The notes under the pieces are model-generated. The model made no database searches, had not been told where the DNA came from, and saw nothing but the letters and a program-made list of their open reading frames with translations. Below are positions 1 through 64,000 of a stretch of DNA of 64,000 bases, piece after piece. The stretch comes from Caulobacterales bacterium RIFCSPHIGHO2_01_FULL_70_19 (lineage in GTDB: Bacteria; Pseudomonadota; Alphaproteobacteria; Caulobacterales; Caulobacteraceae). The stretch spans positions 19,619-83,618 of the forward strand of contig MGLK01000026.1 in NCBI GenBank assembly GCA_001794825.1. Reading direction: 5' to 3'. Made by a program: the position numbers and the translations under genes. Numbering within the stretch: the stretch's first letter is position 1; every line of letters begins with the position of its first letter.

Positions 1-118
1 CGGCCAGATGGTCGCGCGGGCCATGGCTCGCCAGCTGGACGGCGCCATCGAACGGGACTGGACGCCGCAGGGGCTGGTCGTCCGGCTGCGGATGAACCGC
101 GAGCGGGTGGCGCAGTAG
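1..118 (+). CDS. 3' end of a CDS that begins upstream of the window (possibly the tail of a sensor-kinase ATPase domain)
   Basis: Open frame from nt 2 to TAG 116-118 translating ...GQMVARAMARQLDGAIERDWTPQGLVVRLRMNRERVAQ*. Only 38 aa are visible, so the family call is weak. Confidence 0.35.
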   Translation, partial: GQMVARAMARQLDGAIERDWTPQGLVVRLRMNRERVAQ

Positions 119-147
119 GGGCTCGGCCGCCGTCCGGCCGCGGCGGC

Positions 148-813
148 TCAACCTGCTTCGATCAGGGCCGCGACACCGGCGTAGTCCTGAACCACATGGT
201 GGGCGCCCGCGGCGTCGAGCCGGTCAGCGTGCCCGTCGCGGATGTGGCCGCCGGCGCACAGGCCGACGACTGTCATCCCCGCCGCCACGCCGGCGCGTAC
301 GCCTGTCGGAGTGTCCTCGATCACGAGAGCGCGGGCGGGATCCACCGCCATCGCGGAGGCGGCATGGAGGAACAGGTCAGGGTGGGGTTTGCCCCGGCCG
401 ACGTGGACGGCGGCGCTGAAAATTGAGCCTCCGAAGGCGGCGGCCACGCCAAAGCGCTCGAGCCCCATCTCGATCCAGCGCACAGGGCTGGATGATGCGA
501 TGCACCGGGACTCCCGCCGCGCCGCCAGGAATTCGACAAATCCCGGTACCGGGTTCAGTTCGACGGCCGCGCGGTCGTGGCAGCGTCGGGTCCATTCGCC
601 GTGAAAGTGCCCGGGGCAGGGGCCGCCCATCCGCCGCTCGATCAGGGGCAGACAGTCGAGCCAGCGTTTGCCCATATAGGTCGAGAGGGCTTCATCGAGG
701 CCGGTCTCGAGACCGCATTCGGTGAGCAGTTCGGCCAGCACGCGATTGTTCAGCAGCTCGCTGTCGGCGACGACGCCGTCATAGTCGAAGATGATCAGGT
801 CGTACCGGCTCAC
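148..813 (-). CDS. HAD-superfamily hydrolase (phosphatase, beta-phosphoglucomutase/phosphoglycolate phosphatase-like)
   Basis: ORF 148..843. HAD motif I 'LIIFDYDGVVADSE'; later motifs 'GRGKPHPDLF' and 'LVIEDTPTGVRAG'. Start placed at GTG 811-813 (GGAG upstream, GTGA overlap with the mazG stop) rather than ATG 843. Confidence 0.85.
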   Translation of the reverse strand: MSRYDLIIFDYDGVVADSELLNNRVLAELLTECGLETGLDEALSTYMGKRWLDCLPLIERRMGGPCPGHFHGEWTRRCHDRAAVELNPVPGFVEFLAARRESRCIASSSPVRWIEMGLERFGVAAAFGGSIFSAAVHVGRGKPHPDLFLHAASAMAVDPARALVIEDTPTGVRAGVAAGMTVVGLCAGGHIRDGHADRLDAAGAHHVVQDYAGVAALIEAG

Positions 814-1595
814 CTCCGCTCCGCCGCCTTGGCCGCGTCCCACAACCCGTCCATCTCGGCGAGATTCGACTGCTCCGGCGTCCGTCCCGTCTTCGCCAGC
901 TCGGCCTCGATGAAGGCGAACCGCCGCACGAACTTGGCGTTCGTCCCCCGCAACGCGTCCTCCGGCTCCACGCCGAGCTTGCGGGCGAGGTTGGCCATGA
1001 CGAACAGGAGGTCGCCGATCTCCTCGCGGGCTTTCTCCACGTCGCCGGCGGCGATCTCGGCGCGCAGCTCGGCGACCTCCTCGACGAACTTGTCGAACAC
1101 CTCGTCTGTCGAGGGCCAGTCGAAGCCGACGCGGGCGGCGCGCTTCGTCAGCTTGGCCGCGCGGGCGAGGGCGGGGAGGCCGACCGGCACGTCGTCCAGC
1201 ACCCCGTGCTGCGCCTTCGCCTTGCGTTCGTCGGCCTTGATGTCCTCCCAGCGCGCCTTCTGGGCCGCGCCGTCGGCCCTGGCCGCCTCGTCGCCGAACA
1301 CGTGCGGATGGCGCCGCTCCAGCTTGTCGGCGATGGCGTTCGCGACGTCGTCGAAGGCGAACAGCCCCTGTTCCTCGGCCATGCGGGCGTGGAAGACGAC
1401 CTGGAACAGCAGGTCGCCCAGTTCGGACTTCAGCTCATCCCAGTCGCCGCGCTCGATGGCGTCGGCGACCTCATAGGCCTCCTCGAGGGTGTAGGGCGCG
1501 ATGGTCTCGAAGGTCTGCTCCACGTCCCACGGGCAGCCGCGCTCGGGGTCGCGCAGGCGGGCCATGATGGCGTTGAGGCGGTCGACGGGGGTCAC
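810..1595 (-). CDS. mazG: Nucleoside triphosphate pyrophosphohydrolase MazG
   Basis: C-terminal 261 aa of track ORF 810..2498: 'RLRDPERGCPWDVEQTFETIAPYTLEEAYEVADAIE' plus a second MazG repeat 'FDWPSTDEVFDKFVEEVAELRAE'. GTG 1593-1595 overlaps the TGA of the upstream MFS gene. The remaining N-terminal part of the track ORF is Arg/Pro-rich read-through. Confidence 0.9.
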   Translation of the reverse strand: MTPVDRLNAIMARLRDPERGCPWDVEQTFETIAPYTLEEAYEVADAIERGDWDELKSELGDLLFQVVFHARMAEEQGLFAFDDVANAIADKLERRHPHVFGDEAARADGAAQKARWEDIKADERKAKAQHGVLDDVPVGLPALARAAKLTKRAARVGFDWPSTDEVFDKFVEEVAELRAEIAAGDVEKAREEIGDLLFVMANLARKLGVEPEDALRGTNAKFVRRFAFIEAELAKTGRTPEQSNLAEMDGLWDAAKAAERR

Positions 1596-2971
1596 TCCAC
1601 GATCCCTCCGGGGCGGGCCTCGAGCGCCCGGCGGATCTCGTCGTGCCGGTCCGGGGTCAGCGGATAGCGGCGCAGCAGCAGGGCGGCGGAGGCGATCAGC
1701 AGGGCCGGGGCGACGATGAACATGACCTGCAGCGCCAGCAGGGAGGCCGGGCTGTTGCCCTCCGGCGGCGGCACGGCCTGGAAGCCGACCCAGCCGAGCA
1801 CGGCGTAGGGGATCAGGGCGAAGACGTGACCCAGCTTGGTGGTCGCCGACAGGATGGAGAACATCAGGGCGGTGCGGTCGACGCCGGTCTCCAGACGGAC
1901 CTCGTCGCCCGCGTCGGCCATCATGGCCCGGAGCAGGAACAGGCCGGCGGCGTAGGGCAGGCCGGCGATGAACATGGCGACCCCGGTCAGCGCGAAGTTG
2001 CCGCCGGGCAGGAGGGTGGCGATCAGGTAGAGGCTGGCGAAGATCAGGCTGGCCACGGCGAGGGCGCGATGCTTGCCGATCTTCGTCGCCAGCCGGGCCC
2101 AGATGGGCGCTCCGGCCAGCCCCCCGACGAAGTAGAGGAGCATGAAGATCGAGGCGGCGGCGCGGTCGTAGCCCTTGATCTGGTCGAAGAAGAAGAACAG
2201 CAGCGCCCCGGTGATGCCGGGCGCCACGCCGAGCACGATGTCGGCGGCCAGCAGCCGGGCGACGGTCGGGCGGCGGACGATGTCCCAGTAGGCTTTCAGA
2301 CCGCCGTGCGGCGCGTCGCCGGCGTTGACCGGCTCGGGCACCGCGGCCAGCGCCAGGCTGATGGTCAGGGGCAGGGCGGCGACGATGGCCCAGCCCATGA
2401 TGTGAACCCCGGCCACGTAGTCGCCCATGCCGCTCTGCACCACGGCGGCGGGCAGGATCAGGATGGCGATGACGCCGAGGATGTTGAACGCCTGCCACCA
2501 GGCGTAGACGCGGCTACGCTGGTCGTATTCGGGGGCCAGCACCGAGGCCCAGCCCAGCTGGCTCAGCGTGCCGACCGAGAAGCCGAGGTAGAGCACCAGC
2601 AGCCAGGTGAACAGATAGAGCGGCCCGGCCCCCGGCTTGACCATGACGAAGATCATCAGGGCGGCCAGCATCAGCACCGGCGCGGAGGCGGCCATCCACG
2701 GCCGGTAGCGGCCGAAGCGGGTGCGGGTCCGGTCCATGGCCGCCCCGATGATCGGATCGGCGGCGATGTCGATGGCTCGAACCGCCATGAAGACGTAGCC
2801 GACCATGGCGATGTCGATGCCGACATGGCTGGCGTAGTACTCCGGAAGGGTCACCGGCAGGGCCACGCCGAAGGCCGCCAGCGGCAGGCAGACGGTTGAG
2901 AAGGCGGCGAGAATGGCGTTCGAACGACGCGTCGCCGGAGCGGCGGGGCTCGGGGCGGGGGCAGCGGTCAT
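1592..2971 (-). CDS. MFS transporter, glycoside-pentoside-hexuronide (GPH)-like cation symporter family
   Basis: 459 aa from ATG 2969-2971 ('MTAAPAPS...'). Multi-TM hydrophobic profile and MFS loop signature 'DRTRTRFGRYRPWM'. The upstream 328 aa of track ORF 1592..3955 run antisense to the M15 peptidase gene. Confidence 0.85.
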   Translation of the reverse strand: MTAAPAPSPAAPATRRSNAILAAFSTVCLPLAAFGVALPVTLPEYYASHVGIDIAMVGYVFMAVRAIDIAADPIIGAAMDRTRTRFGRYRPWMAASAPVLMLAALMIFVMVKPGAGPLYLFTWLLVLYLGFSVGTLSQLGWASVLAPEYDQRSRVYAWWQAFNILGVIAILILPAAVVQSGMGDYVAGVHIMGWAIVAALPLTISLALAAVPEPVNAGDAPHGGLKAYWDIVRRPTVARLLAADIVLGVAPGITGALLFFFFDQIKGYDRAAASIFMLLYFVGGLAGAPIWARLATKIGKHRALAVASLIFASLYLIATLLPGGNFALTGVAMFIAGLPYAAGLFLLRAMMADAGDEVRLETGVDRTALMFSILSATTKLGHVFALIPYAVLGWVGFQAVPPPEGNSPASLLALQVMFIVAPALLIASAALLLRRYPLTPDRHDEIRRALEARPGGIVE

Positions 2972-3094
2972 GGAAGGGTCCGCGGAACGGCGCTGAGTCG
3001 GCCGCGGCGCCAGCATGCCAGCTTTCGCCCTGGCTGCTCCATCCCCGCGCGAAGGCTCTTGCCGGGGCGGGCCGGGCGGAGGCACCCTGCGGAC

Positions 3095-3976
3095 ATGTGG
3101 ACCGGCCGCCGCCTGCTGTCGCTGATCGGGGCCGCCCTGTTTCTGGGCGGGGCGTCCGCGGCGCATGCGGAGACGGGCCCCTGCGACGCCGACGCCGTGG
3201 AGTGGGCCGCTCCGGCCATGGTGAACGCCGTTTCGGTCCACGCCATGGAGTGGACGCCGTTCGGCCCGGCCGAGCGGGGCTGGGAGGCCTACGTCCCGTT
3301 GATCCAGCAGGAGCTGGGGACGGACTGCCCGCCGAACTCCCCGGTCTTCGCCCGCGCGATGGCCGCCTTCCAGACGCGCTACGGCCTGCCTGCGACGGGC
3401 TGGTTCGATCCCGCAGCCTTCCAGGTGTTCCGCGGCGTCTGGCAGGAGCGCCGGCCCTTCATCATGGCCCGGGTGCGCGAGGAGCCGTGCCCGGAGCCGC
3501 CGCCGCTCAACCAGCTCGGCTACCTGGTGGCCGAGGAGGAGCACGCTGACCGGCTGACGCGGCTTCTGCGCCGCGACGTGCTGGACGCCTACCGCCGCAT
3601 GGTCGCCGCCGCCCGGGCCGAGGTGCCCGAGATCGCGGCCGATCCCGAGCTGCTGCAGATCTTCTCCGGGTTCCGCGATCCGGAGGCTGACGCCGCCCGC
3701 TGCACCGAACAGGGCAACTGCGACGGACTCCGCCGCGCCGTGTGCTCGCCGCACCGCACAGGCGCCGCGGTCGATCTCTATGTCGGGCATGTCCCGGGGC
3801 TTGGCGTCGACGACACCTCGCCGGGGAGCCGTCTGCACATGACCCGGGGTCCGGTCTATCGCTGGCTGGTGAGGAACGCCGGCCGCTTCGGATTCACCCC
3901 GTACGTCTACGAGCCCTGGCACTGGGAGTGGACGGGCGAGCCCGGCGGCTATCACGTCGCCGCCACGGGGCCGTGA
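3095..3976 (+). CDS. Secreted M15-family (VanY-like) D-alanyl-D-alanine carboxypeptidase with peptidoglycan-binding-like segment
   Basis: Signal peptide 'MWTGRRLLSLIGAALFLGGASAAHA'. PG-binding-like 'FQTRYGLPATGWFD'. VanY zinc motifs 'SPHRTGAAVDL' and 'EPWHWEW'. Confidence 0.8.
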   Translation: MWTGRRLLSLIGAALFLGGASAAHAETGPCDADAVEWAAPAMVNAVSVHAMEWTPFGPAERGWEAYVPLIQQELGTDCPPNSPVFARAMAAFQTRYGLPATGWFDPAAFQVFRGVWQERRPFIMARVREEPCPEPPPLNQLGYLVAEEEHADRLTRLLRRDVLDAYRRMVAAARAEVPEIAADPELLQIFSGFRDPEADAARCTEQGNCDGLRRAVCSPHRTGAAVDLYVGHVPGLGVDDTSPGSRLHMTRGPVYRWLVRNAGRFGFTPYVYEPWHWEWTGEPGGYHVAATGP

Positions 3977-4431
3977 TCCGCCGCCTCACGCCCGCCGAAA
4001 TCGCCCTCGCGCGCGAGGCCTTCGGCGAGACCCTGCGCTACGAGCTGATCCGCATCCTGGCTGCGCCGTGGCCGCTGACGCGCGCCTTCGTGCCGGGGCG
4101 CTGGTTCGGGCGGGACTGGATCGTCTGGCCGGCGCGAAGCCTACCGGGCGACATCGCCGGCGCGGCGCTGGGTTTGCAGGCGACCTTCATCCACGAGCTC
4201 ACCCACGTCTGGCAGGCGACAAACGGCGTCAACCTTCTCACCGGCAAGCTCCGGGCCGGCGACCGCCCCGAGGCCTACCGTTACCCGCTCGGCATGGACT
4301 GCGCCTGGGAAGGGCTGAACATCGAGCAGCAGGCCATGGTGGTCGAACACCGCTTCCGGCTGGCTCGCGGCCAGAAGGTTCCCGCGGACCAGGCCTTCTA
4401 CGACCGGGTCTGCCCGATCAACCGGGCCTGA
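3973..4431 (+). CDS. Hypothetical protein with HExxH motif (putative metallopeptidase-like)
   Basis: GTG 3973-3975 overlaps the TGA of the M15 gene (GTGA). 'FIHELTHVWQ' HExxH motif. In frame with track ORF 3742..4431. Confidence 0.6.
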   Translation: MIRRLTPAEIALAREAFGETLRYELIRILAAPWPLTRAFVPGRWFGRDWIVWPARSLPGDIAGAALGLQATFIHELTHVWQATNGVNLLTGKLRAGDRPEAYRYPLGMDCAWEGLNIEQQAMVVEHRFRLARGQKVPADQAFYDRVCPINRA

Positions 4432-4548
4432 AGTCGGAACCGTCCCGGACCCGACCGATTGTCTCCGCGGGGCCCCTTGCATTCGGCGAGCGGCATCCAA
4501 AATAGACACCGACGCAGTTACAATATGCGTCCAGCATCGGAGCAGGAC

Positions 4549-5151
4549 ATGACGCGCGTACTCGTTCTCTATCATTCCACCTACGGCCACGTGGAGCGGA
4601 TGGCGCAAGCCGTCGCCGAAGGGGCGCAGTCGGTGGAGGGCGTCGAGGTCGACATCAAGCGGGTCCCCGAGCTCGTTCCCGAGGAGCTGGCGCGCAAGAG
4701 CGGCTACAAGCTGGACCAGGCCGCGCCGATCGCCGAGGTCGGCGATCTGGCGAACTACGACGCCATCATCGTCGGCGCGGGCACCCGCTACGGCACCGCG
4801 GCCTCGCAGATGCGCAACTTCCTCGACCAGACCGGCGGCCTCTGGGCCAAGGGGGCGCTGGTCGGCAAGGTCGGCTCGGCCTTCACCTCGACCGCGACCC
4901 AGCATGGCGGTCAGGAGGTCACCCTGATCGGCCTGATCCAGACCCTGCTGCACCACGGCATGGTCGTCGCCGGTCTGCCGTACGCCTGGGCCGGGCAGTC
5001 GCGCATGGACGAGATCACCGGCGGGAGTCCCTACGGGGCCACCACCATCACCGGCGGCGACGGGTCGCGCATGCCCAGCGACAACGAGCTGGAAGGCGCC
5101 CGCTGGCAGGGTCGCTGGGTCGCCGAGACCGCGAGAAAGCTGAGGGCGTAG
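4549..5151 (+). CDS. wrbA: NAD(P)H:quinone oxidoreductase WrbA (flavodoxin-like)
   Basis: '[25 protein letters not shown]', '[11 protein letters not shown]', 'GGSPYGATT'. ATG at 4549. Confidence 0.92.
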
Positions 5152-5906
5152 TGCGGCAGCCGGCGATCTTCTTCGGCCACGGCTCGCCCATGAACGCCCT
5201 GGGCGGGCCCTTCGCCGACGGCTGGCGCGCCTTGGGCGCGGCCGTCGGCAAGCCGAAAGGCGTGGTCATGGTTTCCGCCCACTGGGAGACGGTCGGCCTC
5301 GCCGTCACGGCGCAGGAAAATCCGGAAACCCTCCATGATTTCGGCGGCTTTCCGGCCGAACTGCATGCGATGCAATACAGTGCGCCGGGGTCGCCGGAGC
5401 TCGCCGCCCGCGTCGCCGCCCTGACCGGCGCGGCCCCCACGGCGCAGTGGGGCCTGGATCACGGGACCTGGTCGGTGCTGGTCCACGTCTGGCCCGAGGC
5501 GGACGTGCCGGTCGTGCAGCTGTCGCTGGACCGGCGGCTGACCCCGCGCCAGCATTTCGACCTCGCCCGGCGCCTGCAGCCGTTGCGGGAGGAGGGGGTG
5601 ATCGTCGCCGGTTCGGGCGATTTCGTGCACAACCTGCGCACCTGGAAACGGGATGGGGGCGAGCCCTACGGCTGGGCGACCGGCTTCAACGAAGCTGTGA
5701 AGTCGGCGCTGGTCCGCGGCGACGACGCCGCCCTCGTCGACTGGGTCGGATTGGCCGAGGACGCCCAGCTCAGCGTGCCGACCGACGAACACTTCCTGCC
5801 GTTGCTCTACGTCGCCGCCCAGCGCCGGCCGGACGACGAGGTCGCCTTCTTCAACGACGTCATCGACGGCGGCTCCATCTCGATGACCGGCGTGCGGATC
5901 GGCTGA
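5151..5906 (+). CDS. Class III extradiol ring-cleavage dioxygenase (4,5-DOPA dioxygenase YgiD-like, LigB family)
   Basis: 'IFFGHGSPMNAL', 'VSAHWE', 'HDFGGFP', 'GSGDFVHNL'. GTG start overlaps the wrbA stop. Confidence 0.88.
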   Translation: MRQPAIFFGHGSPMNALGGPFADGWRALGAAVGKPKGVVMVSAHWETVGLAVTAQENPETLHDFGGFPAELHAMQYSAPGSPELAARVAALTGAAPTAQWGLDHGTWSVLVHVWPEADVPVVQLSLDRRLTPRQHFDLARRLQPLREEGVIVAGSGDFVHNLRTWKRDGGEPYGWATGFNEAVKSALVRGDDAALVDWVGLAEDAQLSVPTDEHFLPLLYVAAQRRPDDEVAFFNDVIDGGSISMTGVRIG

Positions 5907-5912
5907 AGCCGC

Positions 5913-7466
5913 TCAGGCCGCCTTGTCCATCTCCACCATCTGCTGGATGGCGACGTAGTCGGTCTTGCCGGTGCCCAGCACCGGCACCTCGCCGACGCGG
6001 ACGATCTTCTTCGGCACCGCCAGCTCCGGCGCGCCGTGCTCGCGGGCCCACTCGGCCAGCCGCGCCACCTCGGCGTCGCCGCGGTCGGTGACCAGCACCA
6101 GCTTCTCGCCCTTGCGGCTGTCGGCGACGGCGACCACAGCGTGGCGGGCGTCGGGCCAGACGGCGCTGGCCAGTCCCTCGACTGCGGTCAGCGACACCAT
6201 CTCGCCGCCGATCTTGGCGAAGCGCTTGGCCCGCCCGAGGATGCAGACGTAGCCCTCCTCGTCGACCGAGACGATGTCGCCGGTGTCGTGCCACCCGTCC
6301 TTGAGCGGTTCGATTTCATCGGGATCGTCAGACGACAGATAGCCCTTCATCACATTGGGCCCACGCAGGTAGAGCCGGCCGCCCTCGTCGATGCCGTCGA
6401 CCGGATCGAGCCGCCATTCCATGCCCGGCAGCATCTGGCCGACGGTGCCCGGACGATTGCGATCGGGATGGTTGACCGCCACCACCGGCGCGGCCTCGGT
6501 GGCGCCGTAGCCCTCCAGCAGCTTGAGTCCGTGGAAGCGGGTGTTGAACAGGTGGTGGGTCTCCTCGCGCACGCGCTCGGCGCCGGCGACCACGAACTCC
6601 AGCGTCGAGAAGTCGTCAGGCCCGGCCACGCGGGCGTACTGGTTCAGGAAGGTGTCGGTGGCGAACAGGATCGACGCCTTCACCTGCGGCAGCAGTTCGA
6701 CGATCTGCCTGGCGTGCAGCGGCGACGGATACTGGAACGCCTTCATCCCCTGCAGCAGGGGCAGCAGCACGCCGCCGGTCAGGCCGAAGCAGTGGAACGT
6801 CGGCAGCGGGTTGAACATCACCCATTCGGGCTTGAGGTCGATGTGTTGGGCCACCTGGCGGCAGTTGGCCACGAGGTTTGTCTGGCTGAGCACCACGCCC
6901 TTGGGCGCGCCGAAGCTGCCGGAGGTGAAGAGGATGACGCCCGGCGACGACGGCTCGGTCTTCACCCGGAAACGTTTCGGCATCATCCCGGCCATAAGAC
7001 CGTAGAGCTTGTCCGGCAGCCCGATCGAGGCGCGAACGTCGTCCAGCCAGACGACCTCGGCGACGCTCCCGATCTGTTCGATCAGCTCTTCCAGCTTCGC
7101 CTGCTGGATGAAGCGTCGGGCCGTCAGGATCTTCTTCACCCCGGCCGCGGCGATCGCCGCCTTGATGTTCCGCTCGCCGGCCGTGAAGTTGATCATCACC
7201 GGCACGCGCCCGTGGGCGTGCAGGCCGTAGAAGGTGACCACCACTCCCATGCTGGACGGCAGCAGGATGCCGACGCGCTCCGCCGGCGCGGTCATGGCCG
7301 CGACCTTGCGTCCCAGCACGAAGGCGGCGCGGATCAGGCCCGTGTAGGTGAGGGGCTTGCGATCCTGGTCCTCCAGGATCTCCTTGTCGCCATAGGTGTC
7401 GCGCGCGGCGATCAGGGCGTCGAAGATGGTCTCCTCGCCGGCCTTGGGGTCCAGGGGTACGCGCAA
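5913..7466 (-). CDS. AMP-binding enzyme (acyl-CoA / acyl-ACP synthetase family, Aas-like)
   Basis: Adenylation core motifs 'LFTSGSFGAPKGVVLS', 'EGYGATE', 'WHDTGDIV', 'RAKRFAKIGGEMVS'. Confidence 0.88.
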   Translation of the reverse strand: MRVPLDPKAGEETIFDALIAARDTYGDKEILEDQDRKPLTYTGLIRAAFVLGRKVAAMTAPAERVGILLPSSMGVVVTFYGLHAHGRVPVMINFTAGERNIKAAIAAAGVKKILTARRFIQQAKLEELIEQIGSVAEVVWLDDVRASIGLPDKLYGLMAGMMPKRFRVKTEPSSPGVILFTSGSFGAPKGVVLSQTNLVANCRQVAQHIDLKPEWVMFNPLPTFHCFGLTGGVLLPLLQGMKAFQYPSPLHARQIVELLPQVKASILFATDTFLNQYARVAGPDDFSTLEFVVAGAERVREETHHLFNTRFHGLKLLEGYGATEAAPVVAVNHPDRNRPGTVGQMLPGMEWRLDPVDGIDEGGRLYLRGPNVMKGYLSSDDPDEIEPLKDGWHDTGDIVSVDEEGYVCILGRAKRFAKIGGEMVSLTAVEGLASAVWPDARHAVVAVADSRKGEKLVLVTDRGDAEVARLAEWAREHGAPELAVPKKIVRVGEVPVLGTGKTDYVAIQQMVEMDKAA

Positions 7467-7639
7467 ACCTTCATCCTCCGTGCCGGCGCGTTGGCCGCGC
7501 CTGTGCTTGGCGCGGCAAACTAGTGCGGGGGCGGGGCGTTGAAAAGATACGTTACCTTGCGTGAGGCGCCGCGCCGCCTTGCCTTGGCCCCGCGGAAGGA
7601 CGACATAGCCGGTTTCCGCCCCCGGAGCGCGAGTTCGCC

Positions 7640-8602
7640 TTGGTCACCCTGATCGACGCCCTGAAGAAGACGCCCGCCGAACTGCGTCACCCGGAGAAGC
7701 AGAACCGGCCGGAGACGGCGGTGCTGAAGAAGCCCGACTGGCTGCGGGTCAAGGCCCCGGGATCGGGCCAGTACAACGCCACCCGCTCGATCGTGAAGGA
7801 GAAGGGCCTTCACACCGTCTGCGAGGAGGCGGCCTGCCCGAACATCGGCGAGTGCTGGAGCCAGAAGCACGCCACCCTGATGATCATGGGCGACACCTGC
7901 ACGCGGGCCTGCGCCTTCTGCAACGTCAAGACCGGCCTGCCCGACGCGCTGGATCCCGAGGAGCCGGTCAAGGTCGGCCTGGCCGTGCAGCAGATGGGGC
8001 TCAACCACGTGGTCATCACCAGCGTGGACCGTGACGACCTGTCCGACGGGGGCGCCGCCCACTTCGCCGAGGTGGTCCGCCAGATCCGCCTGCAGGCGCC
8101 GGCCACCACGGTCGAGATCCTGACCCCCGACTTCCTGCGCAAGGACGGCGCGGCCGAGGTGATGATCGACGCGCGGCCCGACGTCTTCAACCACAACCTC
8201 GAGACCGTCCCGCGGCTCTACCTGAAGATCCGGCCCGGCGCCCGCTACTTCCACAGCCTCCGCCTGCTGCAGATGGTCAAGGAGCGCGACCCCAACCAGT
8301 TCACCAAGTCCGGCATCATGGTCGGCCTCGGCGAGACCAAGGAGGAGGTCATGCAGGTGATGGACGACATGCGCTCCGCCGGCGTCGACTTCATCACCAT
8401 CGGCCAGTACCTGCAGCCGACCCGCAAGCATGCCGCCATCGAGCGCTTCGTGACGCCCGAGGAGTTCAAGGCCTACGAGGCGATCGCGCGCGCCAAGGGC
8501 TTCCTGATGGTGTCGGCCTCGCCCCTGACCCGCAGTTCCCATCACGCCGGCGAGGACTTCGCCCGGCTGAAGGCGGCGCGGCTGGCGCAGACGGGCCGCT
8601 GA
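7640..8602 (+). CDS. lipA: Lipoyl synthase
   Basis: Radical-SAM and auxiliary clusters '[13 protein letters not shown]' and '[10 protein letters not shown]'. Start codon (TTG 7640) uncertain. Confidence 0.95.
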
Positions 8603-8609
8603 TCCCGTC

Positions 8610-9065
8610 TTGGCCGTCCACCGCGTCACCAGGATCCTGCCGTACCAGCCCGACCAGCTCGCCGATCTGGTCGCGGACGTGCGCGCCTATCCGGACTTCG
8701 TGCCCTGGGTGACCTCGATGCGCACCTGGAACCGGCGCGAGGAGCGGCCCGGCGTCTGCGTCGAGGACGCCGAGGCCGGGGTGGGCTTCTCCTTCCTGAC
8801 GGAGCGGTTCTCGACCTGGGTGCGGCATGACCGGAACAGGCCGCTGGTCGAGGTCGGCCTGCTGCGCGGGCCCTTTCACCACCTGAAGAACCGCTGGGAG
8901 TTCTTCCCCCATCCGGAAGGGACGCGCGTCGAGTTCTTCATCGACTTCGCCTTCAGGTCCCGACTGCTCGACATGATGCTGCAGGCCAATTTCGACCGCG
9001 CCGTCGGCAAGCTGATGCACTGCTTCGAGGCGCGGGCGGACGCGCTGTACGGCAAGAAGGCGTGA
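8610..9065 (+). CDS. SRPBCC-family protein (RatA / COQ10-like polyketide cyclase-dehydrase fold)
   Basis: 'YQPDQLADLVADVRAYPDFVPWV' and 'LKNRWEFFP', typical of RatA/Coq10. Sits downstream of lipA, as in many alphaproteobacteria. Confidence 0.8.
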   Translation: MAVHRVTRILPYQPDQLADLVADVRAYPDFVPWVTSMRTWNRREERPGVCVEDAEAGVGFSFLTERFSTWVRHDRNRPLVEVGLLRGPFHHLKNRWEFFPHPEGTRVEFFIDFAFRSRLLDMMLQANFDRAVGKLMHCFEARADALYGKKA

Positions 9066-10174
9066 GCTTCGACTTCGACGCCGTGGTGGTGGGGGCCGGG
9101 GCCGTCGGCCTCGCCTGCGGCCGCGCCCTCTCGGGTCGCGGCCTTTCGGTGCTGGTGCTGGAGAGGGAGCCGGCCATCGGCCAGGGCGTCTCCTCGCGCA
9201 ACAGCGAGGTGATCCACGGCGGCCTCTACTATCCGACGGGCTCGCTGAAGGCGCGGTTCTGCGTGCAGGGGCGGCGCGCGCTCTACGCCTTCCTCGACAG
9301 CCGCAAGGTCGACTACCGCCGCTGCGGCAAGCTGGTCGTCGCGACCGAGGCGGCCGAAGCCCCGCGCATAGAGGCCATCTTCGAGCAGGCGACGACCAAC
9401 GGCGTCGAGGGACTGGCGCACCTCACGGGCGCGCAGGCCCGGGCGCTGGAGCCGGAACTCAACGTCCATTCCGCCATCCTCTCGCCGGAGAGCGGCGTCT
9501 TCGACAGTCACGGCTACATGCTGGCCCTGCAGGGCGAGATCGAGGACGCCGGGGGATCGGTCGTGGTCTCGACCCCGTTCGAGCGGGCCGAGCCGCTGCC
9601 GGGGGGCGGCTTCCGCATCACGGCGGGCGGAGAGGGCGGGGCGGTCCTGACCTGCCGGCTGCTGGTGGCCGCCGCGGGTTTGCAGGCGCAGGACGTCGCC
9701 GCCCGCATTGACGGCTACCCGCCCGATCGCATCCCGGCCGGGTGTTTCGGCAAGGGCGTCTACTTCCGGCTGGCGGGCAAGGCGCCGTTCGAGCGTCTGG
9801 TCTATCCGCCGCCGATTCCCGGCGCGCTCGGCACCCACTATCGCAAGGACCTTGGCGGCCAGGCGGTGTTCGGGCCGGACCTCGCGTACGTCGACGCCGA
9901 GGACTACTCGGTCGATCCGTCGCGAGCGGCCGAGTTCGAGCGCACCATCCGCCGCTTCTGGCCCGCCCTGCCGGACGGCGCGCTGACGCCCGACTACGCC
10001 GGGATCCGCCCCAAGCTGCACGGCCCGGGCGAGCCGCAGCCGGATTTCCAGCTGCGGGGCCGCGACGATCATGGAATCGACGGGCTGGTCGCCCTGTTCG
10101 GCATCGAGAGTCCGGGCCTGACCAGCTCGCTGGCCATCGGCGAAGCGGCGGCCGGGATGCTGGCCGATGACTGA
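9062..10174 (+). CDS. FAD-dependent oxidoreductase (L-2-hydroxyglutarate oxidase LhgO-like)
   Basis: Rossmann 'VVVGAGAVGLACGRAL', 'SSRNSEVIHGGLYY'. GTG 9062 overlaps the upstream TGA. Confidence 0.85.
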   Translation: MSFDFDAVVVGAGAVGLACGRALSGRGLSVLVLEREPAIGQGVSSRNSEVIHGGLYYPTGSLKARFCVQGRRALYAFLDSRKVDYRRCGKLVVATEAAEAPRIEAIFEQATTNGVEGLAHLTGAQARALEPELNVHSAILSPESGVFDSHGYMLALQGEIEDAGGSVVVSTPFERAEPLPGGGFRITAGGEGGAVLTCRLLVAAAGLQAQDVAARIDGYPPDRIPAGCFGKGVYFRLAGKAPFERLVYPPPIPGALGTHYRKDLGGQAVFGPDLAYVDAEDYSVDPSRAAEFERTIRRFWPALPDGALTPDYAGIRPKLHGPGEPQPDFQLRGRDDHGIDGLVALFGIESPGLTSSLAIGEAAAGMLADD

Positions 10175-10697
10175 GCCGACCTTCCGTCGCGCGACTGCCG
10201 ACGACGTCCCGGCGCTGCATGCGCTGGTGCACGGCGCCTATCGCGGCGACTCCGCCCGACGCGGCTGGACGCACGAGGCCGACCTGCTGGAAGGCTCCCG
10301 CATCGACCTGCCGACGCTGGAAGCGATCGTCGCCGACCCGGCCCAGGTGGTGCTGCTGGCCGAGCGGGACGGCCGCCTGCTCGGCTGCGTGCAGGTGACT
10401 GACCGGGGACGGGGTCTGGCCTATCTCGGCATGTTGACGGTGGATCCGGTCCTGCAGGGCGGCGGGCTGGGGCGGTCCCTGATCGCCGCCGCGGAGACCG
10501 CTGCGCGCGATCGCCTCGGCGCCCGCACGATGGAGATGACCGTCATCGTCCAGCGCACCGAGCTGATCGACTGGTACGCCCGCCGCGGCTACCTGCCGAC
10601 GGGAGAACGCCGGCCGTTCCCGGCCACGGATCCCCGCTTCGGGCTGCCCAAGCGGGATGATCTGGCCTTCGTGGTGCTGGCCCGGAACCTGACTTGA
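10167..10697 (+). CDS. GNAT-family N-acetyltransferase
   Basis: Acetyl-CoA motif A 'VDPVLQGGGLGRSLIAAAE', 'WYARRGY'. Confidence 0.85.
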   Translation: MTEPTFRRATADDVPALHALVHGAYRGDSARRGWTHEADLLEGSRIDLPTLEAIVADPAQVVLLAERDGRLLGCVQVTDRGRGLAYLGMLTVDPVLQGGGLGRSLIAAAETAARDRLGARTMEMTVIVQRTELIDWYARRGYLPTGERRPFPATDPRFGLPKRDDLAFVVLARNLT

Positions 10698-10728
10698 CCC
10701 TCACCCTCCGGGGCGGCGACGCTGGTTC

Positions 10729-11265
10729 ATGGAGATCGTCACCGCCCGCCTGAAGCTTCGCCCGGCCCGTCCTGACGACCTCGAGGCGATGCATACGGTG
10801 CTGTCCGATCCGCGGGCGACCCGCTGGTGGTCGACTCCGCCGCACATCTCCCTCGACCAGACCGCGGCCTGGCTCGACAGCATGATCGCCAACGGCCCGG
10901 ACCAGCCGGATTTCGTCGTCGAGCGGGAAGGGCGGGTGATCGGCAAGGCCGGCTTCTGGCGGCTGCCGGAGATCGGCTACATCCTTCATCCCGATCACTG
11001 GGGCCAAGGGCTCGCGCACGAGGCGACATCCGCCGCCATCGGGCATGTTTTCGCCACCGGAGACCTCGATGAACTGACCGCCGACGTCGACCCGGAGAAC
11101 CTCGCCTCGATCCGTTTGCTTGAACGGCTCGGCTTCGTCCGCACCGGCTTCGCCGAGCGGGCGCTCAGGATCGGCGACGAATGGAAGGACAGCATCTACT
11201 TCGCTCTGTCCCGGGCCGTCTGGGAGACGGATCAGAGGACCTCGACCCAGCCCTCGCCGAGGTAG
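10729..11265 (+). CDS. GNAT-family N-acetyltransferase (RimJ/RimL-like)
   Basis: 'ARLKLRPARPDDLEAMHTVLSDP', 'HPDHWGQGLAHEA', 'NLASIRLLERLGF'. Confidence 0.85.
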   Translation: MEIVTARLKLRPARPDDLEAMHTVLSDPRATRWWSTPPHISLDQTAAWLDSMIANGPDQPDFVVEREGRVIGKAGFWRLPEIGYILHPDHWGQGLAHEATSAAIGHVFATGDLDELTADVDPENLASIRLLERLGFVRTGFAERALRIGDEWKDSIYFALSRAVWETDQRTSTQPSPR

Positions 11266-11912
11266 TCGCCCCGCTTGCCGTAGCAGAACAGACCGAGCCG
11301 CTCGGCGCTCCGGCCGTCCCGCTCCGAGCTCCAGCGCACCTGTTTGCAGGGCCAGGCGCCGACCGGGGCTTCGCCGATCACGGTCAGCGCCAGCTGCGCG
11401 CCCGAGGCGCCGGTCCAGCGAATCGCCTCTCCGACCGCCATTTCGCCGACGCGGTTCTCCAGCGCCCGCATCGGCTGCACCTCCGGCACGTGGTGCCGAA
11501 TCCACGAGTCGTAGGACCGGCCGCCCTCGCAGTCGTCGCAGGCCACCGTGTTGAACTCATCGAAGGCCCGCTCCGCCGATTGCAGTTCGGGAGAGAACTG
11601 CAGCCGATAGGGTCCCGGCAGGGCGGGGCTGTAGTTGATCGGAGCCGGGTCGGCGAAGGCGGCGACGGCGGCTGAATCGCCGGCCTCCGCATCGCCGACA
11701 GGGGCTTCTGCGGTCCTCGGCGCGGCGGTCTCCGTCTCGCTCGCTTCGGACCGGCCGCGGCGGCCGAACAGACCGGCGGTCGCCTCACGCGCCGCGCCTT
11801 CGGCGAGCGCCTGGCCCGCCCCCCGGGCGGCCCGCTCCAGCAGGCTCTGGGCGGAGGCGGGGGCGGCGAGGGCGGACAGGGCTGCGGCGGTGAGCAGCGC
11901 ACGGGCGATCAT
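11232..11912 (-). CDS. Secreted hypothetical protein
   Basis: Start taken at ATG 11912, giving signal peptide 'MIARALLTAAALSALAAPASAQS'. No recognisable domain. The 3' end overlaps the convergent GNAT gene by 34 nt. Confidence 0.55.
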   Translation of the reverse strand: MIARALLTAAALSALAAPASAQSLLERAARGAGQALAEGAAREATAGLFGRRGRSEASETETAAPRTAEAPVGDAEAGDSAAVAAFADPAPINYSPALPGPYRLQFSPELQSAERAFDEFNTVACDDCEGGRSYDSWIRHHVPEVQPMRALENRVGEMAVGEAIRWTGASGAQLALTVIGEAPVGAWPCKQVRWSSERDGRSAERLGLFCYGKRGDYLGEGWVEVL

Positions 11913-12161
11913 GGCGGGAACCTTCCGGTCGTCTGGAGAAGAAGCGTCGCTGTAAGGACGCGCCTGCTGGTCAGCCAATGAATTGCGGGCAAGCTTTGCG
12001 GCTGGATTTCGCCATTAATCGCGGTCAGACGAGCTGCGCCGCCCGCCCTTGAAAAGCCGCGCGGCTTCATGCATAAGCCCGCGCTCGCGTGGCGGCTCTC
12101 CCGGGGGCCGCCGCTGTTGTTTTCGCGCCTTCCGGCGCCCGACCAGAAGATTGAGACGGAC

Positions 12162-12344
12162 ATGGCCGTTCCGAAGCGGAAAGTATCGCCCTCGCGTCGC
12201 AACATGCGCCGCGCCCACGACGCCCTGGGCACGAACGCCTACGTCGAGGACAAGGACACCGGCGAGCTGAAGCGCCCGCACCACATCGACCTGAAGACCG
12301 GCACCTATCGTGGCCGCCAGGTCCTGACGCCGAAGGAAGACTAG
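12162..12344 (+). CDS. rpmF: 50S ribosomal protein L32
   Basis: '[19 protein letters not shown]' is the canonical L32 N-terminus. 60 aa within track ORF 12069..12344. Confidence 0.95.
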
Positions 12345-12370
12345 CTCTTTCCACGCGTTGACGCCGATTG

Positions 12371-12399
12371 ACGGCGCGCGGTTCTCCGCGCGCCGTTTT
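12371..12399 (+). terminator. Rho-independent terminator after rpmF
   Basis: Perfect GC hairpin ACGGCGCGCGG-ttct-CCGCGCGCCGT followed by TTTT. Confidence 0.8.
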
Positions 12400-12437
12400 C
12401 GTGCGTTGATGACTCTCCATCTCACCGGAGGGCTCCC

Positions 12438-13037
12438 ATGATCCGCCGCCTGCTGCTCACGTCCGCCGTGCTCGTTCTCGCCGCCTGCGGGGCCGAGAAC
12501 TCCACCCCGCCCGAGGCGGCTCCCGCGCCGACCCCGCCGCCGGCCGCGAGCTCCACGACCCCCCAACTGACGGCCGAGGGATGGGGCCCGCTGCGCATCG
12601 GCATGACCCGCGCCGAGGTGGTCGCGGCGCTCGGCGAGGACGCCAACCCCGAAGCTGTCGGCGGGCCGGACCCCGCCAGTTGCGACGAGTTCCGGCCTGA
12701 ACGGGCTCCCGACGCCATGCTTGTGATGATCGAACGCGACCGCCTGACCCGCATCTCCCTGATCCGGCCGTCGGACGTGACCACAGACCGCGGCTACGGG
12801 GTCGGAGACCCCGGCGAAGGGATCGCAGCAGCTTACGGGCCCGCGGCGCGGCGCGAGCCGCACAAGTACGAATCCGCGCCGGCCGGTTACATCACCGTGT
12901 GGAGCCGCGGCGGCGGGGACGGCTATGTCGAGGATCCGGATGCCCGCGGTCTGGTTTTCGAGGTCGGCCAGGACGGGGCGGTGAAGGCCATCCGCGCCGG
13001 CGGGCCCTCGATCCAGTACGTCGAGGGCTGCGCCTGA
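12438..13037 (+). CDS. Hypothetical lipoprotein
   Basis: Lipobox 'LVLAAC|G' after 'MIRRLLLTSAV', then a Pro/Ala-rich linker. Confidence 0.65.
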   Translation: MIRRLLLTSAVLVLAACGAENSTPPEAAPAPTPPPAASSTTPQLTAEGWGPLRIGMTRAEVVAALGEDANPEAVGGPDPASCDEFRPERAPDAMLVMIERDRLTRISLIRPSDVTTDRGYGVGDPGEGIAAAYGPAARREPHKYESAPAGYITVWSRGGGDGYVEDPDARGLVFEVGQDGAVKAIRAGGPSIQYVEGCA

Positions 13038-13121
13038 CGCCTCTTCCCGCCCGCGCCTGAACGATCGCGGGGCCTCCGCCGGCGGCGGCTCGCCTTGCTC
13101 CGGGCGCTCCGGACGGGCTAA

Positions 13122-14438
<1,317 letters not shown>

Positions 14439-14540
14439 GGCAGGGGAGCCGCCGCAGATCCTGCGGCCAAGCTACGGTTCGTTAGGCATTTTCGGTCAGG
14501 ACTCGTTGATCACGAGTCCGCGCTCAGAAGGAGCGTCCGA

Positions 14541-14870
14541 GTGCCCGAGCGGATGAAGCCCTACGTCCCGTCCTGCGTACTGTTGCTGCTGATCGCCTAC
14601 CTCGGCGTGCAGGCCCTCACCGGCCAGCGCGGCCTGCTGGGCGGTGGAGAGCGCGAGGCCATGCTGCTGCGTCGGGAGGCCCAGCTGGCCCGCATCCTTG
14701 AGGAGCGGCGGGACCTCGAGGTCCGCGTCCGCTACCTGCGCACCGACAGCCTGTCGCGCGACCTGCTCGAGGAACGGGCCCGCGCCGTGCTCGGCTTCGC
14801 CGATCCCCGCGACTATGTGATCCGCGTCTCCCATCCGGCGTCCGAGCAGGTCCCCGCCGCGAGATCGTGA
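14541..14870 (+). CDS. ftsB: Septum formation initiator FtsB/DivIC family protein
   Basis: Single N-terminal TM segment followed by a coiled coil, 'SLSRDLLEERARAVLGFADPRDYVI'. Conserved position downstream of eno. Confidence 0.85.
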   Translation: MPERMKPYVPSCVLLLLIAYLGVQALTGQRGLLGGGEREAMLLRREAQLARILEERRDLEVRVRYLRTDSLSRDLLEERARAVLGFADPRDYVIRVSHPASEQVPAARS

Positions 14871-14984
14871 ACTTTAGTTACAGCTTCGCCGGGCCGCTTT
14901 GCGTTTCGGGAACGAAGGCTGCTAAAGCCCCTTTCCGTAACGACAGAGGCCCCGTGCTGCGGGCCCAGCCGGGAGTGAAGACGG

Positions 14985-16013
14985 ATGGCGAAAGCCCCCG
15001 CCGCCAAAGCTGATTCCAGCAAGGCCAGGAGTATCCCCAACAGGCCGCAGGCCTCCAAGGAGGACCTGCTGCGCTACTACCGCGAGATGGTGCTCATCCG
15101 GCGCTTCGAGGAGCGTGCGGGCCAGCTCTACGGCATGGGGCTGATCGGCGGCTTCTGCCATCTGTACATCGGCCAGGAGGCCGTGGCCGTCGGCGTTCAG
15201 GAGAGCGTCAGGCAGGGCTACGACAAGATCATCACCGGCTACCGCGACCACGGCCACATGCTGGCCGCCGGCATGGATCCGAAGGAGGTCATGGCCGAGC
15301 TGACCGGGCGGATCGGCGGCTCGTCGAAGGGCAAGGGCGGCTCGATGCACATGTTCGACGTGCCGACCGGCTTCTATGGCGGTCACGGCATCGTCGGCGC
15401 CCAGGTGGCGCTGGGCACCGGTCTGGCTTTCTCGGGCAAGTACCGCGGCGACGACTCGGTGGCGTTCGTCTACTTCGGCGACGGCGCCGCCAACCAGGGC
15501 CAGGTCTACGAGAGCTTCAACATGGCCCAGCTGTGGAAGCTGCCGGCCATCTACATTATCGAGAACAACCAGTACGCCATGGGCACCTCGATCGAGCGCT
15601 CGTCGGCGACGACCGAGCTCTACCAGCGGGGGGCCAGCTTCGGCATCCCGGGCGAGCAGGTCGACGGCATGGACGTGCTGGCGGTGCGCGACGCCACCCG
15701 CAAGGCCGTCGAACGCGCCCGCCGGGGCGAGGGCCCCTACATCCTCGAGGTCAAGACCTACCGCTACCGCGGCCACTCGATGTCGGACCCGGCCAAGTAC
15801 CGCACCAAGGAGGAGGTCGACGAGGTCAAGAAGACCCGCGACCCGATCGAGCACGTCAAGGTTCTGCTGGAACAGGCCAAGGCCACCGAGGACGAGCTCA
15901 AGGCCATCGACAACGAAATCAAGGCGATCGTGGCGGAAGCTGTGCAATTCGCTCAAGAGAGCCCGGAGCCGGATCCGTCCGAGCTCTACACCGACGTCTA
16001 CGTGGAGGCCTGA
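14985..16013 (+). CDS. pdhA: Pyruvate dehydrogenase E1 component subunit alpha
   Basis: TPP motif 'YFGDGAANQGQVYESFNMA', 'YRYRGHSMSDP'. Confidence 0.97.
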   Translation: MAKAPAAKADSSKARSIPNRPQASKEDLLRYYREMVLIRRFEERAGQLYGMGLIGGFCHLYIGQEAVAVGVQESVRQGYDKIITGYRDHGHMLAAGMDPKEVMAELTGRIGGSSKGKGGSMHMFDVPTGFYGGHGIVGAQVALGTGLAFSGKYRGDDSVAFVYFGDGAANQGQVYESFNMAQLWKLPAIYIIENNQYAMGTSIERSSATTELYQRGASFGIPGEQVDGMDVLAVRDATRKAVERARRGEGPYILEVKTYRYRGHSMSDPAKYRTKEEVDEVKKTRDPIEHVKVLLEQAKATEDELKAIDNEIKAIVAEAVQFAQESPEPDPSELYTDVYVEA

Positions 16014-16016
16014 TCC

Positions 16017-17410
<1,394 letters not shown>

Positions 17411-17414
<4 letters not shown>

Positions 17415-17725
17415 GCGACCGGGAAGAGCACGAGCTGAAGACGCCGGAAAGCGTCGCCGCCGATCCGGAAGCCATCGAGATCATCCGGATGTGGTGGTCC
17501 AGGAACGAGCCGGTGATGTCGGTGAAGCCCGCCTTCAACGACCCCGCGAAGTTCGGCCAGCTGCTCGCCATCGCCGCCCGGCACATGGCCTATGGCTACG
17601 CCGTGCGGCACGGCCACGACGAAAAGCAGGCCTACAATCGAATTCTCCAGGGGCTGAGCGACGTCATCAAGGCGGACAATGTCCAGACGGTCGCCGAGCC
17701 GACGCCGACCGGGAGCGTGCAATGA
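17411..17725 (+). CDS. Small conserved hypothetical protein embedded in the pdh operon (DUF5076-like)
   Basis: 104 aa. ATG 17411 overlaps the pdhB TGA, and its own TGA overlaps the pdhC ATG (ATGA at both junctions). '[24 protein letters not shown]'. Confidence 0.7.
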
Positions 17726-19014
17726 CCGACATCCTGATGCCCGCCCTGTCTCCGACCATGGAGGAGGGCGTCCTCGCCAAGTGGCACATCAAGGCCGGCG
17801 ACACGGTCAAGGCGGGCGACGTCATCGCCGAGATCGAGACCGACAAGGCGACCATGGAGGTCGAGGCGGTCGACGAGGGGGAGGTACTGGAGATCCTCGT
17901 GCCCGAGGGCTCCGAGAACGTGAAGGTCAACACGCCGATCGCCCGGCTGAAGGGCGAAGGCGCCGCCCCTGCGCCGGCACCGAAGCCGGCCGAGGCCCCG
18001 CCGGCGAAGGCCGAACCGGCTCCCGCCGGGCATGAGAGCGGCCAGGCCGTCGCCACGCCCCAGGGCGTGAAAGCGGCGTCGTCGGCTCTCGCCCCCGCGA
18101 AGGCCGGCGACGGCGGACGCCTGTTCGCCTCGCCGCTGGCGCGCCGTCTGGCGGCCCAGGCGGGTTTGAATCTCGCCTCGATCAAGGGCACCGGTCCGCG
18201 CGGCCGCATCGTACGGCGCGACGTCGAGGCCGCCGGCAAGGACGGCGCGGCGGCTCCCGCGGCGGCGCAGGCGGGCTCCGAGCCGCGCAAGGTCCAGTCG
18301 CTGGCCCAGATGGGCATTCCGGACGGCAGCTACGACCTCGTGCCGCTGGACGGCATGCGCAAGGCCATCGCCCGGCGCCTGACCGACAGCTTCCGCGACG
18401 TGCCGCATTTCCCGCTGACCATCGACTGCGAGATCGACGGCCTGCTCGCCTCGCGGGCCCGGGTCAACGCCATGCTGGAGAAGGACGGGATCAAGGTCTC
18501 GGTCAACGACTTCATCATCAAGGCCTCGGCCATGGCGCTGAAGGCGGTGCCGGAGGCCAACGCGAGCTATTCGCCCGAAGGCATCGCCATGCACCACCAC
18601 GCCGACGTGGCGATGGCGGTGGCGATCGACGGAGGCCTGATCACGCCGATCATCCGCAAGGCCGAGACCAAGTCCCTGTCGCAGATCGCGACGGAGTCCA
18701 AGGATCTCGCCAAACGGGCCCGCGACCGAAAGCTGAAGCCCGAGGAGTTCCAGGGCGGAACGTTCAGCGTGTCCAACCTCGGCATGTTCGGCATCAAGGC
18801 CTTCGCCTCGATCATCAACGAGCCGCAGGGCGCGATCATGAGCGTGGGGGCGGGGGAACAGCGCCCGGTCGTCAAGAACGGCCAGCTCGCGGTCGCCACG
18901 GTGATGACCGTCACCCTGACCTGCGATCACCGCGTGGTCGACGGCGCCATCGGCGCCAAATTCCTGCAGGTCTTCAAGGCGATGATCGAAGATCCTGTAA
19001 CGATGCTGGCGTAA
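17722..19014 (+). CDS. pdhC: Pyruvate dehydrogenase E2 dihydrolipoamide acetyltransferase
   Basis: Lipoyl '[13 protein letters not shown]', E3-binding '[16 protein letters not shown]', catalytic 'DHRVVDGA'. True start ATG 17722 within track ORF 17491..19014. Confidence 0.97.
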
Positions 19015-19024
19015 GGAGCGCTCC

Positions 19025-20428
19025 GTGGCTGACTTCGACCTCATCGTGATCGGTTCGGGGCCCGGCGGCTATGTGGCCGCCATCCGGGCCTCGCAGCTCG
19101 GCCAGAAGGTGGCCATCGTCGAGCGCGAGAACCTCGGCGGCGTCTGCCTGAACTGGGGCTGCATCCCGACCAAGGCGCTGCTGAAGTCCGGCGAGAAGTA
19201 CGAGAGCCTGTCGCACCTCAAGGACTACGGCCTGTCGGCGGAGAAGGTCGGCTTCGACTTCGACGCCATCATCCAGCGTTCGCGCGGGGTGGCCGCCCAG
19301 ATGAACAAGGGCGTCGCCTTCCTGATGAAGAAGCACAAGATCGAGGTGATCGAGGGCTCCGCGAGGCTGGAGAAGGGCGCCGCGGCCCCGAAGGTGGTCG
19401 TGAAGCTGAACGCCGGCGGCGAGCGCACGGTCGAGGCGAAGGCGGTGATGCTGGCGGTCGGCGCGCGGGCGAGGGCGCTGCCGCAGATCGGCCTCGAGGC
19501 GGACGGCGAGCGGATCTGGGCCTATCGCGAGGCCCTGGCTCCGAAGCGGCTGCCGAAGTCGTTCGTGGTCATCGGTTCGGGCGCGATCGGACTGGAATTC
19601 GCCAGCTTCTACAGGGCTCTCGGAGCGGAAGTTACGGTCGTGGAAGCAGTCGACCGGATCATGCCGGTCGAGGACGAGGAAGTCTCGAAGGCGGCGCAGA
19701 AGGCCTTTGAGAAGCGCGGCATCCGGTTCCGCGTCGGGGCGAAGGTCACCAAGGTCTCGAAGGCCGGGCAGGGGGTTCAGGTCGTCATCGAGGTTGGCGG
19801 CAAGGCCGAGACCCTTGAGGGTGAGGTCTGCATCTCGGCTGTCGGCATCACCGCCAACACCGACGGCATCGGCCTGGAGGCGCTCGGCGTCGATATGGAC
19901 CGGGGGCACATCACGACCGGCCCGCACGGCGAGACCAATGTGAAGGGGCTCTACGCCATCGGCGACTGCGCCGGCGCGCCCTGGCTGGCGCACAAGGCCA
20001 GCCACGAAGGCATTCACGCGGCCGAGCACATCGCCGGCTTCCGCTCGCCGAACGTGGTCTCGCCGATCGCGGGGTGCACCTACACCCAGCCCCAGGTGGC
20101 GTCGGTCGGCCTGACGGAACAGACGGCGAAGGCCGCGGGCCGCGACATCAAGGTCGGCCGCTTCCCGTTCCGGGTGAATGGCAAGGCGGTCGCGGCCGGG
20201 GAGATCGACGGTTTCGTCAAGACGATCTTCGACGCAAAGACCGGCGCTCTCATCGGCGCTCACATGATCGGCGCCGAAGTCACGGAAATGGTGCAGGGTT
20301 TCGTCACCGCGATCACCATGGAGGCGACCGAGGAAGACATGCACGGCATCGTCTATCCGCACCCGACCATGAGCGAGGCCATGCATGAGGCCTCGCTGGA
20401 CGCCTGGCAACGCGTCCTGCACATCTGA
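19025..20428 (+). CDS. lpdA: Dihydrolipoyl dehydrogenase (E3)
   Basis: 'VIGSGPGGYVAAIRA', redox disulfide 'CLNWGCIPTK', 'YPHPTMSEA'. Confidence 0.97.
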   Translation: MADFDLIVIGSGPGGYVAAIRASQLGQKVAIVERENLGGVCLNWGCIPTKALLKSGEKYESLSHLKDYGLSAEKVGFDFDAIIQRSRGVAAQMNKGVAFLMKKHKIEVIEGSARLEKGAAAPKVVVKLNAGGERTVEAKAVMLAVGARARALPQIGLEADGERIWAYREALAPKRLPKSFVVIGSGAIGLEFASFYRALGAEVTVVEAVDRIMPVEDEEVSKAAQKAFEKRGIRFRVGAKVTKVSKAGQGVQVVIEVGGKAETLEGEVCISAVGITANTDGIGLEALGVDMDRGHITTGPHGETNVKGLYAIGDCAGAPWLAHKASHEGIHAAEHIAGFRSPNVVSPIAGCTYTQPQVASVGLTEQTAKAAGRDIKVGRFPFRVNGKAVAAGEIDGFVKTIFDAKTGALIGAHMIGAEVTEMVQGFVTAITMEATEEDMHGIVYPHPTMSEAMHEASLDAWQRVLHI

Positions 20429-20434
20429 TCCGAC

Positions 20435-20767
20435 TCAGTCGGCGGCGTCGGTCACCGGTCGGGCGCTCTGGGTGTACTCGCGGGCCGAGGGGATCGAGCG
20501 CTCACTGGCCTCGTAACGGGTGCAGAGGCCCCGATAGTTCGGCCGCGCGCAGAGCTCCCAGACGCCGCGCTGCACGCGGATCGAACGGACCGGCCACTGG
20601 AGAGCGAGGTCGGGGCTGGGGCCGGTGAGGGTGCGCGACGGGCCGCGGTAGCCAATGTCCCGATAGATGATGGCCAGCGGCTCGGCGGTCGGCGGCGGCG
20701 CGGCGGCCGCGGCGAGCGATGCGGCTCCAGCAAGGAGAGCGGCGAGTACGATGCGGCGCGGCGTCAT
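20435..20767 (-). CDS. Secreted beta/gamma-crystallin-like domain protein
   Basis: Signal peptide 'MTPRRIVLAALLAGAASLAAAAA'. Greek-key-like 'YRDIGYRGPS...VWELCARPNYRGLC'. Confidence 0.6.
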   Translation of the reverse strand: MTPRRIVLAALLAGAASLAAAAAPPPTAEPLAIIYRDIGYRGPSRTLTGPSPDLALQWPVRSIRVQRGVWELCARPNYRGLCTRYEASERSIPSAREYTQSARPVTDAAD

Positions 20768-21083
20768 GCGAAATCTCCCGTGACAGGCGTCCGGAGGCAC
20801 GAAGCCTGATCATACGTCGAGATGTCGCTAATCAAAAACATTGCGACTGAACACGAGCGGCGGACGGGACTTTGACCTCCATCATGGACGAACGATTTCC
20901 CGCATTCGGTGCGCTATGATCGCATAATCTGCGACTCAGATTCGCATCGGGTTTTCGACCAAACTGCCTCTCGAACTTCCCCAATCGCGTGATCGGACGA
21001 GGAGCGCCGTGCCGAGCTGAACGCGGAACAGGTCATCTGCCGGCAGATTGCTTTTGGACGTATCGCCCCCCCGAGCCGGGCGA

Positions 21084-21428
21084 CTATTTTCTTTTCTTAC
21101 TTCGTTTCGCGTTGGATGTCGGCTCGATCCACAGTTTTCGTGCAAACATCCAGCTGGGATCCGCCTGCTCGCGGGGTGTCGGAATAGCTCGCTTCTGCAG
21201 CGCGACCTCAAACTCCTGAACTTTGCCGCCGCTCACCAATTGTCCCAGCTGCATTTTGAACAGCTGAACGTCGCCGAAATAGTTGGGATAAGCCTTCCTC
21301 AAGTTTGCCAGCTTTACCCCCTCGACCAGGACGACGTCCGAGGTGTCCTGACCGGTCAGGTTGTCGTTGACCTCCGCATCTTCATAACTCTTCACCGCAA
21401 ACTGGGACTTGAACTTCACTCGCCCCAA
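21084..21428 (-). CDS. Hypothetical protein with basic C-terminal tail (third gene of the HEPN-motif cassette)
   Basis: 114-aa ORF in a visibly AT-richer stretch, 44 nt downstream of the HEPN-motif gene. Tail 'NAKRSKKRK'. No domain recognised. Confidence 0.5.
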   Translation of the reverse strand: MGRVKFKSQFAVKSYEDAEVNDNLTGQDTSDVVLVEGVKLANLRKAYPNYFGDVQLFKMQLGQLVSGGKVQEFEVALQKRAIPTPREQADPSWMFARKLWIEPTSNAKRSKKRK

Positions 21429-21472
21429 CCACGCGGGCGGCGCCGACCAAGGTCCCGCCAGGCGATGCGCGA

Positions 21473-21991
21473 TCAGGACAGAAGGAGGTCGCTCTCGTCC
21501 AGGGCCTCGGCGAGAGCCACGAGACTGTCGAAGTCATACTTGCGGCCAAGCTTTGCTGTCCAGTATCGGCCGTGAGCGAGCCAGTGACGCAGCTTCAGCG
21601 CGCCCTTGATGTCGCCGATCAGCGCGCGGGAGAGACTGCCCTCGGCCTTCCAGGTTTCGAGAATGTCTTCCTCAAGTCTGATCCGCTCGCCCCGCGTTTT
21701 CCTGATCTGCCGGAAGGTCTTTGCAAGCTTGGCACGCTTGCGGCCGGCGCAACGCTTCTCGAAATCGATCCGGAATGACGCCTCGATCGCGGCCAGGAGG
21801 ATCAGGGATTGACTGAGCTCCAGTTCAGCCAGCCGCTCGTGCAGATCGCGCGCCACATCGGCTGGCGATGCGCCAGTAAAGCGCACGGGGTCCGCGTGCG
21901 GGTTTCCGAAGTAGGCGCGCAGGGCCGCACGGCTGTCGATATAGTGATCGACAATCAGAGCCGTCGTCAGGGTCTCGTCGGAGGCAGACAC
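21473..21991 (-). CDS. Hypothetical protein with C-terminal HEPN-type Rx4H motif (candidate RNase toxin/effector)
   Basis: 'LKLRHWLAHGRYW': CGT CAC TGG CTC GCT CAC at 21572-21589 gives R-H-W-L-A-H followed by G (R-x4-H, AHG variant). Helical-looking sequence. GTG start shares 1 nt with the upstream stop. Confidence 0.55.
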   Translation of the reverse strand: MSASDETLTTALIVDHYIDSRAALRAYFGNPHADPVRFTGASPADVARDLHERLAELELSQSLILLAAIEASFRIDFEKRCAGRKRAKLAKTFRQIRKTRGERIRLEEDILETWKAEGSLSRALIGDIKGALKLRHWLAHGRYWTAKLGRKYDFDSLVALAEALDESDLLLS

Positions 21992-22518
21992 TAAGAGGCG
22001 ACTGCCAGGACGGCCTCCTTGAAGGCCCGCTCATCAAGCTCGACATAATCGCGTCGCGGGCCTTCCGAGAACTTCCAGGCCCACGTCGGCGGCGGTGGCG
22101 GGTTTCGCTTCTCGCGTTCAACATCTTCTTCACCGAGGACGCGGATCCGCGCGCGGCTCGCGGCCTTGTCGACCAGGACAAGCTTACGGCTATCGCGGGG
22201 GCCTATGAGGTCGACCCGACCGTGCGCCCCGAAGATGAGGGCGCCGATCGGACGAAGTTCGACTTGCTTGGGACCGATCTCGATGACCAGCCGTGAAATC
22301 TCGTAGGTCCCAAGAAACTCCTCGTTCAGCGTGGTCGGACGCCGTTCAAGGCGGATCGCGCCGGACGCCGTGAAGGCCGCCAGAAAGGATTCCACCTGCC
22401 GGTAGAGAGCCTCCACATCATCCAGCCACTCACGGATGCGGGCGTCAGCGTCAAAAGGATCGTTGCGGGCGCTCTCCAGCTCAGCGGCTACGAAGGCGGA
22501 GAATCGATCAGTCGTCAT
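21991..22518 (-). CDS. Hypothetical protein (first gene of the HEPN-motif cassette)
   Basis: 175 aa from ATG 22518 ('MTTDRFSAFVAAELESARN...'). The rest of track ORF 21991..22995 is Arg/Ser/Pro-rich read-through that overlaps the kinase gene on the same strand. TAG shares a base with the GTG of the next gene. Confidence 0.55.
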   Translation of the reverse strand: MTTDRFSAFVAAELESARNDPFDADARIREWLDDVEALYRQVESFLAAFTASGAIRLERRPTTLNEEFLGTYEISRLVIEIGPKQVELRPIGALIFGAHGRVDLIGPRDSRKLVLVDKAASRARIRVLGEEDVEREKRNPPPPPTWAWKFSEGPRRDYVELDERAFKEAVLAVAS

Positions 22519-22756
22519 GGTCAACCTCTGCGCGGACACCAAGTCCGGGCGCAATGTGGAGTGTAGGCGCCCACGCTGTCCTGCGCCACGGGCGAAGGCG
22601 GTTGATCTGCGCCGACGAAGCGAATTTCGTCCTCGAGCGCCCGCTCCGGGGCAGTGGGTATGCCCGGTCCGATGACCTCGAGGAAGACATTGCGGTCGCC
22701 TCGAATAGCAACCGCTGCCATTGGGGCGGGCAGCACAGATCCTCGGGCTGACGCGC

Positions 22757-23896
22757 CTAGATCGACGTGGGGAGCCGGATGGTGAAGCGGCTGCCCGTGC
22801 CCGGACCGTCGCTGTGCACGGCGATGCCGCCCTCATGCAGGTCGATAAGATGCTTGACGAGCGCCAGGCCGATCCCAAGGCCTTCCGCAAATCGGCCGTC
22901 GGGCCCGTGCAGCTGGGTGTAGAGATTGAAGATCGACTTCTGGAGTTCCGGGGCGATGCCGACCCCGTTGTCCTCGACGATGATCTCGACAGCATCGTGG
23001 TCGGGACGGGCGCCCATCCAGATGCGGCCGCCCGGGGGCGTGTATTTCGCGGCGTTGGTCAGCAGATTGCTGATCACCTGGGACAACCGGGTGAAATCCG
23101 CCGTCACCCAAACCGGATCTTCGGGAAGATCGACGGTCAGGACGTGTCCGCCGGCCTCGATCCTTGGTCGGCTCGTCTCGATGGCCGAATCCAGCACGGT
23201 ATGGATCGCAACCCGCTCCAGCCGGAGATTGATCTTGCCCTGGTCGATCCGGGACACGTCGAGGAGATCCTCGATCAGTCTGGAGAGATGGAAAACCTGG
23301 ACGGCCATCCGCTCCCTTATACCGACCACGCGGGAGTGGGCGTCGTCGCGCTCCATCAGTTGCAGTCCGGCGCGGAGCGCCATCAATGGATTGCGCAGCT
23401 CGTGGCCCAGCACGGCGAGGAACTCGTTCTTGCGCTGGTCGGCGGCTCGCAGTTGCGCGGCATAGGCTTCCATCTTGTCCCGCTGCGCCTGGACCTGACG
23501 TCGTTGCTGGAACAGGTCGAAGAAGACGGCGGCCTTGCCTCTCAGGATATCGGCTTCGATCGGCTTCTGAATGAAGTCGACCGCCCCCGCTTCATAGCCG
23601 CGGAACCGCCGCTGATTGTCCGCGCTGCCGGCCGTGACGAAGATGATCGGGACATGGCGGGCGCGGGCGTTGCCGCGCATGAACTCGGCCAGCTGAAAGC
23701 CGTCCATGCCCGGCATTTGCACATCAAGCAGCGCCAGGGCCACCTCATGGGTGAGAAGCAGCTCCAGAGCCTCGTCCCCCGAGCGAGCCTTCAGGCAAGT
23801 CAGGCCGTCACGGCGCAGCATCGCTTCCAGCGCGAGGAGGTTTTCCTCGAGGTCGTCCACCAGCAGAAAATGGATTGGAGCGTCCGTCTGGGTCAT
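22757..23896 (-). CDS. Response-regulator receiver fused to histidine kinase (REC-HisKA-HATPase)
   Basis: REC 'FLLVDDLEENL...ALLDVQMPGMDG'. H-box 'FLAVLGHELRNPL'. N/G boxes 'LLTNAAKYT', 'VEDNGVGI', 'GLGIGLALV'. Confidence 0.9.
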   Translation of the reverse strand: MTQTDAPIHFLLVDDLEENLLALEAMLRRDGLTCLKARSGDEALELLLTHEVALALLDVQMPGMDGFQLAEFMRGNARARHVPIIFVTAGSADNQRRFRGYEAGAVDFIQKPIEADILRGKAAVFFDLFQQRRQVQAQRDKMEAYAAQLRAADQRKNEFLAVLGHELRNPLMALRAGLQLMERDDAHSRVVGIRERMAVQVFHLSRLIEDLLDVSRIDQGKINLRLERVAIHTVLDSAIETSRPRIEAGGHVLTVDLPEDPVWVTADFTRLSQVISNLLTNAAKYTPPGGRIWMGARPDHDAVEIIVEDNGVGIAPELQKSIFNLYTQLHGPDGRFAEGLGIGLALVKHLIDLHEGGIAVHSDGPGTGSRFTIRLPTSI

Positions 23897-24468
23897 TCGC
23901 GGGTCAGGGCGGAAAGATGGTTGGCGATATCGGTGAGGGTCATGACCCGCGCTTGCGGGCAGGCGGCGAGCGCGGCGGCGGGCATGGTCGGCGCGGCCGC
24001 TTCAGCCGGCGCCTGGACGAGGGCCTCGCCTCCGGCGGCGTGGATCGCGGCCAGGCCTCTTGCGCCATCCGCGTTCGCGCCGGTGAGGATGACGCCGACG
24101 AGCGCGTCGCCCCAGGCGTCTGCGGCGCTTTCGAACAGGACGTCGATCGACGGACGCGCGTGGTGAACCGGTTCGTCCGACGAAAGGGCCAGGGAACCGT
24201 CCTGCTCCACCAGCAAGTGATAGTCGGAAGGCGCGAAATAGACCTGGCCGGGAAGGGCCGGTTCCTTGTCTTCGGCCTCCTTCAGGGACGCGCGGCAGCG
24301 GGTCTGGAGGAGAGGGATCAGCGCGTTGCTGCGATCGGCCGGGACGTGGACCGCCACCAGCACGATGACGCGGCCCTCTGCTGGCAGGGCGGGCAGAATG
24401 TCCAGCAACGCCTGGACAGCCCCGGCCGAAGCGCCAATCACGACAGCCTTGCAGGCGGAGCGGGTCAC
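23893..24468 (-). CDS. cheB: CheB-type protein-glutamate methylesterase (catalytic domain only)
   Basis: 'VVIGASAGAVQAL', 'YFAPSDYHLL', 'PSIDVLFESAA', 'ILTGANADGARG'. 4-nt overlaps with both neighbours. Confidence 0.88.
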   Translation of the reverse strand: MTRSACKAVVIGASAGAVQALLDILPALPAEGRVIVLVAVHVPADRSNALIPLLQTRCRASLKEAEDKEPALPGQVYFAPSDYHLLVEQDGSLALSSDEPVHHARPSIDVLFESAADAWGDALVGVILTGANADGARGLAAIHAAGGEALVQAPAEAAAPTMPAAALAACPQARVMTLTDIANHLSALTRE

Positions 24469-25289
24469 GCGGCGCGCTTCCGGTAGATTTTCTCGGCTGG
24501 CACGAACTCCCGGAAGGCGTCGGCGTGGGCGGAGAACCGCAGACTCTCCCTCGATCCGAGGCCGAGGAAGCCGTGGCGCGGCAGGGCGTCCCGGAACAGG
24601 CCGATGGCCCGGTCCTGCAACGCCCGGTCGAAGTAGATCATGACGTTGCGGCAGGAGATCAACTGCATCTCCGCGAAGACGGCGTCCGTCACCAGGCTAT
24701 GGTCCGAGAAGACCACGCGGGAGCGCAGCGCCTTGTCAAAGACCGCCCGCCCATAGTCCGCGATGTAGTAGTCCGACAACGACGAGCGGCCGCCGGACTT
24801 CTGATGGTTCACTGTGAATTTGCGCAGCCGCTCCAGCGGGTAGACTCCGGCCTCAGCGGCTCGCAGGGCATCAGGGTTGATGTCGGTCGCATAGAAGAGA
24901 GTCCGGTCAAAGAGGCCTTCCTCCTTGAACAGAATAGCCATGGAGTAGACCTCCTCGCCGTGGCTGCAGCCGGCTATCCAGACCTTGAGCGAGGGATAGG
25001 TCTTCAGATGCGGGAGCACCAACTCGCGCAGGGCCCGGAAATAGCCGGGGTCGCGGAACATCTCGCTGACCTGCACGGTCAGGTAGCCCAGCAACCGGGG
25101 CAGCATGGCTGCGTCGTGCAGAAGAGCGCCCTGCAGGGCGGAGAGCGTGTCGAAGCCCAACTGTTCGCGGGCCTGAAGGACGCGCCGCTTTATGGACGCC
25201 CGGGCGTAATGCCGGAAGTCGTAATGGTAGCGCTGGAACAGCGCCTCCAGCAGAAGCTGGATTTCAAGATCTTCGGAACTGTCGGGCAC
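24465..25289 (-). CDS. cheR: CheR-type protein-glutamate O-methyltransferase
   Basis: 'SEMFRDPGYF', SAM site 'VWIAGCSHGEEVYSMAI', 'ATDINPDAL', 'ISCRNVMIYF'. Confidence 0.9.
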   Translation of the reverse strand: MPDSSEDLEIQLLLEALFQRYHYDFRHYARASIKRRVLQAREQLGFDTLSALQGALLHDAAMLPRLLGYLTVQVSEMFRDPGYFRALRELVLPHLKTYPSLKVWIAGCSHGEEVYSMAILFKEEGLFDRTLFYATDINPDALRAAEAGVYPLERLRKFTVNHQKSGGRSSLSDYYIADYGRAVFDKALRSRVVFSDHSLVTDAVFAEMQLISCRNVMIYFDRALQDRAIGLFRDALPRHGFLGLGSRESLRFSAHADAFREFVPAEKIYRKRAA

Positions 25290-25296
25290 TGGGTCC

Positions 25297-28200
25297 TCAG
25301 CGCGCCATCCAGACCCGGACCAGCGACAGCAGCTTGTCTACGTCGATGGGCTTGGCCATGTAATCGTTGGCGCCCGCCGCCAGGCAGCGTTCCTGGTCGT
25401 CCGGCATGGCCTTCGCGGTCAGCATGAGGACGGGCAACTTCGACCAGCGACCGTCCTCGCGAATGCGGCGCGTCGCAGTCAGGCCGTCCATCACCGGCAT
25501 CATGACATCCATCAGAACCAGATCCACTTCGCGGGCCGGATCGCCATCGGCGGCGGCCAGGACGTCCAGCGCCTCTTGACCGTTCCGTGCGATCTCAACA
25601 AGGGCTCCGCGAGGCTCGAGCACATTGGTCAGCGAATAGACGTTGCGGACATCGTCCTCGACGATCAGGATTCGTCGGCCCTCAAGAACGGCGTCGCGGT
25701 TGCGGGCCTGGCGGATCATTCGCTGCTGTTCGGGCGGCAGGTCCGAGACCACCTGATGCAGGAAGAGGGAAACCTCATCGAGCAACCGCTCGGGCGATTT
25801 TGCGCCCTTGATGATGATTGAGCTGGAGTAGCGGCGGAGCTGCTGTTCATGCTCCGGGGAGAGGTCCTTGCCGGTGTAGACGATCACCGGCGGGAAAGGC
25901 TGCTCGGGATCGCGGCTAAGCGTCTCCAACAGCGCGAAACCGTCCGCGTCCGGCAGAGTGAGGTCCAGCACCATGCAGTCGAAGGTCTGCCGGGCCAACT
26001 CCTCGAGGCACTCGGCCGCGGTCCCCACCCCGACGGTCTCGACCTGGCCGGAGGAGAGCAGAGCGCGGACCGCGTCGCGCTGGACCGGATCGTCCTCGAC
26101 GACCAGCACCCGGCGAACGGTCCGGTCCAAGGTCTCCTCCAGATGTTTCAGGGCTGCGGTGAGGTCCTCGCGCCGAGCGGGTTTCATCAGGTAGCCGACC
26201 GCGCCCAGAGCGAGGGCGGTCTGGCTGTGGTCGGCGGCGGATACGACATGGATCGGGATATGCCGGGTCTGGTCGTCGCGCTTGAGGCTGTCGAGGACGG
26301 TGAGCCCGGACTGGTCCGGCAAGCCGACGTCCAGAACGATGGCGCTCGGACGATACCGGCGGGCCATCCTGATCGCCTCCTCGGCGGTGCTGGCCACCAG
26401 GCACTGAAACTCCATCTCGCGAGACAGGTCCCGCACGATTTCGGCGAACCGGTCGTCGTCCTCGATCACAAGGAGCACTCTGCGTGCCTCGACGAGGTGG
26501 TCGCGATCGTCCTCGATCGCTCGCGGGGCCCGCATCGGGCGCGCGGGCGGCGCGGCGGGGGTGGGGGACTGGGAGGGCGCCGGCGGCGCGGCGCGCGGCT
26601 CGATCCGCTCTGGATCGTAAACGGCCGGGAGCGTGAGGGTGAAGGTGCTGCCCCTGCCCGGTTTGCTTTCCAGCGTAATGGTTCCTCCCAGCAGGCGGGC
26701 CAGTTCGCGCGAGATCGAAAGGCCCAGGCCAGTCCCGCCATACCGGCGGCTGATGGTGCCGTCGGCCTGCTGGAAAGCCTCGAAGATCGCCGATCGCTGG
26801 TCGGGCGAAATGCCGATGCCGGTGTCCTTCACCGCGAAGGCGATGTGTTCGCCGGCCTTCTTGATGGTGAGGCGGACGCCGCCGGACTCGGTGAACTTGA
26901 AGGCGTTGGACAAGAGGTTCTTGAGAATCTGCTCCAGGCGCTGCCGGTCGGTCTCGACCAGATCCGGGACAGCCTTGGCGATGTCGATCTCGAACGAGAG
27001 GCCTTTCTCGTCCGCGATCGGCTGGAAGGTCTGGAGCAGGTCCCCGGACAGGCGTTGAGGCGAAACGCCCTCGGGCTTCACCACGATATGCCCGGCCTCG
27101 ATCTTGGAAAGGTCGAGGATGTCGTTGATCAACGTCAGGAGGTCGTCGCCCGAGGACTGGATCGTGCGGGCGTAGCGCACCTGTTCCTCGGTCAGATTGC
27201 CCTCGGCGTTGTCGCCCAGGAGCTTGGAAAGGATCAGCAGCGAGTTCAGCGGCGTGCGCAGCTCGTGCGACATGTTCGCCAGGAAGTCGGACTTGTACTG
27301 ACTCGCCCGCTCAAGGTCCTGCGCCTTCACCGTCAATTCCGCGCCGGCGCGCTCCAGGTCGTCGCGCTGGGCTTCCAGCACCTGGGCCTGTTCCTCGAGC
27401 TGACTGTTGGTCTGCTCCAGCTCGACCTGCTGTTGCTCCAGCCGGACCTGGGACTCCTTAAGGGCGCGGCCCTGTTCCTCCAGTTCTTCATTGGAGACCC
27501 GCAGCTCCTCGCTTTGCACCTGGAGCTCTTCGGCTTGCCGCTGGGTCTCCTCAAGGGCGTCCTGGAGGTCAGCGCGGTAACGGGCCGACCGGAGCGCCAC
27601 GCCCATCGCCGGGGCCGCCTGCGACAGGAGTTCGCGGACCAGGTCGTTCGGGGGCTGCAGGAAGCCCAGTTCGACAACCGCGTTGACCACGCCGTCGGCC
27701 ATGGCGGGGGCGATCAGCAGGTGCCGCGGCTTGTCGCGACCGAGGGCTGAGCCGAAGGTCAGGTAGCCGTCCGGCACGTCGGCCAACAGGCGCGGCGCCC
27801 CTTCCGCAGCCACCTGGCCGAGCAGGCCTTCCCGGACATGGAAGGCTTGAGGCACCGGCGCATCCGAGGGCACGCCCAACGTCGCAGCCCGGCGAAACTG
27901 ACCGCCCTCGCCCTTGAACAGGGCGCCGGCCGGCGCATCCGTATATCGGGAGAGAAATTCGAGAATCCGTTCGCCCAGTTCCGTGACCGTGCGGTCGCCG
28001 CTCATCGCTTCGGCCAGGCCGACCTGACCCGCGCGCAACCAGTCCTGACGGCTGCGCGCCCGCGCGCTGCGGCGGATCAGAAGGAAGACCGTTACAGTGA
28101 GGACAATGCCCAGGAGTGCAGACAGCACCCCGCTGATCGTCGCCGTCCGATATGCGGCCTCCATCCGCGCCAGCCATTGCTGCCGCTCACGAAGCCCTTC

Positions 28201-28731
28201 GGCGCTGATCGCGGCGACGCGTTCGCGGATCGCCTCCATCTCGACCTGACCGCGGTTGGTGTTGACAGCGGCGAGGGCGGGCTGAAGACCGCCGGTCCTG
28301 CGCAGTTCGACCGTCCGGCGCAGTTCCTCCATCTTGGCGTCGACGTGGCGACGCAGCTGGGCGATGCTCGACTGCTGACGCGGATTGTCGGCCGTCAGCT
28401 GGAGGAGGTTGTCGATATGGCCTTCCATATCAGCCTCCGCCCGCTCGTAGGGCTCCAGATACTGATCGCGCCCGGTCAGAATGTAGCCGCGCTGCCCGGT
28501 CTCCGCGTCTTGAGCGGCCGCGAGCACCGCGTCAGCGCCGACCAGGACAGAGTGGGTATGGACGACGCGCCGGCTGTTGGCCCGCAGGTCCTGGATATTC
28601 GCGTAGGCGATGACGCCGCTGAGGACAAAGAAGCCCAGAACGGCGGCCAGACCTCCGGCCGCCCACAGTTCCACTCTTGAGCGACCTGCCGGTTCACCGG
28701 CGCCAAACAGCGACATGGGGACCTCATTCAT
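25297..28731 (-). CDS. Hybrid sensor histidine kinase (CHASE3-TM-GAF-coiled coil-HisKA-HATPase-3xREC)
   Basis: TM plus CHASE3-like N-terminus. Q/E-rich coil '[21 protein letters not shown]'. H-box '[11 protein letters not shown]' (His codon 27265-27267). '[13 protein letters not shown]'. Three receivers ('VLLVIEDDD', 'VLVVEDDP', 'ILIVEDDV...DVMMPVMDG'). Start set at ATG 28731; other starts are possible. Confidence 0.9.
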
Positions 28732-29109
28732 GACCCGAGCCTTGCCTAAAGGGTGGGAGCGAGAAGGCAAGGGGAGGCCTGGAGGCCGGCGCGGGCGACA
28801 CACGATCGGCCGCGATTGCGGCCGGATCGTCGGCGTTGGCGTTTGCTGACCGGACCGGTTATGGCGGTATGGCGGGGAGTGGAGCCGAGGCTCGCCTTCG
28901 ATCGCTCGCGCGTCACGCGGGTCGGATCCGGAAGGGCGAGCTGTTCTGGCTTTCGACGGCGCAGCAGGCGACCTCGCCGCCTGGCCTGGAAGGTTGGACC
29001 AAGCTTGGCCGGGCCGGTCCCAGGTGAGGTGCTGTCCACACGACTGTCAGGGTCGTCCTGCGGCGCTCGTTTGATCGAAAGTCGATTGCCGCGACGCGAA
29101 CCCTGCTCC

Positions 29110-29325
29110 TCACTTGCCCGGGCCGCCAGACGCCTCGATGTCGCGCACCCTCCAGCTGTAGGGACGTCGGTCGCCGGGGAACTTGAAGTTCGCGCCCGGT
29201 CGTCTCATCGCTGCGGCGACGTAGGACGCGTTCGGCTGCGCGTGGCCGTCCTCGCCCAGAGGCAAGTCAATCCGGAAAGTTCGGACGGGAGTCCCCGCGC
29301 GCAGCCGCTCGACGATCTTGATCAT
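29110..29325 (-). CDS. Small hypothetical protein (possible last gene of the methyltransferase-kinase operon)
   Basis: 71-aa ORF with GGAG 4 nt upstream of ATG 29325, 43 nt downstream of the previous gene. No domain recognised. Confidence 0.4.
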   Translation of the reverse strand: MIKIVERLRAGTPVRTFRIDLPLGEDGHAQPNASYVAAAMRRPGANFKFPGDRRPYSWRVRDIEASGGPGK

Positions 29326-29368
29326 GATACTCCGATCCCGGAAATTCTGGTGACGGCAGGCGCGCCGC

Positions 29369-30097
29369 TCAGGTGCTTTCCGGATACCAATGCAGTGACC
29401 GGTAGCAGGTAGGGGCGTCCCCGGAGTTCAGCCGCCCGATGCGGTGGCCGACGCCCTTGTAGACGTTGCAGCTCTGCAAGACCTTCTTGAAGGAACCTCG
29501 CTCGCCCGCGCCTGACCCTTTGTGCAGCAGATGGTCGGCGCAGATCTGGGCGATGATGGAGAAGACGTCCATGTGGGCCGTCGGGACCCGGGCTTGGCGA
29601 AACAGGTCCTGGACGGGGTCCTCGAGCTTGTCGATCGGCAGTGCGAACTGCGCCACCAGGGCGTCGCCGAGCTCCGCCATTGTCTGGATCTGGTGGTGAA
29701 ACACGGGGTGGCCGAGATTGCTCTCGTCGAGGTCGTAGTGTGCGCCGTAGATGTGGGTCAGCACCCGATCCTTGTAGCGGAAATAGCCGACGTGCGTCTT
29801 GAAGTGCGTGGCCAGGTACTGGCCGGCCTGCAGAGCCGCGCGATCGAACGTCAGTCGCCCTTCCACCACGACGTATATCTGCTTGCCGGGACGATCACCT
29901 CGTTCCGGGACCTGAAAGACCACGGGCTTCATCGCCAGAACGATGTGATCGGCGCGATCCGGGGCCATGAAGTGAAAGACGTCGTCAAACGCCGCCGGTC
30001 TGATCGTGATGCCTTGCTGGATCTTGCGTGCGGACGCGCAGGCGTCGGTCCACGCCCTTTCGAGGCGGCGGGCGAGGCGGCCTTCGTCGGTATCCAT
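29369..30097 (-). CDS. Hypothetical protein (candidate effector of the methyltransferase-kinase operon)
   Basis: 242 aa from ATG 30097 ('MDTDEGRLARRLERAW...'), 10 nt after the stop of the receiver-like gene. His-rich segment 'YGAHYDLDESNLGHPVFHHQIQ'. No family recognised. Confidence 0.6.
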   Translation of the reverse strand: MDTDEGRLARRLERAWTDACASARKIQQGITIRPAAFDDVFHFMAPDRADHIVLAMKPVVFQVPERGDRPGKQIYVVVEGRLTFDRAALQAGQYLATHFKTHVGYFRYKDRVLTHIYGAHYDLDESNLGHPVFHHQIQTMAELGDALVAQFALPIDKLEDPVQDLFRQARVPTAHMDVFSIIAQICADHLLHKGSGAGERGSFKKVLQSCNVYKGVGHRIGRLNSGDAPTCYRSLHWYPEST

Positions 30098-30107
30098 TTT
30101 GTGGGTG

Positions 30108-31202
30108 TCAAAGGCCAAGGAGCGGCGCCCACTCTTCGTAGAAGCCGCTCTCGACCCGGCAAGCGCGGGCTCCATCTGGAACCCAGCTGCTTGAGCTGAT
30201 CGAACAGTCCGATCGGACGCAAACCGGACGGTGGGTGAAGGGGCAGTAGAAGCCGCCGTTGTCGCCATTGCAGCGCGAGCAGTCGTGTCGGGGGAGGGCT
30301 TCGCCGAGCTGCCGCTCGGCGATCGCCCGGTTCAGGGCGCCGATCGTTTCGGCCTCGTCATCCAGACCTTCGCCGAGGGTTTCCAGCCGATCATCAATGC
30401 GATCCCGCCAGAAGAACGATCCGCTGGCGGCGAAGGGGCCCTCGTAGCGGGCATCCTCGAAGATGCCGGCAAGCCGATCGAAGCCCGCAGCGTCACAGGC
30501 GAAATAGGCGCACAGCGCCTTCTCGTGAAGGATCGGTCCCGGATACTTCAGCACCGCGTTGAGAAGCAGGTGGCCGGCGACATAGGCGATCAGGCCAAGC
30601 TTTTCGCTGTCGGTCGGTTCGAGCTCCTCCGGCGCTGTCGCTCGAACGCGCTGCAGCAGGGCTCCGCTGGTCGCGCCAAAGGCGGGCGAATACAGCGCCA
30701 GCTGGCTTTCCATCTCGGGACGGCCCAGCAGGGTCGCCAGGACCGACGCGGGCGAGCGCAAGGGCAGATACGTGTCGCGATCATCAAGGATCGCTGTGCG
30801 GATGGCGTGGAACCCCCGGAAGGCCTGTTCGATGAAGGCGGCGGCCGTGCCGTCGGCCGGCACGCGCAGTTCAAAGAAGTTCGGCTCCTTCGGAAGCGCA
30901 TCGACCGTCTTGCGTGAGAAGTCCCCGACGGGAATCGCGCGTTGCTGGCTCCATCCGACGACGGTCGGCCCAAAGAAGCCGGTCTGGCCTCGCCTGGTCA
31001 GATCGTAGTCGGTGACGATCAGCACCGTGGTTTCGTCGACCAGTTCCTGCAGCTTCTGGAGCGGCTTGTCATGCTCCTCGGGCGACCAGGGACGGACGTC
31101 GACGTTGAGGTTGGCCAGCCGGCTCTCCAGGTCGGCCGTCAGCGTGGCGAGCTGAACCTGATCGTCGTCGACCAGCAGAAGGGAGGGGCGCACGTCAGGC
31201 AT
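30108..31202 (-). CDS. Receiver-like domain protein with unknown central domain and C-terminal Cys cluster
   Basis: N-terminus 'SLLLVDDDQVQL' (31161-31178) and 'VLIVTDYDLT' (31002-31019) fit REC beta1/beta3 acidic residues. C-terminus 'CSRCNGDNGGFYCPFTHRPVCVRSDC'. ATG shares a base with the upstream TGA. Confidence 0.65.
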   Translation of the reverse strand: MPDVRPSLLLVDDDQVQLATLTADLESRLANLNVDVRPWSPEEHDKPLQKLQELVDETTVLIVTDYDLTRRGQTGFFGPTVVGWSQQRAIPVGDFSRKTVDALPKEPNFFELRVPADGTAAAFIEQAFRGFHAIRTAILDDRDTYLPLRSPASVLATLLGRPEMESQLALYSPAFGATSGALLQRVRATAPEELEPTDSEKLGLIAYVAGHLLLNAVLKYPGPILHEKALCAYFACDAAGFDRLAGIFEDARYEGPFAASGSFFWRDRIDDRLETLGEGLDDEAETIGALNRAIAERQLGEALPRHDCSRCNGDNGGFYCPFTHRPVCVRSDCSISSSSWVPDGARACRVESGFYEEWAPLLGL

Positions 31203-33448
31203 CAGTCGGTTCCGGCCGGTAGAGGGAGACGAATCTGGACGCAGGTGGCGAACTCGGGCGGCGGCGGCACGACGTTGGCCGTCCCTCCGAACGCGGCCGC
31301 GCCGCGGCGAACCAGCGCCAGGCCGAGCCCCATGCCCGATCCAAGCGGGTCCTGACTGGAGTCCGTGGTGGTGAACAGGGGATCGAACACCCGTTCCTTG
31401 AGCAGGTTGGGAATGCCGATTCCGGTGTCCGCGACTTCCAGCACGTGGTGGCGGCCATCGTTCCAGGCGCGGAAGGTGATCCGTCGTGGGCCGTCGCCCG
31501 ACTTCGCCGTCACGGCCTTCAGGGCGTTAGTGTACAGGTTGAGCGCCAACCCGTTGTACAGCGAGGCGGGCACCAGGGGCGAGAGAAGGTCCGAGTCGGC
31601 CTCGATCTCCAGCGAGATGCCCCGGGTGTCTGCATAGCTGCCAAACACACGCGCGACCTGCTGCAGACGAGGCCGGACCTTGTACGGCTTGTTCGGCGTG
31701 ACGCGCGACCCCCGGATATAGCCTTGGGAGTAGGTGACGAACTCCTCGAGCTTGGCGATATGCCCAGCGAAGGCGTCGGCCGTCTCGGCGAAGGTCTCAT
31801 CCTTTCGCGCGAGCTCGAGCAGTTTGCGCTGCGTGTCCTTCAGCTCATGCAAGGCAATGCCGAACTCGTGGGTCATGAACCCGGCGACGACGCCGAGGAG
31901 GCTCATCACTTCAAGCTGACGAACGCGCTCCTGGGCGCTCTCATCCTGCTCCGTCGCCCGGCGTTCGGTCTGCGCCAGCGCCGAAACGATGCGATTCTTC
32001 TCGTGTTCCGGGATCGTGGAACTGGCCTCGATGGCCTCGATCGCCTCGCGGGTCTCGGTTCGAAGCGCCTTCAGCTTCTCCTTGCGCTCAGCCTCTTCTT
32101 CGTCCCGCTGGATGGCGCGGTCGGCATAGGCGATCAGCTCGGCGGCGCCGCGAACGATGTCCTGCAGCTGGGCGAAGGCGAGGTTCTCGACGAAGCCTTC
32201 CCGGTCGGCCGAAGCGACCAGGCCCTCCGTCTCGTCCTGCTCAAGGCTGCGCCGGCCCGCCACCTGCACGACCCCCACCACCTGCGTCTGCTGGGGCAGG
32301 CGCAGCATGTAGTTCTCGGACGTCGAGCTGCGAACGGCCGCGTCCATGGGGTAGTGCTTGAGCGCGATGGTGGAACGGGGATCCCGGTAGTTCCGCCCGC
32401 TGTCAGCGGACAGGCGGAGCCAGTCGTCACCCGCCGCTCCATAAGGATAGACCCGGAAAGCCCGATCGAAGACCGCGACGCCAGAGTTGTCGACGATCCA
32501 GCGGCGCGCGCGCGGGCCGTCGACGCCGAGGCCCCTGAAGACGCCCTTGCGGTAAGGGAGAAAGCGCAGATCGGCCCAAGCCCGGCCGATCTCGTTGGCG
32601 TAGGTGTCCGTGACCTCGAGATAGGGCGCCTCATCGCCTTGGCGATACACAGTAATCGTAAGACGGTCGCCTGCGAGGTCGACCACGGCCTTCAGCGCGT
32701 ACGCCTCCAGGATTTCGGCGGCGACATCCCCTTTGGCGGCATCGTCCTTGTCGGCCGGGCGAATCTTGAGAACGAAACCAGGATCCTGCTCGGCGCCCGT
32801 GTCGCGCTCTTCATCCCTCAGGGGCGCGCCGTCCAGCAGGGTTCGCAAGGGAGTGAGCACGCCGATCGACCCAGTGCGAACCCGCTGCATGTTGATGAGG
32901 TCGACGCCGGCCCGAAGCTTGCTGACCGTCAAGGTGACGCCGGTCTGCGCTTCCTCGTGCAGGCGCTCGAGGGTGTAGGGGACGCGCACGTCTCCAAGCT
33001 CCTCGATCCGGTCGATCTCTGGCCAATCAAAGGTGGCTGTGAGTCGCGTCAGTCCTTTACTGTCACGGGCGACCGAGACCAGATGCAGGTGGCGGCCGAG
33101 GAAGCGCACCGCGAACCGGCCGATGCCCTTCTCCCCCGTGATCGCGCGGCCATAGCGAGGGCTGCGGCCCTCAGCCTCCTTGGCGCTGGTTCCGATTCTC
33201 ATCCACCCGTTGATAAACTGGTCGAGCGTCATGCCCAGACCGGTGTCCTGGACGACCAGCTTCCCGTCCGCCAGGGTGACGACGCAATCTTGCGAGTCTG
33301 CGTCGTAGGCGTTCTTGATGAGCTCGATCAGCGCGACTTCGGGCTGTTTGACGAGGCGCTCGCCGAGCTCGCGCAAGATGCGGCTCTCGATGGTGAAGGC
33401 CAACTCGCCTTTACCGACTACGTCCGGCGGAAGGGCGGGCTCGGTCAC
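31202..33448 (-). CDS. Dual GHKL protein: N-terminal MORC/Hsp90/MutL-type ATPase head fused to a C-terminal histidine-kinase core
   Basis: N-terminus: N-box 'ELIKNAYDAD' (33305-33325), G1 'QDTGLGM', G2 'GEKGIGRFA'. Central coiled coil. H-box 'FMTHEFGIALHEL' (His codon 31868-31870). C-terminal N-box 'LYTNALKAV', G1 'VADTGIGIP', F 'FDPLFTT', G2 'GSGMGLGLALV'. GTG 33446-33448 overlaps the MTase TGA. Confidence 0.8.
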   Translation of the reverse strand: MTEPALPPDVVGKGELAFTIESRILRELGERLVKQPEVALIELIKNAYDADSQDCVVTLADGKLVVQDTGLGMTLDQFINGWMRIGTSAKEAEGRSPRYGRAITGEKGIGRFAVRFLGRHLHLVSVARDSKGLTRLTATFDWPEIDRIEELGDVRVPYTLERLHEEAQTGVTLTVSKLRAGVDLINMQRVRTGSIGVLTPLRTLLDGAPLRDEERDTGAEQDPGFVLKIRPADKDDAAKGDVAAEILEAYALKAVVDLAGDRLTITVYRQGDEAPYLEVTDTYANEIGRAWADLRFLPYRKGVFRGLGVDGPRARRWIVDNSGVAVFDRAFRVYPYGAAGDDWLRLSADSGRNYRDPRSTIALKHYPMDAAVRSSTSENYMLRLPQQTQVVGVVQVAGRRSLEQDETEGLVASADREGFVENLAFAQLQDIVRGAAELIAYADRAIQRDEEEAERKEKLKALRTETREAIEAIEASSTIPEHEKNRIVSALAQTERRATEQDESAQERVRQLEVMSLLGVVAGFMTHEFGIALHELKDTQRKLLELARKDETFAETADAFAGHIAKLEEFVTYSQGYIRGSRVTPNKPYKVRPRLQQVARVFGSYADTRGISLEIEADSDLLSPLVPASLYNGLALNLYTNALKAVTAKSGDGPRRITFRAWNDGRHHVLEVADTGIGIPNLLKERVFDPLFTTTDSSQDPLGSGMGLGLALVRRGAAAFGGTANVVPPPPEFATCVQIRLPLPAGTD

Positions 33449-34824
33449 GAGGCAACCGCCGGCGAGAACAGTTCGCGAAGCAGCATGTTCAGCTGATTGA
33501 TCTCGATCTTCCGCAGACCGTTGCTGTGCGCGACGATGCGCCCGGCCAGGTCCATCGTCGCCGCTGTCGAGGCCAGTCTCGCCTTGCTCGCCTCGTCGAT
33601 ATTGTAGAGGCCGCAGACGCCGCCGACGGCCTTGGCGCCGATGATGTTGTTCACCGCCTTGGGAAAGCGCCCGCGGAAGCTCTGCGACATCAGCATGTCG
33701 GGCGTCGGCGGCATGACGAACCGCCACCAGACCTCCCGGCCGTTGCAGGTTGCGGTCTTTCGCTCTTCGATGGGGGTGCTCTCCAGGTACAGGAGGAGCT
33801 CCCGGCTCGCCTCTACATCCGTCCGGATCAGCCAACACTTGTGGCCGGGGTCGCGATAGTGGGCGTTGAAGGTCTGCCGATCGAGGACGGCGACATCGTT
33901 CGGCAGGTGTCGGAGGGTGGTGACGCAAGGAACGACGTCGCGGTCCACCCGCAGTCCCCCGTGCACCCGCTCCCCCTCGGTCAGGGTCAGGATTTTCTGC
34001 GTGCCGGGACTGAGACCGCGCACAGCGCGAGCTTCGCCGGCCTTTACATCGGCGCGGCGCCGGTAGCCGATCACGCCGCCTTCTCCGCCGGTAGGCGAGG
34101 GCAGGGGGGTATAGGCGCCGTCGGCGGTCTCTTCGAAGTAACGCCAGCGCCCATCCGTCCCGGTCTTGTCGATCAGGGTGATGCTCGCCGTAGTCAGGAC
34201 CGCGTCAAAGGTGCTGTCGACCAGACGGTAGACATCCACGCGCCAACCCTTGCCCTTGATGTAGTCCCGAAGCGCCTTCGCCGAGGGGCGAGAAACCCAT
34301 TCGAACGGGACCACCAGCGCGCACAGACCGTCCGGCTTGGTGCTGGCCAACGCCAGGAAGAAGAAATATTGCCAGGCGTTCGCCAGCCCGGACAGGCGCA
34401 CGCCCGTGCGCTCCTCGATCACCTTGCTGGCCGATCGCCGCCATCCGTCGGGCAGGTGCTGGTTGCGCACGAACGGCGGGTTACCGATGCACACGTCGGC
34501 CTGCATGCGGTCGGCCGAAAAGGCGCACTGGTCCAGAAGGTCTGCATTGTCTGGTAAGTCAGCGTCCCGGATCCGGGTCTTGTCCACCTCGAAGCCGATG
34601 TATTGATCGTACCGGCCGCAGCGGGCGAAACGTCCATCGCCGGCTCCGAAGTCCACCACCATGCCGACGTGTTCGCGCAGCTGGTGCACATGGTCCCAGG
34701 TCGCCCTCACCAGCTTGGGAGGAGTGTCGACCTGGCAAATGTTGAGGTAGAGCGCGATCGTCCGCTCGCAGCCCCATTCGGGCGCGAGTCGAGACGCCAC
34801 GGTCGTTTCGGCAGCCCCCTGCAC
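33445..34824 (-). CDS. N6-adenine DNA methyltransferase (gamma-class, Eco57I/TaqI-like) with large C-terminal target-recognition region
   Basis: Motif I 'VVDFGAGDGRF' (~34632-34661) precedes motif IV 'IGNPPFV' (NPPF codons 34471-34482). About 250 aa of C-terminal region with no recognised domain. Start codon (GTG 34824) uncertain. Confidence 0.8.
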   Translation of the reverse strand: MQGAAETTVASRLAPEWGCERTIALYLNICQVDTPPKLVRATWDHVHQLREHVGMVVDFGAGDGRFARCGRYDQYIGFEVDKTRIRDADLPDNADLLDQCAFSADRMQADVCIGNPPFVRNQHLPDGWRRSASKVIEERTGVRLSGLANAWQYFFFLALASTKPDGLCALVVPFEWVSRPSAKALRDYIKGKGWRVDVYRLVDSTFDAVLTTASITLIDKTGTDGRWRYFEETADGAYTPLPSPTGGEGGVIGYRRRADVKAGEARAVRGLSPGTQKILTLTEGERVHGGLRVDRDVVPCVTTLRHLPNDVAVLDRQTFNAHYRDPGHKCWLIRTDVEASRELLLYLESTPIEERKTATCNGREVWWRFVMPPTPDMLMSQSFRGRFPKAVNNIIGAKAVGGVCGLYNIDEASKARLASTAATMDLAGRIVAHSNGLRKIEINQLNMLLRELFSPAVAS

Positions 34825-35064
34825 CGTGCTTCTTCTCTTACGTCGTCTCGCCCTGACCGGCGTGGGCAGATGCTAGGGGAACAACCCTTGCTTATCAACT
34901 AAGCTGTTGATTCCGCCGTCGTTCCGATAGTCCTTGATCAGAGGACCTGACGCCGAGGTGGGCTTGGGGCGGCCCGCGTCGGCGTGGCAGGACGCCAGGG
35001 CTTGACGCAGGTCAACGTGAACCCCTCCTGCCCATGGAACAAGAAGCCGAAGGGAGGCCCAGCA

Positions 35065-35910
35065 ATGGCCATGCGCGATATACTGTTACAGATCGACACC
35101 TATCCCGAAGCGACATCGAATGACGCCCTCGATCAGGCCATCCGGTTCGCGGTGGCCATGGACGGATTGCTGTCGGCATTGGCGGTCGAGGTCGAGATTC
35201 AGGCTCCCCGCAATCGGCTGGCCGACTATCTGATCGGCCTCGCTCACATTGCTGCCGAGGAGGAGCGGAAAAGCCGCCGCCTTTGCGCAGCGGCGCTTGA
35301 GCTCTTCAACACGAGGGCCGAGGCGGCAGGCGTGCTCGGCCAAGCCATTCATGGCCGCGCGGATCTCTACAGCGTCGGGACCTATGTCGCCGACGCGTCG
35401 CGCACCCGTGACCTCTGCATCGTACCTGTCGCCGACCGATTTGACGGGCAGCGCGCCATTCTGGAGGCGGTCGCCTTCGGCTCCGGTCGTCCGGTCCTGA
35501 CCTTCCGCCCCGGCGTGGCAGACCTCGCCGCCGCGCTGAACACGATCGTACTCGCCTGGGACGGATCGCGCACAGCGGCCCGCGCCCTGGCGGATGCCCT
35601 GCCCATCCTTGGGAAGGCGCGCGAAGTGCGGATTCTGACGGTGATCAACGAGAAACCCACCGCGCGCGCAGGCTTGGGCCAGGACGTCCGACGTCATCTC
35701 GAGGCGCACGGCGTCAGCGCCGCGGTCGACGAAGTCGACGCGGGCGGACGACGCATAGGACAGGTGTTCGAGGACTACCTGGCCGGACGTGACGCCGATC
35801 TCTTCGTAATGGGCGCCTACGGCCGATCACGGGCAAGGGAGTTCATCCTCGGCGGTGCGACGGAGCACATGCTGCACGATCCCCGCGTTCCCCTGCTTCT
35901 GTCGCACTAA
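35065..35910 (+). CDS. Universal stress protein (tandem UspA domains)
   Basis: 'ILLQIDTYPE', C-terminal ATP-binding-type 'DLFVMGAYGRSRAREFILGGATEHML'. ATG 35065. Confidence 0.8.
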   Translation: MAMRDILLQIDTYPEATSNDALDQAIRFAVAMDGLLSALAVEVEIQAPRNRLADYLIGLAHIAAEEERKSRRLCAAALELFNTRAEAAGVLGQAIHGRADLYSVGTYVADASRTRDLCIVPVADRFDGQRAILEAVAFGSGRPVLTFRPGVADLAAALNTIVLAWDGSRTAARALADALPILGKAREVRILTVINEKPTARAGLGQDVRRHLEAHGVSAAVDEVDAGGRRIGQVFEDYLAGRDADLFVMGAYGRSRAREFILGGATEHMLHDPRVPLLLSH

Positions 35911-36078
35911 CGCAGACACGTCGCCACTCCTGTGCACAAACAGATTTCGTTGGGCTGAGTCCTTTTCCCCTCCCGTGGGCTGGACGCTTGGTCGGGCGAG
36001 ATGATGACGATCCCTGGCGCCTGAACCAGGCACCATCAGCCAGCCACTCAGCTCAGGCGACGGCGCTGTCTGCAATCC

Positions 36079-36372
36079 TTAGTTGGACGCCTCTCCGTCC
36101 CGTGCGCCAGCGTCCGGTTCGGGCAGGTACCGGAGGATCCAGATGCTGAAGAAGAAGAGCACGACGGCGCCGCTGAGACCTATGAGGATCTGATGCTCCA
36201 TCACCCGACCCCAGCCGAGGATGGGGACGAAGCCGAATGCGAACGAAGCCAGACCCAAATTGCCGAGCAGTCGCGCACGCATGATCAAGAGGGCGGACTT
36301 TTGGTGAGGCGCGAGCGGCGGCATTGAAGTCTCCGAAGCGTTGATCATTTGACGGGCCGACCGCGCAGGCAA
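36079..36372 (-). CDS. Small hypothetical membrane protein
   Basis: Two hydrophobic segments, 'LLGNLGLASFAFGFVPILGW' and 'ILIGLSGAVVLFFFSIWIL'. Lies 48 nt downstream of the recombinase gene. Start uncertain. Confidence 0.45.
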   Translation of the reverse strand: MPARSARQMINASETSMPPLAPHQKSALLIMRARLLGNLGLASFAFGFVPILGWGRVMEHQILIGLSGAVVLFFFSIWILRYLPEPDAGARDGEASN

Positions 36373-36420
36373 GTGCCACTGTCGGCCCCTCTTGTATACT
36401 TCAAGCGGGGAGGGTTCCTT

Positions 36421-37002
36421 CTACTTGGCGCCAGCCGTCGCCCGGTTCCGGGCCAAAGCCCGGTAAAGGGTGCTGCGTGAGACGCCCAAAGACGAGGCGA
36501 TTGCCTCCATCGTCTGATCCGGGTGGCTCAGGAGGAGCCGCGCCTGTGCGATCTGTCGCTCGCTGAGCGCCCGCTTGCGGCCACCCCTTCTCCCGCGCGC
36601 CCGTGCAGCCGCCAGGCCGGCCATGGTCCGCTCCCGAATGAGATCCCGCTCCATCTCGGCAAGCGCTGCCATCATGTGGAAGAAGAATCGGCCGGCGGGC
36701 GTCGTCGTATCGATGCCGTCCGTGAGGCTGCGGAAGCCGACCCCTCGACCTCTCAGTTCAGCGACCAGCTCCACCAGCTGGCGGACGGTTCGGCCGAGGC
36801 GGTCCAGCTTCCATACGGTGAGCGTATCGCCCTCACGCAAGTAGCTCAGGGCTTCCCTCAAGCCAGGGCGCTCGACCTGCGCACCCGAGGTGGCATCGGC
36901 GAAGATCTGGCTGCAGCCGGCGGCCCTCAGAGCGTCGGTCTGCAGATCAACGTTCTGATCCGCTGTCGAAACGCGGGCGTAGCCAACCATCATGTCGCAC
37001 AA
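36421..37002 (-). CDS. Serine recombinase (resolvase/invertase family)
   Basis: 'VGYARVSTADQNVDLQ' with the catalytic Ser, 'VWKLDRLGR', C-terminal HTH 'IASSLGVSRSTLYRAL'. The real start is probably one of the internal Met codons (MMVGYARVS). Confidence 0.92.
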   Translation of the reverse strand: MCDMMVGYARVSTADQNVDLQTDALRAAGCSQIFADATSGAQVERPGLREALSYLREGDTLTVWKLDRLGRTVRQLVELVAELRGRGVGFRSLTDGIDTTTPAGRFFFHMMAALAEMERDLIRERTMAGLAAARARGRRGGRKRALSERQIAQARLLLSHPDQTMEAIASSLGVSRSTLYRALARNRATAGAK

Positions 37003-37317
37003 CTCGTCGAAGGGCCGATTTGCGGCACATAGAATCAGCGACAGGGTTTTGACACAAGCGCGGTGTCGAGTTTGCGGCAGTTGGGGAGTCGCCAGGACCG
37101 CCGCGCCAGAAACGACCGTTTGTGCGACGCCGGCCGACTTTGTTTTTCGGATCGCGGCAGCCCTTCAGAAGGGGGCGGGGCCAGAACAGCATCAGTTCGG
37201 CGTTTGCCTGCGGACGCCGTTCGCAGGGTGTGGCTAGTCGCCGCCCTCGCAGCCCGCGTCTATGGGGCAAAAGGGCAGCTACAGTGGAAGTAGCCGGCGG
37301 CCCTCGACTTGGGGTTT

Positions 37318-39399
37318 CTAGGAGGCCTTGGCGACCTCAACCAATCTGCCTCCTTCCAGCTTAAGCACTCGATCTGCAGCCTCAATCAACCTAGGCCGAT
37401 GGGCGACGACGATTCGCGTAATTTTTAATCCCTTTACGAAATCGCAGATCAGCGCCTCGTTCTCGCTGTCCAAGTTCGCGGTTCCTTCGTCCAGGACGAG
37501 GATGGCCGGATCGCGGTATATGGCACGAGCCAGGATCACACGCTGAAGCTGTCCACCCGATAGACTGGTGCCCATGTCGCCAACGCGAGTCCAGTAGCCC
37601 ATCGGCATTTCCTCAATCTCGTCGGCGATCTTGGCCGCCGCGGCAGCCCGCTTCACACGGTCTAAATCAAGCTCAAGAGGAAAACCCGCGATATTCTCGG
37701 CGACGGGACCGGCGAGCAGCTGATCATTCTGGGCCACATAGCCGATGTGCCTTCGGACGGCGGAGCGAGTGTCTGGAGCCAATTCGCGTCCGTCGATCCG
37801 GATACGTCCGCTGGACGGCTCCAGAAGACCAAGCAGCAATTTGACCAACGTCGTCTTGCCTGCGCCGGAGGCTCCAACGATCGCGACGAACTCGCCTTGC
37901 GATATGACGAGGTCTAGGTCACGAAGCACCAACGGAAGTCCAGCGCCGTAGGCATAGGTCACGCCCTGCAGTTCGATCGCACCACGTACGCATATGTTTG
38001 CGCCTGCTACCGTCTCCGGCGGTTCCGACAGAATGTCCTTCAGACGCTCGAGATGGACGTCCAGCAGCCGGAACTGGACCAGTTGCAAGTTGAGGGCGTT
38101 TGCGCGCTCCGCGAATATCTGCCGATACGCCAAAAAGGCGACCAGCATCCCGATTGAGAGGCCGGATCCCGACAGTACCGACCTCGCGCCCAGGTACAGG
38201 ATGATCACCCCCTGCAGCCCCTGCAGGCCGACCTGCACCGCCGCGTTGATCGACTGCCATTTGGAGGCAAGCAGACCTGCGTTGAGCGCTCGGATGAGGA
38301 GGTTCTGCCACTGAGAATCTCGTGTGGTCTCCAGTCCGAGGACCTTGATGAGCGTGGCTCCCCTCACTGATTCTATGAGGTGGTTCTGCTCCTGAGCAGA
38401 CTCTACGACCTGTTCGGCGATTTGCCTGCGCACACGGGGGTAGATGAGCATCGTGACGCCAGCGGAGACGGCGGCGAACAGGGCCGCAATCAGAGCCAGC
38501 GGGGGCGAGTACAGCGTCATTATTGCCAACGCGCCGAGCGCCGTCAGCAGATCCAGCCCTGCGGTCAGCACGCCCTTGGTCAGAACCTCCTGCACGCTTC
38601 GAACGGAGTTCACCCGTGACAGGACATCCCCGACGGCTCTGACCTGAAAATAAGCCATCGGCAGGCGAATGAGCCGATGAACGACGTTACTGAGCAGTCG
38701 GAAGTTAAGGCCGGCTCCGACGATGTTGAGCGTCCAAGCTCGGAGGCCGTCGAGAAGGGCGTGGGTGACAACGATCACCCCGAAGGCCACGGCCAGCGGC
38801 AGCAGGATGTCTGCGTCCTCACCACTGATCGCGCGATCGAGGGTCAGCTGGGTTTGAAGCGGGAGCGCAAAGAGGACCACCTGGAGCGCCAGCGACACTA
38901 TCAGGGCTTGGCCGGCGACTGCATTCAGTCCGGACAGACCGCGAAACAGATCCCGAAGGCGCAGGGGCGTACGGGCATCGATGGGCCGGAACTCGGGGGC
39001 GCGATCGAGTTCCAGCGCCACCCCTGTGAAGGCGTCCGACAGCACTTTCCGCGGAACTTTCCGAGCTCCAACGGCGGGGTCAATGATTGTCGCCTCCCTG
39101 CCGTCGAAGCCGGAGAGGACAACGAAGTGGTCAAAGCGCCAGTGAAGGACCGCGGGGAGTTGAAGAAGCTCAAGCTCTTCTATTTCCACGCGGATGGGTC
39201 TCGTTCGCAGGCCGAGCGCTTCGCCCACGTCCATCAAGGTAGCGAGCGTGGCTCCGGCTGCCGAACTGGGGAACCGCTTCTTCAGATCCGTCAGGTCGAT
39301 CTTGTGGCCCCAGTAGCCCGCAACCATGGCGAGGCAAGCCAATCCGCAATCGGCCTGCTCCGCCGCGAGGATCATCGGAACATTGCGGCGTCTGGGCAT
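37318..39399 (-). CDS. Peptidase-C39-domain ABC transporter (PCAT, bacteriocin/RiPP exporter)
   Basis: C39 catalytic 'QADCGLACLAMVAGYWG' and 'FDHFVVL'. Six-TM region. Walker A 'GASGAGKTT', signature 'LSGGQLQR', Walker B 'ILVLDEGT'. ATG 39399 lies 2 nt from the HlyD stop. Confidence 0.9.
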   Translation of the reverse strand: MPRRRNVPMILAAEQADCGLACLAMVAGYWGHKIDLTDLKKRFPSSAAGATLATLMDVGEALGLRTRPIRVEIEELELLQLPAVLHWRFDHFVVLSGFDGREATIIDPAVGARKVPRKVLSDAFTGVALELDRAPEFRPIDARTPLRLRDLFRGLSGLNAVAGQALIVSLALQVVLFALPLQTQLTLDRAISGEDADILLPLAVAFGVIVVTHALLDGLRAWTLNIVGAGLNFRLLSNVVHRLIRLPMAYFQVRAVGDVLSRVNSVRSVQEVLTKGVLTAGLDLLTALGALAIMTLYSPPLALIAALFAAVSAGVTMLIYPRVRRQIAEQVVESAQEQNHLIESVRGATLIKVLGLETTRDSQWQNLLIRALNAGLLASKWQSINAAVQVGLQGLQGVIILYLGARSVLSGSGLSIGMLVAFLAYRQIFAERANALNLQLVQFRLLDVHLERLKDILSEPPETVAGANICVRGAIELQGVTYAYGAGLPLVLRDLDLVISQGEFVAIVGASGAGKTTLVKLLLGLLEPSSGRIRIDGRELAPDTRSAVRRHIGYVAQNDQLLAGPVAENIAGFPLELDLDRVKRAAAAAKIADEIEEMPMGYWTRVGDMGTSLSGGQLQRVILARAIYRDPAILVLDEGTANLDSENEALICDFVKGLKITRIVVAHRPRLIEAADRVLKLEGGRLVEVAKAS

Positions 39400-39400
39400 A

Positions 39401-40651
39401 CTAATTGAACATCCGCCTGACCGTCCTCGACAGCCAGTCCCAGAAGGACCTTCGATCCACCGTGATCCGGGCCTCCACCGGGGTTCCGGGCCGCACATCT
39501 GCGAACTCCGGCCGACGCCGTAGACTGCCTGCATCGATTTCTACGTTGACCCGGAAATAGGAGCCCTGCGGCAACGTAGAGGAAATGAGGTCCGCAGAGG
39601 GCAGGGCGGTCGCCGAAATCCCCAAGACCTTGCCCCGCACCCGGCCGAACCGTCGCTGAGGCAGGGTGTCGAACCCAACCGTTGCCGGTTGTCCGGCGGC
39701 GATCAACCCGACGTCGGAGGCGGGCATGAGGAGCTCGGCGACGGCTTTGCCGGGCCCCGCAATGAAACCTATGGCCCCGCCGGAATTCAAATGCTGGGAT
39801 CCGACGTTGGGGACCAGCGTGAGGACGCCCGCCCTCGGAGCCGACACGAGATACCGTCCATCAGCTTGGAGCTGAGCGAGCTGTCCACCCAACCGGGCGC
39901 GCGTTTCCGTCGCCGTGGCCGAGGCCGCCTGCCTTTCGACCTCCGATCGCGCCCCTGATTCTTCCTGCTCGGCGATCTGACGCCGCAGCCCTTCCGCGGC
40001 GGCCGACAATGCTAGGTGTTCGGACTTCAAACTAAGCAACTGATCCTGCCGACGGAGCAGCTCGGACCGTGTGAGATATCCCCGCGCGGCGATCTCCTCG
40101 GCGTTTCGGGCCTGTTCTTCGGCAAGGGTGATGCGTCCGTTCATCAAGCCGATCTGGCTCTCCACCTGACTGAGTTCCTGCCTGAGACTCACGGCATTGC
40201 GCTTGGCGATCCGGGATGAGAGGCTAAGTTGATCGGCCCGGAGGTCAGCGGCCAAGGCCGCCGCCTCAAGCTCTTCGCGCGCCGCGTTTTCGCGCACATT
40301 CCAAGGATTGTTGGACCCAGAGTTGTCGGCCAATGCGATGGAGGCGATCGGCTGGCCGGCGAAAACGTGCGAGCCGTCTTCGACGTGTAGCTCACGAACA
40401 AGCCCGCCACGATCGGCAACGACCCGGACGATGCCGCCTTGGGGGGTGAGTATTCCCCGGCCCGAGACAGTGGAAGGAAAGCGGATGAAGGAGCAGGTCA
40501 GGGCTGCCGTAAAGACAAGGCCGGTCAGAACGAGGCTAAGCCGGGCTGTTAGAGGGGGGAGGGCGAGAAAAACGGCGCCTTCCCCACGACGGCTGATGCC
40601 GAGCAGGGCTTCCGAACGAAAGAGGCTGTTGTCGTCCTGCGGGTCTGCCAT
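39401..40651 (-). CDS. HlyD-family membrane fusion protein (CvaA/LcnD-like secretion accessory protein)
   Basis: 'LFRSEAL' N-terminus, single TM, barrel-sandwich 'VVADRGGLVRELHVEDGSHVFAGQPIA', long coiled coil. Confidence 0.88.
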   Translation of the reverse strand: MADPQDDNSLFRSEALLGISRRGEGAVFLALPPLTARLSLVLTGLVFTAALTCSFIRFPSTVSGRGILTPQGGIVRVVADRGGLVRELHVEDGSHVFAGQPIASIALADNSGSNNPWNVRENAAREELEAAALAADLRADQLSLSSRIAKRNAVSLRQELSQVESQIGLMNGRITLAEEQARNAEEIAARGYLTRSELLRRQDQLLSLKSEHLALSAAAEGLRRQIAEQEESGARSEVERQAASATATETRARLGGQLAQLQADGRYLVSAPRAGVLTLVPNVGSQHLNSGGAIGFIAGPGKAVAELLMPASDVGLIAAGQPATVGFDTLPQRRFGRVRGKVLGISATALPSADLISSTLPQGSYFRVNVEIDAGSLRRRPEFADVRPGTPVEARITVDRRSFWDWLSRTVRRMFN

Positions 40652-40660
40652 GCGCTACGG

Positions 40661-41791
40661 TTAAGCCGCAGACGCGCGTTCGTCCAAAACGTTCATAGCG
40701 GCAGACGGTATAGGGCCGAGCGCTTTCATGAACGCCGATTTGGGCAAAGAATCGAAACGGCTCCGAAGGGCTTTGGCCGACAGTTCTGCGGAACAGGTGC
40801 GGGGATCGAAGGTGAATTGGTCGTCCTTGGACGCCAGGTAGCGCGCGAAGGGCTCCAGAACCATGGTGTCCTCGCTGTGGAGCTCCTGCCAGATGAACTG
40901 CCCGGCTTCGTTCACCTCGAAAAAGACCCATTCGCCCTCCCGGCTCATCGCGAGGTCGAACGTCCCGAACCGGATGTCCAGCAGAGACATGATCTGCTTC
41001 AACTTCGTAAGAAGCCAGTCTTCGACGCTAAACGCTTGGAGGGTATTCAGGTAGGAGAGGTTCTGTCGCCAATCGCTGGCTAGGTCGGGGTCCTCCGGCA
41101 CCAGGATCTTGGACGCTGCGACATAGTTTCCGAAGATCGTAATGCGGACCTCGAAGGCCTTTGAAATATACTCTTGGTAGATTGTCGGCGACAGTTCGAC
41201 CGCGTCCTGCGGAAGTTCCTCGGGCGCCCGAATGACAGTCGTAAAGGCTGATATAATGCCCTCTTCCGTCTTCCAGTTGGCGTTGAAGTGGGTTTTCGTG
41301 CAGATTGCCTTTCTCGCCGCCAGAAAAGCTAGAACCTCCTCGTGATCATTACCGATCAAAGTGTCGGGGACACGCAGGCCGACCGCTTTTGCCGCTCGTA
41401 GTTGTGCGAACTTGTCGCCGCCACGAAGAATGCCCCGCGCCGGATTGACGGCGAATCCATCTTCCGAAAGCAAGGAGACGCTACGCGCGAAAGCGAATGC
41501 GCTTCCCTCGAGGAATGGCAGATCGGCCGGATGATATGAGCGCGGCTCAAAAGGGTGGGTGAGCCGCCGACGGTTCCACTGCGTGTCGATAGAGTCCAGC
41601 GGCAAGCGCTCATGCTGCGACCGGACTTGGAGCCACTCGCTCTCCGCGTCCGTGGCAAGGGAGAACCCCCCGTCTCTGAGGATAGGATCGACTACGATGA
41701 GGTGGCTCTCATGCCCCGTCGCGGTCAGCACGGCGTCGACATAGACCGCATGAGAATCCCGAGGTTCCGTAACCGTCAAGATGGTAGTCAT
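40661..41791 (-). CDS. ATP-grasp ligase of the RimK/MdnC-MvdD type (graspetide macrocyclase candidate)
   Basis: 'IYQEYISKAFEVRITIFGNYVAAS' and Mg/ATP motif 'FGTFDLAMSREGEWVFFEVNEAGQFIW' (compare E-I-N-P-x-G-Q-W of microviridin ligases). ATG 41791 overlaps the upstream TGA. Confidence 0.8.
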   Translation of the reverse strand: MTTILTVTEPRDSHAVYVDAVLTATGHESHLIVVDPILRDGGFSLATDAESEWLQVRSQHERLPLDSIDTQWNRRRLTHPFEPRSYHPADLPFLEGSAFAFARSVSLLSEDGFAVNPARGILRGGDKFAQLRAAKAVGLRVPDTLIGNDHEEVLAFLAARKAICTKTHFNANWKTEEGIISAFTTVIRAPEELPQDAVELSPTIYQEYISKAFEVRITIFGNYVAASKILVPEDPDLASDWRQNLSYLNTLQAFSVEDWLLTKLKQIMSLLDIRFGTFDLAMSREGEWVFFEVNEAGQFIWQELHSEDTMVLEPFARYLASKDDQFTFDPRTCSAELSAKALRSRFDSLPKSAFMKALGPIPSAAMNVLDERASAA

Positions 41792-42489
41792 GGGCGCGTT
41801 CCTGAGGCGGATTGATCTCGAGCGCAAAGCTGGTCCAGGAGAGGAATGCTCTCTGTGAGCGAGATGTCCATGCCGATCGCCTTCCGTCGCCCGTCCGCCG
41901 CCGAAATCGAGTCGACGGTCCCTCGATCAAAACGCCCATCGGCGCACACGCGATTGGTGCCATATGGTTGCGGCGTCCCCCGTGCCAACGCGATCCGATC
42001 CGCCGTCCGCGCGTAGTGATCCGGGTCAAGAGATCGCCGCGTCACGGCATCTCGCATGCCGCTAAGAACTCCTGCACGTAGAGCCGTCCCGTCAAGGTCA
42101 TCCCGATCAGGCACGTGTTGAAGAAGCAGCCACAAAGCCCGCTCGCCATCGGATCCAAGTCTCGGCCAACCGCCAGTCGCAACTATCGCCGCGACCCGAC
42201 GTGAGTTGGCGTCAATGATCTCCCGGCGGATCGTGCGCGTGCAGTCATCGGTGTTGGAGGGAGGTGGTTGTCTGCCCCAGCAGTCCGGCGGCACAGCCGT
42301 CAGCGAAAGCGCTGCTTGATCTGCGGCAGCCCGAAGCACGAGCTCCGAAGCCAGACAGGAGGTGTCAGAAATTTCACAAGCAAGATTGGTCGCGGCTTCC
42401 AGAGACGGCGGCCCGTCTCCGAAGGGGGTTACCGCCGGAGCCTGTTGGAGAAGCAAAGCCAGCAATAGGAAGTGGGCGAAGCTGTGCAT
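41788..42489 (-). CDS. Secreted hypothetical protein (first gene of the RiPP operon; immunity or accessory candidate)
   Basis: 233 aa from ATG 42489 with signal-like 'MHSFAHFLLLALLLQQAPA'. The rest of track ORF 41788..42783 is read-through. Confidence 0.55.
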   Translation of the reverse strand: MHSFAHFLLLALLLQQAPAVTPFGDGPPSLEAATNLACEISDTSCLASELVLRAAADQAALSLTAVPPDCWGRQPPPSNTDDCTRTIRREIIDANSRRVAAIVATGGWPRLGSDGERALWLLLQHVPDRDDLDGTALRAGVLSGMRDAVTRRSLDPDHYARTADRIALARGTPQPYGTNRVCADGRFDRGTVDSISAADGRRKAIGMDISLTESIPLLDQLCARDQSASGTRP

Positions 42490-42613
42490 ATCTGAACATT
42501 CGCATCGGGCAGGTTGTGACGCAATGCGCAGCCAAACACAGGGTTGTGAAGTGACGGATACAACCTTCGCGGAAATGATGGATCGCTGTTTCAGCAAGCA
42601 ATAGGAGGTTGAA

Positions 42614-42799
42614 GTGACTACAAGGCCCCTTGCTCGAGTACACGCTGTCGGCCGAACCCTTTCGCGAGAGGATGCGGCCAAGATCGGCGGCGGTGGAGAT
42701 GGCGGTGGCGATACGCTGTGCGTTTCACCCACCGAGATCACCCACGGTGATCCGCCCGAAACCATCCCCGACGAGAAGATCATCCGAGACGCTCAGTAG
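42614..42799 (+). CDS. Candidate RiPP precursor peptide with double-glycine leader (graspetide-type core)
   Basis: AGGAGG 5 nt upstream of GTG 42614. 61 aa 'MTTRPLARVHAVGRTLSREDAAKIGGGGDGGGDTLCVSPTEITHGDPPETIPDEKIIRDAQ'. 'LSREDAAKIGGG' fits the L-S-x-x-E/D-x-x-x-I-x-G-G leader. A strong terminator follows immediately. Divergent from the ATP-grasp/PCAT operon. Confidence 0.7.
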   Translation: MTTRPLARVHAVGRTLSREDAAKIGGGGDGGGDTLCVSPTEITHGDPPETIPDEKIIRDAQ

Positions 42800-42801
42800 C
42801 G

Positions 42802-42837
42802 GAAAGGCCCGGCGAAGCCGGGCCTTTCTATTTGTAT
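42802..42837 (+). terminator. Rho-independent terminator after the precursor peptide gene
   Basis: GAAAGGCCCGGC-gaag-GCCGGGCCTTTC perfect hairpin followed by the T-rich 'TATTTGTAT'. Confidence 0.85.
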
Positions 42838-43085
42838 GGTGTCACAGGCCTACTGGTACCTGACCGCTCCAGCGTTGGGACCCGCTCGGATTGAAGCGCC
42901 GAGGGTCTCTACAGCACCATGACTTGGGAGTGCGCTTCCAGCATTGCGTCCGCCAACCGCACGGCCGCTCCCGCGAGCGCTATGCCCGAGGCCGAACGGA
43001 CCGACACCATTCTGACTGGCGACGAACCCTTGGGCGCGACCAGCGTGCAGAGAGACGCTGGACTCCCAACCTATCGCCGGGACTA

Positions 43086-43948
43086 GGGCCAATCCACATT
43101 CAGGGATTCACGCGAGCTATGATGCGTGATTCATAGGTCTCCGCATTGGCGGAGGTCGGGATGGGTGTGAAGCGTTACGAGCTGACGGACGGACAGTGGG
43201 AGCGGATCGCTCCGCTGTTGCCGGGCAAGCCGACGGACCCCGGCCGGACAGGGTCGGACAACCGGCAGTTCGTGAACGGGGTGCTCTGGGTGCTGAGGTC
43301 AGGCGCCCACTGGCGCGATCTGCCGGAGCGCTACGGCAAGTGGAAGACGGCGCATACCCGCTTCAGCCGCTGGGCGCGAAAGGGCGTCTGGGAGCAGGTC
43401 TTCGACGAGCTGACCCGCGACCGGGACAACGCCTATCTGATGCTGGATTCGACGCTGGTGCGGGCGCATCAGCAGGCGACGGCGGGTCGGGGTTCCGGCC
43501 GAAAAAGGGGGGCCTCGACCCGGCTGTGGGGCGTTCCCGAGGTGGACTGACCACCAAGATCCACATGGCCTGCGACGGTCAGGGCCGACCCGTCCGCTTC
43601 CTGCTCGCGCCGGGCCAGGCCAGCGACGTCCAGGCCGCACCGGCCCTGCTGGAGGGCTTCCGCCCCGCCGCCGTCCTGGCCGACCGCGCCTATGACTCCA
43701 TGGCCCTGCGAGACCGGATCGACGCCATCGGCGCCGAGGCCGTCATCCCCTCGACCCGCTCGCGCAAGACCCCCATCCCGCACGACCGCGATCTCTACCG
43801 GCTGCGCAACCGCATCGAGCGCTGCTTCGCAAAGCTCAAGCACTTCCGCCGCTTCGCCACCCGCTACGACAGGCTCGCCGTCCACTTCCTCGGCTTCATC
43901 CACCTGGCCGCCGCCATGATCTGGATGCGGTGAATGTCGATTCGTCCT
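43086..43948 (+). mobile_element. IS5-family insertion sequence (IS427-group-like), about 0.86 kb
   Basis: Imperfect terminal inverted repeats: left CTAGGGCCAATCCACATTCA (43083-) against the reverse complement of the right end, CTAGGACGAATCGACATTCA (-43950). TA/CTAG-type flanks. Two-frame DDE transposase inside. Confidence 0.85.
43146..43933 (+). CDS. IS5-family DDE transposase expressed by programmed -1 frameshift (orfA 43146..43550, orfB frame to 43933)
   Basis: orfA 'YELTDGQWERIAPLLPG...NGVLWVLRSGAHWRDLP'. orfB 'LADRAYDS...RNRIERCFAKLKHFRRFATRYD'. The frames switch by -1 at the A5G6 run GAAAAAGGGGGG (43501-43512). Confidence 0.88.
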
Positions 43949-44215
43949 AGGGCCGCCTGAGGGGGCATCCTTTTGACGGCACCTGAAACGCTCGAAACCC
44001 TCCGATCACGCGATGTGCAACATCGCCCGCGAGTCTCACGCGAAGTTGATAGGTGCCGGAAATCGTGCTAATTGAATTGAATTCTTGCGATGTGCTGAAG
44101 TTAATTCGCGCGCGCCAATAGCTCGCGAACTCGGCCGCCGCCAGAGTTGCGATACGCCGTATTCGGAGTCGTGACTTGTCCTCCCACCAGCCGGAGGACT
44201 TGCGCGTGACCGAAC

Positions 44216-44240
44216 TGTCGTTTTCTCAGGACCCTCATCC
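44216..44240 (+). repeat. Tn5053/Tn402-type terminal inverted repeat (tni-proximal end)
   Basis: TGTCGTTTTCTCAGGACCCTCATCC. The first 10 nt are identical, and about 14 of the first 17 nt match, the TGTCGTTTTCAGAAGAC... ends of the Tn402/Tn5053 family. Lies 280 nt upstream of tniA and reads inward. Confidence 0.7.
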
Positions 44241-44495
44241 GCCACATCGCGAAGACCCCCTTGCGGGGTTGCCCGAGTGCGTGATCATCGCCACGGAGCA
44301 GCTTCTCTGCGAACTGCTTGAAGCGGCGGACGCCGAAGTCGACCTGGACAACTGGGACGTCCAGGCCGCTGAACTGGACGTGGCCGTGAAGGGCGCCAGA
44401 ACCGGCTGGCTGGTTACAGTCACCGATCTGTCCACGCGGTCGATCCTTGGGTCGACGACGGTGTTCGAGCCAACCTCAGCCGCGGCGATTGCAGC

Positions 44496-46112
44496 ATGAG
44501 CGCTGTCGAACCGATCGCCGGCGGCGACCTGGAGAGCATGTCGGAGGAGCGGTTTGCGCAACTGGCTGCTCGGGCTCGCGGAATCGCCGACCTCGCGACG
44601 CGCGAGCATAGAACCGTCTGGGACGTGGAGTCGGCGGCGGATCGCGCCGGTGTCAGCCGGGCGACCGTCTACCGGGACCTGCAACGGGCTCGAGGGGAGG
44701 GGAGGACGACCATCCGCGACCTGGCGGGTCGCACGGGCGGCTTCCCCAAAGGCCGGAGCCGTCTTCACCCCCATGTCGAGGCTGTCGTCGCGGAGGCGCT
44801 GAGGGGCCATTACCTCTCGCCCAACAAGCCGCCCTTGACGGAAACGGTGAAGGTCATTGACGGCGCCTGTGAACGGCTTGGGCTGCCTGGTCCGAGATAC
44901 GCAACGGTTCGACGTCGCCTTCTGAAAATGAACCGCGCAGCGGTGCTCGGCCGTCGCGACGGGAAGAAAGCCCGTGAGGCTGCGACGGCCAGGCCCGGCA
45001 GCTATGAGATCAAGCACCCTTGGGATTGCTGGCAGATCGATCACACCAAGGCCGACGTCATCATCGTCGACAAGGAGAGTCGCAAGCCGGTCGGGCGCCC
45101 TTGGCTGACCGTCATCATCGACGTCGCCACCCGTATGGTCGTAGGCTTCTACGTATCTCTTGAGCCGCCCTCGATCTTGCGAGCTGGCGCCGCCCTCGAC
45201 CAGGCGGTTCGGCCCAAGGGGCCCTGGCTGAAGCAGTTGGGGCTCGACTATCGCTGGCCGGTCGAGGGTCTTCCCAAGCTCATCCATTCCGATCGTGCCG
45301 GCGAATTCCAGTCTCGCGCCTTCGAACGGGCGTTGGCCAATCAGGGAGTCGAAACCTTCCTCCGTCCTGCCGGGAAAGCCCATTGGGGCGGCCACATCGA
45401 GCGGATGATCGGCACGATGATGGGCAGGTGCAAGATGCTGCCCGGCGCCACTCAGGGGAATCCCAAAGCGCGCGGCGACTACGACGCCAGCAAGGGCGCT
45501 GCCCTGGATATCGACCAGCTTGAACTATGGTTTGCTCACCAAATCCTCGGGGAGTACCACAACACCGTCCATAGCTCGCTCGGCTGCACACCTCTTGAGG
45601 CCTGGGAGCGCAAGGCAGCCGGGCTCCATCCGCGCCGACCGGACGACCCGGAAAGCTTTCGGATCGATCTGTTTCCAGAAATCACGCGCACCCTGACACG
45701 CACAGGCTTGAAGGCGTTCGGGGAGGAGTATGCGTCAGAAGACACCACGCTCGCTTACGCTGAAGGTCGCACCAAGGCCCGGCTGAAGTTCGATCCCCGG
45801 AACCTGGGCTGTCTCTACCTTCAAACGGCCGGTCGATGGGTTCGCGTGCTATATCGCCTGCCGAACCATTCCGGGCGCTACCCGACGCTGTGGTTCTACA
45901 ACTACGCCCGTCGGCTCGCCAAAGTGCTTGGCGCACCCCTCGAGGGCATCATGGCGCGCGCCGCCCGCGAAAAGGCCGAGGAGCTGCTCCACGGCGAGGC
46001 TCATAGCTCCCGCATCGCCCGCCTCGCCGTTGAGCGCCTCCGACAGGCCCGCGTCGCCACGGAAGCGCCGCCGGCCCAGGATCACGATGACAGCTGGGGA
46101 GGCGCGCTTTGA
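44496..46112 (+). CDS. tniA: TniA-type DDE transposase (Mu/Tn7 TnsB-like integrase core)
   Basis: HTH 'AGVSRATVYRDLQRA'. DDE core 'WQIDHTKADVIIVD', 'LTVIIDVATRMVVG', 'IHSDRAGEFQS...GHIERMIGT'. Confidence 0.9.
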   Translation: MSAVEPIAGGDLESMSEERFAQLAARARGIADLATREHRTVWDVESAADRAGVSRATVYRDLQRARGEGRTTIRDLAGRTGGFPKGRSRLHPHVEAVVAEALRGHYLSPNKPPLTETVKVIDGACERLGLPGPRYATVRRRLLKMNRAAVLGRRDGKKAREAATARPGSYEIKHPWDCWQIDHTKADVIIVDKESRKPVGRPWLTVIIDVATRMVVGFYVSLEPPSILRAGAALDQAVRPKGPWLKQLGLDYRWPVEGLPKLIHSDRAGEFQSRAFERALANQGVETFLRPAGKAHWGGHIERMIGTMMGRCKMLPGATQGNPKARGDYDASKGAALDIDQLELWFAHQILGEYHNTVHSSLGCTPLEAWERKAAGLHPRRPDDPESFRIDLFPEITRTLTRTGLKAFGEEYASEDTTLAYAEGRTKARLKFDPRNLGCLYLQTAGRWVRVLYRLPNHSGRYPTLWFYNYARRLAKVLGAPLEGIMARAAREKAEELLHGEAHSSRIARLAVERLRQARVATEAPPAQDHDDSWGGAL

Positions 46113-46999
46113 CCGACGACATCGGCGACCCCTTCGCTCACCTGGATGACCGAGTGAAGGCCCACGCCCTGGCGACCGATGCGTCGCGCCTGGCGCTCAT
46201 CTCCAGCGATTGGTGGATCTCCTATCCGCCGGGCGAGGAGGTGATCACCCGTCTCTTCGAACTGATCGATCTGCCGCTCCGCCAAAGGCCGCCGTCGATT
46301 GTCGTTCATGCTCCGCCCAACTACGGCAAGACGGCGATCATCACCCGGTTCATGGCCCTCTATGCCGGGCGGGTCTCCCGCGATGAGGCGGATCGGGATG
46401 GGGTCGTAGTGATCCAGGCGCCGCCGACTGTGGACGAGAAGCGTCTGTACCTTGAGATCCTCAACGCGATCGGAGCCAGCGCCCCGAATACGACCACGGC
46501 CAAGCTTCGCTCCATGGTCGTCAATCAACTACGCCAGCGTCGTACGCGCTTGTTGATCATCGACGAGTTGCAGCATGCCCTGGGCCAGCGCGCCAGCGCA
46601 CAGCAGGTGGTTCTCAACACCCTGAAGTACCTGTCCAACGAACTGAGCCTGTCCATCGCGGGGTTCGGATCCCGAGAGTCGAAGGCGCTTGTCTATTCCG
46701 ACGAGCACCTCGCCCAACGCTTCGAAGTCGTAGCCCTGCCGGCCTGGGACAAGAAGCACAGCTGGGTGGTCGACGTCGTTCGTCAGCGCATCACCCTGTT
46801 TCCGTTGCGACGGCCGACTGTGATCGACCGGTCCTTCATGAACCTGCTGCTGCAGCTCTGTGGGCCGACGGGCGGGCGCATGCTGGCCATGCTGGAACGC
46901 TGCGCCCGATCGGCGATCCGTGACGGCAGCGAGCAGCTTTCCGTCGAGCTGCTGGAAGCCGTGGCGCTCAAGGGCGAGCGGCTCGAACATGGGGTTTGA
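46109..46999 (+). CDS. tniB: TniB-type AAA+ ATPase (transposition helper)
   Basis: Walker A 'HAPPNYGKTAI', Walker B 'LLIIDELQHAL'. 4-nt overlap with tniA. Confidence 0.9.
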   Translation: MTDDIGDPFAHLDDRVKAHALATDASRLALISSDWWISYPPGEEVITRLFELIDLPLRQRPPSIVVHAPPNYGKTAIITRFMALYAGRVSRDEADRDGVVVIQAPPTVDEKRLYLEILNAIGASAPNTTTAKLRSMVVNQLRQRRTRLLIIDELQHALGQRASAQQVVLNTLKYLSNELSLSIAGFGSRESKALVYSDEHLAQRFEVVALPAWDKKHSWVVDVVRQRITLFPLRRPTVIDRSFMNLLLQLCGPTGGRMLAMLERCARSAIRDGSEQLSVELLEAVALKGERLEHGV

Positions 47000-48020
47000 T
47001 CGGCCTCACGGCGCGACGCTCTCGTTCCCGGCCGTCAGACGGGAGGAAGGGGAGGCGCTCTCCTCCTGGCTCGCACGCATCGCCCGAGCGCATCTTCTCG
47101 ATATGGACCACGTCGCGGACGAGGTCGGTTGTCGCGTGCAGTTGGTCGACCACGCGCCTGCTGAAGAGATCCTTGCGCAGATCGCCCGCCGCACCGGCGT
47201 GGACCTCTACCAGGTTAGAGCGGCGGTGCATCCGCTGCTCACTGGATCTGATCGACCCTTGCGAGCGGAGTTGGACTGGCGCGTATGTCCCGCGTGCCTG
47301 GCGCAAGACGCCGGGGCGGGGAGGGCGCTCTTCGTGAGAACGGCGTGGACCCATCCCCTCGCGACGGTCTGCCTCGAGCACCGTTCGCCCCTCCTGACGC
47401 CAACCGCAGCGCAGGCCTCAGCGATGCTTCCGTCCGACGTCAGCTTGCCCCGCCAAGATCATGGGCTGTCCAGCATCGAGCGGGAGCCCCTCGACAGCCT
47501 TCTGCTCGCGGCCGAACGCGTCCGCCCAACCAAATCGATCACGCCAGACGTGGGCACCTTGGTCCGCGAAGTGCGGGATCTCGTCGACGCGCTGTCGGTC
47601 CAGATCAACCTCGCCTTAGGAACAGGAGCGGCGCTGACCCTCTTCGAAGAGCCTCGCCGTGGGCGTCACATCGCCCCGCTCGCGCTGACCCTGCCAGAGG
47701 ACATCTTGGCGGCGCTGGACCCGGCCGATCGGCTTCTGTTCGCGCGAGCCGCCATCGCTCTGCGCTGGCCTTCGCCCGGCTATCGTCAGGAGCGGGAGGT
47801 GCTGGGAGACTGGTTCTCCCGCGTTGTGGACGTCGTCGTGCCGAAGGGTCGGCGGCGGGTGATCGGCGATGTCGGCATGGACCCGCTGGGGCTGCTGGCT
47901 ATGGCGCTCCCTGTCCAGCCGTTCCATCAGCTACGGGCGAGAGCGGGGGGCTGGTCGGAAGAGTTTCGGGGACGTTGGGCGGCCGCCGAGCAACTGGCCG
48001 CCTTGGCTGGCCTCAACTGA
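46989..48020 (+). CDS. tniQ: TniQ-family transposition (target-selection) protein
   Basis: From ATG 46989: 'FPAVRREEGEALSSWLARIARAHLLD', the TniQ N-terminal signature, plus a Cys pair 'VCPACL'. Overlaps the tniB end by 11 nt. Confidence 0.8.
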   Translation: MGFDRPHGATLSFPAVRREEGEALSSWLARIARAHLLDMDHVADEVGCRVQLVDHAPAEEILAQIARRTGVDLYQVRAAVHPLLTGSDRPLRAELDWRVCPACLAQDAGAGRALFVRTAWTHPLATVCLEHRSPLLTPTAAQASAMLPSDVSLPRQDHGLSSIEREPLDSLLLAAERVRPTKSITPDVGTLVREVRDLVDALSVQINLALGTGAALTLFEEPRRGRHIAPLALTLPEDILAALDPADRLLFARAAIALRWPSPGYRQEREVLGDWFSRVVDVVVPKGRRRVIGDVGMDPLGLLAMALPVQPFHQLRARAGGWSEEFRGRWAAAEQLAALAGLN

Positions 48021-48035
48021 ACCGCGCTCCGAGGA

Positions 48036-48164
48036 TCACTCTCGATCATGCTTCCGGCGGATGTTGGGACCGCGCCAAGCCCGCGCCAGTGCCGAGAGGA
48101 GCGCCCCTAGGGCGAGCACGGCGAAGAAGGCCAGCACGACCGGTATCGAGAACTCGTCGAGCAT
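48036..48164 (-). CDS. Possible 42-aa hydrophobic peptide (not in the ORF track)
   Basis: GGAGGG 7 nt upstream of ATG 48164. 'MLDEFSIPVVLAFFAVLALGALLSALARAWRGPNIRRKHDRE*' is one TM segment plus a basic tail. Convergent with tniQ. Confidence 0.35.
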   Translation of the reverse strand: MLDEFSIPVVLAFFAVLALGALLSALARAWRGPNIRRKHDRE

Positions 48165-48298
48165 GAGAAAGCCCTCCGGCGAACGCAATCAGGTCACTAT
48201 ATCGCTCACGGCGAAATCGGAAGACGCGGTCTTGACGGCTTCGACTAGACGTGGAGTCCACGATCAGCGATTCTCCCGACAAAGCAGGGAGTTTGCCG

Positions 48299-48670
48299 AT
48301 GACAGAGCCAGAACTGACCCGAGCCGGTAGGGACGCGGACTGGGAAGTGCCGCGCACCAATCTATCGATGCGCATTCCTCGATGGGCCCACAAGCGTATG
48401 AAGGCGAAGGCCCGTGACGAGGGCCGGACTGCGGCGGACCTGTATACGGACGTCGTGGGAGACTTCGTTGAAAACGAAATCGATCGCTGGAAGAATGGTT
48501 TAATCGCCGGACCGACGTCGTCGCCGTCGACCTCGCTGGTGGTTCCGCGCCCGTTGGCGACGCGCGTCCGAGCCATCGCTGAAGACCGCGACGTCATCAT
48601 CAGCGACATCATCTACACCGCAGTCCTTTTGTACCTGGGCGAAGCGCCTCCGAGCGCCGCCGCCGCCTGA
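48299..48670 (+). CDS. Hypothetical protein with two ribbon-helix-helix-like segments
   Basis: 'LSMRIPRWAHKRMKAKARDEGRTAADLYTDVV' and 'LVVPRPLATRVRAIAEDRDVIISDIIYTAVLLYL' both look like beta-strand/helix/helix CopG-type units. Start could be 48251 or ATG 48299. Confidence 0.5.
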   Translation: MTEPELTRAGRDADWEVPRTNLSMRIPRWAHKRMKAKARDEGRTAADLYTDVVGDFVENEIDRWKNGLIAGPTSSPSTSLVVPRPLATRVRAIAEDRDVIISDIIYTAVLLYLGEAPPSAAAA

Positions 48671-48875
48671 GCCCGATCCAGGCTGGCTAGTCGAGCTGCG
48701 CTCGTGAGCACAGAGTCGCAGCATTCCGATCAAAACTCGCAAGACTGATCGCAAACACCATGCGAACGGCCTGTGGCGATGAGAATCTCAAGCATTGGAA
48801 ACAGGGACACGAGAGAGGCCGTCTCGCCAGACCCGGGACACGCCTAAGACATATTATGCGAAATTCGGGATCAGC

Positions 48876-49745
48876 TCAGCGGGCCGCGCTGCGCGCCTGC
48901 AGGCGCGCCGCAAGACTGGAAGTGTCCCAGCGCGAGCCTCCCATGGCCTGCACCTCTGAATAGAACTGGTCGACCAGCGCCGTCAGGGCCAGATGGCTGC
49001 CGTTGGCGCGCGCCTCCTCAAGCACCAGTCCGAGGTCCTTGCGCATCCAGTCGACGGCGAAGCCGAACTCGAACTCGCCGCGAGCCATGGTCTTCCAGCG
49101 ATTGTCCATCTGCCACGACTGGGCCGCGCCCTTCGAGATGGCGTCGTAGACGGCGTCCGTGTCGAGGCCGGCCGACTGGGCGAAGTGCACGGCCTCGGCC
49201 AGGCCCTGCACGACGCCGGCGATGCAGATCTGGTTGACCATCTTGGTCAACTGGCCGGCGCCCGCGGGCCCCATGTGCTTCACGGCCCTGGCGTAGGCGC
49301 GAAGGACCGGCTCGACACGCGCCAGCGCCGCCGCGTCGCCGCCCGCCATGACGCTGAGCGCGCCCGCTTCCGCGCCCGCCTGGCCGCCCGAGACCGGCGC
49401 ATCGATGAAGGCCACGTCCGCCTTGTCCGCGGCGGCGGCCATTTCCCGGGCGATGCGGGCCGACGTCGTGGTGTGGTCCACGACCACGGCCTGCGGGCCG
49501 AGGTGCGGAAGAGCCTCGAGGACGACCTGGCGCACGTCGTCATCGTTCCCGACGCAGAGGATGAACAGTTCGGCGCCCCGGGCCGCGTCGGCCACCGTGG
49601 CGGCGTAGCGCCCGCCCGCGGCCTCGGCCCAGGCCTGCGCCTTGGCCGGCGAGCGGTTGAAGCCTGCGACCTCATGTCCGGCGGCCACGAGGTGACGCGC
49701 CATCGGCGCGCCCATGACGCCCAGTCCCGCGAAGCCGATTCTCAT
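48876..49745 (-). CDS. NAD(P)-dependent oxidoreductase, 3-hydroxyisobutyrate dehydrogenase family
   Basis: 'MRIGFAGLGVMGAPMARHL', 'DAPVSGG', 'KMVNQICIAG'. Confidence 0.9.
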   Translation of the reverse strand: MRIGFAGLGVMGAPMARHLVAAGHEVAGFNRSPAKAQAWAEAAGGRYAATVADAARGAELFILCVGNDDDVRQVVLEALPHLGPQAVVVDHTTTSARIAREMAAAADKADVAFIDAPVSGGQAGAEAGALSVMAGGDAAALARVEPVLRAYARAVKHMGPAGAGQLTKMVNQICIAGVVQGLAEAVHFAQSAGLDTDAVYDAISKGAAQSWQMDNRWKTMARGEFEFGFAVDWMRKDLGLVLEEARANGSHLALTALVDQFYSEVQAMGGSRWDTSSLAARLQARSAAR

Positions 49746-50245
49746 TTGACGTCTCCCAGCATCCCGTAGCGACCCCGCCAGAACGTCAGTGCGGAGCCCT
49801 CCTCGACCGAGAAGCTCTCGACCCGGCCGACGACGATCATGTGATCTCCCATCCCGATCCTCTCATGGGTGGCGCAATCGAAGCGGGCCAGGACGTGAGG
49901 CAGACGCGGGGGACCGTCCGCTCGCCTACCGAACTCACCCTCGGACAGGATCGCCACGCCCCGGGCGAAGCGCGCCGCCCTCGCCCGGTCCGCGGCCGCA
50001 AGGACGTGGACGGCGAATCGGTCGGCGGCGGCGAAGGCCGACCAGCGCTCCGACCGTTCGTCCAGGCACCACAGGATCAGCCGCGGCTCGAGCGAGACAG
50101 AGGTGAAGGAGTTGATGGTCAGGCCCAGCGGCCCCTGGTCGCTGTCGGCCGTCACCACGCACACGCCTGTGGCGAAGGCGCCGAGCGCGCGGCGGTAGGC
50201 CGTGGTCTCGGCGGACGGATGCTCGGGCGGCGGTTCGAGGGTCAC
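49742..50245 (-). CDS. Flavin reductase (FMN-binding split-barrel family)
   Basis: 'FATGVCVVTA', 'LTINSFTSVSLEPRLILWCL'. 4-nt overlap with the downstream dehydrogenase. Confidence 0.88.
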   Translation of the reverse strand: MTLEPPPEHPSAETTAYRRALGAFATGVCVVTADSDQGPLGLTINSFTSVSLEPRLILWCLDERSERWSAFAAADRFAVHVLAAADRARAARFARGVAILSEGEFGRRADGPPRLPHVLARFDCATHERIGMGDHMIVVGRVESFSVEEGSALTFWRGRYGMLGDVK

Positions 50246-50353
50246 GCGTCCGACCTAGGCGGCCGCGCGGGCCGGGGCAAGCCGCGGATGGGAAACGTCG
50301 CCTTAACGCCTCGCCGTCCAGGATCGGGACAGTCCCGCTGGAGCCCCTCCCCC

Positions 50354-51256
50354 ATGTCCATGAGCGATCGTCCGATCCTCATCAAGAAGGTCAAGAAGGT
50401 CGTGGGGCACGGCCACCATGGCGGCGCATGGAAGGTCGCCTACGCCGACTTCGTGACCGCGATGATGGCCTTCTTCCTGCTGATGTGGCTGATCAACACG
50501 ACGGATCCGGAGCAGAAGCGCGGCATTGCGGAGTATTTCGCGCCGGCCAGCGTGTCGCAGACCACCTCGGGCTCGGGCGGCATTCTCGGCGGCACCTCGC
50601 TGGGCGACGACGGGGCCAAGGGGGCGGGTTCGATGTCAGTGATCACCCAGCTGGCCCCCGAGGCGCCGGAGGATGCGCCGGCGGAAGCGGGCCAGAATTC
50701 GAACCTCGCCGCGGCCACGGAAGAGGAGCTGCGCGAAGAGATCGCCCGGCGCGAGGCCGCGGACTTCGCTTCCGCGGCCGAATCGCTGCGTCAGGCGATG
50801 CAGTCGATGCCGGAGCTGGCCGAGCTGTCGAAGCAGCTGATCATCGACCAGACTCCGGAAGGGCTGCGCATCCAGCTGGTCGACCAGGAAGGCCGCTCGA
50901 TGTTCGAGACCAATTCGGCCCGGCCCAATCCACGGGCCCAGCTGCTGCTCCGGGCTATCTCGCGAGTGATCAACCAGCTGCCGAACCGCATCTCGATCAC
51001 CGGCCACACCTCGGCGGCGCCAGGGTCGAACCGGGCCAGCGGCCCCAACGACTGGACCCTGTCGTCAGCGCGCGCCAACGCTTCGCGGTTGATCCTGCAG
51101 GCGGCGGGCGTGGATCCCGACCGGGTCTACCAAGTGTCGGGCAAGGCGGGATCGGATCCGCTCTACCCCGACGACCCGACCCTCGCAGGAAACCGACGCA
51201 TCGCCATCGTGTTGCTGCGCGAGGCTCCGGTGCTGCCCACGGACACCAGCCTGTGA
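50354..51256 (+). CDS. motB: Flagellar motor stator protein MotB (OmpA-like C-terminus)
   Basis: 'HHGGAWKVAYADFVTAMMAFFLLMWL', C-terminal 'ISITGHTS...WTLSSARANASR...NRRIAIVL'. No motA adjacent. Confidence 0.9.
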   Translation: MSMSDRPILIKKVKKVVGHGHHGGAWKVAYADFVTAMMAFFLLMWLINTTDPEQKRGIAEYFAPASVSQTTSGSGGILGGTSLGDDGAKGAGSMSVITQLAPEAPEDAPAEAGQNSNLAAATEEELREEIARREAADFASAAESLRQAMQSMPELAELSKQLIIDQTPEGLRIQLVDQEGRSMFETNSARPNPRAQLLLRAISRVINQLPNRISITGHTSAAPGSNRASGPNDWTLSSARANASRLILQAAGVDPDRVYQVSGKAGSDPLYPDDPTLAGNRRIAIVLLREAPVLPTDTSL

Positions 51257-51368
51257 CCCGCCGCCCGGCCAGCGACGGTCGGGCTTGCGTCGGGAGGCGG
51301 AGCGGTCCCACATACGGTCATGTGCAAGGTGCCGGATTTCGGGCGGAATTGGATGGCGTGGTGAGGCC

Positions 51369-52103
51369 GTGACCCGCTTCGTTCCGCAACGCCAGCTACG
51401 CTTCTACATGACCTCGGTCGCCCCCTGCCCTTACCTGCCCGGGCAGACGGAACGGAAGGTGTTCGCCAACCTGCCCTTCTCGGACGGGGTCCACGTCAAC
51501 GATGAGCTGACCCAGGCCGGGTTCCGGCGCAGCCAGAACATCGCCTACCGGCCGGCGTGCGAGAGCTGCGACGCCTGCGTCTCCGTGCGCATCCCCACGG
51601 GCCAGTTCGCCTTCTCCCGATCGCAGCGGCGGGTGTTGGCGAGGAACTCGGATCTGAGCCGGGATCTGGTCGAGGCCGAGGCGACGACCGAGCAGTTCGA
51701 CCTGCTGCGGCGCTACCTGGCGGCACGGCATCCCGGCGGCGGGATGAGCGGCATGGGCTGGCTCGACTATGTGGCCATGGTCGAGGATACGGCGGTGCGG
51801 ACCCACCTGATCGAATACCGGCTGCCCTCCCCGGACGGCGGTCCCGGGGACCTGGTGGGGGTCTGCCTGACGGACCTGCTCTCGGACGGGCTGTCGATGG
51901 TCTACAGCTTCTTCGACCCGGACCAGGAGGCGCGGAGCCCGGGACGGTTCGCCATCCTCGACCACGTGCGACAGGCGCAGGCCGTGGGGCTCCCGTACGT
52001 CTACCTGGGCTACTGGGTCCGGGGATCGGAGAAGATGGACTACAAGGCCCGCTTCCGGCCGATGGAGCAACTGACCCGGCTGGGCTGGCGCGCCCTGCCC
52101 TAG
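51369..52103 (+). CDS. bpt: Arginyl/leucyl-tRNA--protein transferase (Bpt/Ate family)
   Basis: 'CPYLPGQTERKVF', 'GFRRSQNIAYRPACESCDAC', 'YVYLGYWV'. Start (GTG 51369) uncertain. Confidence 0.9.
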   Translation: MTRFVPQRQLRFYMTSVAPCPYLPGQTERKVFANLPFSDGVHVNDELTQAGFRRSQNIAYRPACESCDACVSVRIPTGQFAFSRSQRRVLARNSDLSRDLVEAEATTEQFDLLRRYLAARHPGGGMSGMGWLDYVAMVEDTAVRTHLIEYRLPSPDGGPGDLVGVCLTDLLSDGLSMVYSFFDPDQEARSPGRFAILDHVRQAQAVGLPYVYLGYWVRGSEKMDYKARFRPMEQLTRLGWRALP

Positions 52104-53125
52104 CTGGCCGCCGGCACGGAGGTGTCCTGCCCCGCCGGCTGCGGTCCGACCCACGGGCCCGGGTCCTGCCCCCCGCCGAATTTCACCAGCGCTTCGATGC
52201 GCTTTTCGATCGGCGGATGGGTGGCGAACAGGCCTTCCAGGCCGCGGCCGTCCGGCTGGTTGTCGAGGAACATCTGCTGCACCTCGTCCGGGCCCTTCAG
52301 CGAGGAGCGGCCCTCGATCTTGCGCAGGGCCGAGATCATTGCGTCGGGGTTCTTGGTCAGCTCCACGGCCCCGGCGTCGGCGACGAACTCGCGCGTGCGC
52401 GACAGCATCATCCGGATGACCACCGCCAGGGCCACGCCGACGGCGGCGAAAACCAGGCCGATGAGGATCAGCGGGCCGGCATTGGAGTTCTTCGATCGGC
52501 CGCGTCCGCCGCCGGTGTGGACCAGGGCGCGGAAGACCAGTTCGGCCAGCACGCTGATGATGCCGGCGAAGATGGAGGCGATGACCATGGTCCGCACGTC
52601 CTTGTTGATGACGTGGGTGAGCTCGTGGGCCAGAACGGCTTCGACCTCGTCGCGGGTCAGGGTGTTCACGAGCCCCCGGGTCACGGTGACGCTGTAGCGG
52701 CCCTCGTGCAGGCCGGTGGCGAAGGCGTTGAGGCTGTCGCTCTCGATCATGCGCAGTGTCGGCGTGCGCAGTCCGCGTGAGATCGCGAGGTTTTCCAGCA
52801 GGTTGTAGAGCTCGGGTTCAGTGCGTCTCTCAACCTTCCGGGCGCCGGTGATCGAGTCGATGATGGCCTGGTTGCCGACGTAGGCGATGGCGAACCAGAC
52901 CGCGGCGACGACCAGGGCCATGGGCACGGTCCAGCCCAGCCACGAGGCGGCCAGCGCCATGTCGTCGCCGAGCCCGCGCCCGGTGCCGGGCAGCAGGCCG
53001 AAGCCCATCATCACCAGCTGGGCGCCGTAGAGAATGAAGACCAGCAGCACCGGAAAGCCGGCCAGCAGCAGGATCGACCGGGTGTTGTTCGCCCAGATGT
53101 GGGTCTGGAGCCCGACGGCGCCCAT
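52100..53125 (-). CDS. htpX: M48-family zinc metalloprotease (HtpX-like)
   Basis: 'AVLAHELTHVINKD', multiple TM segments. Confidence 0.88.
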   Translation of the reverse strand: MGAVGLQTHIWANNTRSILLLAGFPVLLVFILYGAQLVMMGFGLLPGTGRGLGDDMALAASWLGWTVPMALVVAAVWFAIAYVGNQAIIDSITGARKVERRTEPELYNLLENLAISRGLRTPTLRMIESDSLNAFATGLHEGRYSVTVTRGLVNTLTRDEVEAVLAHELTHVINKDVRTMVIASIFAGIISVLAELVFRALVHTGGGRGRSKNSNAGPLILIGLVFAAVGVALAVVIRMMLSRTREFVADAGAVELTKNPDAMISALRKIEGRSSLKGPDEVQQMFLDNQPDGRGLEGLFATHPPIEKRIEALVKFGGGQDPGPWVGPQPAGQDTSVPAAS

Positions 53126-53132
53126 GGCTCAG

Positions 53133-53708
53133 TCAGGCCTGGAAGTTCACCGTCGGCGGGGCGGCGGTCATGGCGGCGCGGTCGGCCTCGCCCACATCGA
53201 AGAACGGCTTGTCCGCGTCGAAGCCGACGAGGCCGGCGAACAGGACGGTCGGGAACTGGCGGCGGACGGCGTTGAACTCGGAGACCGCGTTGTTGAAGAA
53301 GCGCCGGGCGGCGGCGAGCTTGTTCTCGATATCCGAAAGCTCGGTCTGCAACTGCTGGAAGTTGGTGTTGGCCTTGAGGTCCGGATAGGCCTCGGCGACG
53401 GCGAACAGGCGGCCCAGGGCGCCGGTCAGCATGTTCTCGGCCTGCACCCGATCGTTGATGTTCTGCGCCCCGGCGGCGGCGGCGCGTGCCTGGGTGACGG
53501 CGTCCAGGGTCCCGCGCTCGTGGGTGGCGTAGCCCTTCACCGTCTCGACGAGGTTGGGGATCAGGTCCTGCCGCTGCTTCAGCTGGACGTCGATGTCGGC
53601 GAACGACTGGTCGGCGCGCTGGTCCAGCGCCACGAGTCGGTTGTAGCCGCCGACGACGATGAACAGGACGATGGCGACGACGACGCCGATGACGATCCAG
53701 GTGATCAT
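53133..53708 (-). CDS. lemA: LemA-family membrane protein
   Basis: N-terminal TM segment, 'YNRLVALDQR', 'AEAYPDLKAN', 'RRFFNNAVSEFN'. Confidence 0.9.
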   Translation of the reverse strand: MITWIVIGVVVAIVLFIVVGGYNRLVALDQRADQSFADIDVQLKQRQDLIPNLVETVKGYATHERGTLDAVTQARAAAAGAQNINDRVQAENMLTGALGRLFAVAEAYPDLKANTNFQQLQTELSDIENKLAAARRFFNNAVSEFNAVRRQFPTVLFAGLVGFDADKPFFDVGEADRAAMTAAPPTVNFQA

Positions 53709-53867
53709 GTCAGTCTCCCCTCGGGGCGATGGCCCACCTCTTCACTATCGCCGGTTATGGACGGCGGGCGAAGTGAAATCGGAGTCACCGAACGCGCCGG
53801 TCGCCACCCTCCGGTATCCCGAGGCCGCGCCGCGGCTCCCCGTAGGGCGAGGATGGCGGCCGCCGTG

Positions 53868-56069
<2,202 letters not shown>

Positions 56070-56145
56070 GCGAAACTGATTCGGGCTGGGAAGCCGTCAG
56101 TCTAGCGCAGGATGGGCGCCCGTGACGGAACGCGCCTGTGGGCGA

Positions 56146-57747
56146 TCAGCCGACCGCCTGTTCGATGCCCGCCAGGAGGCTCTCGGCGGTGATCGGCTTT
56201 GACACGTGCAGGTCGGCGCCGGCGGCGCGGGCCTCCTCGCGGTGTTCGGTCATGGCGTTGGCGCTGAGCATGACGATCGGCGTGACGCCGGCGCCGCGCC
56301 GGGCTTCCAGCTCGCGAATGGCTCGCGTGGCGGCCAGGCCGTCCATCACCGGCATCTGCATGTCCATCAGCACCACGTCGTAGGGGGCGGCTGCGAAGGC
56401 CTCCAAGGCCTGGTGGCCGTCCTCGACGATGGTCAGGTCCGCGCCGGTGGAGGCCAGGATCAACTGCACGACGCGCTGGTTGGTCGGGTGGTCCTCGGCC
56501 AGGAGGACGCGCAGCGGCCTGTCGCGCCGGACGTCGCCCGTCGGCGCCGCCTCGTTTGCGGGGTCCTCCACGTGCGCGCCGACTCGCGCCAGCGGCAGAT
56601 GGACGGTGAACCGGCTGCCGGCGCCGGGCGACGAAACGACGGCGATGTCGCCGCCCATCATCCGGGCCAGAGAGCGGCAGATCGAAAGGCCCAGCCCCGT
56701 GCCGCCGAAGCGGCGGGTGATGCTGGTGTCCGCCTGGGTGAACCGCCCGAACAGGCGCGCGCCCGTCTCGGCGTCGAAGCCGATGCCGGTGTCCTGCACC
56801 TCGATCCGGATGCGCCCGGCGCGGTCGAGGTCGACCCGCACCGTGATCGATCCGTCGGCCGTGAACTTGACGGCGTTGGAGAGCAGGTTGTCGACGATCT
56901 GGCGCACGCGGGTGCTGTCGCCGATGAACCGGCCGCGGGCGGCCGGATCGTGGGCGACGACGACCTCCAGCCCCTTTTCGCTGGCGCGGGAGCGGACGCT
57001 CTCGATGGAGGCTGCGAGGGTGCGGGCCAGGTCGAACGGCCGGCTCTCGAGGTGCAAATGACCCGCCTCGATCTTGGAGACGTCGAGAATGTCCGAAACC
57101 AGCCGTTCCAGCACGACGCCGGATTCGCGCACCAGGGCGACCATCTCGGACTGTTCAGGCGTCAGGTCGGTGCGCGCCAGGGCGTCGACAATGCCGATGA
57201 CGCCGTTCAGGGGCGTCCGGATCTCATGGCTCATATTGGCAAGAAAGTCGGACTTCGCCCGGCTGGCCGCCTCGGCGGCCGCCCTGGCCTCGGCCATGGC
57301 GCGCTCGGCGGCGATGCGATCCGTCACGTCACGGGCCACGCCGTAGATCAGGTCGCCGTAGCGCTGGGCCCGCCATTCAAGGATGCGGTACGAGCCGTCG
57401 GCGTGCCGGTAACGGTTGATGAAGCCCAGCACCGGGTCGCCCGGCTTCCGGTTCTCGACCTCGTGGACGCTGATGCGGGTCGCGGCCGCATCTTCCGGGT
57501 GCAGGAAGCGCAGGAGAGGCCGGCCCTCCATGTCCTCGGGGCGATGCCCCAGCACCGTCTCCCACGAACGGCTGACCTTGACCGCCCGTCCCTCGAGATC
57601 GCGGATGACCAGGAGGTCAAGCGACACGTCGAAGAAGGTGCTGAGGTGAGCGTTCTCGCCCTCGCGCGGCTCCGAGACCGGCTCTTCCGCCACAAGGGAC
57701 GTTCTGACGAGGGACGCATAACTCATGTCGACTTGCCTTCGGCGCAC
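56146..57747 (-). CDS. Hybrid sensor histidine kinase (PAS-HisKA-HATPase-REC)
   Basis: PAS region, H-box 'NMSHEIRTPLN', '[14 protein letters not shown]', receiver 'VLLAEDHP...MDMQMPVMDG'. Confidence 0.9.
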   Translation of the reverse strand: MRRRQVDMSYASLVRTSLVAEEPVSEPREGENAHLSTFFDVSLDLLVIRDLEGRAVKVSRSWETVLGHRPEDMEGRPLLRFLHPEDAAATRISVHEVENRKPGDPVLGFINRYRHADGSYRILEWRAQRYGDLIYGVARDVTDRIAAERAMAEARAAAEAASRAKSDFLANMSHEIRTPLNGVIGIVDALARTDLTPEQSEMVALVRESGVVLERLVSDILDVSKIEAGHLHLESRPFDLARTLAASIESVRSRASEKGLEVVVAHDPAARGRFIGDSTRVRQIVDNLLSNAVKFTADGSITVRVDLDRAGRIRIEVQDTGIGFDAETGARLFGRFTQADTSITRRFGGTGLGLSICRSLARMMGGDIAVVSSPGAGSRFTVHLPLARVGAHVEDPANEAAPTGDVRRDRPLRVLLAEDHPTNQRVVQLILASTGADLTIVEDGHQALEAFAAAPYDVVLMDMQMPVMDGLAATRAIRELEARRGAGVTPIVMLSANAMTEHREEARAAGADLHVSKPITAESLLAGIEQAVG

Positions 57748-57806
57748 CCGGGATTCCGGGTCCGTGACCGTACAAATCGAGTGTTAAGGCGGCTTGAAGC
57801 GGAACC

Positions 57807-58538
57807 CTAAAGCCGCCCCGCCTCGCGCAGACGGTCGATCATCCACACCCGCGCCGGCGGCAGGGGCCGGTCCAGCGGGTGGAACACGAACTGCTCGAGG
57901 AAGTGTCCGGTGAGGTCGAGCCCCGCGCCGACGTCGCCCTCGCCGAGGCCGGCCTGGGCGCCGAGCAGGAAGGGCGGCAGCTTCAGCAGTTTGTCGGCGT
58001 ACGGCTCTCCGGCGGCGCGGCTGACGGCGCGGCCGGTGCGCGGGCTGACCCAGACGAGGTCGTCGACGGCGCCGGTGGCGGCGCAGCGGCTGAGATCGAG
58101 CCCGAAGCCGAGATCCTCGAGCAGGCCGGCCTCGAAGCGGACGAAGACGGCGGGCCAGACCTCCGGGACGGCGAAGGCGGAGATCAGCGCCTCAAAGGCG
58201 AGAAAGGCGCCGGGGTGCGGCTCACGCTCCGGCAGCGCGCCCTGGGCCACGGCGGCGGCGGCGGCCAGACCGGTCAGGGCCAGCGGATCGTCGAACAGGG
58301 CGCTGGGCCCCTCCCCCACCGGCTCCAGCCGGGCCGAGCCGAGGTGCTCGGAGGTGCGGGCGCGGAGATCGGCGACGACCCGGGCGCCGGGCTGCAGGAA
58401 CGGCTTCATCCGCCGCGAGGCGCCGCCCGCGACATAGGCCGCGCGCCGGCCGTGGCTTTCGGTGAGCAACTCCACCACGGCTCCGGTGTCGCCGTGGGCG
58501 CGGGCGGCGAGGACGTAGGCGTCGTCGGTGAAGTCCAT
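57807..58538 (-). CDS. recO: DNA repair protein RecO
   Basis: Length, OB-fold-like N-terminus 'DDAYVLAARAHGDTGAVVELLTESHGR' and a Cys/acidic C-terminal half fit RecO. Call rests on overall resemblance. Confidence 0.8.
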   Translation of the reverse strand: MDFTDDAYVLAARAHGDTGAVVELLTESHGRRAAYVAGGASRRMKPFLQPGARVVADLRARTSEHLGSARLEPVGEGPSALFDDPLALTGLAAAAAVAQGALPEREPHPGAFLAFEALISAFAVPEVWPAVFVRFEAGLLEDLGFGLDLSRCAATGAVDDLVWVSPRTGRAVSRAAGEPYADKLLKLPPFLLGAQAGLGEGDVGAGLDLTGHFLEQFVFHPLDRPLPPARVWMIDRLREAGRL

Positions 58539-58588
58539 GCAGACGGCTTAGAGCGGCCGGCGGGGGTTGGCCACACGTTCCGGCGGCG

Positions 58589-59050
58589 TCACTCCGCTCC
58601 GCGGATGACCTCGACGACCTGCCGCGCCCTGTCATTGGGGACGGCGAAGCTGAGCACGTACTGCTCGATCCTCCAGCCGTCGGCGGTGAGGCGCAGGACG
58701 CCGGAGCCGCGGGTTTCGCCGTAGGACTCGTTGGACAGCTTCTCCTCGAACCAGGCGATGCAGCGGCAGTCGATCGGGGCGATGGTGATGGTCCGCTCGG
58801 CGGCGGGATAGGACCAGCCGTTGCCGCGCGCGAAATGAGGCCCGGCGTAGGCGCGGAATTCGGCCAGCGTCCAGTGCTCGGTCGCGTCCGTGCCGACGAA
58901 GCGGGCGTCGGGTGTGAACAGGGCGAAGTAGGCGTCGCCGTCGGCGGCGGTCGAGGCGGCGTTCAGCCGGTCGAGCACGGCGGCGACCTCGGCGACGGCG
59001 GGATCCGGAGCCTGGATGGACAGGGCGAGGGCGAGAAGTGGCGCGAGCAT
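58589..59050 (-). CDS. Secreted SnoaL/NTF2-like fold protein
   Basis: Signal 'MLAPLLALALSIQA', then 'DAYFALFTPDARFVGTDATEHW', typical of SnoaL-like/DUF4440 proteins. Confidence 0.6.
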   Translation of the reverse strand: MLAPLLALALSIQAPDPAVAEVAAVLDRLNAASTAADGDAYFALFTPDARFVGTDATEHWTLAEFRAYAGPHFARGNGWSYPAAERTITIAPIDCRCIAWFEEKLSNESYGETRGSGVLRLTADGWRIEQYVLSFAVPNDRARQVVEVIRGAE

Positions 59051-59097
59051 GGACGGAAGCCTACCTTGGCAAGCCGGATCGCCCAAGGAGGAAGCGC

Positions 59098-59493
59098 ATG
59101 CTGACCGTCGCCGGAATCGACCATGTGGTGCTGCGGGTGCGCGATGCAGAGGCGTCGGTGGCCTTCTACAGCGGGGTGCTGGGCTGCCCGGTCGAGCGGC
59201 GCAACGACGCCATCGGCCTGATCCACCTGCGCGCCGGCGACAGCCTGATCGACCTCGTGCCGCTGGACGGCCGGCTGGGGGCCGCGGGCGGCGCGGGACC
59301 GGGCGTGGAGGGTCGCAACGTCGACCACATCTGCCTGCGGCTTAAGGACTACGAGCCGGCGGCGACGATGGCGCACCTCAAGGCCCACGGCGTGCCCTTC
59401 GAGGCGCCGGCCGAGCGCTACGGGGCCGGCGGCGTGGCCGCCTCGATCTACCTGAAGGATCCCGACGGCAACGGCATCGAGCTGCGCGGCTAG
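59098..59493 (+). CDS. VOC-family (glyoxalase/bleomycin-resistance/dioxygenase) protein
   Basis: 'GIDHVVLRVRDAEASVAFYSGVLG', 'VDHICL', 'DPDGNGIEL'. Confidence 0.85.
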   Translation: MLTVAGIDHVVLRVRDAEASVAFYSGVLGCPVERRNDAIGLIHLRAGDSLIDLVPLDGRLGAAGGAGPGVEGRNVDHICLRLKDYEPAATMAHLKAHGVPFEAPAERYGAGGVAASIYLKDPDGNGIELRG

Positions 59494-60101
59494 CCGCCGC
59501 TCTCCGGGACTGGATAGACATCCGGGCTGAGCACACGGGCGAGCGCCAGCAGGTTGCGCGCGGCGATGCGGCCGGTGCGGTCGGACCAGTCGTGGGCCTT
59601 GTCGGTGTCGGTGTAGTTCGGGCCGGGGCCGGGCCCGAGGTGCCAATAGGTCCAGCTCTGGCCCGGAATGGTGAAGCCGATGTCGATCAGGGCCTGACAG
59701 ACGCTGGCGACGATGTGGTGGGCGCCGTCCTCGTTGCCGGTGATCACCACCCCGGCCACCTTGCCGTAGGCGACCGGACGGCCGTCGTCGCGGGTCTCGG
59801 ACAGCATGGCGTCCATCCGCTCCAGCGCGCGCATACACACGCTGGAATGCTGGCCCAGCCAGGTCGGCGTGGCCATGACCAGGATGTCGGCGGCGAGAAT
59901 GCGGGCGCGCACCGACGGCCAGTCGTCGCCCTCGCCCTGGTCGGTCTTCACGCCGGGCTTGAGGTTCAGGTCCACCAGACGGACGAGCTCTGTCTCCGCC
60001 CCGCCCTTCTCCAGTTCGGCCATGACCACCCGCGCGAGCGCCTCGGTGTTCGAGGTCTGCGGCGACGGCTTGAGGGTGCAGTTCAGGACCAGGGCCTTCA
60101 T
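59490..60101 (-). CDS. NAD(P)H-dependent FMN reductase / flavodoxin-like fold protein
   Basis: 'MKALVLNCTLKPSP', 'ADILVMATPTWLG'. Confidence 0.85.
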   Translation of the reverse strand: MKALVLNCTLKPSPQTSNTEALARVVMAELEKGGAETELVRLVDLNLKPGVKTDQGEGDDWPSVRARILAADILVMATPTWLGQHSSVCMRALERMDAMLSETRDDGRPVAYGKVAGVVITGNEDGAHHIVASVCQALIDIGFTIPGQSWTYWHLGPGPGPNYTDTDKAHDWSDRTGRIAARNLLALARVLSPDVYPVPESGG

Positions 60102-60233
60102 CGGCGCGCCTCCTATGCTGGAGCCGGGCCAATGCACGCCCCCGCCGGACCGTTCCGGACCTTCATTTAACCCGACGGTTGACAACGGGACGGCCGCGGC
60201 GCATTTAACCTGTCAGTTACATAAGACGCCGCC

Positions 60234-60581
60234 ATGCAGACCGACCTTCTCTCCGCCCAGTTCGCCGCCCTCGCCGACCCGACCCGTCGGGCGATCCTCG
60301 CGCGGCTGAGCGAAGGGGAAGCCAGCGTCAATGAACTGGCCGAGCCGTTCGACATCAGCCTGCCCGCCGTGTCGAAGCACCTGAAGGTGCTGGAGAAGGC
60401 GGGGCTGATCAGCCGCGGGCGGGAGGCGCAGTGGCGACCGGCGCGGCTGGAGCCGATGGCCCTGAAGGGCATCGCCGAGTGGATGGAGCACTACCGCCGC
60501 TTCTGGGACGCCAGTTTCGACCGGCTGGACGCGTACCTGAAGAAGATTCAGCAAGGAGACGACCGTGGCCCAAGAAACTGA
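60234..60581 (+). CDS. ArsR/SmtB-family transcriptional regulator
   Basis: 'ALADPTRRAILARLSEGEASVNELAEPFDISLPAVSKHLKVLEKAGL'. Confidence 0.92.
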   Translation: MQTDLLSAQFAALADPTRRAILARLSEGEASVNELAEPFDISLPAVSKHLKVLEKAGLISRGREAQWRPARLEPMALKGIAEWMEHYRRFWDASFDRLDAYLKKIQQGDDRGPRN

Positions 60582-61068
60582 GACCAATCCCTGCAACACC
60601 GACGGCGTGGCGCACGCCTTCGAGCTGGAGCTGCGCCGGACGATCGACGCCTCCCCCGAGCGGATCTGGAAGGCCTGGATGACGCCGGAGCTGCTGGAGC
60701 AGTGGTTCGCGCCGAAGCCGTGGCGCATCTCGGACGTGCGGGTCGACCCGCGTCCGGGCGGGGTGTTCAACTTCGTCATGCACGGCCCGGACGGCGAGCG
60801 TTATCCGAACCACGGCGTGTTCCTAGAGGCCGAGCCGAACCGGCGCTGGACCACGACCGACGCCTTCACGCCGGACTGGAGGCCCGCCGGCCAGCCGTTC
60901 ATGGTCGCGACCGTCGAACTGACCCCCCTCGCCGACGGCCGGACGGAATATGTCGCCACCGCCCGGCACTGGAACGCCGAGACGATGAAGCAGCACGAGG
61001 CCATGGGTTTCCACGAGGGCTGGGGCCAGTGCGCCGACCAGCTGGAGCAGCTGCTGAAGAACAACTGA
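60565..61068 (+). CDS. SRPBCC-domain protein (AHSA1/START-like)
   Basis: 'SPERIWKAWMTPELLEQWFAP', 'GFHEGWGQCADQLEQLL'. Confidence 0.85.
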   Translation: MAQETETNPCNTDGVAHAFELELRRTIDASPERIWKAWMTPELLEQWFAPKPWRISDVRVDPRPGGVFNFVMHGPDGERYPNHGVFLEAEPNRRWTTTDAFTPDWRPAGQPFMVATVELTPLADGRTEYVATARHWNAETMKQHEAMGFHEGWGQCADQLEQLLKNN

Positions 61069-61113
61069 TCCCCTCCCCGACCGTCGACCGGACCCGCCCT
61101 GCGAGGAAGCCTC

Positions 61114-61602
61114 ATGAACCACGTCGAAGCCATCGCCACCCGACCGTCCCTGCACCTGCAGCGCGTCTTCGACGCGCCCCGGGCGCTGGTGTGGAAGGCC
61201 TGGACGACGCCCGAGACCGTGGTGCTGTGGCTGGGTCCGGTCGAATGGCCGGCGGTCAGCGTGTCGCAGGATCTGCGCGTCGGCGGCGAATGGCGGGCCT
61301 GCCTGCGCTCGCCCGAGACCGGACAGGACCTGTGGCAGGGCGGGATCTACCGCGAGATCGTCCCGCCCGAGCGTCTGGTGTTCACCTTCAAGTGGGACGA
61401 GTCCCACGAGGACGGGCCGCCGGTCGACACCCTGGTCACGGTGGAGTTCGCCGAACTTCCGGATGGCCGCACCCGCATGGACTTCACCCACGAGGGCCTG
61501 AAGTCGGAGCAGAGCCTGGTCGGCCATCGCCACGGCTGGACCTCGACCTTCGACCGTCTGGTGGCCTTTCTCGAAAAGCAGGACGACGGAGACAATCGAT
61601 GA
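61114..61602 (+). CDS. SRPBCC-domain protein (AHSA1/START-like), paralogue of the preceding gene
   Basis: 'APRALVWKAWTTPETVVLWLGP', 'GHRHGWTSTFDRLVAFLE'. Confidence 0.85.
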   Translation: MNHVEAIATRPSLHLQRVFDAPRALVWKAWTTPETVVLWLGPVEWPAVSVSQDLRVGGEWRACLRSPETGQDLWQGGIYREIVPPERLVFTFKWDESHEDGPPVDTLVTVEFAELPDGRTRMDFTHEGLKSEQSLVGHRHGWTSTFDRLVAFLEKQDDGDNR

Positions 61603-62042
61603 AGATCGTGACCAGCCTGAGCTTCAACGGCCAGTGCCGCGAGGCGTTCGAGTTCTATGCGAAGGCGCTGGGCGGCAGGATCACCGCCGCCATGCCCTAT
61701 TCCGACGCGCCGCCGGAGATGCCCGTGGGCGACAGGTACCGTGAGTGGCTGATGCATTGCTGGCTCGAGGTCGGCGACCAGGCGCTGATGGGGGCGGACA
61801 TGGACGTCGACTGGGCGCCGAACGTCGACAAGCCCAAGAACGGCTTCGACGTCACCCTGCACACCCAGGACAAGGCCGAGGCGCAGCGCTGGTTCGAGCA
61901 GCTGTCCGAGGGCGGCCGGGTCGTCATGGCCTTCAACGAGACCTTCTGGTCGCCCGGCCACGGCAGCCTGATCGACCGCTTCGGCGTGCCGTGGATGGTC
62001 AACACCGTGCCGGCCGGCGAGTGGCGCGGCCCCGAGACCTGA
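61599..62042 (+). CDS. VOC/PhnB-like (3-demethylubiquinone methyltransferase-domain) protein
   Basis: 'LSFNGQCREAFEFYAKALGG', 'FWSPGHGSLIDRFGVPWMVN'. Confidence 0.85.
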   Translation: MKIVTSLSFNGQCREAFEFYAKALGGRITAAMPYSDAPPEMPVGDRYREWLMHCWLEVGDQALMGADMDVDWAPNVDKPKNGFDVTLHTQDKAEAQRWFEQLSEGGRVVMAFNETFWSPGHGSLIDRFGVPWMVNTVPAGEWRGPET

Positions 62043-62099
62043 CGATCCGGGAGGCGCGGCGCGGGCGCCCCGCCTCCCCGCACCCAAGGAGATCCAGAG

Positions 62100-62759
62100 A
62101 TGCGCACGATCCGAACCGCCACCTTCGTTTCGTTAGACGGCGTCATGCAGGCGCCCGGCGGGCCGGAGGAGGATCCGGCCGGCGGCTTCCGCTTCGGCGG
62201 GTGGGTGTTTCCGCACTGGGACGAGGCCCTCGGGCGGCTGATGGACCGCGCCATGGGCGAGAACTACGATCTCCTGCTGGGCCGCCGGACCTACGAGATC
62301 TTCGCCGCCTACTGGCCGCACCAGGACGACGACATCGGCCGCGTCTTCAACGCGGTGAACAAGTACGTCGTGGCGAGCCCCGGCACGCCGACGCCATGGG
62401 AGAACAGCCACCTGCTGGAGGGCGATGTCGCGGAGTCGGTGCGGGCGCTCAAGCAGACGGAGGGGCGGGACCTGCTGATCCAGGGTTCGAGCGAGGTCAT
62501 CCACGCCCTGCTCGCGGCTGACCTGATCGACCAGATGACGCTGCTGACCTTCCCGCTGGTGCTGGGCGAGGGCAAACGCCTGTTCGACGCGGGCTCGCGG
62601 CCGCGCGGCTGGACGCCGCTGGGGACCGAGACTACCGGCGAGGGCGTTGTGGTCTCCACCTACCGCCGGGGCGGCGACGTGCCGACCGGCTCGTTCGCCG
62701 GGGACGAGATCGGCGAGGCCCGGCAGGCGCGGCGGGAGGGGAGCCGGGCCGAAGGCTAG
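62100..62759 (+). CDS. Dihydrofolate reductase-family protein (RibD C-terminal domain)
   Basis: 'FVSLDGVMQAPGGPEED', 'LLLGRRTYEIFAAYWP', 'LIQGSSEVIHALL'. Confidence 0.88.
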   Translation: MRTIRTATFVSLDGVMQAPGGPEEDPAGGFRFGGWVFPHWDEALGRLMDRAMGENYDLLLGRRTYEIFAAYWPHQDDDIGRVFNAVNKYVVASPGTPTPWENSHLLEGDVAESVRALKQTEGRDLLIQGSSEVIHALLAADLIDQMTLLTFPLVLGEGKRLFDAGSRPRGWTPLGTETTGEGVVVSTYRRGGDVPTGSFAGDEIGEARQARREGSRAEG

Positions 62760-63988
62760 CGCACGACCTCCGTCGGGAACGAGCGCCCGAGGGCCTCGGC
62801 CATGCCCTGCTGGGACAGCAGCAGCACCGCCTCGCGCTGGTGGAAATTGTTGGACAGGACGATGACCGTGACGTCCCCGTCCGGCTGGTAGGTCACCAGG
62901 TTGCGGAAACCCGACCAGCTGCCCGTGTGGTAGATCTGACGATCGAGGAAGTCGGGGCGGACCTGGCGGCCCAGCGCCTTCTCGTAGAGGCCGAAGCCCC
63001 ACAGGCGGCGCGGCTGGCCGCGTTCGTCGGGCGTGTCCTCGGGCGCATGGTCGGCGATCATCTGGCGGTAGCTCTCTGGCGACAGCAGGTGGCCGCCGTG
63101 CAGGGCGCGATTCCACACGAGCAGGTCGTCCAGCGTCGAATACAGGGCTCCGGCGGCGAAGATGATGCTGAGGTTGGCGTTCGGCTGCGGACTGGGCGGA
63201 CCGCCGAGATTGGCGTATCCCATGACCACGTCCGAGAAGCCGTCGTCGTAGCCTGTGTCGATCATGCCGAGGGGCTCGAAGAAGGCGGCGCGGAGGTAGT
63301 CGTGCAGCGGCTGGCCGCTGGCCCGCTCGACCACCACGCCCAGAAGGTTGTAGCCGGCGTTGCTGTATCGGACCTTCGTTCCCGGCGCGAAGGACGGGCT
63401 GTAGCGTCTTGAGTCTTCGGTCAGTTCTTCCGGCGTGGCGGGGGTCACGCGACGCAGGCCCCAGCCCGGACGCGCCATCAGGTCGGGAAGGCCGGAACTA
63501 TGCGACAGGAGATGGCGCAGGCGGATCGGGGCCCAGGACGCCGGGCAATCCTCGATCCAGCGGCAGACCGGATCCTCCACCGAAAGCACGCCCTCGTCCT
63601 GCAGGCGAAGGACGGCGGCGGCGGTGAACTGCTTGCTGACCGACGCGAGCCGGAAACGGGAGTTCAGCTCCAGCGGCGTTCCGGTGCGCCGGTCCGCCAT
63701 GCCGTAGACGCGGCGAAACAGCACCTCGTCGCCGCGGGCGACAAGAACCCCGCCGGTGAAGCGGCCGGCGCCGCCCCATCGATCCAGCTGATCCTTGAGC
63801 TGCGGCAGGGCCTCGACCGTGACCAGGGGCGGTCGCGGCGGCAAGGTCGCCTCGACCGGCTCGCCTTCCGCCGGCGGCCGGTTCAGCGTCGCCCATCCCA
63901 CCCCGCCGGCCGCCAACGCGGCCAGGACGGCCAGAAGACCGAAGGTCAGCCGGGGATGGTTTCCGGCGCGGCGGGGGACATGAAACAA
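62756..63988 (-). CDS. Serine hydrolase (class C beta-lactamase / PBP4*-like family)
   Basis: Active-site 'ASVSKQFTA' (S-x-x-K), 'YSNAGYNLLG' (Y-x-N), N-terminal TM/signal segment. Confidence 0.88.
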   Translation of the reverse strand: MFHVPRRAGNHPRLTFGLLAVLAALAAGGVGWATLNRPPAEGEPVEATLPPRPPLVTVEALPQLKDQLDRWGGAGRFTGGVLVARGDEVLFRRVYGMADRRTGTPLELNSRFRLASVSKQFTAAAVLRLQDEGVLSVEDPVCRWIEDCPASWAPIRLRHLLSHSSGLPDLMARPGWGLRRVTPATPEELTEDSRRYSPSFAPGTKVRYSNAGYNLLGVVVERASGQPLHDYLRAAFFEPLGMIDTGYDDGFSDVVMGYANLGGPPSPQPNANLSIIFAAGALYSTLDDLLVWNRALHGGHLLSPESYRQMIADHAPEDTPDERGQPRRLWGFGLYEKALGRQVRPDFLDRQIYHTGSWSGFRNLVTYQPDGDVTVIVLSNNFHQREAVLLLSQQGMAEALGRSFPTEVVR

Positions 63989-64000
63989 GGGATCAGACGT

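Follow-up and report, generated by a model that had tools for sequence, protein, structure and literature searches.

Ambrosia (AbrR-AbrA-AbrB-AbrC-AbrD) was validated as a Pseudomonas aeruginosa defense system in a 2025 preprint (van den Berg et al., 10.1101/2025.09.30.679545), which is the only source on the system and offers its mechanism as a working model. The components are a methyltransferase (MTase), an HK/HATPase protein, a receiver (REC) protein, an HNH protein, and an XRE protein, and the system was reported mostly from Gammaproteobacteria. Defense needed every gene and was lost in AbrB N40A and AbrC D60A mutants. In addition, reporters placed at abrA and abrD were strongly induced on infection, phage methylated by AbrA was still restricted, and no self-toxicity was observed (10.1101/2025.09.30.679545). 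A module containing a HATPase_c_3 histidine kinase (HK), a response regulator (RR), and a methylase had been described computationally in 2021 (Bellieny-Rabelo et al., PMC8011034). Descent of this HEF_HK/Response_reg_2 module from paraMORC ATPases was proposed, and a Pectobacterium relative was induced in plant infection and competition stress, with NTP sensing raised as a speculation (PMC8011034). A paraMORC-type head is also required for defense by the Shedu protein VcSduA (PMC12137116).

In the window (the whole 64,000-nucleotide stretch of DNA that was analyzed), a cassette at positions 29369 to 34918 of the minus strand consisted of four genes with coupled translation, preceded by a conserved promoter. 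The features of the cassette and the open reading frame (ORF) that follows it are listed below with their basis.

34870 to 34898, minus strand: predicted sigma-70-like promoter (promoter scan)
33445 to 34824, minus strand: MTase, 459 aa (ORF, Pfam, PADLOC)
31202 to 33448, minus strand: sensor kinase (HK), 748 aa, AbrB family (ORF, domain matches, BLASTP)
30108 to 31202, minus strand: receiver protein (RR), 364 aa (ORF, AF2, Foldseek, profiles)
29369 to 30097, minus strand: U242, 242 aa, fourth core gene and candidate effector (ORF, conservation, AF2)
29110 to 29325, minus strand: 71-aa ORF (ORF)

The GTG of the HK gene overlapped the TGA of the MTase gene as GTGA, the HK and RR genes had a single base in common (TGATG), and 10 nt separated the RR gene from the U242 gene. 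Homologues of equal length backed the gene starts (748 aa for HK, 459 aa for MTase, 363 to 366 aa for RR, and 242 aa for U242). A preliminary description of this DNA had proposed a coupled operon of five ORFs; the four larger genes held up with their coordinates and junctions, but the 71-aa ORF did not. This ORF, which began after a 43-nt gap and had a GGAG sequence 5' of it, had no homologue in any related locus and lies outside the unit. An 80%-identical relative was syntenic at the DNA level across exactly the promoter and the four genes, and this synteny ended at the U242 stop codon. Synteny with the L087 cassette began at 34918. The promoter was located within the 94 nt 5' of the MTase start, which were conserved with related cassettes, and the scan placed a -35 element (TTGATA, 34898-34893) and a -10 element (TAGCAT, 34875-34870) around a 17-nt spacer. 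ATTGAT and TAG were invariant in an alignment of four related upstream regions, and an inverted repeat that overlapped the -35 element (ATCAAC-N6-GTTGAT) was present in the window and in its closest relative.

The HK protein joined a paraMORC/MutL-type GHKL ATPase head to a complete histidine-kinase core, as the preliminary description had recognized. The N-terminal head (HATPase_c_3, residues 36-145, 2.4e-19) contained E42, N46, D68-G70-G72, and G105-K107-G108-G110. HK also had a conserved middle domain (GFRVxPYG...DDWL, R416) and a coiled coil. The DHp domain (dimerization/phospho-acceptor helices), which carried THEFG (H527, codon 31868-31870), and the catalytic domain (HATPase_c, residues 636-744, 1.1e-21; N637/N641, D674-G676-G678, and G705-G707-G709) aligned to ZraS at 3e-11. 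H527 was kept in 46/46 diverged homologues, and the conservation pattern indicates that selection acts on the two ATP sites and on the relay residues.

AbrB is a 747-aa protein with the same HATPase_c_3 plus HATPase_c composition, and its N40 residue is located inside a KNAYDADA motif. In BLASTP comparisons, the first 399 aa of AbrB matched the window HK in the GHKL head (9e-20) and the middle motif (7e-5), and this fragment matched the HK of all 80 species-level loci, U242-type cassettes included, at about 1e-40. These alignments identify the window HK as a homologue of AbrB. HK Asn46 corresponded to AbrB Asn40 and RR Asp65 to AbrC Asp60, and both of these residues are essential in Ambrosia. 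The order of genes was also alike: an N6-adenine methylase, a kinase of about 748 aa with HATPase_c_3 and HK-core domains, a REC protein, and a small output protein.

The HK N-terminus matched NF050001 (BbrUII/HgiDII) at 1.7e-15 and the PADLOC REase_II models; the 2023 PADLOC set contained no other model that matched HK, RR, or U242. In BbrUII/HgiDII and Shedu type I-D/paraMORC3 (VcSduA), an N-terminal paraMORC-type GHKL ATPase likewise governs a DNA-targeting defense output. However, in those systems one polypeptide carries both the ATPase and its nuclease (DUF4263 or a restriction domain), whereas the window GHKL head is joined to a histidine kinase, from which the signal would exit by phosphotransfer. 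The HEF_HK/Response_reg_2 module shared with the cassette a soluble kinase built from HATPase_c_3, a DHp domain with an H-E-F motif, and HATPase_c, as well as a neighboring REC-like protein that had no recognized output domain and an adjacent methylase. In contrast, the window HK fell below the Pfam threshold (PF19191, E 0.31), PF19192 had no match among 66 receiver-slot proteins, the published set was tied mainly to C5 methylases and Vsr (e.g., on a C. jejuni plasmid), and the fourth gene was absent from the published description (PMC8011034). The preliminary description had not recognized the gene combination as a named system, a view that is superseded by the 2021 description of the kind (PMC8011034) and the 2025 validation of its relative Ambrosia (10.1101/2025.09.30.679545).

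The RR protein had been singled out as a divergent REC-like protein with a Cys cluster, and structural and profile searches agreed. Its AF2 model (pLDDT 79, pTM 0.82) resembled CheY and other REC structures (Foldseek probability 1.0, TM 0.53-0.64), and a broad profile of the RR family matched PDB REC domains at 6e-8. When this profile was aligned with AbrC, D65 fell on D60 (hhalign probability 85%). The REC residues were D12, D13, D65 (31008-31010), S96, and R113, and D65 was kept in 58/58 homologues (100%). A His-Asp relay, as originally suggested, is credible: H527 and D65 are invariant. A homologue of the kinase also operates in Ambrosia, which has been validated against phage. AbrC has 209 aa, whereas the 364-aa RR has an additional helical domain, a Cys cluster, and a tail. 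The helical domain included an HTH-like stretch (GPILSxxALCAYLA) and a conserved hairpin (Y253-G255...W265), the His/Cys cluster consisted of H306, C308, C311, C320, C328, and C333, and the C-terminal tail was strongly conserved (W340, P342, G344, R349, E351, E357, W358, P360, L362, and G363) and modeled with low confidence. Structural and profile searches matched nothing outside the REC domain, and secondary structure and the sequence motif make the C-terminal half a candidate wHTH.

A REC-like gene followed HK in 57 of the 80 loci, a U242-family gene followed the REC-like gene in 44 of them, and an Eco57I-type MTase was present in 37 of these 44 U242-type cassettes. The MTase, HK, and RR genes, together with a fourth gene (X), occurred as a set in Acidobacteriota, Alpha-, Beta-, and Gammaproteobacteria, Bacteroidota, Planctomycetota, Chloroflexota, Verrucomicrobiota, Deinococcota, Campylobacterota, and two archaeal lineages. 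The U242 type extended over many phyla and archaea, which differs from the mostly gammaproteobacterial Ambrosia. Horizontal transfer drove a patchy distribution, and the cassette was found on one Paraburkholderia plasmid and in 16 IMG/VR viral contigs. The four genes are a real co-conserved, horizontally mobile module and not chance neighbors, which was the point on which the preliminary description had staked its proposal.

The U242 model was confident (pLDDT 89.6, pTM 0.87), and Foldseek searches of PDB and BFVD found no match to it; the sequence had no match in PDB or Pfam and no detectable similarity to any nuclease. Clustering at 50% identity divided the family into 451 clusters, almost all of them stand-alone proteins of about 240 aa. 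Its consensus was WHxD...HPxYHxQxGG...PRxPHxPMD, with a conserved H-x-D...H...R motif and no conserved Lys; in the diverged family, H134 and R170 were invariant, and P131 (91%), D122 (88%), and H120 (86%) were strongly conserved. An enzymatic nature for U242 is a guess drawn from these five residues. The effector slot itself was modular, with U242-type proteins at 44 loci, a hydrolase of the metallo-beta-lactamase fold at 2, a further unfamiliar family at 10, and the HNH nuclease in Ambrosia.

The RR and U242 families co-occurred almost 1:1, which would fit a post-translational wiring in which phospho-RR binds and allosterically licenses a constitutive U242, or an MTase-U242 complex, and has no transcriptional role. 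The single promoter of the coupled operon means that HK, RR, and the effector are made together, and a conserved, low-confidence tail typically marks a segment that becomes ordered when bound to a partner. However, the strong induction of the abrA and abrD reporters argues against such wiring, and two apparent RR-U242 fusion proteins looked like frameshift read-throughs rather than genuine fusions. We give this explanation a minor but appreciable chance of being right.

The MTase was a gamma-class N6-adenine DNA methyltransferase of the Eco57I/TaqI type, in agreement with the preliminary reading of its motifs. It matched Pfam Eco57I (4e-11) and PADLOC MTase_II (1.5e-18), motif I (VVDFGAGDG, residue 56) preceded NPPF (residue 115; codon N115, 34480-34482), and its best solved relative was M.TaqI (PDB search, 1e-3, residues 30-241). 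Target recognition is presumably the task of the C-terminal half. In U242-type cassettes, the MTase gene either was immediately 5' of HK or followed the fourth gene directly. AbrA, in contrast, is of the MmeI/N6_Mtase type and had no BLAST similarity to the window MTase, and the cassette lacked an XRE regulator; therefore, regulation may differ from that of Ambrosia. The proposed self-marking by methylation is uncertain, given the restriction of AbrA-methylated phage (10.1101/2025.09.30.679545). Comparisons with Detocs (DtcABC), in which a His-Asp relay serves phage defense, and with BREX type 2/Pgl (PglW, PglX, and PglZ), which pairs an Eco57I/PglX-type adenine methylase with a kinase and a phosphatase, failed on sequence. 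No PADLOC match to the Dtc, PglW, PglZ, or BrxC models was found, the only hits being weak MTase-level matches to mad2 and DrmMI, and the sensor and effector domains of both systems were unlike those of the cassette.

The cassettes were surrounded by restriction-modification (R-M), Abi, and transposon genes, and the top families among 144 flanking proteins were C5 methylase, AbiEii, PAPS reductase, N6_N4 methylase, and Vsr. The preliminary interpretation was supported in this respect. The accessory region described for the window was likewise located, with a resolvase (36421-37002), an IS transposase (43196-43933), and a Tn5053-like tniABQ module (TniA/B/Q, 44496-48020); the L087 and L088 cassettes also adjoined resolvase and TniABQ genes. 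Elsewhere the same cassette adjoined a DUF4238 gene, and downstream flanks varied. One relative adjoined an MmeI-type enzyme and an HNH_2 gene, and a Paraburkholderia relative had an extra small HTH gene upstream.

Carriage on plasmids and next to transposon genes, the methylase-first order seen in many R-M systems, and the extra HTH gene in Paraburkholderia would suit an R-M or addiction module. HK and RR would then act like a C-protein that delays or tunes a toxic U242 relative to the methylase on host entry, a role proposed in 2021 for the HK-like/RR-like pair beside R-M genes (PMC8011034), and the module would also stabilize its mobile element by post-segregational killing, with no phage sensing. 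We consider both functions unlikely. As a timer, a 748-aa kinase that retains two ATP sites would be costly, and, in line with what had been noted previously, searches of the cassette proteins against Pfam, NCBIfam, and PADLOC recovered no recognizable restriction nuclease, no helicase, and no established output domain. Moreover, Ambrosia needs its N-terminal ATPase and phospho-acceptor Asp against phage, responds to infection in its expression, and shows no self-toxicity.

The infection- and stress-induced Pectobacterium relative and the NTP-sensing speculation would suit an epigenetic module, the alternative raised in the preliminary description, in which a cytoplasmic two-component system reads an internal signal (e.g., nucleotide pools) and accordingly tunes an orphan adenine methylase, and hence host expression, while conferring no immunity. 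This explanation is highly improbable in light of the patchy, transfer-driven distribution, the defense-gene neighbors, the conserved fourth gene with its modular slot, and the validation of homologous Ambrosia as defense. In addition, the methylase family was swapped among variants while the kinase stayed constant. The observations of the preliminary description were confirmed, and its interpretation was partly supported.

For the U242-type variant, we infer the biochemical steps below as well as a defense phenotype. The paraMORC-type GHKL head and middle domain of HK would be the sensor, and the head, like other GHKL clamps, would probably form an ATP-dependent dimer around invading or replicating DNA. 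The HK core would then be activated, H527 would autophosphorylate, and the phosphate would pass to RR D65; this relay is suggested because the catalytic residues are invariant and Ambrosia defense is lost in AbrB N40A and AbrC D60A. Phospho-RR would switch the output on. The likeliest route, which the Ambrosia reporter data suggest, is that the HTH-like/Zn-cluster half of RR binds DNA and raises transcription at the promoter 5' of the methylase. Since the four genes are in one coupled operon, such induction would need basal expression and positive feedback. Alternatively, the conserved RR tail may activate U242 directly.

The output would consist of the adenine methylase and U242, the latter in the slot of the Ambrosia HNH nuclease. 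U242 may be a new-fold metal-dependent hydrolase, probably a nuclease, built on H-x-D...H...R, that partners this methylase family and finds its target via methylation state or the methylase itself. The cassette is a variant of the Ambrosia kind in which U242 takes the place of the usual nuclease, and it probably, though not certainly, serves as an anti-phage/anti-plasmid module that places an R-M-like output under a dedicated cytoplasmic two-component relay.

The four cassette genes, together with the promoter region ahead of them and a small ORF behind them, were located as follows.

34893-34915 (-): inverted repeat ATCAAC-N6-GTTGAT, overlapping the promoter -35 hexamer
34898-34870 (-): sigma-70-like promoter, TTGATA-17-TAGCAT, hexamers conserved in four related cassettes
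33445-34824 (-): methyltransferase (MTase), 459 aa, length as in homologues
31202-33448 (-): kinase, 748 aa, length as in homologues; its GTG start overlaps the MTase TGA (GTGA)
30108-31202 (-): receiver-like protein, 363-366 aa in homologues; kinase/receiver junction TGATG
29369-30097 (-): U242, 10-nt gap behind the receiver gene; homologues of about 242 residues
29110-29325 (-): 71-aa ORF, 43-nt gap behind the U242 gene, GGAG ribosome-binding site upstream

The preliminary description had presented a unit of five head-to-tail minus-strand ORFs with close junctions, and this layout was confirmed in the window. Longer starts in the ORF list (908 aa and 299 aa) were rejected in favor of the homologue lengths, which were 748, 459, 363-366, and about 242 aa. 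The antisense ORFs at 31445-33496 (+), 33526-34557 (+), and 25849-27750 (+) (683, 343, and 633 aa) were high-GC artefacts and not genes.

The borders of the cassette were examined by comparison with L087, an 80%-identical relative. The DNA similarity spanned 34918 to 29369, which corresponded to the promoter region and the four genes and nothing beyond. The conserved non-coding DNA 5' of the MTase gene was only 94 nt long, and the next gene was a divergent Usp gene. The 71-aa ORF fell outside the block that was syntenic with close relatives, and a search of 89 related loci turned up no homologue. Its proposed membership in the unit was not borne out; it could represent either a spurious ORF or a small gene specific to this lineage. 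As for the inverted repeat at the -35 hexamer, it could be an operator for the receiver protein. It was present in an 86%-identical relative and absent from more distant cassettes, and we dropped the operator claim because the repeat was retained in the closest relative only.

Pfam PF07669 (4e-11), PADLOC MTase_II (1.5e-18), and a PDB match to M.TaqI (1e-3) identified the MTase as a gamma-class adenine methylase of the Eco57I/TaqI type. Motif I was found at residue 56, ahead of NPPF at residue 115, as the preliminary description had it. That description had also joined two GHKL domains in one 748-aa kinase, and the domain searches agreed. Specifically, the N-terminal part of the kinase matched HATPase_c_3 at 2.4e-19 (Pfam) and MutL in the PDB, and it resembled, by a match to NF050001 (1.7e-15), the heads of the BbrUII/HgiDII restriction enzymes. 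In the C-terminal part, the DHp and catalytic domains aligned with ZraS and other histidine kinases (3e-11). Conservation was judged from 46 homologues with identities down to 22%. Diverged homologues kept positions E42, N46, D68-G70-G72, and G105-K107-G108-G110 of the ATPase head either without exception or at 90% or more, and the C-terminal H527, N641, and G1/G2 boxes were invariant or nearly so. The middle-domain motif GFRVxPYG...DDWL and R416 were retained across the 46 homologues, and H527-E528-F529 was invariant in the kinase alignment (A1). Iyer et al. (2008) reportedly placed paraMORC/MORC-type GHKL ATPases in restriction-modification (R-M) contexts; the catalytic Glu, the Mg-binding Asn, DxGxG, the Gly-rich lid, and the R-M neighborhood of such ATPases were all present in the case of the window kinase.

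The receiver-like protein had no match in the family libraries. Over roughly the first 120 residues, its AF2 model (pLDDT 79, pTM 0.82) matched REC structures, CheY among them (Foldseek, probability 1.0, TM 0.53-0.64), and the broad receiver-family profile found PDB REC domains by sequence (6e-8). The REC active-site positions were D12, D13, D65, S96, and R113; the wider family had Lys at the R113 position, and D65 was conserved in 58 of 58 homologues. The rest of the protein comprised a helical domain, in which one stretch was HTH-like, as well as a conserved Y-G...W hairpin and a His/Cys cluster, and ended in a C-terminal tail that was conserved and of low confidence in the model. By inference, the C-terminal half might include a wHTH. 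These results upheld the earlier view of a divergent REC-like protein with a Cys cluster.

The fourth protein, U242, belonged to no family in Pfam, NCBIfam, or PADLOC. Its AF2 model was confident (pLDDT 89.6, pTM 0.87), and Foldseek returned no match in the PDB (best E 0.058, TM 0.12) or in BFVD. Sequence searches of the PDB with a narrow or a broad profile gave no match either. With the broad profile (A8), marginal matches to MAD2/HORMA-domain structures (E 1.3) appeared around the WHxD strand; an E of 1.3 is not significant, Foldseek gave no such match, and this relationship was rejected. The family was modest in size, with 451 clusters at 50% identity, and nearly all members were stand-alone proteins. 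Two database proteins, P0430 (596 aa) and P0369 (376 aa), carried receiver sequence joined to a complete U242 domain via low-complexity garbled stretches. We rejected them as natural fusions of the Rosetta-stone type; they were most likely frameshift read-throughs across the 10-nt gap.

The universally conserved residues of U242 were few (H120, D122, P131, H134, and R170), and their conserved context was WHxD...HPxYHxQxGG...PRxPHxPMD. They look like a putative metal/phosphate site, and this resemblance is the one basis for considering U242 a candidate hydrolase. Several known folds were weighed. An HNH nuclease was rejected, with no HNH Pfam match and an hhalign probability below 1% for both the narrow (A3) and broad (A8) profiles against the Ambrosia nuclease AbrD. 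A 2OG-Fe(II)/cupin site (H-x-D...H...R) was dropped in view of the 12-residue spacing and the lack of a jelly-roll match, and a PD-(D/E)xK fold was unlikely because Lys was conserved nowhere in the family. Of the two partners of a classical type II R-M system, a methyltransferase was present in the cassette, and searches of U242, the C-terminal half of the receiver, and the middle domain of the kinase (Pfam, NCBIfam, PADLOC, and Foldseek) detected no known nuclease fold or family, in line with the initial reading that no restriction nuclease was recognizable.

To examine how far the genes travel together, one genome per species was scanned. Full-length homologues of the kinase, with identities between 59% and 23%, turned up at 80 loci, two archaeal lineages among them. 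Partner genes were identified with iterated profile searches of every ORF in the loci. A receiver-like gene lay directly 3' of the kinase in 57 of the 80 loci, and an Eco57I-type methylase was present in 54, where it either immediately preceded the kinase or immediately followed the fourth gene. The fourth-slot genes (~213-277 aa) formed one family with U242 in 44 loci, which made the U242-type branch the commonest among the species-level loci examined. The cassette included an Eco57I-type methylase in 37 of these 44, and most of the other seven were cut by contig ends. The adjacency of the genes was therefore not fortuitous. The four genes were also found in 16 of 79 IMG/VR viral contigs with a kinase homologue and on a Paraburkholderia largidicola plasmid (NZ_AP023177.1; proteins WP_180727646/645/644/643), where the cassette adjoined an integrase and a ParDE pair; a megablast of the window cassette against plasmids found no close relatives. 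In the Paraburkholderia cassette (40% identical), a small 81-aa XRE-like HTH gene overlapped the methylase start (L081, 5331-5576). This gene is reminiscent of the Ambrosia regulator AbrR and of R-M C-proteins. Its homologues were not found upstream in the other loci, and an XRE regulator was rejected as a conserved part of the cassette.

Other loci carried different partners. In a second subtype of 10 loci (L016, L058, L062-L064, L068, L073, L074, L077, and L080; e.g., Pseudomonas sp. 21), the kinase was followed by a 395-450-aa protein with a REC domain and a helical part homologous to the window receiver (hhalign probability 93.7%). The next gene encoded 215-338 aa and was not detectably related to U242, with a similar H-x-YH-Q...P-x-P motif, and a neighboring methylase was often absent. 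In Scytonema and an Enterobacterales MAG (L065, 4701-5720; L078, 12716-13753), a 339-345-aa protein of one family occupied the slot after a short receiver-slot gene (232-233 aa); the L065 protein, in place of U242, scored as a metallo-beta-lactamase fold (Lactamase_B, 1.6e-10). Across the family, the methylases around the kinases were of Eco57I, MmeI, C5, or N6_N4 type, the receivers were short (canonical REC, ~190-210 aa) or long, and the output slot held an HNH nuclease, a metallo-beta-lactamase-fold hydrolase, U242, or a further family. What stays constant in this superfamily of methylase-linked modules is the kinase family; its partners are swapped. Modular effector exchange of this sort is typical of defence systems.

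The preliminary description had not recognized the gene combination as a named system and had offered it as a new kind. The claim of a new kind was not supported: the kinase is homologous to AbrB of Ambrosia, an anti-phage system validated in Pseudomonas aeruginosa by van den Berg et al. (bioRxiv 10.1101/2025.09.30.679545). Ambrosia consists of a HipB-like XRE regulator (AbrR), an N6A MTase (AbrA), an HK/HSP90-like ATPase (AbrB), a REC protein with a wHTH (AbrC), and an HNH nuclease (AbrD). Its defence needs every gene and is lost in AbrC D60A, as it is when conserved residues in any predicted functional domain are mutated; AbrB N40A and AbrD H60A are listed among such mutations in the supplementary primer and plasmid tables, and host toxicity was not seen (10.1101/2025.09.30.679545). 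We took the Ambrosia sequences from Table S1 of the preprint, in which AbrB was available as its N-terminal 399 aa. In BLASTP, the window kinase matched AbrB residues 1-399 at 9e-20 (GHKL head) and 7e-5 (middle motif), and the fragment matched the kinases of all 80 loci, those in U242-type cassettes included. Both kinases were of the same type, ~750-aa soluble proteins with a HATPase_c_3 head and a histidine kinase core. The N40A primer encodes ...AYDADA, which equates AbrB N40 with window N46 in the KNAYDAD motif common to both.

A REC protein directly downstream of the kinase was likewise shared. The broad receiver profile (A4) aligned with AbrC at an hhalign probability of 85% (E 6.6e-6), with D65 opposite D60, although the narrower profile (A2) fell short of significance and no similarity was found outside the REC domain. 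AbrC is only 209 aa, and the window receiver is longer. The window cassette also had an N6-adenine MTase, but of another family than AbrA, to which it showed no BLAST similarity; an AbrA-like MTase occurred in only one of the 80 loci (L072). The HNH output AbrD had no counterpart in the window, where U242 took its place, and no AbrD homologue was found in the 80 loci. AbrR was without a counterpart ahead of the window cassette. The newness lies in the variant: another methylase family, a long Cys-cluster receiver, no XRE regulator, and an output protein without a match to a known fold where Ambrosia has a nuclease.

A related module was described computationally, without experiments, by Bellieny-Rabelo et al. 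2021 (PMC8011034). It comprises soluble HK-like proteins (HATPase_c_3, HEF_HK, and HATPase_c) derived from paraMORC ATPases, of which 91.6% are linked to RR-like proteins (Response_reg_2); the R-M genes around the pairs are mainly C5 methylases and Vsr, and the pairs were suggested to regulate R-M (PMC8011034). A C. jejuni conjugative plasmid showed this type (HK, RR, and dcm). The window proteins had the same architecture and the invariant H-E-F, below the Pfam thresholds, and DNA methyltransferase/R-M genes adjoined window-type cassettes as well. In the window kinase, PF19191 scored E 0.31 and 12 bits against a cut-off of 24.1, at the expected position (residues 518-569), and only 1 of 46 family members gave a match. 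PF19192 matched neither the window receiver, nor any of 66 receiver-slot proteins, nor the C. jejuni response regulator. Our literature search found no later paper on the HEF_HK/Response_reg_2 module or on Ambrosia.

No PADLOC system model fitted the cassette, which gave MTase-level and N-terminal REase_II matches only. BREX type 2/Pgl combines PglX with the PglZ phosphatase, the PglW Ser/Thr kinase, and the BrxC/PglY ATPase, and Detocs consists of DtcA (TPR-HK), DtcB (buffer REC), and DtcC (REC-effector). The comparison with these two systems in the preliminary description did not hold up on sequence: none of the five ORF products matched PglZ, PglW, BrxC, or PglY in PADLOC, no such genes were present, and the kinase, receiver, and U242 matched no Dtc model. 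In the case of MADS, whose mandatory genes are mad6, mad7, and mad8, there was a weak MTase-level match to the methylase mad2 (1e-6) and to no other mad model. DISARM was excluded by the PADLOC models, and MANTIS/Gao_RL is a different system (AAA+ ATPase, helicase-nuclease).

The window copy lay in a lower-GC island at ~20500-48100 (GC 0.60-0.66 versus 0.69-0.72 in the flanks). The PDH E2 and lpd genes (17491-20428) immediately precede this island, and TniQ (48020) marks its other end. The proposed accessory region with an IS, a Tn module, and a recombinase was recovered in the following island features.

22757-28803 (-): chemosensory-like cluster of hybrid kinase, CheR, CheB, and REC-HisKA-HATPase protein
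36421-37002 (-): serine resolvase
37318-40651 (-): bacteriocin-type exporter pair, C39-peptidase ABC transporter (738 aa) and HlyD-family protein (416 aa)
43196-43933 (+): IS DDE transposase
44496-48020 (+): TniA(rve)-TniB-TniQ module, Tn5053/Tn402-like

The hybrid kinase of the chemosensory-like cluster had CHASE3-GAF and three receiver domains (1168 aa), and the same cluster was found a few kb from the cassette in L085. Behind the exporter were a 388-aa protein without a family match and a 331-aa protein with a sub-threshold DUF6624 match. In the relatives L087/L088 (86% identical), the same resolvase and tni genes lay upstream of the cassette, no more than about 2.6 kb away; the window had the exporter operon and the IS between them. 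The cassettes of L083 and L087 also had an lpd-type gene (Pyr_redox_2, 467-468 aa) at most a few kb away, and the lpd vicinity therefore looks like a recurrent integration site. A 76%-identical relative adjoined an MmeI-type enzyme and an HNH_2 gene, and a 70%-identical relative adjoined a DUF4238 gene; depending on the sample, the downstream flank held conjugation genes, an IS, or housekeeping genes. In a set of 144 flanking proteins from the 80 loci, C5 methylase, AbiEii, PAPS reductase, N6_N4 methylase, and Vsr were the most frequent families, which is a signature of defence islands and mobile elements.

We read the window cassette as a probable infection-triggered, R-M-like immune cassette of the Ambrosia kind because its kinase core is constant and its partners are swapped, the usual pattern in defence systems. 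The defence reading draws support from the homology to Ambrosia, which has been validated, and from the genomic context. The paraMORC head of the kinase would be the infection sensor, phosphate would pass from H527 to D65 of the receiver, and the receiver would then activate both the methylase and U242. If Ambrosia is a guide, the likeliest switch would be the cassette's own promoter; the main alternative would be direct licensing of U242 by the conserved receiver tail. The near-exclusive pairing of U242 with an Eco57I-type methylase suggests that the two act together; U242 may rely on the methylation mark, or the methylase may serve as its specificity subunit.

A bolder reading would make U242 a new-fold, metal-dependent nucleic-acid hydrolase activated directly by the phospho-receiver, and the kinase head a DNA clamp that reads the methylation set by the partner methylase. 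The conserved ATP sites, the relay residues, the U242/methylase pairing, and the conserved receiver tail would all fit. However, infection induces reporters at the abrA and abrD positions, and phage methylated by AbrA remains sensitive to Ambrosia (10.1101/2025.09.30.679545); with this transcriptional induction and lack of protection opposing it, we consider the joint reading improbable. If it were true, the detection of unmethylated DNA would become a phosphorylation signal, and a His-Asp relay would separate restriction recognition from cleavage.

For the immune reading that we prefer, the consequences extend to the whole family. The AbrB-type kinase with a MORC head is the defining feature of a superfamily of methylase-linked immune modules that is large and mobile, and experiments so far cover one branch, Ambrosia with its HNH output. 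The U242-type branch reaches archaea, plasmids, and proviruses with an output protein that lacks a known fold or function. Working out the cassette would bear on the role of this new effector family, on how a GHKL/MORC ATPase senses infection, and on whether methylation marks self or creates the target. Eukaryotic MORCs share the ATPase-sensing question, and the mechanistic details of most of their functions are still elusive (PMC8011034). For annotation, four families that include proteins labelled 'hypothetical protein', 'sensor histidine kinase', and 'class I SAM-dependent methyltransferase' become recognizable as one defence-type cassette.

What the first reader, a model, noticed from the sequence alone, without database searches (positions are those of the whole stretch)
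31202..33448. Single polypeptide carrying two Bergerat-fold ATPase modules (MORC/Hsp90-like head plus canonical histidine-kinase core)
**What the sequence shows.**
- The N-terminal ~250 aa have E-x-x-x-N-x-x-D 'ELIKNAYDAD', D-x-G-x-G 'DTGLGM' and 'GEKGIGRF'. This is the pattern of HATPase_c_3/MORC/MutL-type ATPases, which usually act on DNA or as clamps.
- After a Glu/Lys/Arg-rich coiled coil there is an H-box, 'MTHEFGIALHEL'.
- A second, kinase-type ATPase follows ('NLYTNALKAV', 'VADTGIGIP', 'FDPLFTT', 'GSGMGLGLALV').
- No TM segment or classical sensory domain (PAS/GAF/HAMP) is visible.

**Inference.** The MORC-like head is the sensor, for example of DNA state or foreign DNA, and it gates autophosphorylation.
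Basis: partly seen in the sequence, partly recalled or inferred. Interest (0 to 1): 0.72.

Follow-up and report, generated by a model that had tools for sequence, protein, structure and literature searches.

The report
Two-ATPase sensor kinase beside DNA methylase
The gene really does encode one soluble protein with a MutL/Hsp90-type ATPase head fused to a complete histidine-kinase core. It is the kinase of a conserved four-gene cassette that looks like a restriction-modification-type system run through a phosphorelay; this architecture was predicted by computer in 2021 and has never been tested.

Summary
**Observation confirmed.** Window 33448..31202 (minus strand) encodes a 748-aa cytoplasmic protein with:
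- HATPase_c_3 at aa 36-145 (E 2e-19);
- a DHp helix carrying H527;
- HATPase_c at aa 636-744 (E 1e-21).

All nucleotide-binding motifs of both modules, and H527, are invariant in 58 relatives down to 24% identity.

**Not an oddity.** At least 629 clusters (50% identity) match at E<=1e-30.

**Conserved cassette.** The gene overlaps its neighbours: Eco57I-type N6-adenine methyltransferase, then the kinase, then a receiver-like protein (REC fold, D12/D13/D65, helical domain plus Zn ribbon), then a ~245-aa protein ("G4").
- G4 models confidently (pLDDT 90) but has no structural relative.
- Across 83 loci, the receiver follows the kinase in 69/71 and G4 follows in 58/65.
- A DNA-modification gene is linked in 42/43. 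It is usually an N6 methylase, sometimes a C5 methylase with Vsr, or SspABCD phosphorothioation with a PbeA-like nuclease-helicase.

**Precedent.** The architecture with a receiver-like partner and methylase was published computationally (Bellieny-Rabelo 2021, HEF_HK/Response_reg_2). This clade falls below both Pfam thresholds.

**Best reading (about 0.5).** The kinase-receiver-G4 trio is the "restriction" side of a modification-based self/non-self system.

The parts
33445..34824 (-). N6-adenine DNA methyltransferase (459 aa), Eco57I-type. Motif I VDFGAGDG lies at 34633-34656 and NPPF at 34471-34482. Its stop overlaps the kinase start by 4 nt (GTGA).
   Evidence: Pfam Eco57I PF07669, E 4e-11. 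PADLOC MTase_II, E 1.5e-18. The same gene sits at -1 in all loci of this clade. Junction sequence.
31202..33448 (-). The finding itself: a 748-aa soluble dual-GHKL sensor histidine kinase.
32879..33409 (-). N-terminal GHKL (Bergerat) ATPase head, aa ~14-190; the Pfam HATPase_c_3 match covers aa 36-145 (33014-33343). Motif I is E42/N46/D49, motif II is D68xG70xG72, motif III is G105xKG108xG110R111.
   Evidence: Pfam E 2.4e-19. All motif residues are 58/58 in relatives. Profile against PDB: MutL, HtpG, MORC. hhalign HtpG 97%, MutL 95%. NCBIfam BbrUII/HgiDII restriction-enzyme N-terminus, E 1.7e-15.
32129..32878 (-). Middle region, aa ~191-440, fold unassigned. Family-invariant residues: G337, D342, W343 (motif FRVYPYG..DDWL, 32417-32464) and R416 (DREG; R416 at 32201-32203). 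It may be a transducer-like domain supplying a basic finger to the head ATP site, but this is unproven.
   Evidence: Conservation. No Pfam or NCBIfam match. A profile of this region finds nothing in PDB sequences.
31904..32128 (-). Charged helical linker or putative coiled coil, aa ~441-515, joining the middle region to the DHp helix.
   Evidence: 50% E/K/R/D/Q. The region varies in length and sequence among relatives. Not modelled.
31679..31903 (-). DHp (dimerisation/histidine-phosphotransfer) region, aa ~516-590. The phospho-acceptor H527 (31868-31870) lies in 'THEF'.
   Evidence: H527 is 58/58 and E528 is 44/58. AtoS/ZraS models align across it. PDB kinases ZraS, KinB and LvrB align from aa ~498-540. 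Pfam HEF_HK gives only E 0.31, 12 bits, at aa 518-569.
31217..31543 (-). C-terminal kinase-type CA (HATPase_c) domain, aa 636-744, with N box (N637/N641), G1 (D674xG676xG678), F box (688-694) and G2 (G703xG705xG707xG709).
   Evidence: Pfam E 1.1e-21. PDB histidine kinases down to E 9e-8. Box residues are 53-58/58.
30108..31202 (-). Receiver-like partner (364 aa); its start shares 1 nt with the kinase stop (TGATG).
- REC-like domain aa 1-118 (30849-31202), with D12/D13 (31164-31169), phospho-acceptor D65 (31008-31010) and S96.
- Helical domain aa ~119-300.
- Five-Cys Zn ribbon aa 305-336 (30195-30290).
   Evidence: AF2 pLDDT 83, pTM 0.85. Foldseek hits to receivers 3hdv, CheY 3rvo and RR468 3dge_C: probability 0.99-1.0, target-normalised TM 0.54-0.57, but E only ~1e-2. 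D13 is 73/76 and D65 is 74/76 across the superfamily. At +1 in 69/71 loci. No Pfam hit.
29369..30118 (-). Fourth gene, 'G4': 249 aa from a TTG at 30118 that overlaps the receiver gene by 11 nt, or 242 aa from an ATG at 30097. Core residues are H127-Y-D129 (29732-29740), HPVFHHQ (29690-29710) and R177 (29588-29590). Function unknown; candidate effector or accessory enzyme.
   Evidence: AF2 pLDDT 90.3, pTM 0.88. No Foldseek match in PDB (best E 0.15) or BFVD. No PDB sequence, Pfam or PADLOC hit. At +2/+3 in 58/65 loci. Its two sequence clusters are linked by hhalign at 94.5% probability. Invariant residues.

Best explanation
The gene encodes the sensor kinase of a self-contained, horizontally mobile four-gene cassette: N6-adenine methyltransferase, dual-GHKL kinase, receiver-like protein, G4. 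I read the cassette as a restriction-modification-type self/non-self system in which the methylase marks host DNA and the other three proteins form the 'restriction' side.

**Proposed sequence of events.**
1. The kinase is a cytoplasmic dimer held by its DHp helices.
2. Its N-terminal MutL/Hsp90-type ATPase head, with the conserved middle region, goes through an ATP-driven dimerisation or clamp cycle on DNA, or on a DNA-bound partner such as the methylase.
3. The outcome of that cycle depends on whether the DNA carries the cassette's mark.
4. The state is passed down the charged helical linker to the DHp/CA core.
5. The core autophosphorylates H527 and transfers the phosphoryl group to D65 of the receiver-like protein.
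6. The phosphorylated receiver protein (helical domain plus Zn ribbon), together with G4 (invariant H-x-D...P-x-x-H...R), carries out the response: damage to unmarked DNA, or growth arrest.

**Shown.**
- The domain anatomy.
- Conservation of both ATP sites, the phospho-acceptor His and the acceptor Asp.
- The REC fold of the partner.
- Tight gene coupling.
- Near-universal linkage to interchangeable DNA-modification modules.

**Inferred.**
- That DNA is the signal.
- The direction of signalling.
- That phosphotransfer occurs at all.
- The nature of the effector.
- The defence phenotype.
For: **Both catalytic modules are under purifying selection.** The following are each 58/58 in relatives down to 24% identity:
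- E42, N46, D68, G70, G72, G105, K107, G108, G110, R111 (head);
- H527 (DHp);
- N641, G676, G705, G707, G709 (CA).

**The head is of the DNA-enzyme/chaperone GHKL branch, and of the kind fused to restriction enzymes.**
- PDB profile hits to MutL, HtpG and MORC; hhalign to HtpG and MutL.
- NCBIfam BbrUII/HgiDII restriction-enzyme model, E 1.7e-15.
- PADLOC REase_II models.

**A cognate receiver exists.**
- The model has a REC fold.
- D13 and D65 are conserved in 73/76 and 74/76 sequences.
- It sits immediately downstream in 69/71 loci.

**The genes are translationally coupled.** Overlaps are 4, 1 and 11 nt.

**A modification gene is linked in 42/43 loci with enough flank, and its chemistry changes while the trio stays.**
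- Eco57I/N6 methylase, either upstream or downstream.
- C5 methylase plus Vsr.
- SspA/B/C/D phosphorothioation genes plus a PbeA-like HKD-nuclease/helicase (PADLOC E from 1e-87 to 0).
- Swappable modification modules around a constant partner are the signature of R-M-type systems.

**The surroundings are mobile and variable.**
- Integrases and ArdC are the commonest neighbours.
- One copy lies in a conjugative element.
- One lies beside an integrase and a toxin-antitoxin pair on a megaplasmid.
- In this window the cassette sits in a low-GC stretch with Tni transposition genes, an IS and a resolvase.

**Independent authors** reached the R-M association for the related HEF_HK/Response_reg_2 pairs (PMC8011034).
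Against: - No recognisable nuclease or other effector domain is present in the four-gene form. G4 and the receiver's C-terminal domain match nothing.
- No PADLOC defence model matches the kinase core, the receiver or G4, and no experiment exists for any member.
- The S5/transducer domain expected of clamp-type GHKL ATPases could not be demonstrated.
- Nothing shows that the head binds DNA.
- The conserved Lys of canonical receivers was not identified.
- The Foldseek E-values for the REC domain are weak (~1e-2), although probabilities are about 1.0.
- The family is nearly absent from sequenced plasmids (1 full-length hit in 72,556) and from phages.
- My gene calls in the metagenome loci are crude (longest-ORF, greedy).
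Confidence: 0.5

Rival explanations
1. Reversed logic. The MutL/Hsp90-like head is the working part: an ATP-driven DNA clamp or remodeller that recruits or licenses a nuclease, as MutL does for MutH, Vsr or UvrD. The kinase core and receiver protein are its regulator or timer, not its output. The system is still modification-linked, but the head is an effector rather than a sensor.
For: - Iyer et al. proposed that MORC and paraMORC proteins in R-M operons act as DNA-looping engines alongside nucleases and helicases (PMC2292703).
- Some variant loci carry a separate PbeA-like HKD-nuclease/helicase, or Vsr.
- The head resembles the N-terminus of BbrUII/HgiDII restriction enzymes.
- The four-gene form has no recognisable nuclease.
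Against: - In histidine kinases the module N-terminal to the DHp helix is, as a rule, the input (established knowledge).
- The receiver protein has its own large conserved C-terminal domain, which looks like an output.
- Most loci have no separate nuclease or helicase for the head to recruit.
Confidence: 0.2
2. An ordinary regulatory two-component system. The kinase senses a cytoplasmic cue such as the nucleotide pool or DNA damage, and the receiver protein is a Zn-ribbon DNA-binding transcription factor that controls the linked methylase or other genes. The role is epigenetic or R-M regulation, not restriction.
For: - This is the speculation of the 2021 paper: NTP sensing and control of R-M systems.
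- The receiver's C-terminus is a helical domain plus Zn ribbon, which could bind DNA.
- No nuclease is visible.
Against: - No HTH or other known DNA-binding output domain is detected.
- The trio keeps its composition while the modification chemistry changes between m6A, m5C and phosphorothioate. That is hard to explain for a regulator tuned to one enzyme.
- Overlapping genes suggest stoichiometric co-translation rather than a regulator with a target.
- G4 has no role in this scheme.
- The cassette moves as one unit between phyla.
Confidence: 0.15
3. An abortive-infection or toxin-type system whose trigger is a phage protein or infection stress, not the DNA mark. It would be analogous to Detocs, with the methylase serving another purpose, for example protection from a co-resident enzyme.
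For: - A two-component phosphorelay is known to run an anti-phage system, Detocs (own knowledge: Rousset et al. 2023, Cell).
- The effector is unidentified.
- Hsp90-type heads bind proteins as well as nucleotides (HtpG is the best hhalign match).
Against: - A modification gene is present in 42/43 loci and is translationally coupled. That argues it is integral to the system.
- No Detocs model matched.
- No buffer receiver or PNP-type effector is present.
Confidence: 0.1
4. The kinase half is a degenerate pseudo-kinase kept only as a dimerisation scaffold, so no phosphotransfer occurs.
For: - No Pfam HisKA hit; HEF_HK gives only 12 bits.
- The canonical T/N at H+4 is absent.
Against: - H527, the N box and the G1 and G2 boxes are invariant or nearly so over 58 diverse sequences.
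- The partner's acidic pocket and D65 are conserved.
- The CA domain scores 78 bits.
Confidence: 0.03

Closest known systems
HEF_HK / Response_reg_2 'two-component-system-like elements' linked to R-M systems (Bellieny-Rabelo, Pretorius & Moleleki 2021, Genome Biol Evol, PMC8011034; Pfam PF19191, PF19192)
   Same: - Same architecture: HATPase_c_3, then a DHp helix with an H-E-F-type H-box, then HATPase_c (their 'group 1', 174/222 sequences).
- Soluble.
- An adjacent divergent receiver-like protein with conserved acceptor Asp.
- A DNA methylase next door.
- Proposed descent from paraMORCs.
- The head proposed as the sensor.
- The protein here has 'THEF' at the H-box.
   Different: - This protein scores only 12 bits (E 0.31) against HEF_HK, whose cut-off is 24.1, and its partner does not hit Response_reg_2.
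- Only 1 of 58 diverse relatives hits HEF_HK at 1e-3.
- The methylase here is an Eco57I-type N6-adenine enzyme. That paper stresses C5 methylases and does not mention Eco57I.
- The conserved fourth gene G4 and the SspABCD-linked form are not described there.
- That work is purely computational, so no function is known for either set.
Prokaryotic MORC / paraMORC GHKL ATPases of R-M operons (Iyer, Abhiman & Aravind 2008, PMC2292703)
   Same: - N-terminal GHKL domain of the MutL/Hsp90/MORC branch with all ATP motifs intact.
- Lives in operons with DNA methylases, and sometimes with Vsr or SF2-helicase/nuclease genes.
- Patchy distribution consistent with lateral transfer.
   Different: - The defining S5 domain could not be shown here.
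- The MORC signature GhXhhpXXRhl is only approximated, by GVAVFDRAFRVY with one extra residue.
- None of paraMORC1-5 is described with a DHp/CA kinase core (the text search found 'histidine kinase' only as part of the GHKL name).
- Hsp90 and MutL score at least as well as MORC.
Detocs, a defensive two-component system (own knowledge: Millman et al. 2022; Rousset et al. 2023)
   Same: A cytoplasmic histidine kinase plus a receiver-domain protein used for immunity rather than gene regulation. This is precedent that a His-Asp relay can gate a defence effector.
   Different: - No sequence relationship was detected (no PADLOC Detocs hit).
- Detocs has a TPR-type sensor, a buffer receiver and a PNP ATP-cleaving effector.
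- Detocs has no GHKL head and no DNA-modification gene.
GHKL-headed restriction enzymes (NCBIfam NF050001 BbrUII/HgiDII family; PADLOC REase_II PDLC03485 and PDLC03419)
   Same: The head (aa 18-188) aligns with the N-terminal ~177 residues of these enzymes, E 1.7e-15 and 5.5e-9. A comparable ATPase head is therefore used in bona fide R-M enzymes.
   Different: - The score is 57 bits against a family cut-off of 550.
- The remainder of those proteins (the nuclease part) is replaced here by the middle region, linker and kinase core.
Modification-based multi-gene defences with ATPases and unclear sensing: BREX/MANTIS, SspABCD-SspE/SspFGH, Dnd-Pbe (bioRxiv 10.64898/2026.09.23.753747; PMC8092258; PMC6459918; PMC10853773)
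   Same: - A modification module paired with an ATP-using restriction module.
- Some relatives of this kinase sit directly between sspABCD and a PbeA-like HKD-nuclease/helicase.
   Different: The kinase, receiver and G4 are not SspE, SspF, SspG, SspH, PbeB, PbeC or PbeD (descriptions; no PADLOC hits). None of those systems uses a histidine kinase or a receiver.

Membership tests
GHKL (Bergerat-fold) ATPase: N-terminal module | Motif I (E-x-x-x-N-x-x-D), with the catalytic Glu and the Mg-binding Asn | tested here: met
   E42, N46 and D49 are each 58/58 in relatives. Pfam HATPase_c_3 scores 70 bits against a cut-off of 25.
GHKL (Bergerat-fold) ATPase: N-terminal module | Motif II (D-x-G-x-G) and motif III (the G-x-x-G-x-G ATP lid) | tested here: met
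   D68, G70, G72, G105, K107, G108, G110 and R111 are each 58/58.
GHKL (Bergerat-fold) ATPase: N-terminal module | ATP binding and hydrolysis | not testable with these tools
   Needs an ATPase assay of the wild type against E42A and N46A.
MORC / paraMORC (Iyer 2008) | An S5-fold (transducer) domain directly after the GHKL domain, supplying a basic residue to the ATP site | tested here: inconclusive
   - hhalign against E. coli MutL and HtpG aligns only the GHKL part.
- A profile of aa 185-450 finds nothing in PDB sequences.
- Invariant R416 (DREG) and R332 are candidate fingers.
MORC / paraMORC (Iyer 2008) | MORC-specific motif GhXhhpXXRhl in the S5 domain | tested here: inconclusive
   The nearest match is G323-VAVFDRAF-R332-VY (family consensus GGVxVYxxGFRV), which has one extra residue before the Arg. 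This was judged by eye only.
MORC / paraMORC (Iyer 2008) | Gene neighbourhood with R-M components (methylase, Vsr, SF2 helicase/nuclease) | tested here: met
   A modification gene is linked in 42/43 loci. Vsr and PLD-ResIII helicase occur in variant loci.
Class I histidine kinase core (DHp + CA) | H-box histidine on the first DHp helix, followed by an acidic residue | tested here: met
   H527 is 58/58 and E528 is 44/58. AtoS/ZraS models and PDB kinases align across the region. No Pfam HisKA hit at E<=10.
Class I histidine kinase core (DHp + CA) | N, G1, F and G2 boxes of the CA domain | tested here: met
   Pfam HATPase_c E 1.1e-21. N637 57/58, N641 58/58, D674 55/58, G676 58/58, G705, G707 and G709 58/58.
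Class I histidine kinase core (DHp + CA) | Autophosphorylation and transfer to a cognate receiver Asp | not testable with these tools
   Only the presence of a conserved receiver-like partner could be shown.
Class I histidine kinase core (DHp + CA) | HisKA phosphatase motif (T/N at H+4) | tested here: not met
   Position 531 is Ile here. Among relatives it is mostly A, S, R or G.
Pfam HEF_HK (PF19191) family of Bellieny-Rabelo 2021 | A score above the Pfam gathering threshold for HEF_HK | tested here: not met
   12.0 bits, E 0.31, at aa 518-569, against a cut-off of 24.1. Only 1 of 58 relatives reaches E 1e-3, and none of 10 further relatives does.
Pfam HEF_HK (PF19191) family of Bellieny-Rabelo 2021 | Architecture HATPase_c_3 + DHp + HATPase_c, soluble | tested here: met
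   All 58 relatives carry both ATPase domains.
Pfam HEF_HK (PF19191) family of Bellieny-Rabelo 2021 | An adjacent gene with a Response_reg_2 (PF19192) domain | tested here: not met
   The adjacent 364-aa protein has no Pfam hit even at E<=10. It is nevertheless REC-like by fold and by catalytic residues.
Pfam HEF_HK (PF19191) family of Bellieny-Rabelo 2021 | A linked DNA methylase | tested here: met
   An Eco57I-type N6 methylase overlaps the kinase start. The class differs from the C5 enzymes stressed in that paper.
Response-regulator receiver domain (the partner protein) | (beta/alpha)5 flavodoxin-like fold with an acidic pair after beta1, a phospho-acceptor Asp after beta3 and S/T after beta4 | tested here: met
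   - AF2 model with pLDDT 83.
- Foldseek hits to 3hdv, 3rvo and 3dge_C: probability 0.99-1.0, target-normalised TM 0.54-0.57, E ~1e-2.
- D12 is D or E in 73/76, D13 in 73/76, D65 in 74/76, and S/T at position 96 in 61/76.
Response-regulator receiver domain (the partner protein) | Conserved Lys after beta5 | tested here: inconclusive
   R113 is invariant in this clade but not conserved across the superfamily alignment. The alignment is unreliable in this region.
Detocs (PADLOC DtcA/B/C) | A match to Detocs component models | tested here: not met
   No Detocs model appears among the PADLOC hits for any of the four proteins.
BbrUII/HgiDII family restriction enzyme (NF050001) | A full-length match above the curated cut-off | tested here: not met
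   56.6 bits against a cut-off of 550. Only aa 18-188 align, to profile positions 3-177 of 659.

The most novel reading that the evidence does not exclude
The kinase-receiver-G4 trio is a portable 'restriction' module that can be coupled to at least three chemically different DNA marks: N6-methyladenine, 5-methylcytosine and phosphorothioate. It would use a His-Asp phosphorelay between sensing unmarked DNA (MutL/Hsp90-type ATPase head) and execution. G4, a confidently modelled fold with no solved or viral relative and an invariant H-x-D...P-x-x-H...R site, would be a new kind of effector enzyme or cofactor. If so, this would be the first R-M-type immunity run by two-component signalling, and a candidate missing partner for some of the many 'orphan' sspBCD modules.
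Probability: 0.35. Interest if true: 0.8.

Novelty: new variant of a known kind. Interest (0 to 1): 0.55.

Why it matters
How multi-gene, modification-based defences (BREX, Dnd/Ssp and relatives) tell self from non-self, and pass that decision to an effector, is an open question.

Here the link between sensing and execution would be a histidine kinase and a receiver. Their chemistry (His-to-Asp phosphotransfer) can be followed directly with standard assays and point mutants at H527, D65, E42 and N641. That makes the decision step unusually easy to test.

The family is large (at least 629 clusters at 50% identity), spans several phyla, and no member has been characterised. It also carries two domains without structural relatives: G4 and the receiver's output domain.

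If the defence reading fails, the result still matters for annotation. Hundreds of 'sensor histidine kinase' and 'hypothetical protein' calls belong to one four-gene module tied to DNA modification.

Tried and rejected
1. **Genome-contig scan with the single protein.** The metagenome scan with an alignment replaced it.
2. **Testing for an S5/transducer domain.** hhalign of the head-plus-middle profile against E. coli MutL and HtpG aligned only the GHKL part. A middle-region profile against PDB sequences found nothing. Unresolved.
3. **The last structure job went to G4 rather than the kinase N-terminal half.** G4 modelled with high confidence but matched nothing in PDB or BFVD. No function was gained, and the kinase itself remains unmodelled.
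4. **G4 by sequence.** No PDB hit with a profile. Only sub-threshold DUF7736 hits in Pfam (3 of 42 members, best E 0.0015). No PADLOC hit. By eye I considered GIY-YIG, PD-(D/E)xK, HNH and 2OG-oxygenase (HxD...H) readings. I dropped them because the spacing and secondary structure do not fit and no search supports them.
5. **Known named systems.** MADS, PbeBCD, SspFGH and MANTIS are not related to the kinase, receiver or G4.
6. **A C-protein-like small HTH gene** precedes the methylase on the Paraburkholderia plasmid but is not conserved in other loci.
7. **Island boundaries in the window.** No tRNA and no convincing flanking repeats.
8. **Plasmid and phage collections.** Only one full-length plasmid copy and no real phage copy. 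There is no evidence that the cassette is phage-borne.
9. **Supplementary tables of the 2021 paper** are not held. I could not check whether this exact clade was in their data set.

Full report

Yes. The finding's coordinates bound an ORF on the minus strand (33448..31202, 748 aa, GTG start).
- The start is fixed by a 4-nt GTGA overlap with the stop of the upstream gene.
- It is also fixed by an identical 748-aa gene call on a JGI metagenome contig and by homologues of 743-761 aa.

Profile searches support both ATPase modules.
- Pfam gives HATPase_c_3 (PF13589) at aa 36-145, E 2.4e-19.
- Pfam gives HATPase_c (PF02518) at aa 636-744, E 1.1e-21. Both are well above the curated cut-offs.
- NCBIfam kinase models (AtoS, ZraS) align from about aa 430-495 to 743, covering the DHp helix as well as the CA domain.
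- Solved histidine kinases match the same region.

There is no membrane segment (maximum 19-residue hydropathy 1.49) and no PAS, GAF or HAMP domain.

**2. Anatomy of the protein**

*Head, aa ~14-190.* It is a GHKL domain of the MutL/Hsp90/MORC branch.
- A profile of the N-terminal 470 residues finds MutL (9e-8), HtpG (2e-7), MORC2/3 (1e-5) and PMS2 among PDB sequences.
- hhalign gives 97% probability to the whole N-domain of E. coli HtpG and 95% to MutL.
- NCBIfam's BbrUII/HgiDII restriction-enzyme model aligns with aa 18-188 (E 1.7e-15, far below the family cut-off).
- PADLOC REase_II models align with aa 24-114.
- It is therefore the kind of ATPase head seen on some restriction enzymes, but it is not specifically MORC.

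*Middle region, aa ~191-440.* It has no detectable relative. It carries family-invariant G337, D342, W343 (FRVxPYG..DDWL) and R416 (DREG).

*Linker, aa ~441-515.* A charged stretch (50% E/K/R/D/Q) leads into the DHp helix.

*DHp helix and CA domain.* The DHp helix carries H527 in 'THEF'. It is followed by a CA domain with N, G1, F and G2 boxes.

*Conservation.* I aligned 58 full-length relatives taken from an exhaustive search, 54% down to 24% identical.
- All the following are invariant: E42, N46, D49, D68, G70, G72, G105, K107, G108, G110, R111, H527, N641, G676, G705, G707, G709.
- Neither ATPase is degenerate.
- The T/N at H+4 that goes with phosphatase activity in HisKA kinases is absent.

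**3. Operon**

Four minus-strand genes overlap or abut.

*Methyltransferase.* 34824..33445, an Eco57I-type N6-adenine DNA methyltransferase with DFGAGDG and NPPF motifs (Pfam 4e-11; PADLOC MTase_II 1.5e-18).

*Kinase.* 33448..31202.

*Receiver-like protein.* 31202..30108, 364 aa.
- No Pfam or NCBIfam hit.
- AlphaFold gives pLDDT 83 and pTM 0.85.
- The N-terminal ~118 residues match receiver domains in Foldseek: 3hdv, CheY 3rvo, and RR468 from the HK853 complex 3dge_C. Probabilities are 0.99-1.0 and target-normalised TM 0.54-0.57, although E-values are only ~1e-2.
- D12/D13, D65 and S96 occupy the expected positions and are invariant in this clade.
- Across 76 superfamily members, D13 is present in 73 and D65 in 74.
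- The remainder is a helical domain plus a five-Cys Zn ribbon, with no structural match.

*G4.* 30118 (or 30097)..29369.
- Invariant H122, H127, D129, H137, H141, Q143, R177, D195 and H196 in this clade.
- No sequence relative in PDB, Pfam or PADLOC.
- The model is very confident (pLDDT 90.3, pTM 0.88) yet matches nothing in PDB (best E 0.15) or BFVD.

**4. Comparative genomics**

The protein is one of many.
- 1526 proteins matched at E<=1e-3 among the 8000 candidates scored in the word-indexed search. The best 120 are all ~750 aa with the same two Pfam domains and are named 'sensor histidine kinase'. They come from Sphingomonas, Ciceribacter, Bradyrhizobium, Burkholderia, Brevundimonas and an Actinomycetota MAG.
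- 629 clusters at 50% identity match at E<=1e-30 in the exhaustive search.
- The same four genes in the same order occur in Sphingomonas carotinifaciens, an Actinomycetota MAG inside a conjugative element and a Paraburkholderia megaplasmid next to an integrase and a ParDE pair.

A metagenome scan seeded with the alignment returned 80 loci, 54-23% identity. I called ORFs, searched them with profiles of the partners and clustered the neighbours. Over 83 non-redundant loci:
- The receiver-like gene is at +1 in 69 of 71 loci with enough sequence.
- A G4-family gene is at +2/+3 in 58 of 65. Its two BLAST clusters are linked by hhalign at 94.5% probability over the HxD..HPxxHxQ..RxP..MD core. H127, D129, P138, H141 and R177 are conserved throughout.
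- A DNA-modification gene lies within four to five genes in 42 of 43 loci with adequate flanks.

The modification module changes while the trio stays.
- Our clade: methylase-kinase-receiver-G4.
- The distant clade: kinase-receiver-G4-methylase.
- Five loci have a C5 methylase with Vsr and divergent receiver and G4 forms.
- Five loci have SspD immediately upstream of the kinase. Where the flank extends further it shows SspA, SspB and SspC as well (PADLOC E from 1e-87 to 0). A PbeA-like HKD-nuclease/SF2-helicase lies downstream in three of them.

Other neighbours are heterogeneous. Integrases and ArdC are the commonest families among 150 sampled ORFs. The four genes (or trio plus modification module) are therefore the unit.

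In this window the cassette lies in a 0.60-0.68 GC stretch within a ~0.70 GC chromosome. That stretch also holds a resolvase, an IS and TniA/B/Q.

**5. What is already known**

The architecture HATPase_c_3 + novel DHp + HATPase_c, its adjacent divergent receiver-like gene (91.6% linkage) and its association with methylases and R-M genes were described by Bellieny-Rabelo et al. 2021.
- They proposed descent from paraMORCs.
- They suggested that the N-terminal ATPase acts as the sensor.
- The work is computational. I found no later experimental paper.

The protein here is outside their models.
- HEF_HK scores 12 bits against a cut-off of 24.1.
- Response_reg_2 is not hit.
- Only 1 of 58 relatives hits HEF_HK.
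- Their text does not mention Eco57I-type methylases and does not characterise a G4-like gene.

No PADLOC defence model covers the kinase core, the receiver or G4. The trio is not MADS, PbeBCD, SspFGH or MANTIS.

**6. Most likely mechanism (confidence about 0.5)**

The cassette is an R-M-type self/non-self system. The methylase marks host DNA, and the kinase, receiver and G4 form the restriction side.

I propose the following chain of events.
1. The MutL/Hsp90-type head, with the middle region, cycles through ATP-dependent dimerisation on DNA or on a DNA-bound partner.
2. That state travels through the helical linker to the DHp/CA core.
3. The core sets H527 autophosphorylation.
4. The phosphoryl group passes to D65 of the receiver protein.
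5. The receiver's output domain, with G4, acts on unmarked DNA or stops growth.

What is shown:
- anatomy;
- conservation of all catalytic residues;
- the REC fold of the partner;
- gene coupling;
- linkage to interchangeable modification modules in mobile contexts.

What is inferred:
- DNA as the signal;
- the direction of information flow;
- actual phosphotransfer;
- the effector;
- the phenotype.

Main weaknesses:
- No recognisable nuclease in the four-gene form.
- The kinase N-terminal half was not modelled.
- No experiment exists for any member.

**7. Rivals**

- The head is the working DNA engine and the kinase/receiver its regulator (0.2). This fits Iyer's looping model and the loci with separate nuclease-helicases. 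It fits less well with the usual N-to-C logic of kinases and with the receiver's own large output domain.
- An ordinary regulatory two-component system controlling the methylase or other genes (0.15). This is the 2021 authors' suggestion. It is hard to square with swappable modification chemistry, overlapping genes and the conserved G4.
- A Detocs-like abortive system triggered by something other than the DNA mark (0.1).
- A pseudo-kinase scaffold (0.03), contradicted by the conservation data.

**8. Verdict**

The head is MutL/Hsp90/MORC-branch, the kinase is intact and the DNA link is strong. MORC membership and the sensor-gating step are unproven.
- The kind is already in the literature as a prediction. 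This is a divergent, Eco57I-methylase-linked variant that fails the Pfam family thresholds.
- What this analysis adds:
  - a conserved fourth gene with an unmatched fold;
  - the fold evidence for the receiver;
  - the linkage of the trio to m6A, m5C and phosphorothioate modules.
- Interest is moderate: unusual and testable, but not new as an architecture, and the mechanism is still inferred.

Noticed in passing
window 29369-30118 (-): The fourth gene of the cassette (G4, ~245 aa) models with very high confidence (pLDDT 90, pTM 0.88). It has no Foldseek match in PDB or BFVD and no sequence-family hit. H127-x-D129, P138, H141 and R177 are conserved across 64 superfamily members.
   Followed up: partly
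window 30108-30848 (-): The C-terminal two thirds of the receiver-like protein form a conserved helical domain plus a five-Cys Zn ribbon (C308, C311, C320, C328, C333). There is no structural or family match. This is the presumed output domain.
   Followed up: partly
L063, L065, L076, L079, L050 (e.g. L065:816-5974 and L063:9877-12147): In these metagenome loci the kinase-receiver-G4 trio has SspD immediately upstream. SspA, SspB and SspC were confirmed further upstream in L063, L065 and L076 (PADLOC E from 1e-87 to 0). A PbeA-like HKD-nuclease/SF2 helicase lies downstream in three of the five. I found no description of this pairing in the Ssp/Pbe papers I read.
   Followed up: partly
L059, L067, L069, L082, L089: A variant cassette with a C5 cytosine methylase and Vsr, a longer divergent receiver-like protein (~420 aa) and a ~219-aa G4-like protein (motif HPEIF...HAFFHVQP). 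It is probably closest to the type described in 2021.
   Followed up: partly
window 22757-28803 (-): Directly downstream on the same strand lies a second, unrelated signalling cluster:
- a CHASE3-GAF hybrid histidine kinase with three receiver domains (25297-28803);
- CheR (24465-25289);
- CheB (23893-24468);
- a REC-HisKA-HATPase protein (22757-23896).

It accompanies the cassette on the identical JGI contig, but not in other organisms.
   Followed up: partly
window ~20400-48600: This stretch has lower GC (0.60-0.68 against ~0.70) and begins right after lpdA. It contains:
- TniA/TniB/TniQ (44496-48020);
- an IS DDE transposase (43196-43933);
- a resolvase (36421-37002);
- a C39-peptidase ABC exporter (37318-39534) with HlyD (39401-40651);
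- a DUF6624 protein (41788-42783);
- a 388-aa ORF without a family (40661-41827).

No tRNA or flanking repeats were found to mark its ends.
   Followed up: partly
window 21473-22995 (-): On the minus strand, my longest-ORF listing gives 172 aa (21473-21991) and 334 aa (21991-22995), neither with a Pfam or PADLOC match. The identical JGI contig calls two back-to-back genes of 172 and 175 aa here. The 334-aa ORF overlaps the REC-kinase gene, so its 5' half is probably not real.
   Followed up: no
L094:4331-4576 (Paraburkholderia plasmid NZ_AP023177.1): A small HTH gene overlaps the start of the cassette's methylase, like the controller (C) proteins of R-M systems. A search of the other loci found no conserved counterpart.
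   Followed up: yes
window 34984-35910 (+): A tandem universal-stress-protein (Usp) gene is transcribed divergently from the methylase. It is also present on the identical JGI contig, but not next to the cassette elsewhere.
   Followed up: no

What the first reader, a model, noticed from the sequence alone, without database searches (positions are those of the whole stretch)
37318..42837. Graspetide-type RiPP gene cluster with a PCAT exporter in a high-GC alphaproteobacterium
**What the sequence shows.** A minus-strand operon with overlapping or near-abutting junctions contains:
- a secreted 233-aa protein;
- an ATP-grasp ligase ('FFEVNEAGQFIW', MdnC/MvdD-like);
- a HlyD/CvaA-type MFP;
- an ABC exporter with an intact C39 peptidase domain (Cys in 'DCGLACL', His in 'DHFVVL').

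It faces a divergently transcribed 61-aa ORF that has a consensus RBS, a double-glycine leader and its own strong terminator. The segment is visibly AT-richer than the core; one hand-counted line came to about 55% GC.

**Established knowledge.** ATP-grasp ligases of this type install side-chain ester/amide macrocycles in graspetides (microviridin-like peptides). C39-ABC transporters cleave GG leaders during export.

**Inference.** This is an exported, macrocyclised peptide (bacteriocin or protease inhibitor), and the secreted 233-aa protein is a possible immunity or accessory factor.
Basis: partly seen in the sequence, partly recalled or inferred. Interest (0 to 1): 0.7.

Follow-up and report, generated by a model that had tools for sequence, protein, structure and literature searches.

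The report
Exported graspetide peptide gene cluster
This is a real, intact gene cluster for a small ring-closed secreted peptide (a graspetide) with its own cleave-and-export pump, riding on a transposon. It is an uncharacterised member of a kind of cluster that genome-mining papers have already catalogued.

Summary

**Genes, 37318-42829**
- Minus strand, tightly coupled: a secreted DUF6624 protein, an ATP-grasp ligase, a HlyD adaptor and a C39-peptidase ABC exporter.
- Plus strand, divergent: a 61-aa gene with an AGGAGG ribosome-binding site and a strong terminator.

**Ligase.** By sequence and predicted fold it groups with graspetide macrocyclases (MdnC, CdnC, PsnB), not RimK.

**Precursor.** The 61-aa ORF is a real gene.
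- Six orthologous peptides sit at the same place in metagenomic relatives.
- One ortholog pair has 29 synonymous against 7 non-synonymous codon differences.
- It has an RPxAR leader motif, a canonical double-glycine site and a core with invariant Thr/Ser, Cys, Thr, Asp and Asp.

**Inferred product.** Two lactone rings are made on the precursor. The leader is cut after Gly27 and a 34-residue core is exported.

**Already published.** Makarova 2022 and Carter 2026 describe PCAT and HlyD as frequent graspetide neighbours. Carter 2026 reports DUF6624 at high frequency in graspetide groups 18, 20, 23 and 42, with unknown function.

**What is new here**
- This rare precursor subfamily.
- Evidence that DUF6624 is periplasmic, which favours immunity over cytoplasmic biosynthesis.
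- Carriage next to a TniA/B/Q transposition module.

Verdict: new member of a known kind, moderate interest.

The parts
37318..39399 (-). PCAT: ABC exporter with an N-terminal C39 double-glycine peptidase domain (693 aa)
   Evidence: Pfam Peptidase_C39 1.1e-31, ABC_membrane 5e-33, ABC_tran 1e-32. NCBIfam NHLM_micro_ABC1 2.7e-132. PDB hits are HlyB, PCAT1 and ComA; the Cys of 'QADCGLACL' aligns with the Tyr of HlyB's inactive domain, and the His of 'DHFVVL' is kept. The start ATG lies 1 nt after the HlyD stop.
39401..40651 (-). HlyD-family membrane fusion (periplasmic adaptor) protein, 416 aa
   Evidence: Pfam HlyD_3 1.2e-11. NCBIfam type_I_hlyD 1.3e-32. A HlyD-type adaptor gene lies next to the PCAT in nearly all relative loci whose contig extends that far.
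40661..41791 (-). Graspetide-type ATP-grasp macrocyclase (376 aa; 100% identical over its aligned length to NCBI 'hypothetical protein A2623_08820', Caulobacterales bacterium RIFCSPHIGHO2_01_FULL_70_19)
   Evidence: TIGR04187 1.1e-38, MvdD 1.5e-31, RimK 2e-6. PDB sequence hits are only MdnC, CdnC, MdnB, AMdnB and PruB. AF2 pLDDT 91; Foldseek top 32 hits are all graspetide ligases. Invariant D240-W-R242 and E292-V-N294 across 23 homologs.
41788..42489 (-). Secreted/periplasmic DUF6624 protein (233 aa), translationally coupled to the ATP-grasp gene by an ATGA overlap
   Evidence: PF20329 6.8e-6, 26.1 bits against a 27-bit cut-off; orthologs are annotated PF20329. N-terminal hydrophobic segment plus six invariant Cys. 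AF2 pLDDT 84, all-helical, no PDB fold match. ATGA overlap read.
42490..42613 (.). Divergent intergenic (promoter) region between the DUF6624 operon and the precursor gene; includes the AGGAGG ribosome-binding site at 42603-42608
   Evidence: Sequence read. Across six orthologous intergenic regions only GGA of the GGAG(G) ribosome-binding site and the TG of the start codon are invariant. No sigma-70 consensus was found in this spacer.
42614..42694 (+). Leader part of the precursor (residues 1-27): RPLAR recognition motif and double-glycine site LSREDAAKIGGG
   Evidence: Alignment of seven orthologous precursors. Leader profile search. Fits the 'Phhx(1,2)h' leader motif of PMC8939145 and the L(-12), acidic(-8), I/V(-4), G(-2), G(-1) pattern.
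42695..42799 (+). Predicted core peptide (residues 28-61, GDGGGDTLCVSPTEITHGDPPETIPDEKIIRDAQ) plus the stop codon
   Evidence: Invariant T/S34, C36, T43, D54 and D59 in seven orthologs. Purifying selection: 29 synonymous against 7 non-synonymous codon differences between L006 and L093.
42801..42829 (+). Intrinsic terminator of the precursor gene
   Evidence: 13-bp stem with 9 G-C pairs, 3-nt loop and a T-rich tail.

Best explanation
This is a functional graspetide (ATP-grasp-modified RiPP) biosynthetic gene cluster with dedicated cleave-and-export machinery, carried on a mobile element.

**Proposed pathway**
1. The 61-aa precursor is translated from its own divergent transcript.
2. Its N-terminal RPLAR(V) helix motif docks on the ATP-grasp macrocyclase.
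3. The macrocyclase uses ATP to activate Asp side chains and join them to Thr side chains as omega-ester (lactone) rings.
4. The invariant pairs suggest two rings between T34/T43 and D54/D59. The topology is unknown.
5. The C39 domain of the PCAT cuts after Gly26-Gly27.
6. The PCAT-HlyD pair, with a host TolC-type channel, exports the 34-residue core out of the cell.
7. The co-translated DUF6624 protein goes to the periplasm. Most likely it protects the producer from re-entering product (binding or hydrolysis) rather than acting in cytoplasmic biosynthesis.

**Shown here:** gene content, family assignments, catalytic residues, conservation of and selection on the precursor, and the secretion signal and Cys pattern of DUF6624.

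**Inferred:** ring number and positions, the cleavage site, the bioactivity of the product (bacteriocin-like or protease inhibitor) and the role of DUF6624.
For: **Ligase is a RiPP macrocyclase**
- NCBIfam: TIGR04187 1e-38 and MvdD 1.5e-31, against RimK 2e-6.
- PDB sequence hits are only MdnC, CdnC, MdnB, AMdnB and PruB.
- Foldseek ranks 1-32 are graspetide ligases at E 1e-24 to 4e-16. RimK starts at rank 33 with 5e-14.
- Invariant DWR and ExN motifs.

**Precursor is real**
- Orthologous 60-64-aa ORFs sit at the same position in L001-L004, L006, L007, L092 and L093; in L094 the small ORF lies beside the ligase gene but apart from the DUF6624 gene.
- 29 synonymous against 7 non-synonymous codon differences.
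- Conserved ribosome-binding site.
- Invariant RP.xR, G(G/A), T/S, C, T, D and D.
- The same leader class appears beside roughly 30%-identical ligases in Lysobacter, Dyella, Xanthomonas and myxobacteria.

**Export**
- C39 domain with the catalytic Cys and His.
- A PCAT and a HlyD-type adaptor accompany the ligase in nearly every relative locus whose contig extends far enough.

**DUF6624**
- ATGA coupling to the ligase gene.
- Signal-like N-terminus and six invariant Cys.
- 95 of 154 family representatives have a hydrophobic N-terminus.

**Literature**
- PCAT and HlyD top the list of genes most often associated with graspetide loci; leader motif Phhx(1,2)h (PMC8939145).
- DUF6624 with HlyD and NHLM-type PCAT in graspetide groups 18, 20 and 23 (PMC13097080 and its SI).
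Against: - There is no chemistry: no mass data exist for any member of this subfamily, so ring formation, ring count and cleavage site are all predictions.
- The ligase scores below NCBIfam's curated cut-offs (133 bits against 350) and has no Pfam hit at E <= 0.01. It is a divergent member.
- The inferred rings would span 12 to 26 residues, which from my own knowledge looks larger than typical graspetide rings.
- No outer-membrane factor is encoded in the cluster.
- The invariant core Cys has no role in the standard graspetide scheme.
- The DUF6624 role rests only on localisation logic. Carter et al. instead suggest it may be a biosynthetic enzyme.
- An IS5-family element sits 350 bp from the precursor gene, so regulation may be disturbed.
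Confidence: 0.8

Rival explanations
1. DUF6624 is a biosynthetic partner or tailoring enzyme, not an immunity factor. It might stabilise the ligase as MirC does for MirB, or modify the invariant Cys or the rings. The cluster would then make a graspetide with an extra, unknown modification.
For: - Tight ATGA translational coupling to the ligase gene.
- DUF6624 is present in every locus of the window's subfamily whose contig covers that position.
- Invariant polar residues (Q124, H125, Y159, R161, D164, R165, Q174, R180, D188, R202) could form an active site.
Against: - An N-terminal signal-like segment and six invariant Cys point to an oxidising, periplasmic location, away from the ATP-dependent ligase.
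- A PCAT-HlyD-TolC route would bypass the periplasm (inference from established knowledge of type I-like export).
- In sister clades the same slot holds unrelated secreted proteins with a ChaN/Tiki/Ere-like motif. That fits a replaceable protection function better than an essential partner.
Confidence: 0.3
2. The 61-aa peptide is an ordinary unmodified double-glycine bacteriocin or signal peptide exported by the PCAT, and the ATP-grasp enzyme acts on something else.
For: - The double-glycine leader and PCAT/HlyD alone would be enough for a class II-type peptide.
- The ligase scores below curated family cut-offs.
Against: - The extreme N-terminal RPxAR motif is conserved beyond what a PCAT leader needs and matches the graspetide leader motif (PMC8939145).
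- The peptide gene and the ligase gene co-occur in all relatives, including those where the exporter lies elsewhere in the locus.
- Invariant Thr and Asp pairs in an otherwise variable core.
- Ligase fold and sequence are closest to peptide macrocyclases.
Confidence: 0.05
3. The cluster is silent or decaying transposon cargo and makes no product in this organism.
For: - It lies in a lower-GC island beside a TniA/B/Q module, a resolvase and an IS5-family element with an apparent frameshift.
- There is no outer-membrane factor gene in the cluster.
- No sigma-70 consensus was found in the divergent spacer.
Against: - All five ORFs are intact and full length relative to their homologs, and catalytic motifs are preserved.
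- Coupling junctions are intact.
- The precursor family is under purifying selection.
Confidence: 0.08

Closest known systems
Graspetide BGC groups 18, 20 and 23 of the RODEO/SSN classification (Ramesh 2021; Carter et al. 2026, PMC13097080)
   Same: Same gene set. Graspetide synthetase plus HlyD (TIGR01843), NHLM-type PCAT (TIGR03796) and DUF6624 (PF20329). In the paper's SI these are 95%, 91% and 64% of group 20 BGCs and about 100% of group 23 BGCs. The precursor has a double-glycine leader. DUF6624 has no assigned function in these groups, as here.
   Different: Group membership could not be computed because the SSN dataset is not available here. The closest ligase among 185,579 species-representative genomes is only 35% identical. 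The close relatives (42-47% identical) are all metagenomic contigs. This may therefore be an unnumbered sub-branch with its own core motif, [ST][IL]C...T...D...D.
Graspetide 'branch 4' loci of Makarova et al. 2022 (PMC8939145): precursor cluster 2716 with a double-glycine peptidase and an erythromycin-esterase-like protein
   Same: ATP-grasp, PCAT, a precursor with Phhx(1,2)h and GG motifs, and an extra protein proposed as either modification or self-resistance. The window's more distant relatives (L008-L012, 33-41% identical) carry secreted 'GE(I/G)HGT.EAP' proteins of this kind.
   Different: In the window that slot is filled by DUF6624, which is unrelated in sequence. Equivalence with branch 4 was not tested directly: the accessions were not found in the supplement text.
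Microviridin system (MdnA, MdnB, MdnC, MdnD, MdnE; graspetide group 1)
   Same: Same enzyme fold and chemistry class. MdnC is the best PDB sequence hit (6e-20; TM-scores normalised by target length 0.81-0.84 for MdnC chains). An N-terminal leader helix motif (PFFARFL in microviridin, RPLARV here) is the presumed ligase-docking element.
   Different: A single ligase rather than two. No GNAT acetyltransferase. No TxKxPSDx(E/D)(D/E) core and no conserved Lys, so no lactam is predicted. The leader is removed by a cluster-encoded C39 PCAT. The ligase has a roughly 50-residue C-terminal extension.
Thatisin (group 16) and Gra-8 (group 19) graspetides of Lysobacter
   Same: Proteobacterial graspetides. 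Ligases from Lysobacter and related genera are about 30% identical to the window's. Their neighbouring precursors share the leader class 'R(V/P)(L/I)xR(V/L)xA.E...V(S/A)G(G/A)'.
   Different: Different core sequences, often repeated DSGT motifs and multiple precursors per locus. They mostly lack DUF6624: only 6 of the 80 genome loci had a DUF6624-like ORF.

Membership tests
Graspetide (ATP-grasp-modified RiPP) biosynthetic cluster | ATP-grasp ligase of the MdnB/MdnC/PsnB macrocyclase type rather than a primary-metabolism ligase | tested here: met
   NCBIfam TIGR04187 1.1e-38, MvdD 1.5e-31, MvdC 4e-30, RimK 2e-6. PDB sequence hits are only graspetide ligases. Foldseek ranks 1-32 are graspetide ligases and RimK starts at rank 33. 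Caveat: the scores are below NCBIfam's curated cut-offs.
Graspetide (ATP-grasp-modified RiPP) biosynthetic cluster | Conserved nucleotide/Mg-binding and D-x-R catalytic motifs in the ligase | tested here: met
   D240-W241-R242, E292-V-N294 and K166/K211 are invariant in 23 homologs. DWR and ExN align with the same motifs of MdnC. PMC13097080 names the 'DFR' motif as critical.
Graspetide (ATP-grasp-modified RiPP) biosynthetic cluster | Adjacent small precursor gene with a conserved leader recognition motif (Phhx(1,2)h / PFFARFL-like) | tested here: met
   R4-P5-L6-A7-R8-V9 in the window. RP(I/L/V)(A/M)R is present in all seven orthologs. The leader profile recovers precursors beside related ligases.
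Graspetide (ATP-grasp-modified RiPP) biosynthetic cluster | Conserved donor (Ser/Thr/Lys) and acceptor (Asp/Glu) residues in the core | tested here: met
   T/S34, T43, D54 and D59 are invariant in seven orthologs while the residues between them vary.
Graspetide (ATP-grasp-modified RiPP) biosynthetic cluster | Side-chain omega-ester or omega-amide macrocycles actually present in the product (-18 Da per ring) | not testable with these tools
   Needs co-expression and mass spectrometry.
PCAT (peptidase-containing ABC transporter, AMS type) | N-terminal C39 domain with catalytic Cys and His, followed by six-helix transmembrane and nucleotide-binding domains | tested here: met
   Pfam C39, ABC_membrane and ABC_tran. 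The Cys of DCGLACL sits where HlyB's inactive domain has Tyr, and the His of DHFVVL is kept.
PCAT (peptidase-containing ABC transporter, AMS type) | Substrate with a double-glycine leader (hydrophobic at -4, -7 and -12, acidic at -8, G-G/A at -2 and -1) | tested here: met
   Window: L16(-12), D20(-8), I24(-4), G26-G27. Orthologs have VSGG or VSGA in the same columns. Position -7 is Ala in the window and Val, Ile or Leu in the orthologs.
PCAT (peptidase-containing ABC transporter, AMS type) | Leader cleavage coupled to export | not testable with these tools
   Needs an in-vitro C39 assay or secretion analysis.
RODEO graspetide groups 18, 20 and 23 (DUF6624-associated) | Co-occurrence of graspetide synthetase with HlyD, NHLM-type PCAT and DUF6624 | tested here: met
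   for the window. SI table of PMC13097080.
RODEO graspetide groups 18, 20 and 23 (DUF6624-associated) | Ligase falls in that group's sequence-similarity-network cluster (alignment score 70) | not tested
No group sequences were found in the stored supplements. The Ramesh 2021 paper is not held.
Microviridins (graspetide group 1) | Core motif TxKxPSDx(E/D)(D/E) (recalled from my own knowledge) with two lactones and one lactam; two ligases plus a GNAT | tested here: not met
   The core GDGGGDTLCVSPTEITHGDPPETIPDEKIIRDAQ lacks the motif and has no conserved Lys. There is one ligase and no acetyltransferase.
DUF6624 (PF20329) | Match to the Pfam profile | tested here: met
   E 6.8e-6, but 26.1 bits against a 27-bit gathering score, so marginal for the window protein itself. 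The 99%-identical P0031 and the orthologs carry PF20329 in precomputed annotation. phmmer finds 1162 relatives at E <= 1e-3.

The most novel reading that the evidence does not exclude
DUF6624 is the first dedicated periplasmic self-protection protein for an exported graspetide, acting as a binder or lactone hydrolase. The invariant single Cys in the core would take part in chemistry not yet known for graspetides, such as a side-chain thioester made by the ligase, or a covalent or disulfide interaction with the six-Cys DUF6624 protein or with the target. That would make this transposon-borne cluster a mobile bacteriocin-plus-immunity module of a new type.
Probability: 0.15. Interest if true: 0.6.

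Novelty: new member of a known kind. Interest (0 to 1): 0.35.

Why it matters
Graspetides are a growing RiPP class whose known activities, from the microviridin literature, are mainly protease inhibition. Many of the predicted groups still have no characterised member, and none of the DUF6624-associated BGCs has a characterised cyclised product.

This locus offers a compact five-gene test case:
- one ligase;
- one precursor with only two conserved donor/acceptor pairs;
- a clear cleavage site.

It could assign a function to DUF6624, which has more than 1,000 family representatives. It could also show whether Gram-negative graspetides exported through PCAT/HlyD act as bacteriocins with periplasmic immunity.

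Its position next to a Tni transposition module and a restriction-modification-like pair suggests that such peptide weapons move as cargo of mobile elements.

It does not change any concept, because the architecture is already catalogued.

Tried and rejected
- **Plasmid megablast.** The 6.2-kb region against PLSDB plasmids gave no match, so there is no close annotated plasmid copy.
- **First precursor regex.** It was too permissive in high-GC DNA: 91 hits, mostly spurious. I replaced it with a leader profile search.
- **DUF6624 homologs.** The word-indexed search found only 2 to 8 proteins. The exhaustive phmmer search was needed.
- **DUF6624 structure.** PDB sequence search found nothing. Foldseek of a good model gave no hit with E <= 0.001, only generic helical repeats. 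No function could be drawn from the structure.
- **Transposon ends.** An inverted-repeat search over 18-52 kb returned only chance-like G+C-rich pairs. The element's boundaries are undefined.
- **Divergent spacer.** The promoter scan found no sigma-70 site there. Alignment of six orthologous spacers showed only GGA of the ribosome-binding site and the TG of the start codon as invariant. A 'GGTTGT...ACAACC' repeat in the window is not conserved across all six.
- **Literature supplements.** I searched the supplements of PMC8939145 and PMC13097080 for the MAG accession and for precursor motifs and found nothing. Ramesh 2021 (PMC8688276) is not held, so the group number could not be assigned.
- **Start codons rejected.** The 738-aa and 331-aa longest-ORF starts for the PCAT and DUF6624 were rejected in favour of 693 aa and 233 aa. 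The grounds are the junctions and the ortholog alignments. The long DUF6624 form would also overlap the precursor gene.

Full report
**1. What is in the sequence**

ORF listing, family scans and direct reading of the junctions give a four-gene minus-strand operon.

| Gene | Coordinates | Size | Key evidence |
|---|---|---|---|
| DUF6624 protein | 41788-42489 | 233 aa | PF20329 |
| ATP-grasp ligase | 40661-41791 | 376 aa | TIGR04187 1e-38 |
| HlyD-type adaptor | 39401-40651 | 416 aa | type_I_hlyD 1.3e-32 |
| C39-peptidase ABC exporter (PCAT) | 37318-39399 | 693 aa | C39 1e-31, ABC_membrane 5e-33, ABC_tran 1e-32, NHLM_micro_ABC1 3e-132 |

- The junctions are an ATGA overlap, a 9-nt gap and a 1-nt gap. 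Translational coupling is therefore likely.
- A 61-aa ORF lies divergently at 42614-42799. It has a GTG start 5 nt after AGGAGG.
- It ends just before a 13-bp, 9-G-C hairpin with a T-rich tail at 42801-42829.
- GC is 59-65% per kb here against 68-74% in the outer window. The dip covers roughly 20-49 kb.
- The ligase is 100% identical over its aligned length to a 'hypothetical protein' of the MAG Caulobacterales bacterium RIFCSPHIGHO2_01_FULL_70_19.

**2. Is the ATP-grasp a RiPP macrocyclase?**

Yes, on three independent lines.
- Profile scores favour RiPP maturase families (1e-38 to 4e-30) over RimK (2e-6) by more than 20 orders of magnitude.
- The only solved structures with detectable sequence similarity are MdnC, CdnC, MdnB, AMdnB and PruB.
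- An AlphaFold model built on 23 homologs has pLDDT 91 and pTM 0.89. Its first 32 Foldseek matches are all graspetide macrocyclases, at E 1e-24 to 4e-16. RimK first appears at rank 33 with 5e-14.
- The DWR and E-x-N motifs are invariant across the family and align with those of MdnC.

Two caveats apply. The scores are below NCBIfam's curated cut-offs, and Pfam gives no hit at E <= 0.01. The enzyme is a divergent, unannotated member.

**3. Is the 61-aa ORF a real precursor?**

Yes.
- Only 30 homologs of the ligase were found among 5.8 billion clusters.
- The contigs of the closest ones (42-47% identical) carry a 60-64-aa ORF beside the ligase gene. In all but L094 it sits just upstream of, and divergent from, the DUF6624 and ATP-grasp pair.
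- The seven orthologous peptides align without difficulty:
  - N-terminal M-(T/S)-x-R-P-(I/L/V)-(A/M)-R;
  - then L/I-(T/S)-x-x-(E/D)-(V/I/L/A)-x-x-(V/I)-(S/G)-G-(G/A);
  - then a variable core with invariant (T/S)-(I/L)-C, T, D and D.
- Two orthologs (L006 and L093) differ at 29 codons synonymously and at only 7 non-synonymously. That is clear purifying selection on this reading frame.
- In the upstream spacer only GGA of the GGAG(G) ribosome-binding site and the TG of the start codon are invariant.
- A profile of the leader also recovers small ORFs beside about 30%-identical ligases in Lysobacter, Xanthomonas, Dyella, Sphingobium, myxobacteria and Acidobacteriota. These have the 'RVLGRVLAVEE..VSGA' type of leader. 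The leader class is therefore shared across a large graspetide clade.
- The window's leader fits the published 'Phhx(1,2)h' motif (PMC8939145).
- It also fits the canonical double-glycine pattern: L16 at -12, D20 at -8, I24 at -4 and G26-G27.
- The predicted core is therefore residues 28-61, GDGGGDTLCVSPTEITHGDPPETIPDEKIIRDAQ.

**4. Export machinery**

- The PCAT has Cys in 'QADCGLACL' exactly where HlyB's non-catalytic C39-like domain has Tyr. It also keeps the His of 'DHFVVL'.
- PCAT and HlyD-type adaptor genes accompany the ligase in nearly every relative locus whose contig is long enough.
- No outer-membrane factor is encoded in the cluster, so a host TolC-type channel is assumed (inference).

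**5. The 233-aa protein**

- It is DUF6624. The window protein is marginal (26.1 bits against 27), but its orthologs are clearly annotated.
- Four orthologs share an N-terminal hydrophobic segment and six invariant cysteines. They also share a set of invariant polar residues: Q124, H125, Y159, R161, D164, R165, Q174, R180, D188 and R202.
- The AlphaFold model is confident (pLDDT 84) and all-helical. It has no significant match in the PDB.
- An exhaustive phmmer search finds 1162 family representatives. Of the 154 I inspected, 95 have a hydrophobic N-terminus.
- I infer that the protein works in the periplasm.
- ATP-grasp chemistry is cytoplasmic, and a PCAT-HlyD-TolC route would bypass the periplasm. 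A periplasmic protein would therefore meet the product mainly when it re-enters the cell. That favours self-protection over biosynthesis.
- In sister clades (33-41% identical ligases) the same slot holds unrelated secreted proteins with a 'GE(I/G)HGT.EAP' motif. One of them gives a weak ChaN/Tiki hit.
- These resemble the 'erythromycin-esterase-like' proteins for which Makarova et al. proposed either modification or host resistance.
- This part remains an inference. Carter et al. suggest that DUF6624 may be a biosynthetic enzyme.

**6. Most likely mechanism**

1. The precursor is made.
2. The RPLARV leader docks on the ligase.
3. Asp side chains are activated with ATP and esterified to Thr side chains.
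4. Two rings are predicted from the invariant T34, T43, D54 and D59. The topology is unknown. No conserved Lys is present, so no lactam is expected.
5. The C39 domain cuts after Gly27.
6. The 34-mer is exported.
7. DUF6624 protects the producer.

The invariant Cys36 is unexplained by the standard scheme.

**7. Comparison with what is known**

- Makarova et al. 2022 (PMC8939145) place the C39 ABC transporter and HlyD among the four protein families most often associated with graspetide ligase genes, with the transporter ranked first. They also describe the leader and GG motifs.
- Carter et al. 2026 (PMC13097080) report DUF6624 at high frequency in graspetide groups 18, 20, 23 and 42.
- They also report NHLM-type PCATs in groups 2, 8, 14, 16, 18, 20, 21 and 23.
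- Their SI gives, for group 20, HlyD 95%, PCAT 91% and DUF6624 64%. For group 23 all three are about 100%.
- The architecture is therefore catalogued but uncharacterised. The only group 18 work concerns two oxygenases acting on a linear precursor (PMC12186529).
- I could not assign the window to a numbered group.
- The closest ligase in 185,579 species-representative genomes is only 35% identical. The subfamily is currently known only from metagenomes.

**8. Context**

- Next to the cluster are a TniA-like transposase (44496-46112), TniB (46109-46999; 1e-47) and TniQ (46860-48020; 5e-14).
- Also present are an IS5-family transposase (43146-43933) and a serine resolvase (36421-37002).
- A relative locus, L092, has a very similar neighbourhood. 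It includes a 538-aa rve protein, TniB, TniQ, a resolvase and an Eco57I-like methylase plus GHKL-ATPase pair.
- The window has that pair too, at 31202-34824.
- Other relatives sit beside relaxase and coupling-protein genes, integrases or recombinases.
- The cluster family is mobile cargo.

**9. Verdict**

- It is a new, unannotated member of a known and already catalogued kind of graspetide cluster.
- Its value lies in being a compact test case for the function of DUF6624 and for the bioactivity of exported Gram-negative graspetides.
- Interest is 0.35.

Noticed in passing
window 44496-48020 (+), with 36421-37002 (-) and 43146-43933 (+): A Tn5053/Tn402-type transposition module lies directly beside the cluster: a 538-aa rve-family TniA-like protein, TniB (PF05621, 1e-47) and TniQ (PF06527, 5e-14). 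A serine resolvase sits on the far side. An IS5-family DDE transposase, read as two overlapping frames (apparent frameshift), is inserted between the precursor gene and tniA. Relative locus L092 has the same Tni genes and a resolvase next to its cluster. No terminal inverted repeats could be identified.
   Followed up: partly
window 31202-34824 (-); L092 11523-13170: An Eco57I-like methyltransferase (459 aa; PADLOC MTase_II 1.5e-18) overlaps a 908-aa protein with two GHKL ATPase domains (weak PADLOC REase_II hit, 7e-9). The same pair flanks the graspetide cluster in L092. A restriction/defence-like module therefore seems to travel with the cluster.
   Followed up: partly
window 21991-28803 (-): A chemotaxis-like signalling block lies in the same lower-GC stretch. 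It has a 1168-aa CHASE3-GAF hybrid histidine kinase with three receiver domains, CheR, CheB methylesterase and a receiver-histidine kinase.
   Followed up: no
L008 6129-7004; L009 8221-9159; L010 8412-9182; L011 8115-9350: In more distant relatives (33-41% identical ligases) the DUF6624 slot is taken by secreted proteins sharing a 'GE(I/G)HGT.EAP' motif. The L009 protein gives a weak ChaN/Tiki-superfamily hit (3e-3). They resemble the erythromycin-esterase-like proteins noted in PMC8939145. A lactone hydrolase would make sense as graspetide immunity.
   Followed up: partly
L003 3721-4410 (-); L004 9160-9972 (+); L092 7180-7755 (-): A further conserved protein of 190-270 aa with no Pfam hit lies between the ligase and PCAT genes in three relatives. 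The L003 and L004 copies have an N-terminal hydrophobic segment, and all three share a C-terminus of the type '...V.(I/V).L(F/Y)SS..G.LP.LR'. It is absent from the window.
   Followed up: no
window 42719-42721 (Cys36 of the precursor): A single Cys is invariant in the core of all seven orthologous precursors, within (T/S)-(I/L)-C. It has no role in standard graspetide chemistry. The co-encoded DUF6624 protein has six invariant Cys.
   Followed up: partly
window 40661-40840 (C-terminal ~50 residues of the ATP-grasp protein): The ligase family has a conserved C-terminal extension of about 50 residues ('...F.WD....S.ELSA...DER') that extends past the region aligned to MdnC, CdnC and the other solved graspetide ligases. 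It is modelled with lower confidence (pLDDT 61-85).
   Followed up: no
L010 10722-12078; L009 4622-6022; L011 12558-14098: Several relative loci hold a second precursor-plus-ATP-grasp pair with a different core. Examples are 'SRILSRR...AGSGG...DDCTSDM' in L010 and a repeat-rich 189-aa 'LLE(I/L)(V/E)TKT' protein next to a RimK/MvdD-like ligase in L011. Multiple graspetide systems therefore cluster on the same mobile DNA.
   Followed up: no
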